The notes below the pieces were generated by a model that was not told the origin of the DNA, did no database searches, and was given only the letters and a program-made list of their open reading frames with translations. This document shows, one piece after another, positions 1 through 58,192 of a DNA stretch of 58,192 nucleotides. Both the position numbers and the translations under genes were made by a program. The stretch covers positions 1,543-59,734 of the forward strand of contig JBBITI010000016.1 in the NCBI GenBank assembly GCA_037440885.1, read 5' to 3'. How positions within the stretch are numbered: position 1 is the first letter of the stretch; each line of letters opens with the position of its first letter. The DNA comes from Dehalococcoidales bacterium (GTDB lineage Bacteria; Chloroflexota; Dehalococcoidia; Dehalococcoidales; UBA2162).

Positions 1-212
1 TAAGTAACGAGACGAATCATGACATATTAGAGATACAACCACTCTGCTTCTAAAGCAGTGTTTATTTTAAAGTAGTCCAGGAAAGACTAGGCCATAGTAT
101 GATTAGTATAACCTTGGATACATACAGTCACATTCTGCCCGATATCCAAGAAGCGGCTGTAGCGAAGTTAGACAGCATTTTATTCCTCGAGCCAGCCAAA
201 CAGAATTTATAG
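1..212 (+). pseudogene. Tyrosine recombinase (phage-type integrase) C-terminal remnant, degraded; runs off the left edge
   Basis: The frame with codon starts at 3,6,... reads ..NHDILEIQPLCF*SSVYFKVVQERLGHSMISITLDTYSHILPDIQEAAVAKLDSILFLEPAKQNL*. LGH-(x)-SI-x-TLDTYSH is the box II / catalytic-Tyr signature of tyrosine recombinases. There is an in-frame TAA at 51-53, and the HxLRH box has decayed to HDILE. Confidence 0.7.
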
Positions 213-235
213 CAAAATTTGTAGCAGTGATAATA

Positions 236-272
236 AAAAGCCTTGGTTACCGACAAGATACAAGGGCTTTTT
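236..272. terminator. Bidirectional stem-loop between the integrase stub and the tRNA 3' end
   Basis: AAAGCCTTG...CAAGGGCTTT stem with one bulge. A T-run follows on both strands: TTTTTATTAT on the minus strand after the tRNA, and CTTTTTAG on the plus strand. Confidence 0.55.
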
Positions 273-283
273 AGCTTCAAAAT

Positions 284-371
284 TGGCGGAGGGGGTGGGA
301 TTCGAACCCACGGTAGCTTGCGCTACGACGGTTTTCAAGACCGTTACCTTAAACCACTAGGTAACCCCTCC
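284..371 (-). tRNA. tRNA-Ser (anticodon UGA), CCA encoded
   Basis: The reverse complement folds as a cloverleaf. Acceptor GGAGGGG/CCCCTCC, D stem ACCT/AGGT, anticodon stem ACGGT/ACCGT with loop CTTGAAA (anticodon TGA). Long variable arm GTAGC-gcaa-GCTAC, T arm GTGGG-TTCGAAT-CCCAC, discriminator G, then CCA. Confidence 0.92.
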
Positions 372-486
372 GGACTGGCAGAAACACGCGCTTTTGTATT
401 CTCAGGTGACTGAAAACAACGGCATTTTTATTATGGACTAACCACCTGGCACCGTCAAACGGGAACTGTACGGTGCCGGGTACACA

Positions 487-771
487 TTATACTTCGGTGT
501 AGAAGTTGATCTCCGGGCGTCCTTTAGCAATCTGTCCGATTGCCTTGAAGAACTCGGCGATGTGAGGCGCTTTAGAATGATAATCGATCGCTGCCTGGTT
601 TTCGTATTTTTCGATAAAAAGATATTTGTTGGGATCTCTGTTGTCCCGGTGCAGCACGTACATCAACGCTCCCGGGTCTTTCAGTACTTTTGGAGCTACC
701 TTTTTATACTCTTTTTCGAATTCCGGCCCTTTACCCTCGATAACCTCGACTTTTGCTACTACTACGATCAT
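487..771 (-). CDS. Antibiotic-biosynthesis-monooxygenase (ABM) domain protein, YgiN-like
   Basis: 94-aa ORF with ferredoxin-like ABM features (..FIEKYENQAAIDYHSKAPH..). SD AGAGGTGG upstream of the ATG. Confidence 0.7.
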   Translation of the reverse strand: MIVVVAKVEVIEGKGPEFEKEYKKVAPKVLKDPGALMYVLHRDNRDPNKYLFIEKYENQAAIDYHSKAPHIAEFFKAIGQIAKGRPEINFYTEV

Positions 772-825
772 AAGTCCACCTCTTGATTTATTTAATTTAC
801 ATAATAATTTGTTGATAGGCTGTTT

Positions 826-1806
826 CTACTGAGCCTCGGGATTAACACAATAAGGCATCGCCCCACCGGTCAACCCGGCTACCAGGTTTTCGGCAGCCAT
901 TACAGCCATCCGGGTGCGGGTCGGGATGCTGGCGGAGGCTATATGCGGGGCGATTATTACATTTTCCAGGGTAAGCAGCGGGTCATCCGGTGGAATCGGT
1001 TCAACCTCGGTAACGTCGAGACCGGCGGCGAAGATGGTATGGTCTCGTAACGCGGCATAAAGGGCTGTCTGGTCGACTACGGGGCCGCGCGAAGTATTTA
1101 TAAAGACAGCCGTCGGTTTCATCATTGCAAACTCGGCAGCGCCGATGAGTCGGCGGGTCTGTGGGGTCAACGGGACGTGAACCGAGATGAAATCTGCCTT
1201 TGCCAGCAGGATGGGAAGTTTATCAACGAACTCAATACCGAGACGGGATTCTTCCTGCGGTGGGCAGCGGATGGTATCATGATAGAGGATTTTCATGTCA
1301 AAACCGCGCGCTCGCTTCGCGATTTCTTTCCCGATACGTCCCAGCCCCACGATCCCCAGCGTGGCATGATGGATATCCTGGCCGAGCAGGACAAATGGTC
1401 CCCATGTCTTCCACTTGCCCTGCCGGGTATAGCGGTCGGCTTCGACGACCCGCCGGGCGGCCGCCATGAGCAAGGAGAAAGCGAAATCGGCGCTGGTTTC
1501 GGTAAGAACGCCGGGAGTAATGCCTACCAGGATGTGCCGTTTGGTAGCTTCAGCCACGTCGATGTTATCGTAACCCACGGCAATATTGCTGATCACCCGA
1601 AGTCGTGTCGCCCCGTTGATAATGGCGGCATCGATTTTATCGGTGAGTAAAGACAGCAAGCCGTCGACATCTTTGGCCTTTTCCCGGATCACGGTGGAGG
1701 GGGGTGGTAATTCATCCGGCCAAACTGCCAATTCCGCCACCCGGGCTATTTTGTCCAGAGCTTCTTGAGCTATCCGCCGGCAGACAAATACTTTCGGTTT
1801 TGCCAT
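826..1806 (-). CDS. D-isomer-specific 2-hydroxyacid dehydrogenase (glyoxylate/hydroxypyruvate reductase-like)
   Basis: 326 aa. NAD-binding [16 protein letters not shown], catalytic region ..[11 protein letters not shown].. and ..APHIASAS.. SD GAGGTAG. Confidence 0.85.
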
Positions 1807-1824
1807 CTCACTACCTCAAAAATA

Positions 1825-2637
1825 TTATTTTAACCCCAACCCTTTTATTCCTTCACCCTGCTGGCGGCACCACTGGGAAAGAACCATAGTGTCCCACCCG
1901 ATGCAGAAGTGCCGTACGCCCATCTCGATATATGTTTTCACCTGTTCGAAACTGCCTACCTCCACCCGAGGTGCCACCCCTTTTTTCAAGGCCGTTTCAA
2001 TCATATGACGGTGGGCTGCCTGGACTTCCGGGCTGTTGCCCTGCCCCGGTTTTCCGATGCTGATGGAATAATCCGCCGGGCCAAACTGTACCATATCGAC
2101 ACCTTTGACAGAAAGGATTTCTTCCAGGTTTTCGATCGCACCCTTTTTCTCGATCATAATCGCGATTACCACATCGTCCATCGACCGCACCCATTGTTCC
2201 AGCGGGTTACCGGTGCCGTATGCTGCTCCTCCCGCCCCGTAGACCATGGTTCGCCGCATGTTGTAACCGTGATTGCCGCCCGCTGCCGGAGTTTCTGACC
2301 TTACCACGGCGACACAGTCGCGAACGTCTTGGGCCGAACGGCAGTCAGTGAACAGCACGTTTTGAATGCCGGCGTCGATCGCCCGCTGGGCAATAAAACC
2401 GCGCGTCTGCTCCTCCACTTTCATCATCGCCGACATGTCGGGATAGAGATCGACCGCCCGGGCAATGTTCTCCAGTTGTTCCGGGGTAAACGTGGAATAT
2501 TCCCCGACGTATTCGATGTAATCAAAAGCCCCGCTCTGCCCGATGATCTCTGCCATGCCCGGCCAGGGTATCAACATATGGGTTCCGAATGATGGTTTTC
2601 CCTGACGTAACAATTCGCGTAGTCGGTTCGGTCTCAC
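1825..2637 (-). CDS. HpcH/HpaI aldolase / citrate-lyase-beta family protein
   Basis: 270 aa with a GTG start behind SD GGAGGA. Family-like blocks ..IMIEKKGAIENLEEILSVKGVDMVQFGPADYSISIG.. Confidence 0.7.
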   Translation of the reverse strand: MRPNRLRELLRQGKPSFGTHMLIPWPGMAEIIGQSGAFDYIEYVGEYSTFTPEQLENIARAVDLYPDMSAMMKVEEQTRGFIAQRAIDAGIQNVLFTDCRSAQDVRDCVAVVRSETPAAGGNHGYNMRRTMVYGAGGAAYGTGNPLEQWVRSMDDVVIAIMIEKKGAIENLEEILSVKGVDMVQFGPADYSISIGKPGQGNSPEVQAAHRHMIETALKKGVAPRVEVGSFEQVKTYIEMGVRHFCIGWDTMVLSQWCRQQGEGIKGLGLK

Positions 2638-2654
2638 ATTAATCCTCCACTTGA

Positions 2655-3713
2655 TTACAGGTCATATTTCAGGTCCAGTTCCCTGGCCAGGTTCTTTAAC
2701 GAAGCCACGATATCCGGGTGCAGCGGGATGCCGTTTTTCCTTTTGTTTTCAATCTCCTGTTCGATCTCGCCGCACATGTAGATGCGGTCGATACCGGCGG
2801 CTTTGGGCAGGTTGTGATGCGCCCGTATCATCTTGTCCATGTTAATTTTGAATTGTTCCGCAGGTATGAAACCGTCGATTGAAATAGCACCGAAGAAGTG
2901 ACTGGCTTGTCCGCTATAAGGCTGACTGCTAAGTTCCGGAACTGTCGGCCAGCCGGAAAGAGTGCTGCATAAAATATCGACGAGTACCGTTAGCCCGAAG
3001 CCTTTGAAAGAACCGGTCTCCGGCAAGCTGCCCAGCGGCAATATCCCGCCTGTGACTTTGGAGACTTCGGTTACCGGTTTATTATCGATGTCTACCGCCC
3101 AGCCGACCGGAATAGGTCGTTTATTCCGGGCAGCCACTTCCAGTTTACCATTAGCCACTACACCCGTAGCCATATCGAGTACAAAAGGCGCCTCTTCTAG
3201 AGCCGGGACAGCGACGCTGATAACGTTTAAGCCCAGTCCCCGCCCCCGGCTCCCCGGGGCAACGATGCCCTTGCCTCCCTGGGTCAGTGAAATGCCGATC
3301 ATGTCCTTTGGTAAGGCCATCATGGCATAATAAGCTCCGGCACCGTAGTGGGTGCTGTTGCGTACGGCAACAAATCCGGTACCCACTGCCGTTGCCCGGC
3401 GCATTGCTTCTTCCATGGCGCGGTAACTGACCACGAAGCCGAGTCCTCTATCGCCATCCATGACTGCTGTACCGGGAGTACGGCTGATGATCTGGATTTC
3501 AGGTTTCACATTCACGAAACCGTCTCGAATCCGCTTGATGTAAAACGGGCCCAGGTGAGCCGTACCGTGGGAGTCCACGCCCCGCAGGTCGGCAGCGACC
3601 AGTGCTTCGGCGGTAATCCGGGCATCTTCAGGTGGGATGCCAACCTTTTCGAAAGCATTCGCGGCAAACAGGGTCAGTTTTCCGGGGTCGATTAGTCCGT
3701 TTCCCAGAGTCAT
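2655..3713 (-). CDS. Ldh2-family (malate/L-lactate/sulfolactate dehydrogenase type 2) oxidoreductase
   Basis: ..DLRGVDSHGTAHLGPFYIKRIRDGFVN.. is typical of Ldh_2. I chose the internal ATG (MTLGNG..) at 3713 because AAGGAGGGG lies 6 nt upstream. The ORF-track start at 3773 has no SD. Confidence 0.8.
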   Translation of the reverse strand: MTLGNGLIDPGKLTLFAANAFEKVGIPPEDARITAEALVAADLRGVDSHGTAHLGPFYIKRIRDGFVNVKPEIQIISRTPGTAVMDGDRGLGFVVSYRAMEEAMRRATAVGTGFVAVRNSTHYGAGAYYAMMALPKDMIGISLTQGGKGIVAPGSRGRGLGLNVISVAVPALEEAPFVLDMATGVVANGKLEVAARNKRPIPVGWAVDIDNKPVTEVSKVTGGILPLGSLPETGSFKGFGLTVLVDILCSTLSGWPTVPELSSQPYSGQASHFFGAISIDGFIPAEQFKINMDKMIRAHHNLPKAAGIDRIYMCGEIEQEIENKRKNGIPLHPDIVASLKNLARELDLKYDL

Positions 3714-3869
3714 AGTCCCCTCCTTGTTCGGATGATTGAGAATCAGCCTTGACAGTCGACCATTATAAAGCAATCTTCAGGATTATGAAAATGGATGGAT
3801 AGGGTAGTGAAATGAGCTTTACATTGTAGCGCATAAATGATTGCTGTTATAATTGTGCTATCTTGAATA

Positions 3870-4568
3870 ATGCTGGGTATTAAAGACATGGTTCAGGATA
3901 CGCGCCCACCGGCAATAATCGGCCCGTTCAATATTTATGGCGTTCTCGCGATTGCGGGCATTATCGGACCAGTTGTTTTTATTGTCACCAATCTGATTAC
4001 CATTCTGTTCGCCGAGGAATATCATCCCCTTAGCAGTACTATCAGCAGCCTTGCCTGGAGTCGATTGGGGTGGTTACAATCAATCGGTTTCCTGTCGGTT
4101 GGTTTATTAGTGGAAATCTTTGCTGCCGGGCTTCTATTCAGTGTCCAAACCAAGCGGGGTTTCGGCATCGGCATTGGTTTGCTGGCATGCCTGGGATTCG
4201 GTTTGATTCTCATCGGGGCTTTCGCTGAAGATCCCGCCGGTGCGTCCCATTCGATCAATGGTATGATTCACGTAATTGCCGCGGTTACCGTGTTTTCTGT
4301 TTTCCCGATCGCCAGCTTTTTGATTGCTCTCAGCCTGAGAAAGGACCCTTTCTGGAAAGGCTTGTTTCCGTATACCATCATAGCTACCTGTCTTGCCGTA
4401 GGTTTTGTTATAGCACATTTCCGTCTATTGCCCAACAAGCACTGGCTGGGATTATACGAACAGGTTCTGGTAGCGAATATGGTGATCTGGGTGGAAGTGA
4501 TGGCGATCCAGTTGCTGCGGCTTTCGTTTCGCCCCGGCGCCCGGTTTCGAAGACCCAAGATATTCTAA
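3870..4568 (+). CDS. Polytopic membrane protein, DUF998-like
   Basis: 232 aa with about 6 hydrophobic helices. Resemblance to DUF998 is from memory only. No clear SD. Confidence 0.45.
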   Translation: MLGIKDMVQDTRPPAIIGPFNIYGVLAIAGIIGPVVFIVTNLITILFAEEYHPLSSTISSLAWSRLGWLQSIGFLSVGLLVEIFAAGLLFSVQTKRGFGIGIGLLACLGFGLILIGAFAEDPAGASHSINGMIHVIAAVTVFSVFPIASFLIALSLRKDPFWKGLFPYTIIATCLAVGFVIAHFRLLPNKHWLGLYEQVLVANMVIWVEVMAIQLLRLSFRPGARFRRPKIF

Positions 4569-4619
4569 TGGAGTGGTGTCATTTGACGGGCTCTGCCTGC
4601 AGATGCTAAATTACTATCT

Positions 4620-6068
4620 GTGAACTATCCTGCCTCGTCCATATCACAGAATAATTTCTGGAAATCGCTTTTTTCACCCGGATCGATTGCCGTGATCGGG
4701 GCGAACGAAACCCTGGGCTCATGGGGTTCCGACGCTATCGTTGCTGCCTTGACAGCATCGAAAGCGGATCCTGCAAGGCGAGCTTATGCGGTGAATCCGA
4801 ATGCTCGCCAGGTAATGGGTGTTACTTCGTATCCCAGTATCCTGGATATACCGGATGCGGTAGAACTGGCCATTATTGTGGTTCGCTCCAATCTCGTCCC
4901 CGACGTGATGCGCCAGTGTGTCCAGAAAGGCGTGAAAGCGGCAGCGGTTATTTCAGCGGGATTTGCTGAAACCGATGCAGCCGGAGAGATGCTTCAGGAT
5001 GAAGTCTTGCAAATTGCCCGGCAGGGTGGCATCCGTTTCGTTGGTCCGAATTGCATCGGTCATGCTGATTTATCCACCCGTGTGAGCGCCCTTGGTGTTA
5101 CACGCATGGGGCGATCGGGTCCGATGGCGTTACTCAGCCAAAGCGGGACCATCAGTGCCGGGATCATGGGTGCAGCAGGGATGCGCGGTATTGGTATCAG
5201 CAAGTTTGTTAGTACCGGGAATGAAGCTGACCTTCACATGGAAGATTACCTGGAGTACCTGGCGAACGATGAGAAGACACGGATTATTGCCGCATATATC
5301 GAAGGTATACGAGAAGGACGGCGCTTTTTCCGGTTAGCCCGCGAAATCAGTCGTAAAAAACCGATCGTGGTAATAAAAGTCGGCAGTACTTCCGCAGCCA
5401 CCAGGGCCGCGAAATCCCATACTGGCGCCCTGGCTGGATCGGACCATATATTTTCCGCCTTCTTCAAACAGACCGGGGTTATCAGTGTCCAGGACGAAGA
5501 AGAACTGTGTGATGTTGCTCTGGCATTGCTTACCCAGCCGTTGCCCCGCAGTAACCGGGTGGGAATTCTAACCATCGGTGGAGGGTTTGGTGTGATGGCC
5601 ACTGAAGCCTGTGAACGGGAAGGCTTGACGATGGCTGATCTCAGCCTCCAGACCATGAGCAGGCTGGATGCGGTGTTGCCGCCGCGCTGGTCCCACGGCA
5701 ACCCGGTGGATATGGTCGGAATCAAGACGATCGATGAATTCGGCATGATCCTGGCTTGTCTCCGGGCTTTAACCGAGGATGAGAACATAGACAGCGTCAT
5801 TGCGCTGGTAGCTAACCGTGCTTATCAGGGGGAAGAGTTCCGGGCTGTTCAGACGAAAAACGAGCTTGCGCTGAAAGAACTGGGACAATATGCACGGGGA
5901 ATCGGTAAACCGTTGTTGCTGGTGCGGCGATCAATGTTTAATCCGATGGCTGAGGGGGTTGCTCAGCCAAAGCTGGAAGAACGCGTCCCTGAATTAGAAA
6001 AACCGCGTCAGGCAGCGCGCGTCCTCGGGCACTTGATGCGGTACGGCCACTTCCTTCGTCGCGACTGA
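4620..6068 (+). CDS. ADP-forming acyl-CoA synthetase family, alpha-type protein (CoA-binding plus CoA-ligase domains)
   Basis: 482 aa with a GTG start. ..LFSPGSIAVIGANETLGSWG.. (CoA-binding Rossmann), ..RFVGPNCIG.. and ..KSHTGALAG.. (phospho-His loop). Confidence 0.75.
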   Translation: MNYPASSISQNNFWKSLFSPGSIAVIGANETLGSWGSDAIVAALTASKADPARRAYAVNPNARQVMGVTSYPSILDIPDAVELAIIVVRSNLVPDVMRQCVQKGVKAAAVISAGFAETDAAGEMLQDEVLQIARQGGIRFVGPNCIGHADLSTRVSALGVTRMGRSGPMALLSQSGTISAGIMGAAGMRGIGISKFVSTGNEADLHMEDYLEYLANDEKTRIIAAYIEGIREGRRFFRLAREISRKKPIVVIKVGSTSAATRAAKSHTGALAGSDHIFSAFFKQTGVISVQDEEELCDVALALLTQPLPRSNRVGILTIGGGFGVMATEACEREGLTMADLSLQTMSRLDAVLPPRWSHGNPVDMVGIKTIDEFGMILACLRALTEDENIDSVIALVANRAYQGEEFRAVQTKNELALKELGQYARGIGKPLLLVRRSMFNPMAEGVAQPKLEERVPELEKPRQAARVLGHLMRYGHFLRRD

Positions 6069-6270
6069 CTTACTTTCCTGCAACAGTGCTTTCGTAATCG
6101 TTTTCTCCATAGAGATCGATGGCTGTTTCTTTATCGTGTGGAAACAAGAGGCATACGCGAATAAATTGAGAAGGACAACTGTTCAGGATGGGTAACCTTG
6201 ACCGGGTAGCGACTGGTTTTTAGTGTGAAGGTGGATTCCGGGCAGGGGCGGCTTGTTTGAAAAATTGAAG

Positions 6271-6294
6271 GGGAGTAACTAGTGTGTTACTCCC
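6271..6294. terminator. Stem-loop terminator, usable from both strands
   Basis: GGGAGTAAC-tagtgt-GTTACTCCC, a perfect 9-bp stem. T-rich runs follow on both strands. It lies directly 3' of the minus-strand gene 6303..6533. Confidence 0.6.
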
Positions 6295-6302
6295 TTTCCT
6301 CT

Positions 6303-6533
6303 TTAGCTTAGACTGTACAAACGGCAGGGGATGGTCGAACCGCAAACGTGATAAATGTTTCCTTTGATCTGGGTATAACGTCGAGTCGGGATGATTTCAC
6401 TGCCGCTGAAATTGATCGTTTCTATTGCCTTGCATTTAGGGCAGAAAGCAACCACTTCACGGATAGTATCGTTGACTGTCCATAGTGCTTTGGATTCGGT
6501 CTTTTTCACTGTATCTTTGACTTTATTAGTCAT
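6303..6533 (-). CDS. Small Cys-containing hypothetical protein (possible zinc ribbon)
   Basis: 76 aa. CPKC ... C-x6-C arrangement. SD AGGAG 8 nt upstream and a terminator directly downstream. Confidence 0.45.
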   Translation of the reverse strand: MTNKVKDTVKKTESKALWTVNDTIREVVAFCPKCKAIETINFSGSEIIPTRRYTQIKGNIYHVCGSTIPCRLYSLS

Positions 6534-6714
6534 CGTCGTTCACACTCCTGCTAAAAAGGATAGCTGGTAGAGGTTAAAGGATTATTACGAATTTTGACCG
6601 ATGGTTAAGGACAGGTGACATCTTTGTTCCAGCTAAGTTGATTTCCTTAACTTCCGTGATATATTTGAAAGAAGAAACCGACTGTATCAGACTGGCGTCA
6701 GTAACGGACTTGAT

Positions 6715-7140
6715 ATGAAAATTTTACTTAGTCGAACAATTGTATTTTTACCGCTGGTTGTTCTCTCGATAATTTTGATGAACGCTTGCCGGGTTGGTGA
6801 CAGCACTCGTTTCTCCTGGCAAGAACTCACACCCGGGCAGACTGTTTATGGCATCGTCAATTTAACCGTAAAACTTGATCAAAGGTCAGTTGACAGTCTG
6901 TCTATATATCTTGATGACATCGATGAATCCCATTTGCTGGGCGCCGCAACTTCTAAAAACGGGCGATATTATCTTGAATGGTATACAACTGGAGCCGCAA
7001 ACGGCGATCATGTGTTACACGCAGTCGTCAGCCGCAAGGACAATTCTCAAATCTGTATTTTGTTCACCACCGTTGGGACAGTATCCTCAACCGGGCGACC
7101 GAAGCTGATATCTATGTCTGCTACCGCAAATAGGCTGTAG
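6715..7140 (+). CDS. Putative lipoprotein with a bacterial Ig-like domain
   Basis: 141 aa. Signal peptide ending in lipobox-like LMNAC. Ig-like block ..VYGIVNLTVKLDQRSVDSLSIYLDD...GDHVLHAVV.. Confidence 0.45.
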   Translation: MKILLSRTIVFLPLVVLSIILMNACRVGDSTRFSWQELTPGQTVYGIVNLTVKLDQRSVDSLSIYLDDIDESHLLGAATSKNGRYYLEWYTTGAANGDHVLHAVVSRKDNSQICILFTTVGTVSSTGRPKLISMSATANRL

Positions 7141-9243
7141 TTATTTACGCAACTGGTAAGGCACCAGAATCACCGCGACATCCGGCTGTTTCTTAAAGGC
7201 TTTAGTCAACTGCTCGGCCGTACGGTTATGCAGGAAACGTTCCCAGAAATGGGCGGTAATGAATTCCGGTAAAACGATCGAGATGAAACTGCCGGGGTGT
7301 TGTGTGTGGAGAGCATCGATGTAATTGACCAGCGGTCGCATTATAGATCTTAACGGAGATTCCACGACAACCAGTGTCAAATCCGGGGCATATGCTTCCA
7401 TCTTCTTTCTGATTTTTTCTACCCGCTCGGGATCGGTTGCAATGTGGAGAACAATAATATCCTGGCATATCGTCCGGGCAAAAGACATCGCTCGTAGAGA
7501 AGCGTAGTTCACGTCATCTATCGGTACGACAGCAAATTGGTTAATTCGGTTTGGAGGTAGTTGGGTAGGTACGATGTGTAACTGCTCGCCAACGCGGTTG
7601 TAATGCCGGTGTATGACCAGAAATAAAAGTATGATTGACGGGATGAATAAAACTACGATCCAGGCACCCAGTGTAAACTTGGTCACCACAATCACGACCA
7701 AAACCAATGCAGTCAGAACGGCTCCAGCCGCATTGATCAGGAAACTCTTTTTCCAACCCTGTCCCCGTGCCCGCCACCAGTGGATGATCATACTGGTGTT
7801 GGATAGACTGAAAGCCAGAAAAACGCCGATTGCATAGAGGTGGATGAGGTGGTCGACGTTACCCTGGAAGATGATAATCAGGAATGCGGAAAACCCGCCC
7901 AGGAACACAATTCCTGTTGAAAATGCCAGGCGGTCGCCACGATGCAGGAAACTGTGCGGTAAATAGTTGTCGCGAGCCAGGATTGAGGCAAGGCGGGGAA
8001 ATGCGGAAAAAGCGGTATTGGCGGCGACTACCAGTATCCCCATCGTCGCCAGTTGAAAGATATAATAAAAGGCATTCTGGCCGAAGACGGCTAAAGCCAC
8101 CTGGGAAACGATCGACTGGTTTCCCGGTACTACACCAAGACGTGTCGCAAGGAACGATACCCCAATGAAAAATATTGCCAGCATTACAGCCATGAAAGAT
8201 AAAGTTGTTGCGGCATTCCTCGATTCGGGCGACTTGAATACCGGTACTCCGTTCGATATTGCTTCTGTCCCGCTCATGGCGACTGAACCGGCTGAGAAAG
8301 CCCGCAATATCAGCCATAGTGTTAGAGGCTGAGCGATAGGTAATTCCGGTGGTACTGTTGCCGGCTCGAGTGTATTAGTCAGTGCCTTGATGATGCCTAC
8401 GCCGAGCATCGCAGCGAAGCCGAAAATAAAAAGATAAGTTGGTATAGAGAAGATAGAACCCGCTTCTCTGATTCCGCGTAGATTACCAAGCACGATAAGA
8501 CCGATGAAAAACAGGCTTAATAAAACGTTGGGAGATAAGAAAAAGGGCAGAGAATGACCGAGTGCCGTGAGTTGCGGTTGGTAGCCAGAAGCTATCAATG
8601 CCGACGATATGGCGAACGAACCAGCAGCGATGGAGACGGCAACAAGCATGACATAATCGATTAAAAGCGCTGCTGCTCCCAGCAAACCTGCCTTTTCACC
8701 AAGGTTTTGCCGGCTTACATTGTAAGCCCCTCCGCCCTGCGGGTAGGCATGAATGATCTGGCGGTAAGAGAAAGAAACAACAAGCATGAGAACAGCTACA
8801 CCTAAAGCTACATAAACAGAGACATTAAGTGCCGCGTTCCCCGATATCACCAGGACCACCATGGCTGCTTCAGTAGCGTAAGCACATGACGAAATAGCAT
8901 CCGAGCCAAAAATAGCCAGAGCTTTTTTCTTTGTTAGTCGTTCGTTGATTTCCTCGGCAGAGAAGAGCGGGCGTCCGATTAGTGCGGCTTTAATAGATTG
9001 AAGTCCCCTGCCGAGCAAGCTTTCCGGAGTGTAAGATCGAGGTGTAGCGACAAGCCGACCCCGCGTACCGCGGAACAGTTTCCGGTAAGGCTGCAGCGTA
9101 CGAACATAGAAATCACCCGGTCGAGACCCTTTTTTCCGTTGACTGAACATAAGGTCCGGGTTTATCTTATGATCCGGCTCTTTTCCCGGAGTTTGGGAAG
9201 GCTCCCCGTTAAGGGGAGCCTCGTTCTTATCCCGATTCGTCAT
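7141..9243 (-). CDS. APC-superfamily amino-acid/polyamine permease with a C-terminal cytoplasmic domain
   Basis: 700 aa. ..FGSDAISSCAYATEA.. followed by about 12 TM helices and a soluble tail of about 130 aa. Weak SD, so the start is uncertain. Confidence 0.75.
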   Translation of the reverse strand: MTNRDKNEAPLNGEPSQTPGKEPDHKINPDLMFSQRKKGSRPGDFYVRTLQPYRKLFRGTRGRLVATPRSYTPESLLGRGLQSIKAALIGRPLFSAEEINERLTKKKALAIFGSDAISSCAYATEAAMVVLVISGNAALNVSVYVALGVAVLMLVVSFSYRQIIHAYPQGGGAYNVSRQNLGEKAGLLGAAALLIDYVMLVAVSIAAGSFAISSALIASGYQPQLTALGHSLPFFLSPNVLLSLFFIGLIVLGNLRGIREAGSIFSIPTYLFIFGFAAMLGVGIIKALTNTLEPATVPPELPIAQPLTLWLILRAFSAGSVAMSGTEAISNGVPVFKSPESRNAATTLSFMAVMLAIFFIGVSFLATRLGVVPGNQSIVSQVALAVFGQNAFYYIFQLATMGILVVAANTAFSAFPRLASILARDNYLPHSFLHRGDRLAFSTGIVFLGGFSAFLIIIFQGNVDHLIHLYAIGVFLAFSLSNTSMIIHWWRARGQGWKKSFLINAAGAVLTALVLVVIVVTKFTLGAWIVVLFIPSIILLFLVIHRHYNRVGEQLHIVPTQLPPNRINQFAVVPIDDVNYASLRAMSFARTICQDIIVLHIATDPERVEKIRKKMEAYAPDLTLVVVESPLRSIMRPLVNYIDALHTQHPGSFISIVLPEFITAHFWERFLHNRTAEQLTKAFKKQPDVAVILVPYQLRK

Positions 9244-9308
9244 ATTCTGCTGTTAATCTTAACACTAAACGACCGTATACGGTACCATCTGTCAATAGCG
9301 AAGGAAAA

Positions 9309-10646
9309 CTAACGGTAGATGCCATACTCCTTTGTAGCTTCGATCATGGTACGGACATTTGTCGGGTTGACATCATCGATTACAGCGCCGTTCATCATGA
9401 TATAACCGCCGTTTCCAGCACAGGTCTGGATGAGCTTTTTGACCTCGTCCTTGACCTGTTGTGTGGTGCCGACGCTTAGAACAGAAAGTGGCAGGTTCCC
9501 GCCGATACAGGCGACATCACCCAGAACTTCCTTAACTTTTGCCATGTCGGTGGTATCGAAACCCCAGACGGTTTTACCCTTCGGAATATCCCGGATCACT
9601 TCGAGCCTCGAATTATATCCTCCTTCTGCCCAGGGAAACGGTATACATCCTTCGTCGATCAATCCCAGTAAAAGCTTTTTGAAATGTGGCCAGTAGAATG
9701 TCTTGAATTGTTCGTCGGAAAGGAATCCGTCGGCTCCTTTGTGCAGCGGGATAAAAACAATCGGGTTCCCGTTCAACCTGGCTGCAGATGCTCCCATGGT
9801 GATCATTATCGGAGTCAAAACGTCAAGTGCTTTCATCAATTTTTCCGGCCGCCGGTACATATCGGTGATGATACCGCGTGTGCCTCTTAAGGTGTCACCG
9901 AGGGTGTCGAAAGGAACCTTGCAGCCACCACCGAAGAAATTGGGGAACCCCAGTGAGCAAGCTTCCTTATCATACCCGCCGGCCGCCGCTACCCATTTCA
10001 AGGCTTCGCTACCCGCTTCCATCAAGGCTTTGAAAGCGTTCTGCACATCGGGAAGACCGTATGGGACCAGGGTGACACCGGTGAATCCGCCGTACATTTC
10101 GGTCATATTTGTCAGCGGTGCCAGTTGTTTGAAAGGCTCCAGGACACCAAAGATGCGGGGCAGAAAAACTGTGTGGAAGAAGTACGATGGATCATGGATC
10201 AGGATATCGTATTCCTCAGGCTTCATGTATTCACCTTCGATAGCCTGGTATGAATGTTGTGGGGGAACGCCGTGCCCTGGCCACTTGTATAACCGGTAAT
10301 CAAGGATATCGAAAGACCTCCCGGGCGGAGCGCCCATGGCTCCGGATTGGGCATCTGGTTGAAAATCGACAATATATTTTTTGAAAGCCATCGCCATCTT
10401 GTCGTAATCGTACATGATATCCCGGGGGGTCAATCCGGCGTGGTAGGCCGGGAAAAAGCCGATAATCGGAAATACCGGTACCCGGTCTGGTTTTTTCATT
10501 TCGATCGCGGCTTTGATGCGGGCAGACCTGGTTTTGTATGACTCTTCTGCTTCCGGTGAAATGAATTTCACATCCGGTGACTGCCATTTTTTAAATAATT
10601 GCTCTCTCTTTTCCTCCGGGGTTAGTTCCTCCCATTTCTTCTCCAT
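9309..10646 (-). CDS. Uroporphyrinogen-decarboxylase (URO-D)/MtaA-like family protein, paralog 1
   Basis: 445 aa. ..KKPDRVPVFP.., ..YKWPGHG.., C-terminal ..GGYIMMNGAVIDDVNPTNVRTMIEATKEYG.. SD GGGAGG. Confidence 0.75.
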   Translation of the reverse strand: MEKKWEELTPEEKREQLFKKWQSPDVKFISPEAEESYKTRSARIKAAIEMKKPDRVPVFPIIGFFPAYHAGLTPRDIMYDYDKMAMAFKKYIVDFQPDAQSGAMGAPPGRSFDILDYRLYKWPGHGVPPQHSYQAIEGEYMKPEEYDILIHDPSYFFHTVFLPRIFGVLEPFKQLAPLTNMTEMYGGFTGVTLVPYGLPDVQNAFKALMEAGSEALKWVAAAGGYDKEACSLGFPNFFGGGCKVPFDTLGDTLRGTRGIITDMYRRPEKLMKALDVLTPIMITMGASAARLNGNPIVFIPLHKGADGFLSDEQFKTFYWPHFKKLLLGLIDEGCIPFPWAEGGYNSRLEVIRDIPKGKTVWGFDTTDMAKVKEVLGDVACIGGNLPLSVLSVGTTQQVKDEVKKLIQTCAGNGGYIMMNGAVIDDVNPTNVRTMIEATKEYGIYR

Positions 10647-10816
10647 AACTGACCTCCCTTTATTTTTTTAAAATATTGATTAATTACTCAGGACAAGGTT
10701 GGATTTCGTCCAATTTCCCCGGGTCCTGGGTAAAATTCGAGAGATATCAAAAGCCCGACTGTTTTTTCGATGACCCCATTGTGTAATGTTTAGCTTCTGT
10801 TGTCAATAATAATTCA

Positions 10817-10845
10817 TTGACATCAAAAGCTTGACAGGGTATTCT
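10817..10845 (+). promoter_or_regulatory. Candidate sigma70-type promoter for the alcohol dehydrogenase gene
   Basis: TTGACA (10817-10822), a 17-nt spacer, then TATTCT (10840-10845). The SD and ATG follow about 20 nt later. Confidence 0.35.
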
Positions 10846-10871
10846 GTGCACTATAAAAGGAGGACGGAAAA

Positions 10872-11948
10872 ATGAAAGCTGCTGTTTGTTACGAATTTAA
10901 TAAACCTCTCGTAATCGATGATCTGGATATCGAACCGCCGCAAAAAGGTGAAGTGAAAGTCCGCATGGCAGCCACAGCGGTCTGTCATAGTGACATTCAT
11001 TTCATCAATGGGGATATGGGGGCACCGCCTCCTTTTGTTCCCGGGCATGAATCTGCGGGGTATATCGATGCCGTTGGCGAGGGAGTGACTGCGGTCAAGC
11101 CCGGTGACCCGGTTGTACTTTCATTACTGCGTTCCTGTGGGCAGTGTATCTACTGCAAAACCGGTCGACCAAACATGTGCAATGCCCAGTGGCCGCTGGA
11201 TCGCGGAAGCCGTCTGAAGAATAAGAAGGGACAATCGATCGCTCACGGAGTGAGAGTAGGATCATTTGCCGAATATGCTGTTGTCGACCAGTCGCAAGTG
11301 GTTAAGGTCCCTGCCAGCATGCCTTTAGACCGTGCCGCCTTGCTGGCTTGCGGTGTGATCACAGGTTACGGTGCGGTGGTGAACCGCGCCCAGGTTAGAC
11401 CTTCGAGTTCGGTCGTAGTGATCGGTGTCGGGGGCGTTGGTCTGAATGCAGTGCAGGGCGCTGCCATTTGCGGGGCCTATCCTATTATTGCGGTAGATCG
11501 CCTGGATAATAAATTGGAAGCCGCCCGGAAATTTGGAGCTACACATACCCTGAACACGGCTAAGGTCGCTGATTTTGAAAAAGCGATCAGAGATATGACC
11601 AGTGGCCTCGGGGCTGACTATGTGTTCATCACGGTGGGGGTGACTGCCGCTGTACGGCAGGGTCTGACGATGCTCGGGCGACAGGGCATGGCCGTAATTA
11701 TTGGTCTGGCTCATGATACCCTGGAGTCAAATCCGATGGAATATATCGATTCCGAAAAGACGTTGACCGGCAGCTTTATGGGGACAACCAATCTTAGCGT
11801 AGATATTCCCAGGCTGGTGGCTTTATATCAGGCAGGCAGATTAAAACTCGATGAATTGATCACCGCACGGTATCCCCTTAGCCAGATAAATGAGGCTATT
11901 GAAACCGTCCAGAACGGTTCTGCTTTGCGTAATCTCATCGTTTTCTAG
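10872..11948 (+). CDS. Zinc-dependent alcohol dehydrogenase (MDR superfamily)
   Basis: 358 aa. ..VCHSDIH.. catalytic-Zn motif, a structural-Zn Cys cluster (C-x2-C-x2-C-x7-C), and GVGGVGL nucleotide-binding loop. SD AAAGGAGGA. Confidence 0.9.
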   Translation: MKAAVCYEFNKPLVIDDLDIEPPQKGEVKVRMAATAVCHSDIHFINGDMGAPPPFVPGHESAGYIDAVGEGVTAVKPGDPVVLSLLRSCGQCIYCKTGRPNMCNAQWPLDRGSRLKNKKGQSIAHGVRVGSFAEYAVVDQSQVVKVPASMPLDRAALLACGVITGYGAVVNRAQVRPSSSVVVIGVGGVGLNAVQGAAICGAYPIIAVDRLDNKLEAARKFGATHTLNTAKVADFEKAIRDMTSGLGADYVFITVGVTAAVRQGLTMLGRQGMAVIIGLAHDTLESNPMEYIDSEKTLTGSFMGTTNLSVDIPRLVALYQAGRLKLDELITARYPLSQINEAIETVQNGSALRNLIVF

Positions 11949-11995
11949 AATGGTCAAGCGAGGTTGTTATCCGGTTCAACGAGTGCAACTCGTAT

Positions 11996-12251
11996 TTGCG
12001 CTCATTGAATCATTCTAATATAATGATCGTCGTTGAAATGGATGAAAGATAGAAAAGGAGGTGGCGCTATGATTGTGCTTTACCGTCGCACGTGATTCCG
12101 GCCCAAAGCAAGGCGCGGTATGCGCCGTCTATCGCTTTCCGCTGTGCGGGGATCTTGTAGCGTCACCTCGTTAATTTTATTTTGAGGATTATCGCTTCTT
12201 TCGTCATAAGGTCTTCCGGCAGCGGGGGAAATTATTACGAAAGGAGCATTG
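11996..12251 (+). promoter_or_regulatory. Candidate promoter plus about 220-nt leader of the yedE operon, containing an 8-codon mini-ORF
   Basis: TTGCGC (11996-12001), 17 nt, then a perfect TATAAT (12019-12024). GGAGG (12057-12061) lies 7 nt before ATG 12069. The mini-ORF encodes MIVLYRRT and ends with TGA at 12093-12095. A GGCGC-ggtat-GCGCC hairpin sits at 12112-12126. Confidence 0.35.
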
Positions 12252-13355
12252 ATGTCTGCTGTTTCCAAAATTTTAACGTCCCGTTGGGGTCCTGTTATTA
12301 CAGGTGTTGCCGTCGGCGTTCTGGCGCCACTGCTGGTCCTCTGGGGTAATCCCGGAAATATGGGTATTTGCGTGGTTTGTTTTACCCGCGACATCGCCGG
12401 GGCTCTCGGTCTGCACCGGGCCGGAGTGGTCCAGTATATCCGACCGGAAATTATTGGTTTTGTTCTGGGTGCAATGGGGGCCGCTCTTGCTTTTAAAGAG
12501 TTTAAACCTCGTACCGGATCATCGCCTTTGATCCGCTTTCTCCTCGGTATATTCGCTGTTTTTGGTGCTTTGGTGTTTCTGGGTTGTCCCTGGCGCGCGT
12601 ATCTCCGGCTCGCTGGCGGCGACTGGAATGCTATCCTGGGAATCGTCGGTCTGATCGTTGGCATCGGTATCGGAATTGTATTTTTGCGCATGGGATTTAG
12701 TCTCGGTCGCGACCGCCCCGCCCCGAAAGCTCTTGGCTGGGTTCTGCCGGTTATCATGGTGACCTTGCTGGTATTGCTCATTGTAGAACCTCAATTCGGG
12801 CGCAGCGCGGAAGGTAAAGCGATTGGGCCAATATTCTTTTCGACTTCCGGTCCGGGCAGTCTGCATGCCCCGATAATTATTGCTCTCGTCGTGGGTCTTG
12901 TGGTCGGTTTTTTGGCGCAGCGAAGTCGTTTTTGCACGGTAGGTGCTGTTCGTGATGCCATTCTATTGCGGGATTACCGTCTGTTGTACGGCGTACTGGC
13001 GCTGATCATTGCAGCATTTGTAACCAATCTCATCTTGGGTAAGTTCCATGCCGGATTTGCCAATCAGCCGGTGGCTCACACCGATGGATTGTGGAATTTT
13101 GGTGGCATGGTGCTGGCCGGGCTTGCTTTTACTCTTGCTGGTGGTTGTCCGGGCCGGCAGCTATTTCTAACCGGTGAAGGAAATGCCGATTCCGCCATGT
13201 TTTTCAGCGGCATGCTGGTGGGTGCCGGGATTGCCCACACTTATAATATGACCGGTTCCGCTGCGGGTGCCGGGATTTACAGCCCGTTCATCGTCATCGC
13301 CGGGATAATAGTCTGTGCTGTAATCGGTTTAACGATGCGCGAGGCAAAAACATAG
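12252..13355 (+). CDS. yedE: YedE/YeeE-family membrane protein (sulfur/selenium-compound transporter family)
   Basis: About 367 aa and polytopic. Paired Cys-containing re-entrant motifs (..GICVVCF.., ..SRFCTVGA.., ..GGCPGRQ..). I preferred ATG 12252, behind AAAGGAG, over TTG 12249. Confidence 0.8.
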   Translation: MSAVSKILTSRWGPVITGVAVGVLAPLLVLWGNPGNMGICVVCFTRDIAGALGLHRAGVVQYIRPEIIGFVLGAMGAALAFKEFKPRTGSSPLIRFLLGIFAVFGALVFLGCPWRAYLRLAGGDWNAILGIVGLIVGIGIGIVFLRMGFSLGRDRPAPKALGWVLPVIMVTLLVLLIVEPQFGRSAEGKAIGPIFFSTSGPGSLHAPIIIALVVGLVVGFLAQRSRFCTVGAVRDAILLRDYRLLYGVLALIIAAFVTNLILGKFHAGFANQPVAHTDGLWNFGGMVLAGLAFTLAGGCPGRQLFLTGEGNADSAMFFSGMLVGAGIAHTYNMTGSAAGAGIYSPFIVIAGIIVCAVIGLTMREAKT

Positions 13356-13364
13356 GAGATAGAT

Positions 13365-13586
13365 ATGAATGCAATGAACAAGATAGATGCTCGTGGTCTG
13401 GCTTGCCCGGAACCGGCGTTACGGACCCGTCAAGCTATCCTCAAAATGAATAAAGGTACCGTGGAAGTGCTGGTTGACTCCGGGACCGCTCTTGAAAATG
13501 TGTCCCGTCTGGCTAAAAATGCCGGTTGGACGGTGTCTGTCGAAGGCCAGTCCGACGGAAGCAGTCGGATCGTTTTGAAAAAATGA
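13365..13586 (+). CDS. yedF: TusA/SirA-like sulfurtransferase (YedF-like)
   Basis: 73 aa. The active-site motif ..DARGLACPEP.. (CPxP) is at the expected N-terminal position. SD AGGAGA. Confidence 0.85.
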   Translation: MNAMNKIDARGLACPEPALRTRQAILKMNKGTVEVLVDSGTALENVSRLAKNAGWTVSVEGQSDGSSRIVLKK

Positions 13587-14731
13587 TTTATCTGGATAAC
13601 GCCGCTACATCTTGGCCTAAACCGGAAAGTGTCACGAAGGCAATGGCTGAGGCTTTGGAATTGGCCGGGGGGAACCCCGGCCGCTCCGGCCACCGTCTTT
13701 CTATCACCGCGGCCCGGGTAATATATGATACTCGGGAAGCACTGGCGCGCTTTTTTAATATTGACGACCCATTTCGAATCATTTTTACCGGGAATGCTAC
13801 TCAGTCTTTGAATTTGGCGATCAAAGGGATTCTCCATCCCGGTGACCGGGTGGTTGTCAGTTCCATCGAACATAATGCGGTGATGCGTCCTCTGCGGTAC
13901 TTGGAAAAACGCGGAATCCGGATAAGCGTAATTCAAGCTGCTTCCGATGGCACACTCGACCTGAGTAAACTGGCGAATGCGTTGCACCCGGCCCCGAAAC
14001 TCGTTGTTATCAACCATGCCAGTAACGTGGTTGGTACCTTGATGCCGGTGGCTGATATTGCCCGGATAGTTCATCAAGCAGGATCATTACTGCTTTTGGA
14101 TGCGGCACAGACTGCCGGTGCTATACCGGTAGATGTGAAAGCGTTAGGTATTGATTTGCTAGCTTTTACCGGTCATAAAGAACTGCTTGGTCCTCCCGGT
14201 ATCGGCGGGCTGATCATCGCCGATCATTTCGATGCGACCTTTCTCGATCCTCTGATCCATGGCGGCACCGGAAGCCGTTCCGATTCCGAAGAACAACCGG
14301 ATGATTTGCCGGATAAATATGAAAGCGGTACCGCGAATTTGGTAGGCATCGCTGGATTGCGCGCCGGTTTGAAATATGTAAACGAGCGCGGCGTTTCTGA
14401 AGTCCATGCTTATCTTCAAAATCTGGGAAGGACTCTCATCGAAGATCTATCGGTGGTACCGGGAGTAAAAGTATATGGTACCATGAGCATGGATCACTCG
14501 GTGGCGGTAGTATCTTTTACGGCAACGGGACGCCATGTATCCGAGATTGGTATGCGACTTGATGAAGAATACGGGGTGCTGTCGCGCGTGGGGCTTCACT
14601 GCGCTCCCGCTGCCCACCGGACGATTGGCTCTCTCCCGGAAGGTACTGTACGCCTGGCGCCCGGAATCTTTAATACTATCGCTGATGTCAAAGAAGCGGT
14701 GGCGGCGATCAACAAGGTTTTAAGGTCATGA
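13583..14731 (+). CDS. Class V aminotransferase, cysteine desulfurase / selenocysteine lyase-like
   Basis: Starts MIYLDNAATSWPKP.. at an ATGA overlap with the yedF stop. ..FTGHKELLGPPGIG.. is the PLP-Lys motif and ..SRVGLHCAP.. is the active-site Cys loop. Confidence 0.85.
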   Translation: MIYLDNAATSWPKPESVTKAMAEALELAGGNPGRSGHRLSITAARVIYDTREALARFFNIDDPFRIIFTGNATQSLNLAIKGILHPGDRVVVSSIEHNAVMRPLRYLEKRGIRISVIQAASDGTLDLSKLANALHPAPKLVVINHASNVVGTLMPVADIARIVHQAGSLLLLDAAQTAGAIPVDVKALGIDLLAFTGHKELLGPPGIGGLIIADHFDATFLDPLIHGGTGSRSDSEEQPDDLPDKYESGTANLVGIAGLRAGLKYVNERGVSEVHAYLQNLGRTLIEDLSVVPGVKVYGTMSMDHSVAVVSFTATGRHVSEIGMRLDEEYGVLSRVGLHCAPAAHRTIGSLPEGTVRLAPGIFNTIADVKEAVAAINKVLRS

Positions 14732-14952
14732 CGGAATATGGCGTGGTCTTGTTTCACACGACTTCGGCTGTGATGAAAGCCGAAAAACTATTAATCAAAC
14801 AGAAAATAAAAATAAAGTTGATACCGACTCCGCGGCAGTTCTCAACCGATTGCGGGATCTCGCTGCGGTTTGACTGGGCGCAGAAAGCAGCAACTGAATC
14901 TGCCTTGGAATTGAACCAGATCGAAACCGCCGGGATTTATCAGCTTGCATAA
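14728..14952 (+). CDS. DUF3343-like small protein (putative S/Se carrier associated with YedE/YedF)
   Basis: 74 aa. ..VLFHTTSAVMKAEKLL...TPRQFSTDCGISLRF.. ATGA overlap with the upstream stop. Confidence 0.65.
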   Translation: MTEYGVVLFHTTSAVMKAEKLLIKQKIKIKLIPTPRQFSTDCGISLRFDWAQKAATESALELNQIETAGIYQLA

Positions 14953-15099
14953 GTCTGGAATAGTCAGGTGTGCCGTCCCTGGCTTCTGGTTTTCTTTGCT
15001 TTTGTATGAACTAGTTTGTTAGCGGATGAGGTGAGGTGCTAGAATCATCGGCATGATCTGTGATCAGCTATCTTGATCAATACTGGCAGGAGGATACTA

Positions 15100-16074
15100 G
15101 TGGCAATTAATTTAGATATAGCTCCGCTCAGCATGGAAAAATCCGGTATTAGAAAAGATGCCCTGGCGGGCGAAGTGGCCCTGGTCACCGGAGGCACCAG
15201 CAACATCGGTTTGGGAGTGGCGCGTTCACTGGCCTGGGCAGGGGCGCGAGTAGTTATCATCGCCCGGAATGCTGACAGGGGTAAGGCTGCTGAAGATCTG
15301 ATCAATCATGAAAACAAACCCGGGACGGCTCTGTTTGTAGCGACTGATGTCTCCAGCGAATCCAGTATGAAAGCCATGGCTCAAAAAGCTTTTGACGCCT
15401 TCGGCAAGATCGACATTTTGATCAATAACGCTATGGATATGTCTTTAGCCGCTCCGATTCTGAAATCGACCGTCCAGCAATTAGACCGGCAGTATGAGAT
15501 AGCAGTGCGTGGTGCGCTTATTGCTATCCAGCTTTTTATTCCCGGGATGCAGCAGCGGCGCCATGGCGTGATCACTTATCTGGCGACTGCCTTTGCATTC
15601 CCCATGGGTCCGGCAAATTACTGTGCTATAAAATCAGCTACCAGTTCCATGCTTATGTCTCTGGCGGCAGAACTCGGGCCGTATTCGAACCACGGCGTCA
15701 GTGTGTTCGGTATCATCCCGACCAGTGTCGGACGTCCCCGCCCTGTACCCGTTGAAGCTATGAAGAATGTCGCCGTGCCGCGTTCGATGCCCGGTTACGA
15801 TGGCCCTATTCCACCGGAGGACTGCGGCGCTGCTGTTTCTTACTGTATCACCCGAGCGGCGGATCTGCATGGTTCCGGAATCATCATGCCGCAGGTATTC
15901 CGACAGATGAACTGGCCTTTCCCCAAACCGGAAACGCAGCGCCAGAGGGACTACGACCGGGTCCGCGAAGAAGTAATGAACCTTGTTTTCGGCTATATGG
16001 GGCCGGGTTTTCCGGATACGAAATGGCCGTTGGTTTCTGTTAATCGGTCTGAAAAAGCACCGCGGGCATACTAG
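15100..16074 (+). CDS. SDR-family oxidoreductase
   Basis: ..VTGGTSNIGLGVA.. (TGxxxxxG), NNA, and Y-x3-K (..NYCAIKSA..). I chose GTG 15100 because GGCAGGAGGA lies just upstream. Confidence 0.75.
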   Translation: MAINLDIAPLSMEKSGIRKDALAGEVALVTGGTSNIGLGVARSLAWAGARVVIIARNADRGKAAEDLINHENKPGTALFVATDVSSESSMKAMAQKAFDAFGKIDILINNAMDMSLAAPILKSTVQQLDRQYEIAVRGALIAIQLFIPGMQQRRHGVITYLATAFAFPMGPANYCAIKSATSSMLMSLAAELGPYSNHGVSVFGIIPTSVGRPRPVPVEAMKNVAVPRSMPGYDGPIPPEDCGAAVSYCITRAADLHGSGIIMPQVFRQMNWPFPKPETQRQRDYDRVREEVMNLVFGYMGPGFPDTKWPLVSVNRSEKAPRAY

Positions 16075-16099
16075 ATTAGCGTTCTCTCTAGTTTATGCT

Positions 16100-16891
16100 A
16101 TGAATAATGTTGATTTGTCGCTCAGCAGGGAGTCGATATCCGATGGCCTCGAAACCAGAATAGTCGGTCTCAACGTGCTTTATTATCCGTCGCTGACTTC
16201 GACGATGGATATCGCACGAGCGGTAGTACATGAAGGCTGCGCCGAAGGCACGGTGGTAGTCGCCGGTCAACAGACAGCAGGACGCGGGAGGTTAAAAAGG
16301 GAGTGGCTCACTCCCGAGGGCAATATCGCTCTTTCCGTGATCTTGTATCCGGCATCCGCACAATTGCCGGCAATGATCATGCTGGCTTCACTGGCCGTCG
16401 CAAACAGTATCGAGTCTGTCACCGGTATAAAACCCGGTATCAAATGGCCGAATGATATTCTGATAAACCTTCGGAAGGTAAGTGGTATCCTCATCGAAAC
16501 CGACGCCCGTCCCCACCGGTACGGGCATGCCATGTATGTGGTCATTGGTATCGGGATCAATGTAAATCTGAGACCCTTCGAGTATGCCGGTATCGAAACC
16601 ACCGCCACCAGTCTTTCTATTGAAACCAGGCAGTCGGTTTCCAGGCTGGCTCTCATCCGCTCACTTTTAGGCGAAATGGATCGGCTGTACAACGAACTGA
16701 ATCAGGGTAGATCGCTGTTCGAACTCTGGCGTCATCGTCTGATCACGATCGGACGGACGGTCACCGTGACTACCGTCGAATCGGTCTATACTGGTATCGC
16801 TGAATCGGTTGACCGTGATGGAGCTTTGTATGTACGGTGTCAGGATGGAGAACTGAAAAAAATAATCGCAGGCGATGTCACGTTGCGCTAA
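16100..16891 (+). CDS. birA: Biotin--[acetyl-CoA-carboxylase] ligase, class I (no N-terminal HTH)
   Basis: 263 aa from MNNVDL.. Includes ..GQQTAGRGRLKREW.. (GRGRxGR biotin-binding loop) and ..KWPNDIL..K..GIL.E.. Confidence 0.85.
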   Translation: MNNVDLSLSRESISDGLETRIVGLNVLYYPSLTSTMDIARAVVHEGCAEGTVVVAGQQTAGRGRLKREWLTPEGNIALSVILYPASAQLPAMIMLASLAVANSIESVTGIKPGIKWPNDILINLRKVSGILIETDARPHRYGHAMYVVIGIGINVNLRPFEYAGIETTATSLSIETRQSVSRLALIRSLLGEMDRLYNELNQGRSLFELWRHRLITIGRTVTVTTVESVYTGIAESVDRDGALYVRCQDGELKKIIAGDVTLR

Positions 16892-16899
16892 ACCATCGA

Positions 16900-16926
16900 G
16901 GAAGGACGTTCGCCGAACGTCCTTCC
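16900..16926. terminator. Bidirectional terminator between convergent birA and the SPFH gene
   Basis: GGAAGGACGTTC-gcc-GAACGTCCTTCC, a perfect 12-bp stem, followed by TCCTTTCG. Confidence 0.6.
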
Positions 16927-16942
16927 TCCTTTCGAAGAACTA

Positions 16943-17698
16943 TTAAGATTTCTTGTCCTTGTTCATGAACCCACTGAGCAGTTCGATCGGTAGCGGGAAG
17001 ATAATGGTGCTGTTTTTCTCTGAGGCGATTTCGGTTAATGTCTGCAGGTAGCGTAACTGCAGGGTAACCGGATTTTGTGAAATTACCGTGCCGGCTTCGG
17101 ATAGTTTTGTAGAAGCCTGGTATTCGCCGTCGGCATGGATGATTTTCGCGCGCCGCTCCCGTTCCGCTTCAGCCTGGGCTGCCATAGAACGTCTCATGGA
17201 TTCTGGCAACTCTACGTCCTTGATTTCCACGATGCTGACCTTGACTCCCCAGGGATCGGTCTGTTCATCGATGATTTGCTGTAATTTAATATTTAAAGCT
17301 TCCCGTTGCGAGAGTAACTCGTCCAGTTCTGATTGGCCGAGAACGTTGCGCAATGTAGTCTGCGATATCAGCGAAGTTGCCCGGATATGGTCCAGGACTT
17401 TTACGACGGAAGATTCGGGGTCGACCACCCGGAAATAGACTACCGCGTTGACCTTGACGGTGACATTATCTTTGGTAATGACGTCCTGGGGTGGTACGTC
17501 CATGGTGACCACGCGCAGGTCTACCTTGACCATCCGGTCCAGGAACGGAATGATCAGGAAAAAACCCGGGCCTTTGGCTCCCACCAACCGCCCGAGCCGG
17601 AAGATGACGCCCCGCTCGTATTCCTGGACGATTTTGACGGTCATCGGGATTATGATTAATACAACAAAAATGATAATACCGATCCATATCCACTGCAT
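16943..17698 (-). CDS. SPFH/band-7 (stomatin/slipin-like) protein
   Basis: 251 aa. N-terminal TM, ..[14 protein letters not shown].. and ..[11 protein letters not shown].. Confidence 0.9.
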
Positions 17699-17699
17699 T

Positions 17700-19010
17700 T
17701 CAATGTCCTCCTTCTATCTTACTCACTATTAATTTTAGACCGGCTACTCGTTTAATTGTCACTTCCTCGCCTTCCGCTATCGTACCTCCTTCGGACTTTG
17801 CCGCCCATAACTCACCGGCGAACAGGACGAAGCCTTCCGGTTTGAGAGCTCCTTTGACCAGTGCTGTCTTGCCGACGAACTCCTCTCGACCAGTGCTTGC
17901 TTGTCTTCGATGAGCCTTGATGACAGCTCTCAGGGCAAAGACAAAAAAGGTGGTTACCACTATAACCACTACTGCGATCAACCACGGACTCACGTTGAAC
18001 AAGGGACCTCCTTTAAAGAGAATTAGCGAACCGAGTACCAGTGAAATGATACCACCGGAGGCAAGTGCGCCGAAACCTGCTGTAAGAACTTCAGCGATGA
18101 ATAGGCCGAAGGCAAGAACGATTAACAGCACACCGGCCCAGTTCACCGGAAGCATTCCCAGGGCGTAAAATGCCAGCAGAAGGCAAATCCCGCCGACGAT
18201 ACCCGGAAAGATTAAGCCCGGACTGGATATCTCAACCAGCAAGCCGAGTGTAGCCAGGCTCAACAGAATGTACGCGATGTTGGGATTAGCGATTGCGTAT
18301 AAAAAGCTCTCCCCGACATCCATGTCCAAATACTTTACTGCAGTCCCGGCAGTTTGCAGAGATACCACGCTGCCGTCCAGCAAAGTGACCTGCTGGCCGT
18401 CCAGTTGCCTTATCAGGTCGTTAATATTGGATGCAACTAAGTCTATCACCTTCATCTCACGGGCTTCCTGCTCGGTTGCTGAAATGCTTTCCCGCACTGC
18501 CCGCTCTGCCCAATCTGCGTTTCTATCACGGTTAGTTGCCAGGCTGCGGATATAAGCCGCTGCATCGTTAACGATCTTATCATTGACTTGTGAAACCTCT
18601 CCAGTATCGCTCATCGCTACCGGGTGCGCTGCGCCAATCGCCGTATCTGGTGCCATGGCTGCGATATGGGCGGATATGGTAATAAATGCCCCGGCAGAAG
18701 CAGCCCTCCCCCCTGATGGTGATACGTAAACAATTACGGGTACTCGGGAGTCAAGAATGTCCTGGATAATATCCCGCATTGCTGAATCCAAGCCGCCCGG
18801 CGTATCCAGTTGGATAATACATGCAATTGCCTTCGTATCCTCGGCATATTGAATGCCCCGGTGGACATAATCGGACAATACGGGATTGACCGTGCCTTTG
18901 ACCCGAAGGACAACGATTGTTGGACTATTAGCCTGGACATCGAAGGCGAGTCCCAGGATGCCGATTCCGGCTAATAATATGATTACAAAGAGGCGCCCTA
19001 TTCGGAGCAA
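17700..19010 (-). CDS. NfeD-family membrane-bound ClpP-class serine protease
   Basis: 436 aa with a TTG start behind GGAG. ..LDTPGG.. and ..[11 protein letters not shown].. form the ClpP-like core, followed by a 4-5 TM block and a C-terminal OB-like NfeD domain. The stop is 1 nt from the SPFH start. Confidence 0.85.
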
Positions 19011-19144
19011 CTTTTTACTCCATCGCGGACTTCATCTCATTGTATGCTGAATACTCGATAATATTCAACCCTTTCGAATAGATTGAATGCCTCTGGCGCG
19101 TGGTGTAGAATTATGAATTGTCGAATTGGAGTTGAATAGCTTAA

Positions 19145-20371
19145 ATGTCGATTGAGAAGTGTAAAGGCACCCGGGATATGTCCCCGACGGAGATGCAGCT
19201 TTTTCGGGCTATTGAAAATATCTTCCGCGAATGCTGTCTCGGTTGGGGATACGAGGAAGTACGCACGCCGATTCTGGAATATTTGTATCTCTTCACGGCT
19301 GCCGGAACGCTGACTCCCGGCCGGTTAGGAAAGGTCTATTCTTTTCTCGATTGGGATGGTTGGAGTGGGGAACGGGTAGTCCTGAGACCGGATGGCACCA
19401 TTCCCGTCGCCCGCTATTATATCGAAACCCGGAGGAGCGGGCTTGCCAGATTGTTTTATGTCAGTAATGTCTTCAGTTTCGAAGAAACCGGAAGAGAAAC
19501 CCGGGAGAAGTGGCAGTGCGGGGCTGAATTGATCGGCAGCAGGTCTTTGACATCCGACATCGAACTGATAGTGCTGGCACTGGAATTACTACAGAAACTC
19601 GGTTTTCGAGATCTGGAATTGCGCTTATCTCACGCCGGGCTAATTCGTGCCATTTTGAGTAAATTTGAGATTGATCCGGAAGAACAACACCGGTTGATCG
19701 ACCGTATCTCGGACGGAGATATCCGGGTATTAACCGGGGAGAAACCGGAACTAGCCCGGGTTATTGCCCCACTGCTGAACAATAAAGGTAAATCGTCGGG
19801 ATTTCTGAAGAATATTTCCGTTATGCTTGGGCGGGATTTTCCTGAGTTGCTGACGCCGATTACTGAATTCACAGATTTGGTCGCCGCACTGGATTCGCTT
19901 GACATAACTTACCAGATTGATATTTCTTCGGGTCGCGGTTTTGAATATTATACCGGTTTAATTTTTCAATTATATGCCGGAGAACACCGGGTTGCTGGCG
20001 GCGGTCGTTACGATGCTCTGATCCCTTTGTTAGGTGGTAAGGATATTCCTGCTTCCGGTTTTGCTATTTATGTTGATAAACTGATGGAGCTGTCACGGGT
20101 AGATTTGTCTGTCGGACAGGCGAAGGAACGTGTTTTGGTGCAGCTTCAGACCGGGATCAATAGTCTGAAAGCCGCTTTCGAAGCGGTGAAAGCGTTGCAT
20201 CAGAATGGGTTTATTGCTGAAATTATTTCGGATGATATCTCACACAAGCAAGCCGGTTGGTTACTGGAGATACGTGAAACCGGCTGGCGGTATCTCTTGC
20301 GTAATACCAGGACGGATACACAATATGAGGTCGCGGCAGTTCAGGAGATCGTTGCCCGGCTTAAAGGTTAG
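19145..20371 (+). CDS. hisZ: ATP phosphoribosyltransferase regulatory subunit (HisRS paralog)
   Basis: 408 aa. Class II aaRS-like core (..GTRDMSP.EM.., ..LRPDGTIPVARY.., ..GGGRYD..). It sits directly upstream of hisG. Confidence 0.85.
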   Translation: MSIEKCKGTRDMSPTEMQLFRAIENIFRECCLGWGYEEVRTPILEYLYLFTAAGTLTPGRLGKVYSFLDWDGWSGERVVLRPDGTIPVARYYIETRRSGLARLFYVSNVFSFEETGRETREKWQCGAELIGSRSLTSDIELIVLALELLQKLGFRDLELRLSHAGLIRAILSKFEIDPEEQHRLIDRISDGDIRVLTGEKPELARVIAPLLNNKGKSSGFLKNISVMLGRDFPELLTPITEFTDLVAALDSLDITYQIDISSGRGFEYYTGLIFQLYAGEHRVAGGGRYDALIPLLGGKDIPASGFAIYVDKLMELSRVDLSVGQAKERVLVQLQTGINSLKAAFEAVKALHQNGFIAEIISDDISHKQAGWLLEIRETGWRYLLRNTRTDTQYEVAAVQEIVARLKG

Positions 20372-20452
20372 ACTGGAAGCGCCGGTTACTGCGACCGGAT
20401 CAACGTATCTATTCTTAGTATTCGACTACCGAGGAAAGCATCAGGAACTAAC

Positions 20453-21886
20453 ATGAAACCGGTAAAATTAGCCCTCCCCAAGGGACGTTTGATGACACAG
20501 ACCGCTTTGTATCTTGAACAAGCGGGATGGGGACTGCATGATTATCAGGAGGGTGCCCGTTCTTATCGTTTGACCTGTGACCGCTTTCCTGATCTGCAAG
20601 CCAAGATATTTCATGAGAAAGACATCCCGATCCAGGTAGCCGTAGGAAACTACGACTTTGGTATCTGCGGTACAGACTGGGTTTCTGAATTGACCGCGAA
20701 GTATCCCAGTTCTGCTCTTATAACACTCCGGGAATACGGCTACGGACAGGGAGCGCTTTATACTGTAGCCGCCCGGGATAGCGAGGCTTCTATTCTAAAA
20801 ACATTAGTTTCTCGACCGGATACAGTGCGCCTGGTCAGCGAATACCCAAATTTAGCGGAAGCCTTCGCTTTGAAATTACGGTTACGTAAATTCAGTGTTT
20901 TCCCGCTCTGGGGTGCTGCCGAAGTGTATCCCCCCGAGAGTGCCGATCTTGCTTTGATGCCGGCTAAGGAAGCAGCGGTTCCTTTCAATCACGGGCTTGC
21001 TGCTGTGGCAACGGTTCTTCGCTTTCATGCCTGTCTGATCGTTAACCGGGACTGCTGGCAGAACAAGGATTTGAGTGAAGTACTATCTGCGCTGGACGAA
21101 GCGATTCCCGAGGGGGTTGAAAATAGAATATCTGAAAATCTGAGTCAAAATATTCAAGCCCGGGAAAGCCGCAACACCCGAACGGATACTAGCGATCGCG
21201 GTGTGCTCCGGCTTGCCCTTCCGGACGGGCATCAACAAGGGCCTGCGGTTAAAATTCTTGATGCCGCTGGTATCAGATTGTCCGGGTATCCCTTGGAGAA
21301 TGGTAATCGCCGGCCGGTTGTTGAAAATATGCCGGATATTGTGACCAAGGTCATTCGTCCGCAGGATATGCCGTTGCAGGTAGCGGCCGGGAATTTTGAT
21401 CTGGCGATCACCGGTATTGACTGGTTGCGCGACCATCTGTATCAGTTTCCCTCCAGCCCGGCCAACGCTATAGTTAATCTGCAATCGGCACCGGTCCGGA
21501 TCGTCGCTGTTGTCAGTAACGAATTACCGGTGTCCAGCGGATACGAACTTAGAGATCTCTGGTCACGCCGGTCGGAACCGATCCGCATAGCTTCCGAATA
21601 CGCCAATATTGCCGACAGATACGCTCGTGAAAATCACTTTATCCGGTATCGGATTATCCCTACCTGGGGAGCCTCCGAGGCATTTTTGCCGGAGGATGCC
21701 GATCTCTTGATTGAGAATACCGAGACCGGGGGTACCATCGCTCGCCACCACTTGAAAATTATCGATACGCTTTTCCGCTCGACCGGTCATCTGATCGGAA
21801 ATACTGCTGTTCTTGAGTCAGATAAGAAAAAGAAAGAAATAGCCGATTCATTCATTGAGATACTGAAGAAGGCTGTGGAGCCCTGA
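20453..21886 (+). CDS. hisG: ATP phosphoribosyltransferase, tandem double-HisG(short) fusion
   Basis: 477 aa. Residues 1-215 and 251-455 are each a HisG-short unit. Matching blocks: KLALPKG / RLALPDG; DIPIQVAVGNYDFGICGTDW / DMPLQVAAGNFDLAITGIDW; SEYPNLAEAF / SEYANIADRY; WGAAEVYPPESADLAL / WGASEAFLPEDADLLI. Confidence 0.85.
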   Translation: MKPVKLALPKGRLMTQTALYLEQAGWGLHDYQEGARSYRLTCDRFPDLQAKIFHEKDIPIQVAVGNYDFGICGTDWVSELTAKYPSSALITLREYGYGQGALYTVAARDSEASILKTLVSRPDTVRLVSEYPNLAEAFALKLRLRKFSVFPLWGAAEVYPPESADLALMPAKEAAVPFNHGLAAVATVLRFHACLIVNRDCWQNKDLSEVLSALDEAIPEGVENRISENLSQNIQARESRNTRTDTSDRGVLRLALPDGHQQGPAVKILDAAGIRLSGYPLENGNRRPVVENMPDIVTKVIRPQDMPLQVAAGNFDLAITGIDWLRDHLYQFPSSPANAIVNLQSAPVRIVAVVSNELPVSSGYELRDLWSRRSEPIRIASEYANIADRYARENHFIRYRIIPTWGASEAFLPEDADLLIENTETGGTIARHHLKIIDTLFRSTGHLIGNTAVLESDKKKKEIADSFIEILKKAVEP

Positions 21887-21887
21887 T

Positions 21888-23156
21888 TTGAAAGTTGTAA
21901 AAGGATTTGAACTGGCAAAATCAGTCCTTGTCCGGAAAGGTGAGTCAACACCCGGACAGGAAGAGCAGGAAGCTGCGGTCAGGAAGATTCTGGATAATGT
22001 CAGGGAACGCGGCGACGCTGCCCTGTACGATTACACCCAGCAGTTCGACGGTATCAAGTTAAACAGCCTGGCAGTCCAGAAGAGTGAAATTCAAGCGGCT
22101 TATCAACAGGTTGACGGTGAAGTTGTTTCCGCATTGAAATTAGCTGCCGAGCGTATCCAGGCTTATCATCTGAACCAGAAGAATAGTCTTTTCCACGATG
22201 GGATGAAAGGCGGTATGGGTTGGATCATGCGTCCTCTGGGGAGGGTTGGTATTCATATACCCGGTTTCAGTGCCCCTCTGCCTTCTTCTGTTTTAATGAC
22301 GGTTATTCCGGCTCGGGTTGCTGGCGTGGCAGAGATAATTGTTGTTAGCCCGCCTCGCAAAGAAGGGGGGGTATCGCCACTGACACTGGTTGCCTGTGAT
22401 ATTGCCGGGGTCGACCGCATCTTTTCAGTCGGAGGCGCTCAAGCCTTTGCGGCACTGGCGTTCGGCACCGAAACTATTCCTGCCGTCGATAAAATCTGCG
22501 GCCCGGGTAACATTTATGCCACGCTCGCCAAAAAATTGTTGTTTGGCGTAGTGGGTATCGATGCTCTGCAAGGCCCCAGCGAAGTTTTGATTATTGCCGA
22601 TGAAACGGCTGACATCTCTTATTGTGCCGCCGATTTTCTGGCCCAGGCGGAACATGCATCTGGATTCCCGGTGCTTGTCACGATTTCCATGGACCTTGCG
22701 GATAAAATTATCCGGGAGATTGAAAAGCAGACTGAAGAGTTGAACAAACCGCAAACGGTTGTCGAGTCGATATCGAAAAACGGTGTGGTCGCCATTGTTG
22801 AAAGCGTCGATGAAGCGATCGATCTGTCTAATCTGTACGCTCCGGAACACCTTTTGCTCCTTGTCGATAAAGCTGGTTCTTATCTCGACCGGATATCAGG
22901 TGCCGGGTGCATTGTTCTGGGTAAAAAAGCTACAGTAGCTATCGGCGATTATCTGGCCGGACCCAGCCATGTTTTACCCGTTGGCGGAACAGCCCGTTTT
23001 GCATCCCCCCTTAATGTCCTCGATTTTGTGAAATTGACCAGTATTATTAATATTGATGAGAATTTGATACGTAAATTGGGATCTGGGGTACAGATACTGG
23101 CCAATGCCGAAGGTCTCGAAGGCCATGCCCGGGCGGTCGAGAAACGGTTGATTTGA
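21888..23156 (+). CDS. hisD: Histidinol dehydrogenase
   Basis: 422 aa with a TTG start. ..ICGPGNIY.., ..QAEH.. and ..APEHL.. motifs. Confidence 0.93.
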   Translation: MKVVKGFELAKSVLVRKGESTPGQEEQEAAVRKILDNVRERGDAALYDYTQQFDGIKLNSLAVQKSEIQAAYQQVDGEVVSALKLAAERIQAYHLNQKNSLFHDGMKGGMGWIMRPLGRVGIHIPGFSAPLPSSVLMTVIPARVAGVAEIIVVSPPRKEGGVSPLTLVACDIAGVDRIFSVGGAQAFAALAFGTETIPAVDKICGPGNIYATLAKKLLFGVVGIDALQGPSEVLIIADETADISYCAADFLAQAEHASGFPVLVTISMDLADKIIREIEKQTEELNKPQTVVESISKNGVVAIVESVDEAIDLSNLYAPEHLLLLVDKAGSYLDRISGAGCIVLGKKATVAIGDYLAGPSHVLPVGGTARFASPLNVLDFVKLTSIINIDENLIRKLGSGVQILANAEGLEGHARAVEKRLI

Positions 23157-23170
23157 TCAGGAAGAAAGAA

Positions 23171-24271
23171 ATGGCTGCAGATAATATTGAAAGGTTTTTC
23201 CGTCCCGAACTGAAATCCTTTAGCGGCTATTCTGCCGCCACCTCTCCCGAGACCCTGGAAGGGAAGACCGAAGTAGCGACAGCAAATATTATTAAACTTG
23301 ATGCTAATGAGAATCCCTACGGCTGTTCGCCACGTGTTCAGCAGGCATTATCCCGATTCAATAACTATCATATTTACACCGATAACGACCAGACCCGGCT
23401 ACGCCAACAACTGGCCGAATTGACCGGTGTCGCTGCCCGCTATATCGTCGCTAGCAGCGGCAGTAACCAGCTTATCGACTTGATTTTCCGCCTGTTTGTC
23501 TCTCCCGGCGATGAAATAATCAACTGTGCGCCTACTTTCGGCATTTATAGCTTCAGTGCTGAACTTTGTGCCGGGAAGGTCGTCTCCGTCCCGCGTGATG
23601 CTGTTTTTAATGTCGATGTGGCGGCAGTAAAAGCGGCATTGTCACCGAAAACGAAGATAATATGCCTGGCCAATCCCAACAACCCCACCGGCAATCTTAT
23701 TCCGCGGGAGGATATTCTGGAAATACTTGCTACCGGCATTCCTCTATTGCTGGATGAAGCCTATTATGAATTCAGCGGCGAGACGTTGACTCCTCTTATC
23801 GGCAAATACGATAACTTGATGATCCTGCGGACATTCAGCAAATGGGCTGGCCTGGCCGGACTTCGTGTGGGATACGGATTGTTCCCGGCACGGGTTGCCG
23901 AATATCTGCTCTCGATCAAAATGCCGTATAGCGTAAATGTGGCTGCCCTGGTAGCAGTCGAGGAATCGTTAAAGGATATTGATTATCTAAGAAGTACTGT
24001 TGGTAAAATAATCGCGGAACGGGAATCTCTTGCTGGCGAACTGCAGCGGATAAACTGGTTGAAAGTCTATCCGTCATCCTCGAATTTCATCCTCTGTGAA
24101 TTATTGCAGGGGGAAGCCCGGCAATTAAGGCAGAAACTACAGGATAAAGGCATCCTTGTCCGTTATTTTGACCAGCCCCGTTTGCAGAATTTTGTCCGGA
24201 TCAGTGTCGGGAAACCGGAACATACCGCCGCTCTGATGAAAGCGATGCATGATATCGGTAATCATCTTTAA
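23171..24271 (+). CDS. hisC: Histidinol-phosphate aminotransferase
   Basis: ..KLDANENPYG.., ..NPNNPTG.. and ..RTFSKWAGLAGLRVGY.. (PLP Lys). I preferred ATG 23171 (MAADN..) over the TTG at 23153. Confidence 0.9.
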   Translation: MAADNIERFFRPELKSFSGYSAATSPETLEGKTEVATANIIKLDANENPYGCSPRVQQALSRFNNYHIYTDNDQTRLRQQLAELTGVAARYIVASSGSNQLIDLIFRLFVSPGDEIINCAPTFGIYSFSAELCAGKVVSVPRDAVFNVDVAAVKAALSPKTKIICLANPNNPTGNLIPREDILEILATGIPLLLDEAYYEFSGETLTPLIGKYDNLMILRTFSKWAGLAGLRVGYGLFPARVAEYLLSIKMPYSVNVAALVAVEESLKDIDYLRSTVGKIIAERESLAGELQRINWLKVYPSSSNFILCELLQGEARQLRQKLQDKGILVRYFDQPRLQNFVRISVGKPEHTAALMKAMHDIGNHL

Positions 24272-24383
24272 TCGGTAGTTAACGGCATCGTTCTAATCGA
24301 TATCAGATCTTCATGTCAAAACGCGTTCCGCAAAAACGCAAAATCGCTTTTCCCCCCGAAACAACTCACTGTAAAACCCGGTG

Positions 24384-24412
24384 TTGACGCCAAAGGAATA
24401 ATGCTCTATATT
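24384..24412 (+). promoter_or_regulatory. Candidate sigma70-type promoter of marR-mmpL
   Basis: TTGACG (24384-24389), 17 nt, then TATATT (24407-24412). Short AT-rich palindromes follow (ACTAA-cta-TTAGT, CTAATTAG) and could be the MarR operator. Confidence 0.4.
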
Positions 24413-24471
24413 AATACTTAGATAATAACTAACTATTAGTCTTTGCCTAATTAGATTCGGGAGGATTTATT

Positions 24472-24966
24472 ATGGAAAATGTAGATGAGCCTCAGGAACT
24501 CCTTCCCGACAGAGCGCGTGACGAGATGGTCGAACGCACCCTCAAGTTTGCGGAGAAGGTGACCCGCGAACTTCTTCCGCTCACGCCCAGAGAATCGTTG
24601 ATGCTTGATGTTACCACCGCTCAACTCAAGGTAATGTTCGACATTTTCCTGCGCGGTCCGTTAAGGATCGGCAGCCTGGCGAAAGGATTGGATGTCAGCC
24701 TGCCCACAATGACCGTGACCGTGGATCGTCTGGTGAAACGGGGCATTATCCTCCGTGAAGACGATCCGCAAGACCGCCGTGCCGTCTACTGCCATCTTTC
24801 GGAAAAAGGTAATCAAATCCTTAATCAACTATGGAACTCGGCGGTTGAACGGACCCGGAAAATGCTGTCTGTCCTTACGCTTCCGGAGTTAGAGATCGTC
24901 GGTCAATCTCTGGAGATTTTATTGAAAGCCGGTCAAATCACCAGGGACCGAGAATTAGCAAAGTAG
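24472..24966 (+). CDS. MarR-family transcriptional regulator
   Basis: 164 aa. Winged-HTH region ..LRIGSLAKGLDVSLPTMTVTVDRLVKRGIILREDDPQDRRAV.. Confidence 0.85.
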   Translation: MENVDEPQELLPDRARDEMVERTLKFAEKVTRELLPLTPRESLMLDVTTAQLKVMFDIFLRGPLRIGSLAKGLDVSLPTMTVTVDRLVKRGIILREDDPQDRRAVYCHLSEKGNQILNQLWNSAVERTRKMLSVLTLPELEIVGQSLEILLKAGQITRDRELAK

Positions 24967-25010
24967 GTCGTAAAAATACTACTTAATTTTCTAGAGGTAA
25001 TCACAATCAT

Positions 25011-27596
25011 ATGTTCAAGAATCTGGGTATTTTTGTCATCAAATATCGCGTCTTTATTGTCGTTTTCTGGGTTGTGGCTGCTGTTGCCATGTTTTTCTTT
25101 GCTCCCTCGGTTTCCCAAACCGGAAAGATGGACCAGTCTTCTTTTTTGCCTCAAAACAGTGAGTCCCGAAAAGCCAGCGATCTCATCGGGAAATATTTCC
25201 CGCGTACCGGAGCAGGTAGTTCTGGAACGCTGGTCGTTTTTAACCCGTCCGGCCTGACCGATATCGATTACTCTTATTCCCGGCAGCTTCAGGGATGGTT
25301 GCTGGACACTGAGAACGGTGCCGGAGTGGTGTCCGTTACCTCGATCTTTACTAATCCGGAATTAATTTCCCGCCTGGTAAGTCCGGACCAGACCACCATG
25401 CTGCTGAATCTGGGTATGAAAACTTCTTCTTATGATTCCAGATCTGTTGAGAGCGTGACTGCAATCCGGGAATATGTGAAAAATGCCCCGGATGGTCTGA
25501 AAGTCTATTTTACCGGATCTGCTGGTATCTATGGTGATATGTCAGAATCGCTGCACAAGAGTATTGATTTGACGACTTTGATCACCGTCTTGCTGGTAAT
25601 CGTTTTGCTTCTGGTTATTTACCGGTCTCCCGTGGCCAGTTTGGTGCCTCTCTTCACGATCGGTCTGGCTTATCTTGTAGCTCGCGGTGTACTCGGATTA
25701 CTGGCGCAGGCCGGGGTTTCCATCTGGTCCAATATCGATGTATTTTTGATTGTACTCGTTTTCGGCGCCGGGACCGATTATTGTCTCTTCATGGTGTCCC
25801 GGTTCCGTGAGGAATTGAGAAAGGAACCCACCCGGGAACTGGCCACCAGGTCTACCGTCACCAGGATATCGGCGGTTATCACGGCAAGTGGTTTCGCCGT
25901 AATTATCGGTCTTTCCGGCATGTATGTAGCCCATTACCAGATGATCAAGACCATGGGTCCGGTCCTCGGGCTGGCAATTCTGATCACCTTGTTAGCGGCT
26001 CTCACCTTGACTCCTTCTCTGGCGTCGCTGTTCGGGACGAAGCTGTTCTGGCCGGCCCATGGCCATGTTCGTAAAGACAATAATAACCGGGGATTCTGGT
26101 ACCGCCTGGCCGGTTTTACTACCGGATATCCCTGGGTGGTGATTCCGCTGGTAATCATTTTCATGGCAGTCCCCTTATTGGCCTTGCCCGGCTTAGTCCG
26201 TTCATATGACCAGATGGCGGAACTACCGAAGGGAACCGATTCAACCGAGGGTTATCGGATTTTAAAAGAGCGTTTCAACGTCGGTGAAATGGACCCTGTT
26301 ACGACTATCGTGGTCACGCCGGAAGGTGATAACATCACCGGGCCTGCCGGTCTGGCTCTACTGGTCAAGCTGGGTAATGATATTCGTGCTATCGATGGTA
26401 TCGCCCAGGTGCAGACAATTGTGCAACCTTACGGTACCGATGTAATTCCCGTACAGCTTACCGCTTCCGGCCAGCTTGCTACTCTGGTTTCCGGCTTATC
26501 AGGCGGTGGCGGCAGCAGTTCGTCATCGGCAAATATGTCTGCCGTAGCCCAGGGGGTCCGTATGATCGGTGCTTATCTCGCCGAATTAAAACAGGGATTT
26601 CCATGGGTTGGTATCGATACCGACTATAACAGCACGACCGTGGCTGTACAAAAGATACTGGTCCAGCTTCAAGCTTTGCAATCAGGAACGCTCCTTCCTG
26701 CGGATCAAGCCCAGGCTGCGGGTATCATCCAACAGCAACTGACAGTCCTTGGACAGCACGGGACAGCTTTGGCTGCGAAATTCCAGTCCCAGGGAAACCC
26801 GGCTTTCCTGCCCGCTTCTTTTACCTCCGATCCTCAACTGGCGGCGATGTTGAATACCTTTGTCAGCCAGGACAGCCGGGCTTCTTGCTTCTACGTTGTT
26901 CTTGATTCCGCTCCCCAGTCCAATGAAGCTTTAAATCTCGTGAAAGAGATCCGGGCGGCAATCAAGTCCAGTATTGCCGGTTATTCAGGATATGATGTTG
27001 CCGTGGGTGGTTCCACGGCATCTCTATCCGATGTCCGTACGATACTGGACAGCGACTTCACACGTGTGCAGATCGTGGTGCTTTGCGGGATTTTTCTCGT
27101 TTTCGTCATCCTGTTGCGGAGTCTGGTAGCCCCCGTGTACCTGCTATGTACCGTATTGCTCAGCTATGGCACCACGCTGGGTCTCGTCACCTGGATTTTC
27201 CAGGATCTTTTAGGACAGGACGGTGTCAGTTTTATCGTACCCATCGTTGTCTTTGTCCTGCTGGTTGCCATCGGTGCCGATTACAATATTTTCCTCATGT
27301 CCCGGGTGCATGAAGAATCGGAAACGCAACCCGCGCGTTTGGCGACTCGGGTGGCGGCTACTGCAACCGGCTCGGTGATTACCGCCTGCGGCATTATCCT
27401 GGCTGGTACTTTTGCCGCCTTGCTTGTTTCGCCGTTGCGCATCATGGTTCAGGTGGGCACTGCAGTCGCTCTCGGTGTTTTGATCGATACTTTTGTTGTG
27501 CGCAGCTTGCTGGTCCCCGCCATCGCAACGCTGGTCGGCCGTCGTAACTGGTGGCCGTCAAGATTCGGAAATCAAAACCACAAAGGCCCGGCTTAG
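25011..27596 (+). CDS. MMPL-family (RND superfamily) transporter
   Basis: 861 aa. Two 6-TM bundles, each with ..G(A/T)DY(C/N)(L/I)F(M/L)(V/M)SR(F/V).E.., separated by a large extracytoplasmic domain. Confidence 0.9.
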   Translation: MFKNLGIFVIKYRVFIVVFWVVAAVAMFFFAPSVSQTGKMDQSSFLPQNSESRKASDLIGKYFPRTGAGSSGTLVVFNPSGLTDIDYSYSRQLQGWLLDTENGAGVVSVTSIFTNPELISRLVSPDQTTMLLNLGMKTSSYDSRSVESVTAIREYVKNAPDGLKVYFTGSAGIYGDMSESLHKSIDLTTLITVLLVIVLLLVIYRSPVASLVPLFTIGLAYLVARGVLGLLAQAGVSIWSNIDVFLIVLVFGAGTDYCLFMVSRFREELRKEPTRELATRSTVTRISAVITASGFAVIIGLSGMYVAHYQMIKTMGPVLGLAILITLLAALTLTPSLASLFGTKLFWPAHGHVRKDNNNRGFWYRLAGFTTGYPWVVIPLVIIFMAVPLLALPGLVRSYDQMAELPKGTDSTEGYRILKERFNVGEMDPVTTIVVTPEGDNITGPAGLALLVKLGNDIRAIDGIAQVQTIVQPYGTDVIPVQLTASGQLATLVSGLSGGGGSSSSSANMSAVAQGVRMIGAYLAELKQGFPWVGIDTDYNSTTVAVQKILVQLQALQSGTLLPADQAQAAGIIQQQLTVLGQHGTALAAKFQSQGNPAFLPASFTSDPQLAAMLNTFVSQDSRASCFYVVLDSAPQSNEALNLVKEIRAAIKSSIAGYSGYDVAVGGSTASLSDVRTILDSDFTRVQIVVLCGIFLVFVILLRSLVAPVYLLCTVLLSYGTTLGLVTWIFQDLLGQDGVSFIVPIVVFVLLVAIGADYNIFLMSRVHEESETQPARLATRVAATATGSVITACGIILAGTFAALLVSPLRIMVQVGTAVALGVLIDTFVVRSLLVPAIATLVGRRNWWPSRFGNQNHKGPA

Positions 27597-27607
27597 TACC
27601 GGGCCTT
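27583..27607 (+). terminator. Stem-loop overlapping the mmpL stop codon
   Basis: AAGGCCCGG-cttagta-CCGGGCCTT. The T-tract is poor. Confidence 0.35.
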
Positions 27608-27690
27608 CATACCCACTGCGTCCGCTTTGTTCAGTTTTTGCCATATTATTTAGTTCGTGGTAAAATAAAACGAAAATGGCAGGTTAGCTG

Positions 27691-27930
27691 ATGAAGACAA
27701 AGATACGAGAAGGTGGCAGGATGGTGATACCCGCCGAATACCGGAAGGCACTGGGACTCAAACCCGGTGATGAGGTGCTGCTGACACTTGAAGATGGAGA
27801 AATAAGGATCGTTAGTACACGCCAGGCAGTCGCGCGAGCGCAGACGCTTGTCCGGCGCTACATCCCAAAAGGAAGAACCCTATCCGAGGAACTAATAAAG
27901 GAGCGGCGGGAAGAGGCAGTTCATGCCTGA
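27691..27930 (+). CDS. vapB: AbrB/SpoVT-fold antitoxin (VapB-like)
   Basis: 79 aa. ..GGRMVIPAEYRKALGLKPGDEV.. is a swapped-hairpin motif. Overlaps the PIN gene by 8 nt. Confidence 0.8.
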   Translation: MKTKIREGGRMVIPAEYRKALGLKPGDEVLLTLEDGEIRIVSTRQAVARAQTLVRRYIPKGRTLSEELIKERREEAVHA

Positions 27931-28306
27931 GACCGTGATAGATGCCTCGGCATTGCTGGCGCTTCTGAACGCGGAACCAGGCGCCGACGTGGTGACTGAA
28001 GCCCTTCCAGGTGGAGTCATCAGTACCGTTAACCTATCCGAAGTCATCGCTAAGCTTTGTGATGCCGGCATGCCAGCGAAAGCGATTCGACAGGCTCTGC
28101 AACCACTTGGACTGGAAGTAATACCCTTTGATGAAGAGCAGTCCTATCAAGCGGGGTTACTACGCGCCTCTACTCAGGATATGGGCATTTCTCTGGGCGA
28201 CCGAGCATTTTTGAGCTTAGCTAAAAAGCTAGGTATTGATGCTCTTACTGCAGACAGGGCTTGGACAAAGCTACCAATCGGAATAACGATCAAGTTAATA
28301 CGCTAG
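27923..28306 (+). CDS. vapC: PIN-domain ribonuclease toxin (VapC-like)
   Basis: 127 aa. N-terminal ..VIDASALLALL.. acidic residue and C-terminal ..LGDRAFL.. / ..LTADR.. Confidence 0.85.
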   Translation: MPETVIDASALLALLNAEPGADVVTEALPGGVISTVNLSEVIAKLCDAGMPAKAIRQALQPLGLEVIPFDEEQSYQAGLLRASTQDMGISLGDRAFLSLAKKLGIDALTADRAWTKLPIGITIKLIR

Positions 28307-28516
28307 CTAGTATTTTTCAATATACCTTCGGATTAATCTCTTACCTTCTTTTTGCAACCGGTTATATCTGAATTTCTTTAACACCCCCTCTATCCACTGG
28401 TATTTCTCTTTGGTTTGTACCCCTTCAAACTCAAGCGGTTGACTCCCTTCAATAAACTGCGCTACCTCTTCCGGTGACTGTGTTTCTCGTCGTTCATCTT
28501 TAGTCGCATATCCCAA
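28307..28516 (-). pseudogene. N-terminal stub of an integrase-core/DDE-type transposase
   Basis: The 69-aa ORF ..EEVAQFIEGSQPLEFEGVQTKEKYQWIEGVLKKFRYNRLQKEGKRLIRRYIEKY* matches the N-terminal region I recall from a transposase family (..FL.GSQ...F......RY.wI...L.KF.Y..L.K..KG...RYL.K.TGYSR..). It stops before any HTH or catalytic domain, directly against the vapC stop. Confidence 0.45.
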
Positions 28517-28688
28517 TCTTATGCGAATTGAGGCTGCAGGGGCTCATCTTGTATTAGACAAGACTTTTGTTGGTATTTTTTGATCTTTTTATTTATAATT
28601 ACCCATCAGTTCAGCAGGCTAGGTATCGACCTCGCCTGTTCTTCACAAGGGACGGCAGTTATTATTTCATAATGCAGAGGAGGGGTTG

Positions 28689-30143
28689 ATGTCTCAAACG
28701 ATGTTAAACAATCTCCTTATGAATGAGTTACGCGGTATTGTCGGTGACAGTTATGTTACTACTAACCGGGCAGACCTCTATATCTATTCTCAAGACCTTA
28801 CCCAGGCTCCGCCGCGCTGGCCGGATGTCGTTGTCTTGCCCGGTTCGCTTGAGGAATTGCGGCAGGTAGTCTGCCTGGCTGACCGCCAGCGCCTGCCGGT
28901 GATCCCTTATATTGCTGGCGGCAACATCGGTGGTCTTGCCATACCGCTGCACGGCGGTATCTTGCTCGATTTGAAACGCATGGACCGTATTCTGGAAGTC
29001 AACGATACGGATATGTACGCGGTGGTCGAACCCGGTGTCACCTTCGGCCACATCAAGGCTTACCTGGAAAAACATCATCCCGGCCTGGTTTACACTTATG
29101 CTTTTTCGCCGCCGTCAACTGGTGTTATAACTAATGCTGTGCTCCAGGGCCTGGATAATCTGTCTTTCCGCTATGGCGCCGCGTCCCACTGGGTCAGTGG
29201 TCTGGAAGTCCTGCTGGCATCCGGTGATATTGTCCGTATCGGTTCATCCGCCCTCAGTAAAACCTGGCAGGCGGTTGTTCCTTTCCCGGAATTAGCCGGG
29301 CTTTTTCTGGGCTGGCAGGGGACTACCGGTATCATCACCAAAATGGCGGTCAGTCTCTGGCCAAAACCGAAACACGCTTCTTCTCTTAGTTTCCAGTTTA
29401 TGGATCTGGCAGGAGCCTATGAATTTATCCGTGTGGTCAGCCGCACCCGTATCCCGGATGATCTGATCGGGACGTCTTTTGCATTGGGCAAAGTGTCGAT
29501 GGAGGCAATGGCACATAACAAGGCATCGCTTTATCCTGCTTTACAGAGACAACCCGGCGAGCCTGAATTTACCATGTCTCTCGAAGTTTCTGGCAATACA
29601 ACCGGGGAACTTGATGCAAAATTGAAAGTCCTCGATGAAATCTTCGCCGGCGAGTTAAAGAATATCAAGATGAAAAAGTCGCCGCCTGCTCCCAGTGCCA
29701 GCGCTCGTTTTCCCATGCAAACCCTACCCGTCTTGAGTTCTGGCGGTGGTTTGACCTGGGTCGGTTGTTACGGACCATTAAGTCGCTGGTTGGAAACGGT
29801 ACAGCGTGGCTGCGAGCTTCAGGATAAATATAATATTTCCCGTAGCTGTTATACACGGATAATGAACGAAGGGCATTTTGTCGGGCTGCGCTGGATGCTG
29901 CCGTTTGATAAAGGCGATTCCGAGATGGTGAAGAGGGTAACCGATCTCAGTATGGAACAGTTGGAGATGGTCCTCGATATGGGCTTTATCCCATATAAAA
30001 CACCGGTCTGGGCTATCGACAAGATAGAACAGCGTATCAGTCCGGAATGGTTGAGGCTGCACCGGCAGGTTAAGGACATGCTCGACCCGAATAATATTTT
30101 TAATCCAGGACGTTGGGGCCGGCCCCCTGTGGATATCAGGTAG
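28689..30143 (+). CDS. FAD-linked oxidase (GlcD / D-lactate dehydrogenase-like)
   Basis: About 484 aa. FAD_binding_4-type N-domain (..VVLPGSLEELRQVV..., ..GGNIGGLAIP..). SD GAGGAGGGG before ATG 28689. Confidence 0.85.
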   Translation: MSQTMLNNLLMNELRGIVGDSYVTTNRADLYIYSQDLTQAPPRWPDVVVLPGSLEELRQVVCLADRQRLPVIPYIAGGNIGGLAIPLHGGILLDLKRMDRILEVNDTDMYAVVEPGVTFGHIKAYLEKHHPGLVYTYAFSPPSTGVITNAVLQGLDNLSFRYGAASHWVSGLEVLLASGDIVRIGSSALSKTWQAVVPFPELAGLFLGWQGTTGIITKMAVSLWPKPKHASSLSFQFMDLAGAYEFIRVVSRTRIPDDLIGTSFALGKVSMEAMAHNKASLYPALQRQPGEPEFTMSLEVSGNTTGELDAKLKVLDEIFAGELKNIKMKKSPPAPSASARFPMQTLPVLSSGGGLTWVGCYGPLSRWLETVQRGCELQDKYNISRSCYTRIMNEGHFVGLRWMLPFDKGDSEMVKRVTDLSMEQLEMVLDMGFIPYKTPVWAIDKIEQRISPEWLRLHRQVKDMLDPNNIFNPGRWGRPPVDIR

Positions 30144-30223
30144 ATTATCAAAGCCGGATGCTGGTAGTCCCTATATTCTGAGAATCTCGAATTACAGGTC
30201 GTGGAAGAACGCAAGGAGATAAG

Positions 30224-31396
30224 ATGGCTCTCGAAGAAATGAGACAATGGTTGTACGGGTGCAGTCACTGTGGAACCTGTAAAGACGTGCTGAATATTTT
30301 TGTTCCCGCCTGTCCTTCGGGAGAAAAATACCAGTTAGAATCTTATTACCCTTCCGGTAGAGTATTGTTAGCCCGAGGTGTTCTCGAAGGTGTATTATCT
30401 CTCGATGATGAAGAAATTCGCCATCGTATCTATGCCTGCACCGGTTGTCTTTCTTGTGAACAGCAGTGCGGTGTGTACCATCACCAGCATATTTTCGAGA
30501 TCATCCAGACTCTTCGTACCGAGGCTGTCACACGCGGGCTTCTTAATCCCGGTTATATGACTGCCTATTACGGTTTGCGCGGAGAGGATAACGTTTTCGG
30601 CAAACTCAGAAAAGAACGCGGGGACTGGACCGCCGGGCTCGATGTGAAATATGCGACCAGGGAAGAGGTCGATGTCCTTTATCATGCCGGGTGCCTGCTT
30701 TCTTATGAACCGGAATTATGGCCGGTTTCTCGCAGTATCATCTCGCTTCTCCAGACTGCCGGATTAAAAGTCGGGGTGATGGGCGCAGAAGAAAATTGCT
30801 GTGGCGGGCGGGCCTATGAGATGGGTTATCTTGGCGAATTTACCAAATATGCCCAGCATAACATCGAGACCTTCAACAACCTTGGTATTGCAACGGTGAT
30901 TACAGCTTGTTCTGATGGCTACAGCTATTTCAAGAATCTTTATCCCAAGACGGGTTTGGAAATGAAATACCAGGTTGAGCATACCGTGGAATACTTGTAT
31001 AACCTGGTCACACTTGGGCGGTTAAGATTAAACCGGCAGGTGAATCGGACCGTGACTTATCACGACCCCTGTCATCTCGGCAGGCATATGCCGACCGGGG
31101 TCTACGACTCGCCGCGTGAACTTCTTGCCAGAATTCCCGGTCTTGCTCTGGTCGAGATGGAGCGGAACCGTGAAAATGCCTGGTGCTGTGGTGCCGGAGC
31201 GGGGGTAAGCCAGGCCGATCCCGATCTGGCTCTCTGGGCTGCCGGAGAAAGATTGCAGGAGGCGATGAAAACCGGAGCAACTGCCATCGTGACCAGTTGT
31301 CCCTGGTGTGAAAAGAACTTCCTCGATGCCGCCCGCCATTATCACCTCGATATCGAGATACTGGATGTCGCCCAGCTTGTTGCTTTGGCTGTCTGA
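30224..31396 (+). CDS. (Fe-S)-binding protein with two CCG domains (GlcF/HdrD-like)
   Basis: 390 aa. CSHCGTCKDVLNIFVPACP and CTGCLSCEQQCG ferredoxin-type clusters. CCG motifs ..ENCCGG.. and ..AWCCGAG.. Confidence 0.85.
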   Translation: MALEEMRQWLYGCSHCGTCKDVLNIFVPACPSGEKYQLESYYPSGRVLLARGVLEGVLSLDDEEIRHRIYACTGCLSCEQQCGVYHHQHIFEIIQTLRTEAVTRGLLNPGYMTAYYGLRGEDNVFGKLRKERGDWTAGLDVKYATREEVDVLYHAGCLLSYEPELWPVSRSIISLLQTAGLKVGVMGAEENCCGGRAYEMGYLGEFTKYAQHNIETFNNLGIATVITACSDGYSYFKNLYPKTGLEMKYQVEHTVEYLYNLVTLGRLRLNRQVNRTVTYHDPCHLGRHMPTGVYDSPRELLARIPGLALVEMERNRENAWCCGAGAGVSQADPDLALWAAGERLQEAMKTGATAIVTSCPWCEKNFLDAARHYHLDIEILDVAQLVALAV

Positions 31397-31607
31397 TCTG
31401 GTTATCCCAGCCGAGAGTAACCTCGCCGCTATATCCCTTGACCCACGGCCACCACATTACGTAGTAGTAAGGACAGGGCAGCCACACACCCCAAACCTGG
31501 GAGAGTTCGTGAGTCCCGTATTCCTTCAAGCGTTTTTCAACTTCGGCTTGGTCTCTATCAGCCTGTAAAAATCTTGCCGTGATTGTCCGGTTACAGGCTT
31601 GCAGTGT
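31397..31607 (-). pseudogene. C-terminal fragment of a family-5 ABC substrate-binding protein
   Basis: The open frame after a TAA (31608-31610) reads TLQACNRTITARFLQADRDQAEVEKRLKEYGTHELSQVWGVWLPCPYYYVMWWPWVKGYSGEVTLGWDN.. The ..P..Y..WWPWVKGY.GE.. block is typical of the SBP_bac_5 C-terminus. There is no N-terminal part, and the frame runs into the convergent GlcF-like CDS. Confidence 0.4.
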
Positions 31608-31707
31608 TTAGCCAGGTTTTTCGGCATCCGGTATTTACAATCTTCGGCCATTTCTTCATAATATGATGATATGACCGTAATATATAAGAAAACGGAGTTA
31701 AAAAATA

Positions 31708-32955
31708 ATGACTAAAACTGCACAAGAGTTATACCAGGAACGTGAACAACGCATCATGAACGCTATCCATCTGGAACCGCTGGACCGGATTCCGATAATG
31801 GTAGCCTTCACCTATTTCCCGGCAAAATATTTCGGGATATCCTTCAAGGATGCCTGGTATGACCATGACAAATGGCTGGAAGCTACCATGAAAACTATCG
31901 TTGATCATGCCCCGGACGGTATCTGGTCTATCCAGGGGTTTAACCCCGGTGCTGCTCTGGAACACCTTGAACCGAAAAACCAGAGATGGCCGGGTTGGGG
32001 ACTGGCTGATAATAACGGACATCAGGCTATCGAAATCGAAGGCATGAAAAGTAGTGAATATGACCTGTATTTCAACGACAAATCAGACTTCGTTTTCCGT
32101 ACCATGTTCGGACGAATGATCAAGGCCGCGGAACCTTTCAAAAAACTGCCCCCTCTCTCGTCCATGACTTCAGCTTTCGGGGCATTGGCTCTTGCCGAAG
32201 CGCTTGCAGATCCTGAAGTCGCCGCGGCTATCGAGAAATTCCAGAAAGCTGGCCGTATCTACAAAGAACTGCGACCCAGGATGGTGAATTTTTACCAGGT
32301 AGCCGAGTCTCTCGGTTTTCCCTGCCCTACCGCTCCCGGAGGCGGCGCTCCTTTTGATGCCATATCCGACTGGATGCGTGGTATGCAGGGTGCCATGACA
32401 GATATGTACCGTTATCCCGAAAAGTTGCACCGGATGAACGAAGAGTTTCTTCAACGGACGCTTGCCTTACTGGATTCGGTACCCAAATTCACTAGGCCGG
32501 CCCGGGCATTGATGCCACTGCACCGTGGTTCTGACGGCTTCATGTCCTTGAAACAGTTTGAAGAATTCTACTGGCCGGGTCTCAAAACTATCATGCTGAA
32601 GATGATCGATAAGGGTATTACGCCCTGTCCGTTCCTGGAAGGTACCTGGGACCAGCGACTTGAATATCTCCTGGAGCTTCCCAAAGGCAAGGTTCTCGCC
32701 CATTTTGCTTATAGCGATATGAAAAAAGCCAAGGATGTCCTTGGTGGACACCTCTGTATCATGGGCGGCGTGCCGTCTTCTATTCTTAACGTCGGTACCG
32801 TTCAGCAGGTCGAAGAATGTGTCAAAGATATCATGCAATACTGTGGTCGGGGCGGCGGATTGATCATCGCCAATAACACCATCAACGAAGGTAAACCCGA
32901 ATGTGTCCGCGCCATGATTGAAACAGTGAAGGAATACGGCAACCGCTACCTCTAA
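31708..32955 (+). CDS. URO-D/MtaA-like family protein, paralog 2
   Basis: 415 aa. ..LEPLDRIPIMV.., ..QRWPGWG.., ..GGGLIIANNTINEGKPECVRAMIETVKEYG.. Confidence 0.75.
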   Translation: MTKTAQELYQEREQRIMNAIHLEPLDRIPIMVAFTYFPAKYFGISFKDAWYDHDKWLEATMKTIVDHAPDGIWSIQGFNPGAALEHLEPKNQRWPGWGLADNNGHQAIEIEGMKSSEYDLYFNDKSDFVFRTMFGRMIKAAEPFKKLPPLSSMTSAFGALALAEALADPEVAAAIEKFQKAGRIYKELRPRMVNFYQVAESLGFPCPTAPGGGAPFDAISDWMRGMQGAMTDMYRYPEKLHRMNEEFLQRTLALLDSVPKFTRPARALMPLHRGSDGFMSLKQFEEFYWPGLKTIMLKMIDKGITPCPFLEGTWDQRLEYLLELPKGKVLAHFAYSDMKKAKDVLGGHLCIMGGVPSSILNVGTVQQVEECVKDIMQYCGRGGGLIIANNTINEGKPECVRAMIETVKEYGNRYL

Positions 32956-33040
32956 TAATTCCCAAACCGCTATATCCGGTGTCCTCCCTGTTATGTTAAC
33001 GGTGAGGACACCGGACTCCGGTGGGAACGTTTCCTGTCTC

Positions 33041-34195
33041 TCACACAGTAACTATGTTCATCCCCGCGGAAATGTACTTGGAAACAGCCGCCTCATTGAG
33101 TTCCAGGCCTATGCCGGGGCCCTCGGGCGGGTAAAAGTAACCATCTTTATACACCTGCGGATTCTTGATGATGTCACATTCTGCCTTCCTGGTCGTATCG
33201 AATGTATTGTACATCAGCACGGGGAAGAAGACGTCGTGGTCCTGATTGCGGAACTCAGCGTCAGAAGCCAGCCAGTGTGTCTGAGCGGCTGCCTCCCATG
33301 GCCCGTTCATGGCGCCACAATACATTGCCAGACCCGCCGCCTTAGCAATGCTAGCCCACTTGATTCCCTCCGTTATTCCGCCTGATGATGCCAGTTTGGT
33401 GCCGACGATATCAGCGGCTTGTTTGTCGATAACCTGTATCAGGTCGGGAATAAGCACGCTGGATTCATGGGCGCATATCGGGGTCTTCAGCTTTTTACGC
33501 AACTGGGCTAATCCGTTGACATCCCAACACAATTGTTCATACTTAAACAGGTTAAATTCATCCATCGCTCTACCCATCATCAGCGCATCGTGGTAATTGT
33601 AACCAGCGTTGGCATCGAAGGATATCCCGATCTTATCGCCGACTGCTTTTCTGACAGCCCCCACGGTTTCTACATCACGTTCCAGTGAGCGTGCACCCCC
33701 GCCAAACCCGGTTGACTTCAATCCGATGCTTTTGACTCCGTTCGCTACTGCGTGAGCCGCTTCTTCGGCCGCTTTCCGGGGACCATCCGGCGAATTCTCG
33801 GAATGGATAAAGAAGTTGAAAATGAGCTTGTCCACGGCTTTCCCGCCAAGAAGCTGATAGACCGGCTGTTTTAGCGCTTTGCCTACCAGGTCCCATAAAG
33901 CGAAGTCTATCGTCGCCACGGCAGCCGGATATGAAACACCCCAGACCGAGCGGATGCTCCCGTTAAGTCTGGCCATGATAATCCCCCTATCCAGAGGATT
34001 AGCGCCGATGAGCACCGGCGCCCATGACTTAATCATTGCGATAACAATGTCCTGGTTCACCATCCCGGCGTCGGCGATTCCCGTGATACCTTCGTCAGTA
34101 TGGATTTTTGCGAGGAGAACACGACCGACCGCCTTTGGACCTCGCATCGGGGTAGGCAAGCTTAGGGGTATGCATTCTATCTTGGTGATTTTCAT
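33041..34195 (-). CDS. Enolase-superfamily enzyme (mandelate racemase / muconate lactonizing family)
   Basis: 384 aa. N-terminal capping domain (..MKITKIECIPL..), metal-ligand blocks ..ISFDANAG.., ..YEQ.. and ..CAHES.. SD GGAGGAAAAGG. Confidence 0.85.
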   Translation of the reverse strand: MKITKIECIPLSLPTPMRGPKAVGRVLLAKIHTDEGITGIADAGMVNQDIVIAMIKSWAPVLIGANPLDRGIIMARLNGSIRSVWGVSYPAAVATIDFALWDLVGKALKQPVYQLLGGKAVDKLIFNFFIHSENSPDGPRKAAEEAAHAVANGVKSIGLKSTGFGGGARSLERDVETVGAVRKAVGDKIGISFDANAGYNYHDALMMGRAMDEFNLFKYEQLCWDVNGLAQLRKKLKTPICAHESSVLIPDLIQVIDKQAADIVGTKLASSGGITEGIKWASIAKAAGLAMYCGAMNGPWEAAAQTHWLASDAEFRNQDHDVFFPVLMYNTFDTTRKAECDIIKNPQVYKDGYFYPPEGPGIGLELNEAAVSKYISAGMNIVTV

Positions 34196-34263
34196 TTACC
34201 TTTTCCTCCATCATGGTATGAAATTGTTGATCCAACTCTAATCTAACTCCGTTTCGCATCATG

Positions 34264-35661
34264 CTACGGAGTAACATGGCGCATCAGTTCTGAGATGTTA
34301 TCAAGTTTTTCGAGTTTCAGGAGAGCTTCAATAGCCTTCTCGGTTTTACCCCTGGTCAAAATTCTCTCGGCGTTGTGCTTGAACTTTTCCACCGCGTCCG
34401 CTTCAGTCCAGGCAACATCCGTAAAGGTGTCGCCCCGCCGGTACTTGACCTCGTTGGCAAAGGTTTTTCCCCGGGCGACAATCTCTGCTTTAGCAGGGCG
34501 GGCGGTGGGGTCTTGCTCGGCTATTCGCGCATCCGGGTATGGTCCACCGCTTACTTTAGACATGAAATTGAGTATCTTGGGATTGGTCATCGTGTCCGGG
34601 TCAACCCACTCTACCCCCCGCCGTACTCGATGAACGGCGACGGCAATGTTATAGGGCATATTAAACTGGGCAGCGGAAATGCTGCTCAGGTCATTGGACA
34701 TGCCACCGGCTCCGAATACCTTTACGCTTTCAATTTCCCCGGGCAGGATGCTATTCTGCTCGATGATGCTATAGACGCAATCCAGCACGCTGTGAAAGAC
34801 TCCGCAGCAAGGGTAAGGCTTATAGTGCAGTATGAGATTGAAGATCCATTCCTTACCGAGGTTTTCCGTCACCACTTCGGGGTAGTAGTTGGGGTATCCT
34901 ACAAAGTGACAGAACCCCCGTTGGTTTTCGTCCAGGACTGTGGTATCTCCAGTGTAGCCCATTTCAGCAAGCAGTGCTGCCGTTACCGCACCCGTGCTTT
35001 GCCAGCCCGGAACGCCATATTTTGCCATATACTTATAACCCCCGACTCCCCACCGGCTGTATGATAAGACCATACAGAGATGAGCTGCGATTCCCATGCT
35101 GTGAAGCGTTTTCTCTATGCCCAGCTTCAGTAGACGGCCGGCACCGGCAGCAGCACCGAGATTTGAATAAGCATTTCCGGTGAGTCCCCGGGTGCCGGTC
35201 CTGTTTCTCTGCAAGTCCTCAGTGGTGATGCTGTACCTGCCTACCGCCCTGGCTAATCTGGCTGAAATCTCAAGCCCAACCGCTGTAGCCAGCATTAGCT
35301 CTTTTCCCGTGGCTCCTGTGCTCTCGGCTATTGCCAGCGTGGTCGGCAAGACATAGGTGCCATCGTGCCCGCCGGCTATGATATCGCTATAGTCCAGAGT
35401 TATCATTAGTTCACCGTTGACCAGTGCCGCTGTGGAGCAAGATACTTTTTCACTCAAGCCAATCAGCGATGCTTCCGGCGGCCCTCCGTATCTCCTGCCC
35501 AGAGCCGCCATCATCTTCCCTTTTTCGGTTGAGTGGGCTGCCAGAGCAGTTCCGATGTGTTCCATGATAACCATTCTCGTATCCCGCAAGACCGACTCAG
35601 GCAGTTCTTCCCATGTTGTGTCGATGGCAAAACCGGCAAGTGCTCTCGTAATCTCGCTCAT
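34264..35661 (-). CDS. MmgE/PrpD-family protein (2-methylcitrate dehydratase fold)
   Basis: 465 aa. ..LAGFAIDTTWEELPESV.. N-terminus, and ..KPYPCCG..HS..D.. which is characteristic of the family. SD GAAGGAG. Confidence 0.85.
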   Translation of the reverse strand: MSEITRALAGFAIDTTWEELPESVLRDTRMVIMEHIGTALAAHSTEKGKMMAALGRRYGGPPEASLIGLSEKVSCSTAALVNGELMITLDYSDIIAGGHDGTYVLPTTLAIAESTGATGKELMLATAVGLEISARLARAVGRYSITTEDLQRNRTGTRGLTGNAYSNLGAAAGAGRLLKLGIEKTLHSMGIAAHLCMVLSYSRWGVGGYKYMAKYGVPGWQSTGAVTAALLAEMGYTGDTTVLDENQRGFCHFVGYPNYYPEVVTENLGKEWIFNLILHYKPYPCCGVFHSVLDCVYSIIEQNSILPGEIESVKVFGAGGMSNDLSSISAAQFNMPYNIAVAVHRVRRGVEWVDPDTMTNPKILNFMSKVSGGPYPDARIAEQDPTARPAKAEIVARGKTFANEVKYRRGDTFTDVAWTEADAVEKFKHNAERILTRGKTEKAIEALLKLEKLDNISELMRHVTP

Positions 35662-35705
35662 TTACTGCTCCTTCATATAGCTTGTGAAACTATGCAAATC
35701 AGCTA

Positions 35706-37568
35706 TTATCCCGGTCTTGGCCCCGGGGGTGGTCCACCGGGTTGTGCCCCCCCTCCCGGCCCTCCTGGTAGCGGAGATGGCGGCCAGATTTCCTCCGCCA
35801 CATCCTTCAGACCCAGCGAGAGCAACTTCGCTTTGCTTGGTTTGGTGGTTACCCAGTCCCAGTCCAGTGCCCCGAGATTCCAATAGTTCTGGGCATCAAA
35901 AGGCGCCCTTACGTCCGCAAGCGGTCCCACTTTCTGAGGAGGGTCGCCAATTATCCGGGAGTGAACTTTCAATTTCAGCGGGTTAATACCTTCGCGCAGG
36001 GTAAAGACATGTCTCATATTGGCAATCCTCTCACCACATCTCAGTAATTCATCCATAGAGCGTTCCAGGCCGGTAACTGCATTCATAAATTCAACCAGAT
36101 AATTTCTGGGTCCCGGTGGTCCCATACTGCCGAACGTACAAACACCCAGTGCATTATTCAGGAGTCTGCTAAAACCGCCCGGACCAAAACCTGCCGTATG
36201 CCGCCCGGGAGCAGCGTCCATCTGGTAACGGGCTGCTGTAGAACTCCGGTCGCCTATTCCTCCGGCCAGCTTGGGGTCGTGATAGCCGAGCTCTTGCCCG
36301 CCAATGTGAATTGCATACTGTTCCGCACCTTTCCCTATCCTCTCAGCCGCTATCTTTACTCCGTCAGCCAGGATCTCACCGAATCCTTCTCTCTTGACCA
36401 TCTTTTCGGTCATGGCGACTATGGCCCGGTGGTTGCCCCAGGTCAACTCGATGCCGCCGGTATCTTTGCCGGTTATGATTCCATTCTCATAACACTCGAT
36501 AGCAAAGGCGATGATACCACCGGCGGAGATAGTATCGATGCCGTAGCTATTACAAAGATGGTTCAGCATATTAAGTGACTCGGCGTTATGGTTGAGGCAC
36601 ATCATTCCAAAAGCCGCCTGAGTTTCATATTCTATACGGCGAACACCCGCAGGGTACCGGTATTCGCCGGTTCCTGCTTTCAAGAGTGCCTGACAGGCAA
36701 TAGGACAGTGCCAGCATGGATCATGACGGTCAAAGTTCATTATCGCCGCATCACCTGAAACCCCGACTGTGTCACTATAGTCAATAATACCGACTCCGCC
36801 CCAATTCTTGACCGGTGAATCGCCACTCAAGGCTGACCGGGCTGCCATACTGGAAGTCCCGTATTTCCGCATCCCCTCTGGCCTGAGCTCAGCCAGGTTT
36901 TCCTTCCTCAGCTGGGCTGCTTTCTCCTTATCGGCTATAGGAACCTCCATATTCCCTCTTGCTACTACCGCCTTTAGTTTCTTTGATCCCATAACTGCGC
37001 CTAGACCGCAGCGTCCGGCAACAGAACCTCTCTTATTGACGAGACAGGCGATGCGCGACAGCTTTTCTCCCGCCGGTCCGATACATGAGACGCTGCTATC
37101 CTTGCCGTATTCATGGATCAGCGTGTCTTCGGTTTCGTAGGTATCCTTGCTCCAGAGATGAGCTGCATCTTTCAGTTGGGCTTTTCCGTTGTCAATAAGC
37201 AGATAAACCGGCTTGTCCGCTATTCCATTAAAAAAGACGGCATCATAACCGGCGAACTTCAGGTGGGGTCCAAAATCACCCCCGGAATTAGCATCTCCCC
37301 ACCCTCCGGTGAGAGGCGATTTTGCCACTACCTGGTATCGTACGCCAGTAATGTTGGGAGTCCCGGTTAGCGGACCGGTAATCAAACCAAGGGTATTCTC
37401 CGGACCCAGGGCGTCTACGCCAGCTTTCTGGCGGCTGTACAGGACTCGGGCACCGATGCCGGGACCACCAATAAAATCCCGATAGAGGCTTTCTTCAGGT
37501 GTCTCTTCGGTTATCTTCCGGGTGGAAAGGTCCACAAATAACAATTTCCCCATGTATCCCTTCAGCAT
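35706..37568 (-). CDS. Aldehyde:ferredoxin oxidoreductase (tungstopterin AOR family) with a Pro/Gly-rich C-terminal tail
   Basis: ..GYMGKLLFVDLSTRKI.., ..VVAKSPLTGGWGDAN.., [4Fe-4S] ligand block ..DPCWHCPIAC.., ..GIDTISAGG.. I preferred the start at ATG 37568 (MLKGYMGK..) behind GAGGGAGAG. The ORF track starts at 37610. Confidence 0.9.
   Translation of the reverse strand: MLKGYMGKLLFVDLSTRKITEETPEESLYRDFIGGPGIGARVLYSRQKAGVDALGPENTLGLITGPLTGTPNITGVRYQVVAKSPLTGGWGDANSGGDFGPHLKFAGYDAVFFNGIADKPVYLLIDNGKAQLKDAAHLWSKDTYETEDTLIHEYGKDSSVSCIGPAGEKLSRIACLVNKRGSVAGRCGLGAVMGSKKLKAVVARGNMEVPIADKEKAAQLRKENLAELRPEGMRKYGTSSMAARSALSGDSPVKNWGGVGIIDYSDTVGVSGDAAIMNFDRHDPCWHCPIACQALLKAGTGEYRYPAGVRRIEYETQAAFGMMCLNHNAESLNMLNHLCNSYGIDTISAGGIIAFAIECYENGIITGKDTGGIELTWGNHRAIVAMTEKMVKREGFGEILADGVKIAAERIGKGAEQYAIHIGGQELGYHDPKLAGGIGDRSSTAARYQMDAAPGRHTAGFGPGGFSRLLNNALGVCTFGSMGPPGPRNYLVEFMNAVTGLERSMDELLRCGERIANMRHVFTLREGINPLKLKVHSRIIGDPPQKVGPLADVRAPFDAQNYWNLGALDWDWVTTKPSKAKLLSLGLKDVAEEIWPPSPLPGGPGGGAQPGGPPPGPRPG
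35709..35783 (-). other. Low-complexity Pro/Gly tail of AOR (25 aa)
   Basis: PPSPLPGGPGGGAQPGGPPPGPRPG* follows the normal family C-terminus (..AKLLSLGLKDVAEEIW). Confidence 0.8.
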
Positions 37569-37668
37569 TTTTCTCTCCCTCACATAATCATTTATAGATA
37601 ATATGTTCAAAAATAATTCTTGGTTGATTTAGCCACGAAAAAAAGCTATGACCATTCTCGTTTTGACA

Positions 37669-38721
37669 CTAAGGTCTACCCGGAGGGGCTCCAGGCGGAC
37701 GACCGCCAGGGAGGGTACCGCCGGGAGGCCCGCCGACGGGAGGATTACCACCGGGAGGCCCGGCGCGCGGAGCAGGCGGGGGAGGCAAGGCTCTTCTTCG
37801 CTCTTCCAGCAGCTTTTCAATCGCAGCAATATCTTCGGGGGATATATCGAGGTCAGCGGCCCGGACGGTATCTTCAATCTCGGACGGTACCCGTGCGCCA
37901 TTAAGGGCCGAGGTTACCTCGGGGCGCCTTAACACCCAGGCAACGGCGAGTTGCGCAACGCTTGCGCGGTACTTCTTTGCGATAGTTGATAAATCCCCGA
38001 CCAGCTTCAGGTTGAGACCGAGCACCGGTTCCTTGAAGTTCGGATTATTAGCCCGGAAATCCCCTTCAGCCAGCTTCAGGTTTTTTAAGTTCTCGGAAAG
38101 TACCCCTTGCTGCAAAGGACTGTATACGACAACTCCCATATTGCGATAGCGGCAATAGTCTAGAACGGCATCTTCTATTCCGCGTGTAATCATACTGTAA
38201 GGCGGTTCCATAGCCGCGATGGGATGAATAGCCTGGCACTTCTCCATTTGTTCCAGGGAAAAATTAGATACCCCGATATAGCGCACTTTACCCTCTTTCA
38301 CCAGGTCGGCCATGGTCTGCCAGCCTGCCTCCATATACTCGATAGGTCTCGGCCAATGGGCGAGATAAAGGTCGATGACATCGATCCCCATCCTTTTCAG
38401 GCTGGTCTCGCACTGTGCCCGCACGCTCTTTGGCTCCATCGTATCTTCCGCAGTTGACCCGCATTTGGTTGTGATAATCGGACGCTTCGAAAGTTGTTTA
38501 AGAGCTATTCCGACCACTTCTTCAGAATGACCTCGTCCATAGGCTCCCGCGGTGTCCAACCAGTTGATTCCGCATTCGACAGCCCGCAAAATAGTGTCTA
38601 TCGATTCCTTGTCATCCTGTGCCCCCCAATGCATCCCGGCCGACACGCCCCCCATTGGCCAGGTCCCCAGTCCTACGGTTGACAGGTGCAGGTCAGTCTG
38701 ACCCAGTCTTCTTGTTCTCAC
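37669..38721 (-). CDS. Aldo/keto reductase with a Pro/Gly-rich C-terminal tail
   Basis: 350 aa with a GTG start behind GGAAGGAG. ..LGTWPMGG.., ..DTAGAYGRGHSEE.., ..YLAHWP.., ..IGVSNFS.. Confidence 0.9.
   Translation of the reverse strand: MRTRRLGQTDLHLSTVGLGTWPMGGVSAGMHWGAQDDKESIDTILRAVECGINWLDTAGAYGRGHSEEVVGIALKQLSKRPIITTKCGSTAEDTMEPKSVRAQCETSLKRMGIDVIDLYLAHWPRPIEYMEAGWQTMADLVKEGKVRYIGVSNFSLEQMEKCQAIHPIAAMEPPYSMITRGIEDAVLDYCRYRNMGVVVYSPLQQGVLSENLKNLKLAEGDFRANNPNFKEPVLGLNLKLVGDLSTIAKKYRASVAQLAVAWVLRRPEVTSALNGARVPSEIEDTVRAADLDISPEDIAAIEKLLEERRRALPPPPAPRAGPPGGNPPVGGPPGGTLPGGRPPGAPPGRP
37672..37788 (-). other. Low-complexity Pro/Gly tail of AKR (39 aa)
   Basis: LPPPPAPRAGPPGGNPPVGGPPGGTLPGGRPPGAPPGRP*, with roughly three approximately 10-aa units (GPPGGNPPVG / GPPGGTLPGG / RPPGAPPGRP). 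Confidence 0.8.
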
Positions 38722-38759
38722 GGTGTTCTCCTTCCATTTTATATTCGGGTATACCCGGG

Positions 38760-39053
38760 TTAAGACGCCTTGTGAGCAGGATGGCCCCTCTGTATAATGC
38801 CCTCGCCGGAGAACTTCTTGACCTGATGATAGTCATCAGCAAAAGAGAGTGAGGGACGAGAGGGCTCAGGTTGCGCTTGAGAAGCCGGAGAAGTGGGTTC
38901 AACTAAGGAACAGCCGCATTGCAGACAGAATCTGGAGTTACCGGGATTCAACTGGCTGAAAACGCGGCATCTGCCCGCATTAAGAGATTGCCCGTATACG
39001 CCGCAGAATCTTGAACTGCCAGGTACTGCAGCCTGGCACATTGGGCATTTCAT
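38760..39053 (-). CDS. Double zinc-ribbon-like small protein, ribbons partly degenerate
   Basis: 97 aa. CPMC..(x9)..FCGVYG and RCRVFS..(x9)..FCLQCG. Good SD (GGGAGGG, 8 nt). The C-terminus is Pro/Ser-rich. Confidence 0.45.
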   Translation of the reverse strand: MKCPMCQAAVPGSSRFCGVYGQSLNAGRCRVFSQLNPGNSRFCLQCGCSLVEPTSPASQAQPEPSRPSLSFADDYHQVKKFSGEGIIQRGHPAHKAS

Positions 39054-39282
39054 AATTGATGCCCTCCCGGCGGGTAAATAGCGCTTTAGTGTAGTCCAGG
39101 AAAACCAGGAAAGTCAAGACTGACGAATACTCAGCGTGTAGCCTGCCGTCGGTCATACCGTTATTCTCGAAGAAGGCCAATCGAAGGTCATTGAAAAGAT
39201 TCTTATATGAGGACTGGTTCTACCTGTTGTCACCTTTGGTGGGCTTTGGGGGACAGTTCCCGAACTAATTTTTGAGAAGAAG

Positions 39283-39322
39283 GGGCTGATACCAGCGGTA
39301 CAGCAGTTGCAGGTATCAGCCC
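39283..39322 (-). terminator. Long stem-loop 3' of the lipoprotein gene
   Basis: GGGCTGATACC-(18 nt)-GGTATCAGCCC, an 11-bp perfect stem. No clean T-tract. Confidence 0.35.
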
Positions 39323-39393
39323 GTTTATACAGCTACTAAAGGTATCCGGTACTCGGAGCGGCGACAATTGGCCGTGTTGTTAAAAGTTTACTC

Positions 39394-41451
39394 CTATCTG
39401 GTAATCCTCCATCCGTGGGCTGGACCTGCCGGACTTGTGTAAGTATAAGGTTTACCCCATGAGCCGTCATTACGGCGGCTCATTGAGGTGTTTGTATGAT
39501 TACCAACACCATTCATTATCATTATTGTGTCCGTCTTCTTTATCAGCGCTTCAAAAGAGCCGGTATAAACCACGTCTCCTTTGGAAAACGCGCTTTCTTT
39601 ATGCCAGCCATATTCGTAGGTGCCCTTCATGATTCCCGTCCGATAGTCGTAGGTTCCCTTCAAAGATAAATAGGCGTTGCTGATGGATTCTATCTGCACC
39701 TGCGCGCTGGGGATGTTGACATTCAATGTAAATTTGCCGTCAGTAACCCGGATAGGCTCCTTACTGAACAAAGTATCAGACATCGACATACCAGGAGGTG
39801 CATTCGGATTAACGGTCAGACTGAAATTACCTTTTATACCCACATATTCCCCGGCATCTGTGTTAAATCTTCCCCGGAGCATTTTCGCATATTCTTCCCG
39901 GCCGTTAGTGGAATACCAGGCTTTGATGAGGGAAATAACATCGTTGGCGGAAATTTCTCTTTCATTGGTGAAAGCGGTCAGGTTCCAGTCCTTCCTTCCG
40001 GTATCTCTCAGTATCTTCTTTGTTAAATGGAAAAGCTTGTCCAGCCGGGACTCCATATCATCATAGGCGTCATCATAGCCGTACATCGCATTTTCCAGCA
40101 GGCGGCTTTCCTGGAATTTGGTCACCAGCGCTTTGATTTTAGCCTCGTTTTTCTCGATTTCCGCCTCACTCTTGAGACGGTTATCAAACTGTTCCTTTAA
40201 ATTTTCTCTTACCTGCTCTCTTATCCTATCCAGGTTTCTATCCGTCGGCGCGGGCATTCCCATGCTTTCCCGCCTGGCTATCTCCCGGTTGACCGCTTCG
40301 GAATACAGCCGTGTGGCGATACCCCGCATCTGGTTCCAGACGGCATCAAAGTCTCCGGCATCGACATTGTAGCCGAAAAATTTGTTATCTGCGCCGTTCT
40401 TATAAGCTTCATAAGCTGCCTCTATCTCGGCATCTTTCCAGGTATCGATGTTGTACTGAACGATTTCCACCCCTGACTGTATTATCTTGGTTATCATAAA
40501 CTCTTCGGCAATCTGGGTACCCAGTATCCGGCCCGCCTCCAGATATTGCCCTTCGGCGGCGTGCCCGGCGGCCTTGGCAGCGGCTTTTATCAGGTCAGTA
40601 CCGGAATCGGAGACAAACTCCAGGGTGCTTTTCCACATGGAGTCTTCCAGGTTTTCGGCAATCTTTTTGCCGACGAATACGTTGAACGTTTCATTAAAAC
40701 CTTCGACATCGCCTTCTTGTAACTTGTCAATCAGGTCTTTGTATTCATCATCGTTAGCCAGGCTGGACATTATCTTGAACTTAATCGAATTCTCTGCGGC
40801 TTCATCATCCAGCCCCATCCGCTTTTTAAGCATGTATTCCACGGTGTTTTTCACCATCTCATCTACCACGTCGTCCGCCTTGTCCTGGGCAAGCTCACCT
40901 AATGCCTGGCTGTGGGCATACCGATTGATTCTTTCTTTGACACTGATTTTGCCGGTTCCAAACAAGCTGAAATGATAGGTCTGGTAAGCTACAATCCCAG
41001 TAGCTATATCTGTGCTTGAAGGTTTAAAATAGCGCCACCTGTTGCCAGCGTAATAGGTAACCCAGATACTCCTGGCTTTGAGGTCGGCAGCATATTTGTT
41101 TTTATCAACCTGAAAGGTCAAAATCGCCGGCTGATTCAAGCGCGTTTCGGCGCCAGCGATTTCAACCGGAGCTCCCAGCGGAGTAAATTCCTGGCTGTTG
41201 GTTGCAGGTACTTTCTTGGGTGTGTGAATGCTAACTCTGGTTGTCGAAACAAAGGCATTCGCTGGTATGGTTAACTGAAACTGATGGGTCGCCAGGTCGC
41301 CGGCTTTAGCCTCCTGCCCGGCAGCGACTACTTCCAGTGGTGGCGATATCTTATTTTCGTATTTCCAGTCTATGCCCCCCGATTGACCTGTACACGAAGA
41401 TGCTAATATAAGCACCACCAGAATGGTTATCAATACAAATGCACTGCGCAT
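39394..41451 (-). CDS. Large lipoprotein of unknown function
   Basis: 685 aa. Signal peptide with lipobox (..LILASSC, Cys+1). N-terminal beta-rich region, a central charged helical region of about 300 aa, and a C-terminal beta-rich region. I recognised no family. Confidence 0.6.
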   Translation of the reverse strand: MRSAFVLITILVVLILASSCTGQSGGIDWKYENKISPPLEVVAAGQEAKAGDLATHQFQLTIPANAFVSTTRVSIHTPKKVPATNSQEFTPLGAPVEIAGAETRLNQPAILTFQVDKNKYAADLKARSIWVTYYAGNRWRYFKPSSTDIATGIVAYQTYHFSLFGTGKISVKERINRYAHSQALGELAQDKADDVVDEMVKNTVEYMLKKRMGLDDEAAENSIKFKIMSSLANDDEYKDLIDKLQEGDVEGFNETFNVFVGKKIAENLEDSMWKSTLEFVSDSGTDLIKAAAKAAGHAAEGQYLEAGRILGTQIAEEFMITKIIQSGVEIVQYNIDTWKDAEIEAAYEAYKNGADNKFFGYNVDAGDFDAVWNQMRGIATRLYSEAVNREIARRESMGMPAPTDRNLDRIREQVRENLKEQFDNRLKSEAEIEKNEAKIKALVTKFQESRLLENAMYGYDDAYDDMESRLDKLFHLTKKILRDTGRKDWNLTAFTNEREISANDVISLIKAWYSTNGREEYAKMLRGRFNTDAGEYVGIKGNFSLTVNPNAPPGMSMSDTLFSKEPIRVTDGKFTLNVNIPSAQVQIESISNAYLSLKGTYDYRTGIMKGTYEYGWHKESAFSKGDVVYTGSFEALIKKTDTIMIMNGVGNHTNTSMSRRNDGSWGKPYTYTSPAGPAHGWRITR

Positions 41452-41863
41452 ATCCTGAACCTTTTCTCCCCTGAATTTCTATTTCATTCATCAGTTAAGA
41501 CGATTAACGGGCAACCATAATAGGATTGTATCAAAGCCGCAGTCCTCAAACAAATGCTGACAACGCTCAAAAAATGAGCTATAAATTAATACACAGTCAA
41601 GAGGGCGGAAAATCTGAAGTCAAATATTGGTAATAGGATTCCCTGAACTGGAACTGAGGTAACAGTAGGTAGTACGTTCAAAGACTTCGATCTGGTATTT
41701 ATTCTTGGCATCTAGTAAATAGGTCAATAAAGATTCGCGTCTTATCAAGCGGATGGTACTGCACATCGGACAGTTCCATAATTTTCAAATTAACCTTCTG
41801 CCCGAATTAGTGAGAATCCAGTGTAGCAGCGGAGTTGGATTTGTACCAACGGCCCCCAGATCA

Positions 41864-41898
41864 AAGCCCGAAACCGTAACTAAATCAGTTTCGGGCTT
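41864..41898 (-). terminator. Stem-loop 3' of the bicupin-like gene
   Basis: AAGCCCGAAAC-(13 nt)-GTTTCGGGCTT, an 11-bp stem. Confidence 0.4.
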
Positions 41899-41926
41899 AT
41901 TCGGTTCGCCTTGACTTAAAAGCATC

Positions 41927-43078
41927 TTACCGCTTGATTTGTAGATACAGTTCGTCACCGGGGGTGGGGTGTTTGATAGTGGACTCGTCGTTGTAGACAA
42001 GCAGAGATTCTCCGCGTACTACCTTCCGAGTGATTTTGTACCGCTTTTTGTCCTGCATATAATATGGAATGAAACAGACCGGTTTTCCGAGTCTTTTAAC
42101 GGTTACCGCACCGCGCCACATTCCGGCAGGAACAGCTATGACCCCGGGCTTATCGAAAGTCACCGCTTTCATATTGTCTGGTTCTTCTCCAAGCAGTACT
42201 TCTATCTCAGCGTCAAAGCTATCCCACGGTTCGACGACGTCCGTTCCGGAAAACCACAAAAATTCGGCTATCTGCCCATTACTCACCGGTTCGTCATCTC
42301 CAAGCTTGCACGATGCCGTAATGATGTTAAAGCTGAACTGATAACCGGTATTGGGCATATCTTCTTTGCCTTTGAAAACACATCTGGGATTCATTACTGC
42401 ATCTCCGAGTTTGTGGTAATCTTTCCTCAGTTCCATGATACAGTCTTTATATTTCCCAGCCGTCGAAGCGTTTTTGTAAAAAGGCTCCATATACTTGCGG
42501 ACATCTTCGTCTGTCTGCTTCGGATTAGTGAAGCAAAGTCCGCAGAAGGTACATTTTTTTGTCTGGTCTTTTACGCATGGTCTTGAGTTTTCTTTCTCGT
42601 AGAGCCATTCCTCTTTCCCATTTTTATTGGTATGGCTGTAAACTCTCCCCTCGGTATTTCCAACATATGTGAGCATGGTGTTCAAGCCCCTGACAACCCT
42701 TTTAAAATACACCGGGCTGTGAAATACGCCGGGAGAAGCACACACGATAGACGGCTTCGTTATATGGTATATTTCCATGGACTGTGCGGAATCACCGATA
42801 CAAAAGCCGATTTCGAATTCAGCTTCAAAGATCCTGTCAAGTTCAGCGCCGGTGAAAACGAAAAAATTATACGCCCCGTCGTGGATATGCGGAATATCCA
42901 TAGTTCCGACTTTATTGGCGACAAGGAAGCCCGTTCCAAACCGGACATCTGGAATTACATTGTCGGAATTAAAGAAAACCATTCGCGGACTGGTGTAACC
43001 GTACCAGTTATCTTTATCGTGTGTTTGTATAAACGGATTGAACTGTTTATCTAACTTACCCAACTGTAGCACCTCCAA
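41927..43078 (-). CDS. Hypothetical bicupin-like protein with a central Cys cluster
   Basis: 383 aa. Two cupin-like halves (..MDIPHIHDGAYNFFVFTG...GVFHSPVYF.. and ..AEFLWFSG...AVPAGMWRGA..) flank C-x7-C-x2-C-x2-C (..RPCVKDQTKKCTFCGLCF..). The start is ambiguous. A TTG at 43063 has better spacing to GGAGG. Confidence 0.55.
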   Translation of the reverse strand: MEVLQLGKLDKQFNPFIQTHDKDNWYGYTSPRMVFFNSDNVIPDVRFGTGFLVANKVGTMDIPHIHDGAYNFFVFTGAELDRIFEAEFEIGFCIGDSAQSMEIYHITKPSIVCASPGVFHSPVYFKRVVRGLNTMLTYVGNTEGRVYSHTNKNGKEEWLYEKENSRPCVKDQTKKCTFCGLCFTNPKQTDEDVRKYMEPFYKNASTAGKYKDCIMELRKDYHKLGDAVMNPRCVFKGKEDMPNTGYQFSFNIITASCKLGDDEPVSNGQIAEFLWFSGTDVVEPWDSFDAEIEVLLGEEPDNMKAVTFDKPGVIAVPAGMWRGAVTVKRLGKPVCFIPYYMQDKKRYKITRKVVRGESLLVYNDESTIKHPTPGDELYLQIKR

Positions 43079-43342
43079 TCGAGAGTATAGAGTATAGTCC
43101 TTTCTAGTGTTTTCTTCAATTTCTCATTGGTAGTAGTTAATGCACTAGTATAGACGAGCTTCTCGCGAAACGAGGTAAGATTTATACAAGTAAAAGAAAT
43201 CATCGAAGGTAACTCGGTTAAGGCGGTAATTGACGGCGTTGGAAGGTACTTTTGAATACCCGCCAGTTAAAAAGCAGTGGGCATTAAGCGGTTTCCGGAC
43301 GCGCTTCACCGCTCCGAGGGAAAGGCAGCGTTAATCTATAAT

Positions 43343-43739
43343 TTAGACTACCAGTGAACGCACCTCCTTGAATCTGTGACGTTCGGCCATACTGACAACT
43401 ACTGCCAGCATAACAAGGAGACTAAGGAGGGATCTCAGCGTTACTTTGGCGATACCACGAAGGGTTATTTTAAGCAGCCCCAATAAGTCTTTCACCCGGT
43501 AACTCACAGGAAGCATCCACGCAAAGGTGCAACTTGTATCCAAACCAGCAGTATAGTTCCCGCTCTTTCTTTTGTCCGTTTAATCCTTTCTCCGCACCGC
43601 TTGCAGCTTCTTTCACTCCCCACCGCGCATCAGAATCTGAGGGGTTTTTACGATGGCTGTTGGCATAGGCCCTAATATCGGTGGCATCGATTGCCAGTTT
43701 GCTCCCGAAGCCGGGTAAACACTGCCGTAACTTCTCCTG
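43343..43739 (-). pseudogene. DDE (IS4/IS5-like) transposase remnant, frameshifted and truncated
   Basis: After a TAA (43740-43742) the frame reads QEKLRQCLPGFGSKLAIDATDIRAYANSHRKNPSDSDARWGVKEAASG...LYCWFGYKLHLCVDASCELP. It then shifts to ..VSYRVKD...IAKVTLRSLLSLLVMLAVVV... The ..AIDATD.., ..DARWG.K.., ..FGYKLHL.VD...ELP.. blocks are typical of the DDE_Tnp_1 N-terminal half. Confidence 0.6.
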
Positions 43740-43822
43740 TTAGTTTCGCGGTTGCCTCTTACTTGAGATTCGTCCCTTCCCCATGATTCCCTCTCATAAA
43801 ATGCGTAAGCAGCCGGAATATG

Positions 43823-44320
43823 CTAGCTTTGATGTTTATATAAGAATTTTTCAATATCACCCATAAAAGCGAATGTGCCCTTCTCAATTTGCTTTGTTAA
43901 GGCATTCAGATCACTAAAATCAGGGTTATCGGCCAAGGTGTATTCCACAATCGAATCAACGCCTTTTACAGCAGCGGGTATTCGGTATTTCGTCCAATTC
44001 TCTTCCTGAAATAATTTCCGGTATTCTGATTGAATCTGTTTATTCTGTGCTGCTAACCAGATTTCAAACCTGATTTTTTCATGAATAAGAACTATCGCTA
44101 ATTTCAATTTTCTGTTTTTCAATTCTCTTGGGAAAATCGGGTAGTATGTCATGCCCATATAACCCTGGTAAACATTCCCGGGTGCAAAATCGGGGTATTT
44201 CTGGCTAAAATGCATCCTCAAATCCTTCACATAGTCCATCAGCCCCTGATAAGCTTTTTGAATAATACCTTTCTGCAATTGTTTTCGATACTCTTCTACA
44301 TATTCTTGTAATGATTCCAT
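43823..44320 (-). CDS. Hypothetical protein, DUF7000-like
   Basis: 165 aa. ..YRKQLQKGIIQKAYQGLMDYVKDLRMHF.., ..IRFEIWLAAQNKQIQ.., ..DNPDFSDLNALTKQIEKG.. Family assignment is from memory. Confidence 0.5.
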   Translation of the reverse strand: MESLQEYVEEYRKQLQKGIIQKAYQGLMDYVKDLRMHFSQKYPDFAPGNVYQGYMGMTYYPIFPRELKNRKLKLAIVLIHEKIRFEIWLAAQNKQIQSEYRKLFQEENWTKYRIPAAVKGVDSIVEYTLADNPDFSDLNALTKQIEKGTFAFMGDIEKFLYKHQS

Positions 44321-44330
44321 CCTGGACCCC

Positions 44331-45326
44331 CTATCTGAGAAACCTTTTCAACATCCGGCAGATTCTTAAGCTGAGCCAAATACGCTCAAAGGAATAGTTT
44401 TTACTCTGCTTTGTTTCCCTACCGTTGTATGAACAGTCCCATAAGCCATCTTCTTTTCTGTTGTCGAAGAACCATTGTAGCCCTTTGTTGATGTCCGGAT
44501 CTTCTGCGGCAATTCCCAATAACGACAGAGACTCCATAGCTGTTAAAAGATTAGGCCACCAGAATACAAACCTCGTCCAATAGCTGGCTGCCTTGTATGA
44601 AGAGTAAACATCCGGTTGAAAGAATCTTGATTTTAGAAGACCACCGGCAACTTTCGCTTCTCTTGATTGGCGATACACAGGATGAACCGCGAACGCTCGT
44701 AAAACCATATCTGTCCAGTTGTGAGAGAAAGGTTGTGACCTGACCGGTTCGACTGGTTCTGCATAAGATGACGTCAATCTGTACATGGTCTTACCATCGA
44801 AATGATGGGTTAATATAGGAATAGTCCATCCGCCATCATCCTGACGCATTTCAAGTAGCCACTGCATCCCCTTTTCCACCCGGGGGTCATTAACATATCC
44901 TGCCTGAATCAAAAGAGCCAAGATGTAGCCGGTGTAATAAGTGGCATACTGGTTGCCTATAAACCCGCGGATATCACCTTCAGGGGTCTGGAATGAAAAA
45001 ATGTACTCGGCAGCTTTTCCAACGGGGATAGACTCCCGGGTGAACCGATATCTTTCAACCAGCGTGCTGAATGCCTTGAAGGTAGCTATTAGTTGCGCGT
45101 GGTTTTCCGGATAAACTGGCGTTTTCTTAGTAGGACCTGTCCATGAACCATCAGCATTCTGTTTACGCAAGATCTTCTGCGGCTCAGCAAGTTCCCATAC
45201 TACCTGAACAGGACCCACCGCTTCTTCGAGAAGTTCGCGGCGGGTAAAGTAAACGGCTGCCTCGTTTTTCGTGGCGAGAAGCGCTGTTATCGAATTACGC
45301 AGCTTCTCCTGCCACCTTTTATCCAT
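44331..45326 (-). CDS. Prenyltransferase / squalene-cyclase-repeat (alpha/alpha-toroid) protein
   Basis: About 331 aa. QW-type repeats (..KGMQWLLEMRQDDGGWT.., ..KGLQWFFDNRKEDGLWD.., ..LRKQNADGSWTG..). Start ATG 45326 lies behind GGGAAGGA and overlaps the upstream stop (TAATG). Confidence 0.7.
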   Translation of the reverse strand: MDKRWQEKLRNSITALLATKNEAAVYFTRRELLEEAVGPVQVVWELAEPQKILRKQNADGSWTGPTKKTPVYPENHAQLIATFKAFSTLVERYRFTRESIPVGKAAEYIFSFQTPEGDIRGFIGNQYATYYTGYILALLIQAGYVNDPRVEKGMQWLLEMRQDDGGWTIPILTHHFDGKTMYRLTSSYAEPVEPVRSQPFSHNWTDMVLRAFAVHPVYRQSREAKVAGGLLKSRFFQPDVYSSYKAASYWTRFVFWWPNLLTAMESLSLLGIAAEDPDINKGLQWFFDNRKEDGLWDCSYNGRETKQSKNYSFERIWLSLRICRMLKRFLR

Positions 45327-45787
45327 TATCCTTCCCACCGGTATTTTTTATTTTGGCGCAGCTTATCGAGACTGCAATTTAAACACAGACCGTTATGGCA
45401 GCATATCATTCCACCGCATTCAGGGCAGCGCCATTTTACTGCTTCCTCTTCCAAAAATTTCGTGATGCCGTGCTTTTTTATGAAATCGAGGTTTTTTATC
45501 ATGCTCATGTGGTACTTGGTGCGATAGCGTTTATCGAGGTCTTTTAACCGGCGGCAGGGAAATGTATCGCATTCATAACAAAAACGCACTAGCCCTTTTC
45601 CCACCAGAGCACATTGTTGTGCCATGAAAGTACAGTTCTTACCACGCGGACGGCAGCCAGGACAGTATTTTTTAGCGAATCCCTTCTTATTCAGGTCGGT
45701 TTTCATCGCCTGGTAGCTGACACACAACCCGCAGTTCATCCCGCAAGGGGCAATAAGCTGTTCTTCGGTGTACTGTTTGGCTTTCAT
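45326..45787 (-). CDS. DUF3795-like Cys-rich protein
   Basis: 153 aa. ..APCGMNCGLCVSY.., ..CPGCR.., ..CYECDTFPC.., ..WRCPECGG..CCHNGLCLNC.. SD AGGAGGA. Confidence 0.7.
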   Translation of the reverse strand: MKAKQYTEEQLIAPCGMNCGLCVSYQAMKTDLNKKGFAKKYCPGCRPRGKNCTFMAQQCALVGKGLVRFCYECDTFPCRRLKDLDKRYRTKYHMSMIKNLDFIKKHGITKFLEEEAVKWRCPECGGMICCHNGLCLNCSLDKLRQNKKYRWEG

Positions 45788-45888
45788 GAGTCCTCCTAGT
45801 TTGTTTATTATACCGGAAGACTCTAGTTCAGGATGTAGTTGTTTTAGGTGGTAAGGTCATCCTTTACTTATACCCCTTTTAGATTTAA

Positions 45889-47289
45889 TCAGGAGTTAGG
45901 TAATTTTGAGAATCCTGTCCGGATTCTCGATTTTCCGGAAAGATAAAGAAAACGGTCGGTTTTCCTGTTATATTCCGGCCAGTTTGAGATCCCTTCGGCC
46001 TTGGGTTTCCCGGTACGGGCAAAACTGGACCATAGTGCCATCATCGCTTCGGAAACCGCCCGGTCCGTGGCATCCAGACCCGGTTTTGCTGATTTTGCCC
46101 CGGACCGGAGGGCATGTACCGAAACTGAATCCCACCAGCCGGTCGAATCGTCCCAGTCTCCAAATACATAGGGGAGTTCCATTGAATGTACTGAGACACA
46201 GCCTTCCTGCTTCCATCCGGCCGGCACCTGGTCGAAGAGGCAGGCATATCCTTTTTGTCCCAACTGCCGGTTAGCTTCAAGCATTTCCACATATGCTTTC
46301 GGTAAGTCAGATATTACCAGCGGGCCAGGGCCGGTAAGTTCACCCAGGTTGGTACTCACGATAAGGGGAACGGCATTGAAGGAATCCGAAGTCAACACCC
46401 GGCTAGGGATATCCGGTATTACCAAGCCGTCTGCCGACGCATCGAAGTCATTTACACTGGGCGGCTTTGAAGGATCACGCACGCCTTGTAATGTTTGGGC
46501 AGCCTTGATGATCTCTTGAGCGGGTACCTTACGGGCTTGTTCTAGTGTTGTAATACCTAGTTTTTTAAACAATTTTTGTCCGCTTTTCTCGCTATCAGCC
46601 ATCGTCATTCCGGTAAGTATTACCATAGAGGTACCGCTTTCACAAATCGCTTTATGAAATAGGCCTTTGGCTAATGGTGAGGCCATCATGATCGATACCT
46701 TCGCCCCACCCCCGGACTCGCCAAAAATCGTGACATTTTCGGGATTGCCGCCAAAGGCCGCAATATTATTTCGAATCCATTGGAGAGATGCGATCAGGTC
46801 AAGGAATAAATAATTCCCGGACACTCCTTTCTCTGATTCTGTAGTCAGCCACGGATGAGCCAATAGCCCTATTGGCCCGAGCCGGTGTGTGAGAGTTACT
46901 ACGACAACACCATATTCCGGTAAACGGTAGTTATTCCAAACCTTATCGCAGCCGCATCCGGAAGCGTAGCCACCCCCATGCATCCATACCATAACCGGTA
47001 ATTTGTCATCGGGAGTTCGGGCTGGAGTAACTACATTGAGGTACAGGCAGTCTTCACTCATCGGCAGATCAGGAGTGATCTTGGAGATAAAAGTTTGTGG
47101 AGACATCGCTGTGAAGCTGGTACATTCGCGAATACCTTTCCAGTTTTTTACCGGTTGCGGTGGTTTCCACCGTAGCTTCCCTACCGGAGGAGCGGCATAA
47201 GGAATCCCCCGGAAAATGGAGACTTCTTTTCCCGGTCTTCCTATGATTGTTCCCGATACATAACCGTTGGCGGTCTTAACCAGTTGCAT
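45889..47289 (-). CDS. Type-B carboxylesterase/lipase (para-nitrobenzyl-esterase-like)
   Basis: ..FRGIPYAAPPVG..RW.., ..EDCLYLNV.., nucleophile elbow ..IFGESGGGA.. I preferred the second of two tandem ATGs on SD spacing. Confidence 0.9.
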   Translation of the reverse strand: MQLVKTANGYVSGTIIGRPGKEVSIFRGIPYAAPPVGKLRWKPPQPVKNWKGIRECTSFTAMSPQTFISKITPDLPMSEDCLYLNVVTPARTPDDKLPVMVWMHGGGYASGCGCDKVWNNYRLPEYGVVVVTLTHRLGPIGLLAHPWLTTESEKGVSGNYLFLDLIASLQWIRNNIAAFGGNPENVTIFGESGGGAKVSIMMASPLAKGLFHKAICESGTSMVILTGMTMADSEKSGQKLFKKLGITTLEQARKVPAQEIIKAAQTLQGVRDPSKPPSVNDFDASADGLVIPDIPSRVLTSDSFNAVPLIVSTNLGELTGPGPLVISDLPKAYVEMLEANRQLGQKGYACLFDQVPAGWKQEGCVSVHSMELPYVFGDWDDSTGWWDSVSVHALRSGAKSAKPGLDATDRAVSEAMMALWSSFARTGKPKAEGISNWPEYNRKTDRFLYLSGKSRIRTGFSKLPNS

Positions 47290-47431
47290 CATTCCCTCCC
47301 AATTTTTTCAATAATATCCGGTTTTCCAGTACTAACTTATTTTTTTTCAAGGTATCAAAAATACCCGGCATTGCTTCTTCCTTCGAATAATTATTTCTTA
47401 GAAGAATACTCGATTAATTCAAACACTTTCC

Positions 47432-48673
47432 CTATGGCACCGCGGCGATCGCCATATCAGATATTCGTTGATAATTAACCGTATCATGATAGTGTTCCAG
47501 CAAGCCGGAACGCAGGAAGATAAAGGTTACATCCCGTTCCGGATCAACCCAAAAACCGGTCCCGCCTAAGCCGAACTTTCCGAAGGTATGCGGTGAGGTG
47601 AAATTACCCATGGTGTTCAAGCTGATCCCCTCACCTCGTATCAAAAGATCCAACCCGATATTGGCTGGTCCTGGCTGCAGTCCGTGTTCTTTAATCACCG
47701 GTGTATGATATTCGTTGACCAGTGTTCCAGTTTGAATCGTAGTGGCTTTTTTTATCGTGGCGGGAGACAAAATACGTACACCTTCCAGTTCACCTTCACA
47801 CCTCAACATCTCCGCAAAACGGAACAGGTCTTCTGCATAGGAGATACATCCCATCCAGGGAATCTCAGCGCCTTCGACAATAAAGCGGTTATGATTTTCC
47901 ACCTCTTCAATGGTCATTTGTCCAGCTTGTCCGAAGGCTGGGTCACGTGCGACGATGGGAACCACACGGGCGCTCAAATCCCGGCGCCGGCCTAAGGCTG
48001 TACTCGTCATTTTCAACGGGCCAAATAGTTCTTCCTGGAAAATATCACGTAAAGCTCTCTTCCCGCCATCCCGCCGCCGGATAATTTCCCCCAGCAGGGC
48101 ATGTCCCCATAACGGGCTGTAACTTACTCTGTTACCCGGAGCGGAGACCAAGTCCAGTTTACATATTTCCTTGATGACCGCCGATAAATTCCCCATTTTC
48201 TCGGCTTCCACCGGGAAAAGGACCTGGGGCGAACCAGCGGTATGTGTCATTACATGAAAAATCGTAACGGTATCTTTGACGCCCCCGCTAAATTCAGGAA
48301 TGATATCAGTCACCCTGGTCGTCAAGGCTAATTCCCCGCGTTCTATTAGTGATAAAATAATCACATCGGTGAAAGCCTTGGTAACCGACAAAATATTGAA
48401 AACATCATTGTAACGCAACGGACGATTTGCGGCGCGGTCGGCATAGCCGATGGCTTCATGTAAACCTATTTTGCCATTACGTGCCACGATGACCGCCGCA
48501 CCATCGTAGAAATTGGATGCTACGTCGCTGTGGATGGCGGCTGAGAGACGTTTCAACTGGAGAATGTTAAAGCCAGAGGATGCCAGTTTTTTCCGAGTTT
48601 GAGATATATCATGTTGTTTCTCCTCCAGACGGGACCGTGTTTTCTTTACTGTAGAATCCTGTGACTTTTCCAT
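47432..48673 (-). CDS. Beta-lactamase-fold serine hydrolase (class C / esterase family)
   Basis: S-x-x-K motif ..ILSVTKAF.. Start ATG 48673 (MEKSQ..) lies behind GGGGGA. Confidence 0.85.
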   Translation of the reverse strand: MEKSQDSTVKKTRSRLEEKQHDISQTRKKLASSGFNILQLKRLSAAIHSDVASNFYDGAAVIVARNGKIGLHEAIGYADRAANRPLRYNDVFNILSVTKAFTDVIILSLIERGELALTTRVTDIIPEFSGGVKDTVTIFHVMTHTAGSPQVLFPVEAEKMGNLSAVIKEICKLDLVSAPGNRVSYSPLWGHALLGEIIRRRDGGKRALRDIFQEELFGPLKMTSTALGRRRDLSARVVPIVARDPAFGQAGQMTIEEVENHNRFIVEGAEIPWMGCISYAEDLFRFAEMLRCEGELEGVRILSPATIKKATTIQTGTLVNEYHTPVIKEHGLQPGPANIGLDLLIRGEGISLNTMGNFTSPHTFGKFGLGGTGFWVDPERDVTFIFLRSGLLEHYHDTVNYQRISDMAIAAVP

Positions 48674-48757
48674 CTTAATCCCCCACAATAAATTGGTCTC
48701 TGGTTTTCAGGTTTATACCTGGAATATCCAGTATCTATAAATGCGGCCGTGAGATCC

Positions 48758-49519
48758 TTACCGCATATACCCCCCACTGGCCACGATGCGGTCGCCGGTC
48801 ACATACCGGGACAGGTCTGAGGCCAGAAATAAAGCGGCGTCCGCAATGTCCGCAGGGTCACCTACTCGACCCATGGGAATTATCTTATTCAAATTTGCGA
48901 AATACTCGTCTTTGGGGATATCTTTCGGACGAACGGCATCATGAAAATCGGTACGCGTGATCCCGGGAAGCAGAGAATTTACGCAGATGTTATATTCCGC
49001 CACATCAATAGCCAGGCATTGAGATAACATGACGACGCCGCTTTTGGCAATACAATAATCGGCGATTACCCGCGAGGGGGAAATAGCACCTACCGAGGCC
49101 ACATTAATGATTTTTCCGTATTTCTGCTCTTTCATGTGAGGCACAACCGCCTTGCAGCACAGAAAGACGCCCTTCAGATTAACCGCCATCACTCGATCCC
49201 ACTGTTCCTCAGTAATATCTACGAAAGGCCTTTCAGGAGGAGAGACAGCCGCATCATTAACCAGGATATCGATTTTGTGGTACCGGCTAATCACCTGTTC
49301 CACCATTTTTTGCACCTGGGAACTGTTCGAAACATCACAAGGGATAAAAAGCCCTTCGCCTTTCCGGTCGGAAACCATCTTCAATGTTTCGGCAGCTTCA
49401 TTGGGACGAACATCTACGATAACAGGCGTACAGCCCTGTTCGGCGAATTTCAGTACCATCGCCCGGCCGATGCCGCGGGCTCCTCCAGTAATCACTGCTA
49501 CCCTGTTTGAAAGCAACAT
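48758..49519 (-). CDS. SDR-family oxidoreductase (FabG-like)
   Basis: 253 aa. ..ITGGARGIGRA.., ..NDAA.., ..Y-x3-K (DYCIAKSG).. Confidence 0.9.
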   Translation of the reverse strand: MLLSNRVAVITGGARGIGRAMVLKFAEQGCTPVIVDVRPNEAAETLKMVSDRKGEGLFIPCDVSNSSQVQKMVEQVISRYHKIDILVNDAAVSPPERPFVDITEEQWDRVMAVNLKGVFLCCKAVVPHMKEQKYGKIINVASVGAISPSRVIADYCIAKSGVVMLSQCLAIDVAEYNICVNSLLPGITRTDFHDAVRPKDIPKDEYFANLNKIIPMGRVGDPADIADAALFLASDLSRYVTGDRIVASGGYMR

Positions 49520-49586
49520 TTCTTCACCTCATAAAGCATAAAATAGCAGCCACTGATAGTGTAAGAGTTGTGTAGCTGTCCTGATA

Positions 49587-50501
49587 TCATAGACCTCGAG
49601 CCAGAGTTCTCGGCATCAGTTTCATCAGTTCTTCGAGCGTCCAAATCCCATCCTTATAGATGCCTCGAATCTCTTCAGGTTCTGAATACAGAGCCACGCG
49701 TCCTTTAGTAGCACCGAAGACCTTTCCACTGATATTTTCCGCCTGGTCAGTTGCCAGATAACATACAATCGGAGCAATTTCCTTCGGGTCGGCTGGTTCG
49801 ATGGTATCTTCATATAGTTGCCGGTCGATGATTCCCGCCTGGTAATACTTACCCCACATCTCACGCCACTGGGTGGGGTTGGAAAGGCGCATTTCGTTCA
49901 ATCTCGTGCCACCAATGGGAGCGATGGCATTACAGGTAATTTTATGTCCTTCCAGTTTCATACGGCTGGCAATTCCCCGGGTTAAACTCACCACTCCACC
50001 TTTAGCAGCAGTATAAGTATCTGCTCCGGTAACACCCAGCCAGGAAGGTGATGTAAAATTAATGATTCGCCCGGTTCCTTGTTTCATCATCGCTTTCAGA
50101 GCATGAGTACAGGTATTGAGTGTCCCCTTTAAAGTAACCGCAAATACTGCATCCGAATCCGCTTCACTCGTTTCCCATAATTGACCGCCTCTCGCAATCG
50201 TGGCGCAGTTAACCAAAACATCGATTTTGCTGTATTCATGGATGCAGGCATCAATAATTCTTTTTGCTGCAGAAAAATCAGCTACCGATTCAAAGCACGT
50301 GGTTGCTACGCCCCCGGTTTTTCTAATGGCAGCCACCACTTCCTTTGCAGGTCCTTGATCCGACCCAACCCCATCGAGTTGTGTCCCGGTATCATTTACC
50401 ACAACCCGGGCTCCATTTTGCGCCATTGCCAGTGCTATTTCTCTGCCCAACCCCCGTCCCCCACCGGCGACCACCACACACTTGCCGTCGAGTATCATCA
50501 T
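49587..50501 (-). CDS. SDR-family oxidoreductase, extended C-terminus
   Basis: 304 aa. ..VAGGGRGLGREIA.., ..NCAT.., ..YTAAKGG.. Confidence 0.8.
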   Translation of the reverse strand: MMILDGKCVVVAGGGRGLGREIALAMAQNGARVVVNDTGTQLDGVGSDQGPAKEVVAAIRKTGGVATTCFESVADFSAAKRIIDACIHEYSKIDVLVNCATIARGGQLWETSEADSDAVFAVTLKGTLNTCTHALKAMMKQGTGRIINFTSPSWLGVTGADTYTAAKGGVVSLTRGIASRMKLEGHKITCNAIAPIGGTRLNEMRLSNPTQWREMWGKYYQAGIIDRQLYEDTIEPADPKEIAPIVCYLATDQAENISGKVFGATKGRVALYSEPEEIRGIYKDGIWTLEELMKLMPRTLARGL

Positions 50502-50521
50502 CGTAACCTCTCATCCTGTTT

Positions 50522-51502
50522 TTAGATTGGTTGCCAATGATATCCCTGTTCTTTACGCTCTATATGACCCAGACCGGGAAAAGGAAAATGAGGGCTGGCA
50601 ACCAGGGCATTATTTGTAATCGCCCATTCACAGAGCTTCCGCCGGGAATTTGCTGCCTGTTCCCGGTTTAGATCATTTGTATAATGCCATTCGGGATGTT
50701 GGAGTTGAAGTGGAAGAATCGCGGCATCAGCCAGTCCTAATAATTTTTCTCGACCGGATGTGACAACGATACTCATCATATAAGAGTGGCCGTGGGCATT
50801 TAAATATTGGATGCCCGGAACGATATCAGTCTGCTCGCTATCAATCAGGGTAAGATGGTCTTTGACCGGTATCAGGCACTGCTGAGCATATTTAAGTTGG
50901 ACAATTTCCGGGACAGGACCACGGTTATACTTATTCAGATTGGATAAGACATCAGGATTTTCCATGATAAATTGCCATTCTTCTTTCCACATAAAAACTC
51001 TGGCATTAGGAAAAGCTAACGATTCCGACCTGGGGTCAACTAGTCCCCCAATATGGTCGGCATGGGCGTGTGTGATAATGATGGTATCGATTTCTGAGGC
51101 TTTTATATCCTCATATCTTAGATTCTCCAGTAGATGACCGCAATCTACCGGATGTCCGGAGATGAAGACCCGTCGTGGTTGTTGAGCTGGTAAAGATGGA
51201 CCAGGATTGTTCATAGATATTGGATCCAAATCGACAAATGTCTTACTCATTCCCGTATCTATCAGGATTTTGTTCTTGCCTGTATCAATATAAAAAACGG
51301 TCCATGGTACATCTACCGGGCTATCCATCTGCAGATGATGGGAATGAAGCAGCGCCGCCGCCTCCTGTGGTGGGGCTCCATTCAACATAGAAGCGATATC
51401 AGCATGTAATATGCCATCCAACACGCTTATTACCCGGAAATCACCGAGATAAAAGGAGTAGGTGTCAAAGTACTTCGACGCCTTTTTTCGCTCTTCCTGC
51501 AT
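50522..51502 (-). CDS. MBL-fold metallo-hydrolase
   Basis: 326 aa. ..ITHAHADHIGG.. (HxHxDH) and downstream His/Asp ligands. Confidence 0.85.
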   Translation of the reverse strand: MQEERKKASKYFDTYSFYLGDFRVISVLDGILHADIASMLNGAPPQEAAALLHSHHLQMDSPVDVPWTVFYIDTGKNKILIDTGMSKTFVDLDPISMNNPGPSLPAQQPRRVFISGHPVDCGHLLENLRYEDIKASEIDTIIITHAHADHIGGLVDPRSESLAFPNARVFMWKEEWQFIMENPDVLSNLNKYNRGPVPEIVQLKYAQQCLIPVKDHLTLIDSEQTDIVPGIQYLNAHGHSYMMSIVVTSGREKLLGLADAAILPLQLQHPEWHYTNDLNREQAANSRRKLCEWAITNNALVASPHFPFPGLGHIERKEQGYHWQPI

Positions 51503-51539
51503 AATTTCCCTTCACTTTATTCCGGGCACACCCTCCGGG

Positions 51540-52586
51540 TTATTTTCGCGGTCTTATCCCCCTGGCATAATTAACCCGGCCTACCCAAAATTCCGCATCA
51601 TCCTCACGCGGGGTTATCCCGATAGCTTTAATACCTGCCCTCATTGTTTGCATGGCTTGATGTGTTAGTCTGCCGCCCGGCTGTCGCAGCATACCGCCGT
51701 TGCCCCCGGCTAACCAGTCAATATACTTGATTCCCACGTAACCACCGCCACTCTGATACAAAGCTACCTTCATGGCGTGCATGTGAACCGGAGATAGTTG
51801 CCAGTAAAGTTCCATTGCTTGATTAAACTCGCCCTGCACGAACAGGTTAAATAACCTGACGATACGGGTATCGGTGGCATCTTCCGGATCATAGATAACA
51901 TATTTGCCGGGGCCCGCCCACTGCTGGTGGTACTTAGGAATGGTGATCGGCCACTCTTCGGGTTCACCGGATTGCTGCAAGATCTGGTCACCCACGAGGT
52001 GGTGCACCTGGGCCATTTTACCGAAGCCGTCGGCAATATAAATTTTTGCTGCTACGACATTCGGTATTTCAGCGATCCGGGCGACCAGTTCCGGGTTAAA
52101 AGCACTGGGGTGAAATCTCCCGAAGTCAAATATGGGCTTGGGCCAGAGATCGACACACAGATTCACCGCATCGCATATCTTCTTAGTGATCTGGTAGATG
52201 TCCTCTTCATTTTTAGCATAGAAGTTGCCCGGGTAACCAAAAAGGGTATGCGTCCCGCCGATTTTTTCGAAATGTTGAAGCAATTCTATGTCCTGTTCGA
52301 CATCATCGATTCCGGTAGTGACCGAAACCAGAATTTTACCTTTGGCTTCGTCACATACAATCTCCATGAACTTTTTACGTTCCTCAAAACTCATCACACC
52401 GATCATCGTTTCACAGAGGACGCTGAACATGCCCTTCCTGATGTTATGCCGGACATCCCATCTGATACCTTCCTCATCAAGTTCCGAGAGGTCCGGAGTA
52501 AAAGATGGCGCGATCGTGCCATCCAGTCCGTTGTAGTGTTTTTTCGCCCATGCTTTTGCTTCCGATTTGGTAAATTCTAAAGCCAT
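51540..52586 (-). CDS. DapA/DHDPS-family (class I aldolase) protein, paralog A
   Basis: 348 aa. ..IPNVVAAKI.. is a Schiff-base Lys context. The N-terminus MALEFTKSEAKAWAKKH.. is shared with the neighbouring paralog. Confidence 0.75.
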   Translation of the reverse strand: MALEFTKSEAKAWAKKHYNGLDGTIAPSFTPDLSELDEEGIRWDVRHNIRKGMFSVLCETMIGVMSFEERKKFMEIVCDEAKGKILVSVTTGIDDVEQDIELLQHFEKIGGTHTLFGYPGNFYAKNEEDIYQITKKICDAVNLCVDLWPKPIFDFGRFHPSAFNPELVARIAEIPNVVAAKIYIADGFGKMAQVHHLVGDQILQQSGEPEEWPITIPKYHQQWAGPGKYVIYDPEDATDTRIVRLFNLFVQGEFNQAMELYWQLSPVHMHAMKVALYQSGGGYVGIKYIDWLAGGNGGMLRQPGGRLTHQAMQTMRAGIKAIGITPREDDAEFWVGRVNYARGIRPRK

Positions 52587-52657
52587 TATCTTTTCCTTAT
52601 ATAAACGTAATTTCCAACTCTTTTTGTGTATTGTATATTCAGGATGTCACCGCTCGG

Positions 52658-53719
52658 TTAATAATGTTTCAACCTTGCCCCTTTGGAATAGTTGACTCTG
52701 CCGACAAAAAACTCTTCTTCATTATCACGAAGCGGGACTCCCAACCCTCGCAGACGAGCCCTGATTCCATCCTTTTGATAGTCGTATAACCTTTGTCCCA
52801 TTGGCTGTCGGACCATACCACCATTACCGCCAAGTAACCACTGGGCATATTTATCGGGCAAGGTATTCACGATTCCGGTATTAAAATATGAATCGGAGCT
52901 TCCCCCGATCGAAACTCCTGCCGGTACCGCACTCATGAAGTCCCAGTACATCTTCATTGCTTTATCCATCTTGCCTTCGACAAACAGGTTGAACATGTTC
53001 ACCATTTTTGGATCATCAGGAGTCTGCGATATGTCATAGGGACCAGCGCCTGCCCACTGCTGCCCGTATTGGGGAATCGTGATCGGCCAGTTGACCTGCA
53101 CGGGGTCATTCACAAGGACTCTGTCTCCGATAATTCGGAAAGACTCGACCATAAAACCGATCGGTCCGCCTCCGCATAGCTTCATGCCCACGACATTGGG
53201 GATATCGGCAATCTTGTCAAGAACGGTCAGCGGGAAATAGCTGGGATGCATATGTTTCACATGGAGTCTGCCGGCGTAAAAATTCACTGGTAGATTGGTA
53301 GCATCGCACATCATTGTGTAATGCCGGTACAGTTCTTCTTGAGATTTGGGGTAAAACTGCACCGGATGGCCGATCAACGCAAAAGTGCCGCCGACTTTCT
53401 CGAAATGGCGTAGCATTTCGATATCTTCGTCGACAGTGTTTTGCAGGATGGTCATCGACACATGTATTTTACCCCTGGCTTCATCGCATACAATCTTCAC
53501 AAATTGCTTGCGCTCTTCAAAGTTCAATGCGCTAGCTTCGACAGCGCAAAGGATACAACTCAGCTTATTCGCGATAAGGTATTGAACATCCCACCTGATA
53601 CCTTCTTCATCCAGTCCGGAAAGATCCGGGGTATATGATGCGTGAATAACGCCTTCCAGTCCCTTCAAATTTTTCTTTGCCCACTGTTTTGCTTCTTTTT
53701 TCGTAAACTCTAATGCCAT
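52658..53719 (-). CDS. DapA/DHDPS-family (class I aldolase) protein, paralog B
   Basis: Starts MALEFTKKEAKQWAKKN.. at ATG 53719 behind AAAGGAGAG. Contains ..IPNVVGMKL.. Confidence 0.75.
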   Translation of the reverse strand: MALEFTKKEAKQWAKKNLKGLEGVIHASYTPDLSGLDEEGIRWDVQYLIANKLSCILCAVEASALNFEERKQFVKIVCDEARGKIHVSMTILQNTVDEDIEMLRHFEKVGGTFALIGHPVQFYPKSQEELYRHYTMMCDATNLPVNFYAGRLHVKHMHPSYFPLTVLDKIADIPNVVGMKLCGGGPIGFMVESFRIIGDRVLVNDPVQVNWPITIPQYGQQWAGAGPYDISQTPDDPKMVNMFNLFVEGKMDKAMKMYWDFMSAVPAGVSIGGSSDSYFNTGIVNTLPDKYAQWLLGGNGGMVRQPMGQRLYDYQKDGIRARLRGLGVPLRDNEEEFFVGRVNYSKGARLKHY

Positions 53720-53765
53720 CTTGCTCTCCTTTCCCGAAGATTTTCTCGACAAACAATTATTTTTG

Positions 53766-55544
53766 TTACCGCCACTGGTCTACTGAAGCTGTCGCCATAC
53801 AGCTGAAATCTCCCGCCATCCAGAAGGCATCGGTCCCTCCCCCCACCACTAAAATCTCAACCGTAGCATTATTCAGGATCAGCGGATGCGTTGTTTTTGC
53901 TCCTGGTGGTAATTTCAACCAGGATGCAAAAGGCTCCATCCCCTTGCGGGCAGCTTCCAGGTTGTCGGGCATCGCCGCCCAATAGGTCCAAACTGACATA
54001 CGGGCATTGTCTTTTATCCAGCGGCTTAACTGCTCCTTGCTTTGAAAACCTTCATTCTTGATATCCCGAGCGGTTATCGGACTTAAAATAAAAGTGGCCT
54101 GTGTACCTGGGTTTAAGCCCAGTGTATGATGCGTGCCGGCACCACTCATTTCAAAGCTTGTCAATTGCTCTTTCATGATTTCGTGATGCGGATGTGGTTT
54201 ATATGCTGCGTAATTTAACAGGCTCCACCCGCCTAATATGTTGACCACGCTTTCCTCGGCTTTAAAACCCTTTTGTACATGCAGGGGCTGCCATCCCTCG
54301 GGTAATGCTTCTTCATTCTCAGCACAACATAAATTATTGTAGTTCGTATTATTGCCGATATCACCCAGGTAGGTTTCCCCCGCTTTTGCTCCGCCCAGGT
54401 TTTTCGAGATCAAGGTCCATGCCCGACCAATCACTGCGTTGGCTTGATTGAAAGGGCCCAGGGCGCTCAACCCGTAATTCATCTTTATCTCGTTACGTAT
54501 CGGCCCACTCGCAACAATCATCCGGCACATCGAGGTCGCCGAACTGAATAACGAAGTTACCCCTGTCGAAGCAATTGCTAATATCACCGGAAAATGCTCC
54601 GGCCTGGCTCCGGCCATGACCGCATTAACTGCGACTTTTTCTACTGTATATTCCCAGGCTTCGTGGGGCGGCGAAGGCTGCATTGTCACCGGTAATGATC
54701 TAGCCTCATTTCCAGTCCTGGTTCCTGCACCAAGCTGCCGTACGGAACGTTCCCAGGCTTCATTGGGAGGAATCGGCTGCATTTTTCCTATTATTTCCTC
54801 CGCTTTATGGCTGGTACCCTTAAGCATCTCCGCGACTCTTTCCTCTGTGGGTAGTATGATCGGCAAACCGTCGGTCCAACCATTATCCATAAAATATTGT
54901 TCCAGATTTTGTGCTGTATCCGGTGGCAACAACCGTGGATTCGGCCGGGAAATGTTACCGGCTCTTTTTTCTTCCGGAGTGGTCGGTTTCGTCAAAGCAG
55001 TAATAATACCCTCGATCACCGGCCTGTTGTTGATAGGGTCGTTACCCAACAGGTATCTGCGGTGCACCTCGATTGTCCGGTTAGCAAAAGGATGGGGTAC
55101 AAAGGTATAACGTAATTTCGGTACTCCCTTTTTATACGCAAAATTCCTGATCAGGTCCGGGAAAGCTTCGGTTATTACCGGCGCCGTCGGTAGACCCATT
55201 TGTTCCAGTATCGAACAGAAGATGGTCACCGAAGGAGCACAGGTATCCAACTGTCCGATGCCGATAACTACCCCGTGGCCTTTTTCCTTGATTTCCGCCC
55301 ATAGCTCAGGATCATTATTGAAGTAAGTGCCCACTTTGGTCCTCAGCTCCCATTTCGTACCGGGATACCTGGCAGCAAGCAGTTTCTGCATTTCCTCGAA
55401 GAATTGATGCGTATGCGGGAAATTGACGTCGACGATATATATGGTTTTACCATCCAGGTTATCTAGCCGTGGGGCCATCGGAATCAGATGTATGGGAGGG
55501 GCTGTACCTTGCGGGCTTAAGACCTTGATTAATTTTTCTGTCAT
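53766..55544 (-). CDS. Hypothetical two-domain protein: UGSC/GrdB-C-like N-domain plus an unassigned C-domain (paralog 1)
   Basis: About 592 aa from MTEKLIKVL.. (ATG 55544 behind GGGGAGG). N-domain ..APRLDNLDGKTIYIVD...VVIGIGQLDTCAPSVTIFCSILEQMGLPTAPVI.. C-domain ..GWTDGLPIILPTEERV.., ..EKVAVNAVMAGARPEHFPVILA.. Confidence 0.65.
   Translation of the reverse strand: MTEKLIKVLSPQGTAPPIHLIPMAPRLDNLDGKTIYIVDVNFPHTHQFFEEMQKLLAARYPGTKWELRTKVGTYFNNDPELWAEIKEKGHGVVIGIGQLDTCAPSVTIFCSILEQMGLPTAPVITEAFPDLIRNFAYKKGVPKLRYTFVPHPFANRTIEVHRRYLLGNDPINNRPVIEGIITALTKPTTPEEKRAGNISRPNPRLLPPDTAQNLEQYFMDNGWTDGLPIILPTEERVAEMLKGTSHKAEEIIGKMQPIPPNEAWERSVRQLGAGTRTGNEARSLPVTMQPSPPHEAWEYTVEKVAVNAVMAGARPEHFPVILAIASTGVTSLFSSATSMCRMIVASGPIRNEIKMNYGLSALGPFNQANAVIGRAWTLISKNLGGAKAGETYLGDIGNNTNYNNLCCAENEEALPEGWQPLHVQKGFKAEESVVNILGGWSLLNYAAYKPHPHHEIMKEQLTSFEMSGAGTHHTLGLNPGTQATFILSPITARDIKNEGFQSKEQLSRWIKDNARMSVWTYWAAMPDNLEAARKGMEPFASWLKLPPGAKTTHPLILNNATVEILVVGGGTDAFWMAGDFSCMATASVDQWR
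54651..54782. repeat. Imperfect 33-bp direct repeat pair, 99 bp apart, inside CDS 53766..55544
   Basis: 54651-54683 is ttcccaggcttcgtggggcggcgaaggctgcat. 54750-54782 is ttcccaggcttcattgggaggaatcggctgcat. These encode MQPSPPHEAWE and MQPIPPNEAWE. Confidence 0.85.
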
Positions 55545-55577
55545 GATCTTTACCTCCCCTTGTTTATTTAGTAGCAT

Positions 55578-55700
55578 TTGACAAGAAATAGAGCGGGTGT
55601 TAGACTCAGCCAATAGTCATATCGGATTTATATTATACGATTATCGGATATTATCATAATATATAAAATTTGGTGAATCAAGATTTTGTTCATCACTCAG
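55578..55700. promoter_or_regulatory. AT-rich divergent control region between the two UGSC-like paralogs
   Basis: Plus strand: TTGACA (55578-55583), 17 nt, TAGACT. Minus strand: TATAAT-containing stretch. ATCGGAT occurs at 55621-55627 and 55643-55649, each followed by a T/A-rich run. Confidence 0.3.
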
Positions 55701-55745
55701 GGTAACTCCTCTCCCTTAAAAAAACTAACTGTTGAAGGGTGAAAA

Positions 55746-57506
55746 ATGAAAGGAAAAGTGTCCCTCGAATGTTTAAATCCCCAGGGTATGCTTGATTATC
55801 CAGCTCCTGTAGGACTAAAGAATCCTCGTATGCAGGATTTAGCGGGTAAAAAAATCGGTATCATCTGGGACGGGAAAAAGGGCGGAGATAATTACTGTGC
55901 TGCCGTGGAAGAACTGTTGCAGCAAAAATATCCCACCGCTATTACTTTCCGGCTCGTCTGGGGAGATGCTGCTGCAGCAGAGAAAGCCAAAAAGGAGATG
56001 GATACTTTTATTTACGGTGTGGGTGATAATGGGATGGGAGGCTGGATCCAGTGCCGGCAGGTGATCGCCCTGGAAAAACTCGGTATCCCCGGTGTTTTCG
56101 TAATCGGTGATAACGCTCTTCATACTTCTAAAATGTCAGCTGAGGATGCGGGCATGCCGGCTATCCGTATCGTCACCCTGCCTTCGATTGATTACTACCC
56201 GAACCGGTCGACGGTGGCTAATATCAAGCCGTGCGCCGCCGCCTCCATCGATCAGATCATTGACGCCCTCACGCGCCCTTTAACTCCGGAAGAGAAAAAT
56301 CCCGGGATAAGAGCTTCGAATAAACCAAACGCAACCGTTGAGTTTTCTGCTGATAGTTACGAGTCCGCTCTTGAGTTATTCAACCAATCCTATCTGGACC
56401 GCCATTGGGGGGATGGACTACCTCTGGTACCCCCCACGGAATTATCGGTAAAACGGATGCTTCTGGGAACCACCCGTACCCCGGACGAAATTATCGGCCG
56501 GATACCTTACCGTAATGGTATTGCGACGGTAGAAAAAATAGCTGTCAACGCTGTCATGGCCGGAGCAAAACCAGAGTATTTACCGGTGATTATTGCCGCG
56601 GTGGAATGCCTGGCTGAAGAAAAGACTTTTACGCATATGATGAGCTCGGAAGGCTCCTTTACCATGATGATCATGGTCAGCGGGCCGATGGGCAAAGAAA
56701 TAAACATGAATTGCGGGGTGGGTTTATTAGGCCATGGCTGGCGGGCAAATAATACCATCGGCCGGGCGGTCAGATTATGCCTGATCAACTTAGGTTACCT
56801 GTGGCCGGGGGAAATCGATATGGCATTGATCGGCCGGCCATCTCCTCATACCTTTTATACTTTTTCCGAAAACCTGGAACAAAGTCCCTGGGAAACATTT
56901 AATACAGGTTTAGGCTACGGACCTGAAGACAGTTGTGTGACAGTCTCCACCGTAACCAGCGGCGGGGGCATTGGTATGAGGATATTTGGCGGCGGAGTAG
57001 TTGAACCCTGGGATACCAGGTCGGTCCTCAACGACATCGTGAAAGATATTGCCGCTGACCGGGGCACATTTGCGCAGTATAAGGTCGGGGTTGCTAATCC
57101 AACTGCCCATCTAAGAAAGCATATTATCGTCATTCATCCTGAATTTGCCATTATGCTGCAGCGTCTCGGTTTTAAGAGCAAGCAAAGCCTGCGGGATTAC
57201 CTCTATGAGAGCACCAAAGTACCTTATGAGGAACTCAGTCCCCGCGAAATCCAGGGCATCCACGACCGGATCAATACGAAAGCTCCGGATATGGACATAT
57301 TTTATCCGCACGATGCTATTCCTGAAAAACGCCTGCCAGTGATCATCGAGTCACTAAAACCAGGGGGCAAAGTCCCGGTTGTCAATCCGGAAGATATTCA
57401 TATCGTCGTATCAGGCAGTATTCCGGGATACTCATTCGGCATGTCGTATTTCCGCACCGCACATAAGACCAGGTTGATAAAAGGAGCCGCGGCGGTAAAT
57501 CAGTGA
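55746..57506 (+). CDS. Hypothetical two-domain protein: UGSC/GrdB-C-like N-domain plus an unassigned C-domain (paralog 2)
   Basis: 586 aa. ..NPRMQDLAGKKIGIIWD...FIYGVGDNGMGGWIQCRQVIALEKLGIPGVFVI.., ..HWGDGLPLVPPTELSV.., ..EKIAVNAVMAGAKPEYLPVIIA.. SD GAAGGGTG. Confidence 0.65.
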   Translation: MKGKVSLECLNPQGMLDYPAPVGLKNPRMQDLAGKKIGIIWDGKKGGDNYCAAVEELLQQKYPTAITFRLVWGDAAAAEKAKKEMDTFIYGVGDNGMGGWIQCRQVIALEKLGIPGVFVIGDNALHTSKMSAEDAGMPAIRIVTLPSIDYYPNRSTVANIKPCAAASIDQIIDALTRPLTPEEKNPGIRASNKPNATVEFSADSYESALELFNQSYLDRHWGDGLPLVPPTELSVKRMLLGTTRTPDEIIGRIPYRNGIATVEKIAVNAVMAGAKPEYLPVIIAAVECLAEEKTFTHMMSSEGSFTMMIMVSGPMGKEINMNCGVGLLGHGWRANNTIGRAVRLCLINLGYLWPGEIDMALIGRPSPHTFYTFSENLEQSPWETFNTGLGYGPEDSCVTVSTVTSGGGIGMRIFGGGVVEPWDTRSVLNDIVKDIAADRGTFAQYKVGVANPTAHLRKHIIVIHPEFAIMLQRLGFKSKQSLRDYLYESTKVPYEELSPREIQGIHDRINTKAPDMDIFYPHDAIPEKRLPVIIESLKPGGKVPVVNPEDIHIVVSGSIPGYSFGMSYFRTAHKTRLIKGAAAVNQ

Positions 57507-57579
57507 TATAGCCCATACCAATATAAAATGATGTTTTCAAATACCAGGTGAGTGGAATTACCTTAGGAGTGTTTAATTA

Positions 57580-58192
57580 ATGCCATCACGATCTGAAATT
57601 GCCAAATATCGACGGGAGAATCACACCTTCAAGCAGCAAATCGAAGAACGCTCTGGTAAAACAGTAGCACAACTTTATCAGGAAAGAAGTGCCCGGTGCC
57701 GTGCTGCGGTTGAACTGCAGAAGCCAGATCGGGTTCCTTTCTTCTTTTTAATCGATGCCCAGTCATATGCCGGAGTTCCCAATGCCGCAGCATATTACGA
57801 CCCGCTTCAAATGAAGCGGGCAATGCGCCAGGCCGCGGTCGAACTGGAACCCGATATGGCCGAGGGCGGCTTCCCATCCTGTGGCGATGCCATGACCGAG
57901 CTGGATGTAAAAAATGTCCTGTGGCCGGGCGGACCGCTGCCTGCTGATGCTGGGATGCAAGCTGTCGAAGGCGAATACATGAAAGCAGATGAATACGACC
58001 TTTTTCTTAACGACCCTACGGGTTTTGTCATTCGCCGCTTTCTGCCTCGTGTCTATGGAGTATTACATCCTTTAACCAAGTTACCTCCCATGGATAGTAT
58101 GTTTGGCGGATTCGACGCTCTGACACCGATGTTTACCAGCCCGGAGTTTGTGGAAATGGCCAAACATGTAGCGGCAGCCGGAAAGAAAGTAG
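57580..58192 (+). CDS. URO-D/MtaA-like family protein, paralog 3 (partial; runs off the right edge)
   Basis: ATG 57580 behind TAGGAG. ..LQKPDRVPFFF.., ..VLWPGGPLPADAGMQAVEGEYMKADEYDLFLNDPTGFVIRRFLPRVYGVLHPLTKLPPM.. aligns block-for-block with paralogs 1 and 2. It is absent from the ORF track because no stop lies in the window. Confidence 0.75.
   Translation, partial: MPSRSEIAKYRRENHTFKQQIEERSGKTVAQLYQERSARCRAAVELQKPDRVPFFFLIDAQSYAGVPNAAAYYDPLQMKRAMRQAAVELEPDMAEGGFPSCGDAMTELDVKNVLWPGGPLPADAGMQAVEGEYMKADEYDLFLNDPTGFVIRRFLPRVYGVLHPLTKLPPMDSMFGGFDALTPMFTSPEFVEMAKHVAAAGKKV

Follow-up and report, generated by a model that had tools for sequence, protein, structure and literature searches.

Selenium-free paralogs of a two-module UGSC protein family in a Dehalococcoidales bacterium

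Introduction

Few selenoprotein families are as abundant in aquatic metagenomes as the UGSC selenoprotein. It is recognised by U(or C)-G-S-C at the start of the helix following strand 3. "UGSC-containing protein" is the family name used by Zhang & Gladyshev 2008 (PMC2398784), a paper which already mentions a "UGSC/Unknown_1 fusion", and a 2026 review (PMC13188914) still listed the family as uncharacterised. That fusion may be the architecture described here, in which a UGSC domain is joined to a ~380-aa C-domain. We analysed a stretch of DNA of 58,192 nucleotides (the window) encoding two proteins that have the layout and the LE..G.P block in common with the UGSC family (PF24696; NF041046), and that are ~590 aa long compared with ~150-200 aa for UGSC family proteins.

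Results

Two head-to-head genes

An earlier note on this DNA had proposed a head-to-head pair of ~590-aa paralogs. Both ORFs were present where it placed them, and BLASTP aligned their products, here called par1 and par2, with 27% identity over ~540 aa (E 3e-39).

53766..55544, minus strand: par1 CDS, Sec-less, par1-type subfamily of the UGSC + C-domain family (ORF, 592 aa plus stop)
55746..57506, plus strand: par2 CDS, Sec-less, par2-type subfamily (ORF, 586 aa plus stop)
55545..55745, no strand: divergent intergenic region, promoter-like hexamers on both strands (consensus matches only)

Both genes were full-length, intact ORFs with good Shine-Dalgarno sites, that of par1 being a GGAGG upstream of its ATG at 55544. 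A TTG-extended start of par1 (615 aa, to 55613) found no support in the N-termini of orthologs. The intergenic region held five promoter-like sites compared with 1.5 expected, and two TATCGGAT copies (55620, 55642) lay inside an AT-rich imperfect palindrome at 55627-55667. The blocks read earlier as shared, W/H-x-DGLP..PT, EK(V/I)AVNAVMAGA(R/K)PE and SGP..EI.MN, were found in both proteins and varied little or not at all across an alignment of 44 sequences. Orthologs of at least 70% identity numbered 79 for par1 and 116 for par2, with mean top-residue frequencies of 0.85 and 0.86, respectively. Identities of 75-88% occurred across phyla, for which MAG mis-binning or recent transfer could partly account.

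The N-terminal UGSC domain

The N-terminal domains had been described as UGSC- and GrdB-like, and HMM searches placed both in the Pfam UGSC family, above its gathering threshold of 25 bits.

55062..55523, minus strand: par1 N-terminal UGSC domain, residues 8-161 (Pfam PF24696, 77.5 bits)
55818..56273, plus strand: par2 N-terminal UGSC domain, residues 25-176 (Pfam PF24696, 56.1 bits)

Against the NCBIfam UGSC equivalog model NF041046, par1 reached 52.8 bits, par2 44.9 bits and the N-domain alone 48.2 bits, all below the curated cutoff of 125; judged by these scores, both proteins are homologs of the NF041046 UGSC proteins and not equivalogs. The secondary structure of the AF2 model gave the par2 N-domain a (beta-alpha)5 three-layer fold, and its Foldseek matches were all weak and confined to flavodoxin-, REC- and SIS-like folds. 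When 16 family N-domains were compared with NCBIfam models, 6 matched GrdB (best E 7e-7), 7 GrdF, 4 GrdH and 4 PrdB, with every score below the curated cutoffs. Likewise, par1 matched PrdB at 14.7 bits (E 0.015; cutoff 300), and Pfam GRDB had no match in par1 or par2 at E<=1. "GrdB-like" is therefore correct as a sub-threshold, remote homology. These profile matches show a remote relationship between the UGSC module (~190 aa) and the selenoprotein-B subunits of the reductases for glycine, sarcosine, betaine and D-proline. A GrdA, GrdE or PrdA-type pyruvoyl partner was not found in the C-domain or the 20 ORFs scanned (28.6-58.2 kb).

The former selenocysteine site

The positions given earlier for the loops at the presumed selenocysteine (Sec) site were exact.

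55239..55262, minus strand: par1 ex-Sec loop GIGQLDTC, residues 95-102, with Leu99 (TTG) at 55248-55250; aligned with ATGH-U-STC (locus L021) and GVGD-U-GSC forms
56016..56039, plus strand: par2 ex-Sec loop GVGDNGMG, residues 91-98, with Asn95 (AAT) at 56028-56030; aligned with GVGD-TGA-GSC of L004, L005 and ~40 other loci

Both loops aligned gap-free to GVGD-TGA-GSC and GH-TGA-STC of relatives. Because these relatives have an in-frame TGA exactly at par2 Asn95 (GVGD-U-GSC) and par1 Leu99 (par1-type GH-U-STC), the two residues occupy the Sec position, and the register, named beforehand as the refutation test, held. At the Cys position of UxxC, par1 keeps Cys102 and par2 has Gly98. The U(or C)-G-S-C motif is thus absent from the pair, its columns being filled by L-D-T-C in par1 and N-G-M-G in par2. 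Also absent from the pair were an in-frame TGA (the codons are TTG and AAT) and a SECIS hairpin: the fold energy downstream was -10.0 kcal/mol for par2 (z = +0.5) and -3.9 for par1 compared with a TGA-gene median of -10.9, and folding revealed no strong or conserved SECIS-like stem downstream of either loop.

The ex-Sec loops were the most conserved stretch in the orthologs of both proteins. G-Q-L-D-T-C of the par1 loop, which ends in Cys102, and Cys110 were 100% conserved in the 79 par1-type orthologs. In the 116 par2 orthologs, D94, G96, M97, G98, G99 and W100 were 100% conserved, N95 95% and Cys103 97%. With loop residues conserved at 95-100% and the C-domain invariants kept, the pair is most likely functional and specialised, as far as sequence conservation can tell.

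Selenoprotein relatives

Among 64 surveyed relatives, 38 carried TGA at the Sec site and none carried Cys, which answers the earlier question of what homologs have there. The frame stays open for 420-500 aa beyond the TGA, and gene callers split these genes in two. A SECIS-like hairpin was present in 41 of 42 genes with TGA and in 6 of 29 genes without Sec (Mann-Whitney p = 1.7e-5). By these sequence features, most surveyed relatives are true selenoproteins with a Sec-x-x-Cys centre made from TGA and a SECIS-like hairpin. Since none of the surveyed genes has Cys at the Sec site, loss of Sec meant leaving that chemistry and not a substitution within it. The par1-type and par2-type pairing is also present with Sec (L021), so the pairing of the subfamilies predates Sec loss. 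Furthermore, the MAG that contains the Sec-less pair of L007 also has a gene of the Sec type (L040), and Sec loss was therefore not forced by missing Sec machinery.

In Acidobacteriota, family loci had genes for TlpA/Redoxin, cytochrome c, rhodanese and PQQ-dehydrogenase as neighbours. One member, with its C-domain fused to an FTR catalytic domain, lay beside a 2Fe-2S protein and a flavoprotein resembling fumarate reductase. Both contexts point to a redox role for the canonical unit. A small-molecule substrate is suggested by the ABC transporter genes (SBP_bac_5) and the TctC/Bug neighbours that recurred near family genes. Some members were secreted or carried fn3/dockerin modules, a poor fit to a single simple role.

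The C-domain and the two-module unit

The remainder of each protein had been left unassigned by the earlier note, and it stayed so after Pfam, NCBIfam, PDB sequence and profile, and Foldseek searches.

53769..54947, minus strand: par1 C-domain, residues ~200-592 (no Pfam, NCBIfam or PDB match)
56343..57503, plus strand: par2 C-domain, residues 200-586 (AF2 pLDDT 88.5, pTM 0.92)
54672..54782, minus strand: 37-aa stretch inserted into the C-domain of par1, containing an internal peptide repeat MQPIPPNEAWERSV ... MQPSPPHEAWEYTV (BLASTP gap, alignment)

Pfam and NCBIfam gave no family match to the C-domain, either for the window proteins singly or in a 51-member scan; comparison with PDB sequences (phmmer, hmmsearch) gave E>=0.38, and Foldseek of the par2 C-domain model against PDB gave a best E of 0.2 (TM ~0.2-0.26). 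Similarity to PrdA or GrdE was not detectable, so it is the UGSC module alone that carries the Grd/Prd analogy. The par1 insertion was missing from par2 and many par1-type relatives, and no DNA tandem repeat was detected.

We defined the two-module family by a UGSC-type N-domain before, or adjacent to, a ~380-aa domain with the blocks DGLP..PT, A.NAVMAG..PE..P, GP...E..MN, AN..IGRA and AENE..PW. Every block was present in both window proteins, which also keep the C-domain invariants D223, T231, N268, N335, R340, E375 and W382. A search of a 1.84-billion-protein library yielded 4204 family representatives (E<=1e-3). UGSC and C-domain were fused in at least 37 cases in genomes, and were separate adjacent genes in L065, L070, L073, L074, L080, L082 and L086. 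An unbiased, motif-seeded scan gave 74 metagenomic UGSC genes, of which 25 were fused and 27 adjacent to a C-domain; none with clear flanks was unlinked. UGSC and C-domain thus form an obligate unit, fused or as neighbouring genes. Proteins with C-domains in tandem (P0257, P0260) suggest that these domains pair with one another. The window genes belong to two old paralogous subfamilies within this large, uncharacterised family, and both encode selenium-free proteins.

The conserved gene cassette

DapA-like and URO-D-like neighbours had been pointed out in the window, and they were kept with close orthologs of the pair.

52658..53752, minus strand: DHDPS-like protein a, cassette partner (PF00701, 49 bits)
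51540..52586, minus strand: DHDPS-like protein b, cassette partner (PF00701, 48.9 bits)
57580..58192, plus strand: URO-D-like gene, 5' part, running off the window (38% identity to the window URO-D protein 31708..32952)

The Schiff-base Lys position was kept in both DHDPS-like proteins (VGMK in a, VAAK in b). Protein a co-occurred with the pair's close orthologs in seven loci; par1, par2 and two DHDPS-like genes were found together in L001, L002, L007, L009, L010 and L012, and URO-D-family genes adjoined orthologous pairs in L002, L006, L007 and L012. Usually, the recurring pair and two DHDPS-like genes were accompanied by both URO-D-like and DUF6282 genes. Of the 8 informative close-ortholog loci, 6 had both subfamilies, as did L014 and L021. 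The heteromer suggested earlier accords with this co-occurrence and with the tandem C-domain fusions. Evidence against it comes from L008, where a par2-type gene has no par1-type or DHDPS gene in its ~6-8 kb flanks, and from L007, where par1-type and par2-type genes lie 8.6 kb apart.

Discussion

On balance, we favour the reading that the pair is a selenium-independent, probably heteromeric enzyme of a catabolic pathway, a function that we infer. In the canonical unit, UGSC and C-domain would act as a selenol-dependent reductase: the C-domain would bind or activate a small molecule as its substrate, and thioredoxin-like, FTR-like, cytochrome or flavoprotein partners would recycle the Sec-Cys centre, in a possible parallel to PrdB/GrdB with PrdA/GrdE. 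In the window pair, the selenol step appears to have been abandoned. Here par1 and par2 would most likely form a cytoplasmic heteromer whose intact C-domains bind or transform substrate without selenium. The putative catabolic cassette would combine the pair with two Schiff-base DHDPS-like enzymes, the URO-D-like protein and a DUF6282 hydrolase-like protein, and its substrate may be an organic acid or ester.

Alternatively, par1 and par2 could act independently, as sub-functionalised proteins with different substrates or steps that are adjacent through shared regulation only. The 27% identity between them would suit this, as would the varying orientation and spacing of the pair (divergent, convergent or 8.6 kb apart), the solitary par2-type gene of L008 and the many distant relatives that occur singly. 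Given that both subfamilies recur together in most informative close-ortholog loci and in L014 and L021, and that the family often shows arrays of several paralogs and C-domains fused in tandem, we consider independence fairly unlikely.

The description of both proteins as "redox-dead" holds to the extent that the selenol is lost from each; par1 keeps the invariant UxxC Cys102 and Cys110. The pair might then still be redox-active, with these two residues as a thiol/disulfide centre and par2 as a non-redox partner. The complete conservation of both cysteines, the near-complete conservation of par2 Cys103 and the redox links of the canonical family argue for such a centre. However, the nucleophile position is Leu or Asn and not Cys, Cys replaces Sec in none of the 64 family genes, no thioredoxin-like, FTR-like or cytochrome partner was found in the window cassette, and the CX7C pair is, to our knowledge, no recognised redox motif for the UGSC domain, all of which makes thiol chemistry unlikely.

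The loss of the catalytic Sec, the strict link to two DHDPS-like genes within the cassette and the flavodoxin/REC-like N-domain fold, typical of modules that bind or regulate, would suit a non-catalytic role for par1 and par2, as subunits that bind substrate for, scaffold or regulate the neighbouring paired DHDPS-like enzymes. However, the active-site-like polar residues D223, T231, N268, N335, R340 and E375 are invariant family-wide, both window proteins included, and the family overall has no link to DHDPS genes, which makes this role quite unlikely. Decay into pseudogenised selenoprotein genes with TGA mutated to sense codons, to which the loss of Sec from both proteins and of the resolving Cys from par2 might point, is effectively refuted by the intact ORFs, the good Shine-Dalgarno sites and the conservation across 116 + 79 orthologs, highest in the ex-Sec loops.

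Returning to the selenium-independent heteromer, we tentatively entertain a wider proposal, in which the C-domain would be a new fold and the missing partner of the UGSC selenoprotein, the two forming a new class of selenol-dependent reductase, an analogue of glycine and proline reductase yet distinct from both. The Asn/Leu pair of the window would be its selenium-independent heteromeric descendant, having switched to a different, non-reductive chemistry in a dedicated catabolic cassette. If this is true, the UGSC selenoprotein gains its long-missing functional partner, the ~380-aa C-domain. Beyond the earlier note, the family is mostly made up of genuine selenoproteins, and UGSC and C-domain are an obligate pair.

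The Sec-type UGSC + C-domain fusions (such as L004, L028, and L066 in Bacillus dakarensis) share the two-domain architecture and the C-domain motifs with the window proteins, at 40-54% identity to par2. Unlike the window pair, they have TGA-encoded Sec and a SECIS-like hairpin, many carry signal, lipoprotein or TAT leaders, and their contexts feature transporters, cytochrome c, TlpA-like proteins, PQQ dehydrogenases and flavoproteins. Compared with selenoprotein B of the Grd/Prd systems, the window proteins lack Sec and the family scores far under the Grd/Prd cutoffs. GrdB, GrdF, GrdH and PrdB (TIGR01917, NF040794, NF040795, TIGR04483) bear a remote likeness to the family N-domains around the UxxC centre, and a two-part logic, a Sec module with a larger partner, is common to both.

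A divergent pair of paralogs with a replaced selenocysteine position

To characterize the divergent gene pair, we located both coding sequences (here par1 and par2), each encoding a UGSC N-domain followed by a ~380-aa C-domain, and the codon of interest in each:

53766..55544, minus strand: par1 coding sequence, 592 aa, ATG start with GGAGG upstream
55746..57506, plus strand: par2 coding sequence, 586 aa
55248-55250, minus strand: par1 Leu99 codon, TTG
56028-56030, plus strand: par2 Asn95 codon, AAT

Both ORFs were present where the earlier note had placed them, and their products are clear paralogs, with 27% of residues identical across ~540 aa (E 3e-39). The sequence blocks that it had quoted as common to the two were invariant or nearly so when 44 sequences from both subfamilies were aligned, and its motif coordinates were exact for both paralogs. 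A TTG-extended 615-aa start of par1 received no support from the N-termini of orthologs, and no export signal was found in par1 or par2.

A search with the par2 C-domain across 1.84 billion representative proteins yielded 4204 relatives (E ≤ 1e-3), many of which, at 420-490 aa, started just past the motif position, because their genes are split at an in-frame TGA: in the DNA of two loci (L004 and L005), a ~125-aa UGSC ORF stops at TGA and the next ORF resumes in the same frame. Reading through this TGA as selenocysteine (Sec, U) gave ...YGVGD-U-GSCT...LEKIGKPGVF and ...YGSAD-U-GSCS...LEKLGIPVV, respectively, and GVGD-U-GSC was found in about 40 genes when TGA was read as U across 85 loci. Similarly, a par1-type gene at locus L021 encodes ATGH-U-STCAP where par1 of the window has GIGQ-L-DTCAP. 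In a gap-free alignment block, N-GM-G of par2 and L-DT-C of par1 stand opposite U-GS-C. The block and the TGA-containing relatives together fix the register, so the Leu and Asn positions are homologous to the Sec position, the point on which the earlier note had staked its reading; Cys is kept in par1 and replaced by Gly in par2, as it had proposed. It had also asked whether relatives carry TGA or Cys at the aligned site: TGA was found, and Cys was absent from all 64 genes surveyed, in which Sec-less members carried N, L, S, M, G or A.

The reading frame stayed open for 420-500 aa past the TGA in Sec-type relatives. A downstream hairpin (at least 5 bp, G-containing loop, start 10-25 nt downstream; identified by simple criteria rather than with a SECIS covariance model) was detected in 41 of 42 TGA genes compared to 6 of 29 Sec-less homologs, and hairpin energy differed between TGA and Sec-less genes (Mann-Whitney p = 1.7e-5), with stem sequences varying among subfamilies. 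Judged from these sequence features, the TGAs of the relatives behave as Sec codons, and most family members are real selenoproteins. A Sec-Cys relay from the UGSC Sec to the Cys of the C-domain 'NAVMAGC' motif was rejected, since Ala occupied that position in 32 of 38 Sec genes; this Cys is a feature of a distant subfamily whose members mostly stand alone.

Sec members are systematically annotated as a ~90-125-aa 'UGSC' stub plus a ~450-490-aa 'hypothetical protein', so database lengths and domain architectures are misleading for this family; automated annotation splits most members at the TGA and thereby truncates thousands of database entries. Besides many others, ORF-split Sec genes were found at:

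L004, 1011-2882
L005, 2-1849
L209, 5452-7485

At locus L016 (minus strand, ~5744-5792), two in-frame TGA codons lie three residues apart (FG-U-AA-U-GSC), so this gene could be a double-Sec variant, unless its true upstream end lies at the first TGA.

Two sequence features of the pair were also recorded. A 37-aa insertion in par1 relative to par2 (54672-54782, minus strand) copies the peptide that follows it (MQPIPPNEAWERSV ... MQPSPPHEAWEYTV); it was present in cassette-type par1 orthologs and missing from other par1-type relatives. TRF detected no DNA tandem repeat there, so a recent DNA tandem duplication was rejected and only a peptide-level repeat is left. In the divergent intergenic region (55620-55667), two exact TATCGGAT copies, 22 nt apart, lie inside an 18-nt imperfect AT-rich palindrome overlapping promoter-like hexamers, a candidate operator for a shared regulator.

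Assignment of the N-domain and the C-domain

The UGSC-like character claimed for the first ~200 aa was borne out by Pfam UGSC (PF24696, gathering cutoff 25), with scores of 77.5 bits in par1 and 56.1 bits in par2, while the NCBIfam equivalog NF041046 gave 52.8 and 44.9 bits, below its cutoff of 125. We scanned 16 family N-domains one by one. All 16 matched UGSC_fam (best E 2.6e-38), and subsets matched selenoprotein-B models (GrdB, 6, best 7e-7; GrdF, 7; GrdH, 4; PrdB, 4; various_sel_PB, 2), indicating that the earlier term 'GrdB-like' is right as remote homology, not as family membership. AF2 predicts a three-layer (beta-alpha)5 fold for the N-domain, in which the motif loop joins strand 3 to helix 3. 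Foldseek with the whole chain returned only weak, generic alpha/beta matches confined to the N-domain, to flavodoxin-, REC- and SIS-like folds (E ≥ 1.4e-3, TMq ≤ 0.21). A PDB sequence search with the N-domain profile gave nothing meaningful, and the PDB copy searched apparently contains no solved structure of GrdB, PrdB or UGSC.

The C-domain, which the earlier note could not assign, matched nothing in profile or structure searches. No Pfam or NCBIfam match was obtained for par1, par2 or 51 diverse members scanned singly, and no relatives were found among PDB sequences (phmmer with par2; C-domain profile). The C-domain alone was modelled confidently by AF2 from a 51-sequence alignment (pLDDT 88.5, pTM 0.92); against 350,542 PDB chains, Foldseek gave a best E of 0.2, probability 0.11 and TM 0.21-0.26. 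Near-invariant polar residues across the family (D223, T231, N268, N335, R340, N348, D358, E375, W382; par2 numbering) were all retained in par1 and par2.

UGSC and the C-domain form one unit

At six loci (L065, L070, L073, L074, L080, L082), stand-alone short Sec-UGSC genes adjoined stand-alone C-domain genes, and the same layout was found at L086, reached from an unbiased 348-aa C-domain representative. We also scanned metagenomes with the UGSC Sec motif alone. The pattern contained TCN serine codons only, so AGY-serine UGSC genes, typical of Acidobacteriota, are under-sampled, and the counts cover 80 of 120 matching stretches.

Table. C-domain context of motif-seeded UGSC sites (74 genuine sites among the matches listed)
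Fused to C-domain: 25/74
Separate C-domain gene within 2.5 kb: 27/74
Contig too short to judge: 16/74
Visible on one side only: 6/74

Among the matches listed, none of the 74 sites had a UGSC that lacked a C-domain despite 1.2 kb or more of clear sequence on each side. UGSC was thus obligately partnered with one specific ~380-aa C-domain wherever the flanks were visible. Proteins with C-domains in tandem, about 710-740 aa in length, were common in the family, as were arrays of several paralogs. Seven metagenome pattern matches (L096, L101, L124, L145, L159, L163, L164) were not UGSC genes; they had another conserved continuation (UGSCTARGYSAAAFRV... in translation) and no long ORF, and look like an unrelated conserved GC-rich element containing the same 20-mer.

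The Sec-less pair is conserved within a cassette

Close orthologs (≥75% identity) of both genes co-occurred at six loci (L001, L002, L007, L009, L010, L012). The earlier note had asked whether the DapA-like and URO-D-like neighbours are conserved: each of these loci carried two DHDPS-like genes, and a URO-D-like gene and a DUF6282 gene were usually present too. In both DHDPS-like proteins the Schiff-base lysine position is conserved, but they are otherwise very divergent. In the window, the cassette extends over 45.9-58.2 kb. A literature search found no papers on PF24696 or DUF6282.

In 116 par2 orthologs, D94, G96, M97, G98, G99 and W100 were all 100% conserved and N95 95%, with Ser in the remainder; in 79 par1 orthologs, G-Q-L-D-T-C102, P104, S105 and C110 were all 100% conserved. 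The ex-Sec loops are thus strongly constrained rather than decaying. Pairing of these two subfamilies also occurred at L021, where both partners have Sec, and at L014, where they have Ser and Met, so pairing predates Sec loss. In one Dehalococcoidales MAG a Sec-type gene (L040) exists alongside the Sec-less pair (L007), so Sec loss was not imposed by missing Sec-decoding machinery.

Several readings of the pair were weighed against these data. In the favoured one, the pair would serve a catabolic pathway as an enzyme or binding component that needs no selenium, works in the cytoplasm and is probably a heteromer. A rival is thiol chemistry via par1 Cys102 and Cys110, both invariant in par1 orthologs. 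Another rival takes par1 and par2 as independent paralogs: their orientation varied across loci (divergent, convergent or 8.6 kb apart) and L008 was an exception with par2 alone, set against the six loci holding both. They could also be non-catalytic subunits of the DHDPS-like enzymes that accompany them; par1 and par2 both keep the whole C-domain core. Decay into relics, a reading that loss of Sec might invite, is effectively excluded by the conservation of loops and genes in the 116 par2-type and 79 par1-type orthologs.

Elsewhere in the window, 28686..31396 encodes an FAD-linked oxidase and a CCG/4Fe-4S protein next to a second URO-D-family gene (31708..32952), and 33041..37610 contains enolase-superfamily, MmgE/PrpD and aldehyde:ferredoxin oxidoreductase genes; anaerobic catabolic functions are densely packed on this contig. 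Two large minus-strand ORFs, of 685 aa (39394..41451) and 383 aa (41927..43078), had no Pfam match at E ≤ 1e-3.

Hosts, neighbours and fusions of the wider family

The family was taxonomically broad (Dehalococcoidia, Acidobacteriota, Thermodesulfobacteriota, Bacillota, Betaproteobacteria, Phycisphaerae, Methylomirabilota), an assignment resting partly on MAGs, in which contigs may be mis-binned. The sole cultured isolate among 80 genome loci was Bacillus dakarensis Marseille-P3515T (NZ_LT707409.1, L066 ~9.9-11.8 kb), whose fused Sec-type member (LGD-U-GSCTSW, SECIS-like hairpin) stands alone among unrelated genes.

Recurrent neighbours were SBP_bac_5 ABC transporter genes, TctC/Bug binding proteins and FAD_binding_2 flavoproteins, and in Acidobacteriota PQQ dehydrogenases, cytochrome c 50-340 bp away, a rhodanese-domain protein and a TlpA/Redoxin protein. 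Neighbour clustering of motif-seeded metagenome loci, on short, GC-rich contigs, added only TctC/Bug genes and an amidohydrolase-2-like gene. In protein P0282 (L209, 6001-7485), the C-domain carries a C-terminal ferredoxin:thioredoxin-reductase (FTR) catalytic domain (CPC...CHC) matching the NCBIfam 'FtrB family double-selenoprotein' model; its gene adjoins a Sec-truncated UGSC ORF and is followed by a fumarate-reductase-like flavoprotein and a 2Fe-2S protein. Many Sec-type members had signal, lipoprotein or TAT leaders, and others none. Five proteins of 780-956 aa (P0301, P0325, P0362, P0367, P0377) bore extra modules past the C-domain (fn3, Big_2, FIVAR, Listeria-Bacteroides repeat or dockerin), which imply a putative cell-surface or cellulosome-like display of the unit. 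Neighbours, fusions and leaders together suggest that the unit is redox-active and that, on one or the other side of the membrane, it acts on small molecules that undergo transport.

Proposed function and relation to known systems

Homology, register, Sec use in relatives, obligate pairing, the C-domain core and cassette conservation are established here. By analogy with PrdB/GrdB, canonical members may be selenol-dependent reductases in which the C-domain would hold or activate the substrate, and partners of thioredoxin-like, FTR-like, cytochrome or flavoprotein type could recycle the U-x-x-C centre. Sec-less pairs, in which the C-domain is complete and the remodelled loop invariant, offer a natural experiment separating the role of the C-domain from that of the selenol. 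The cultured host B. dakarensis and solute-binding-protein neighbours with screenable ligands provide experimental handles, and the compact cassette (two paralogs, two DHDPS-like genes, URO-D-like gene, DUF6282) suits heterologous expression. The annotation of par1 and par2 is corrected from hypothetical proteins of unknown affinity to selenium-free members of a two-module UGSC family.

Since 2008 (PMC2398784), the UGSC-containing protein has figured in the literature as a major selenoprotein family whose function is unknown, and it was still among the uncharacterised families in a 2026 review (PMC13188914); on sequence matches, the N-domain is assigned to this known family. Its predicted fold differs from the thioredoxin fold proposed for the UGSC protein in 2008 (PMC2398784). 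A 'UGSC/Unknown_1 fusion' is mentioned in that paper and may have the architecture described here. New here are the pair of Sec-less paralogs (Asn/Leu) together with its cassette, the evidence for an obligate partnership of UGSC and C-domain, a C-domain whose predicted structure matched no known fold in Foldseek against the PDB, and the scale of split-ORF mis-annotation.
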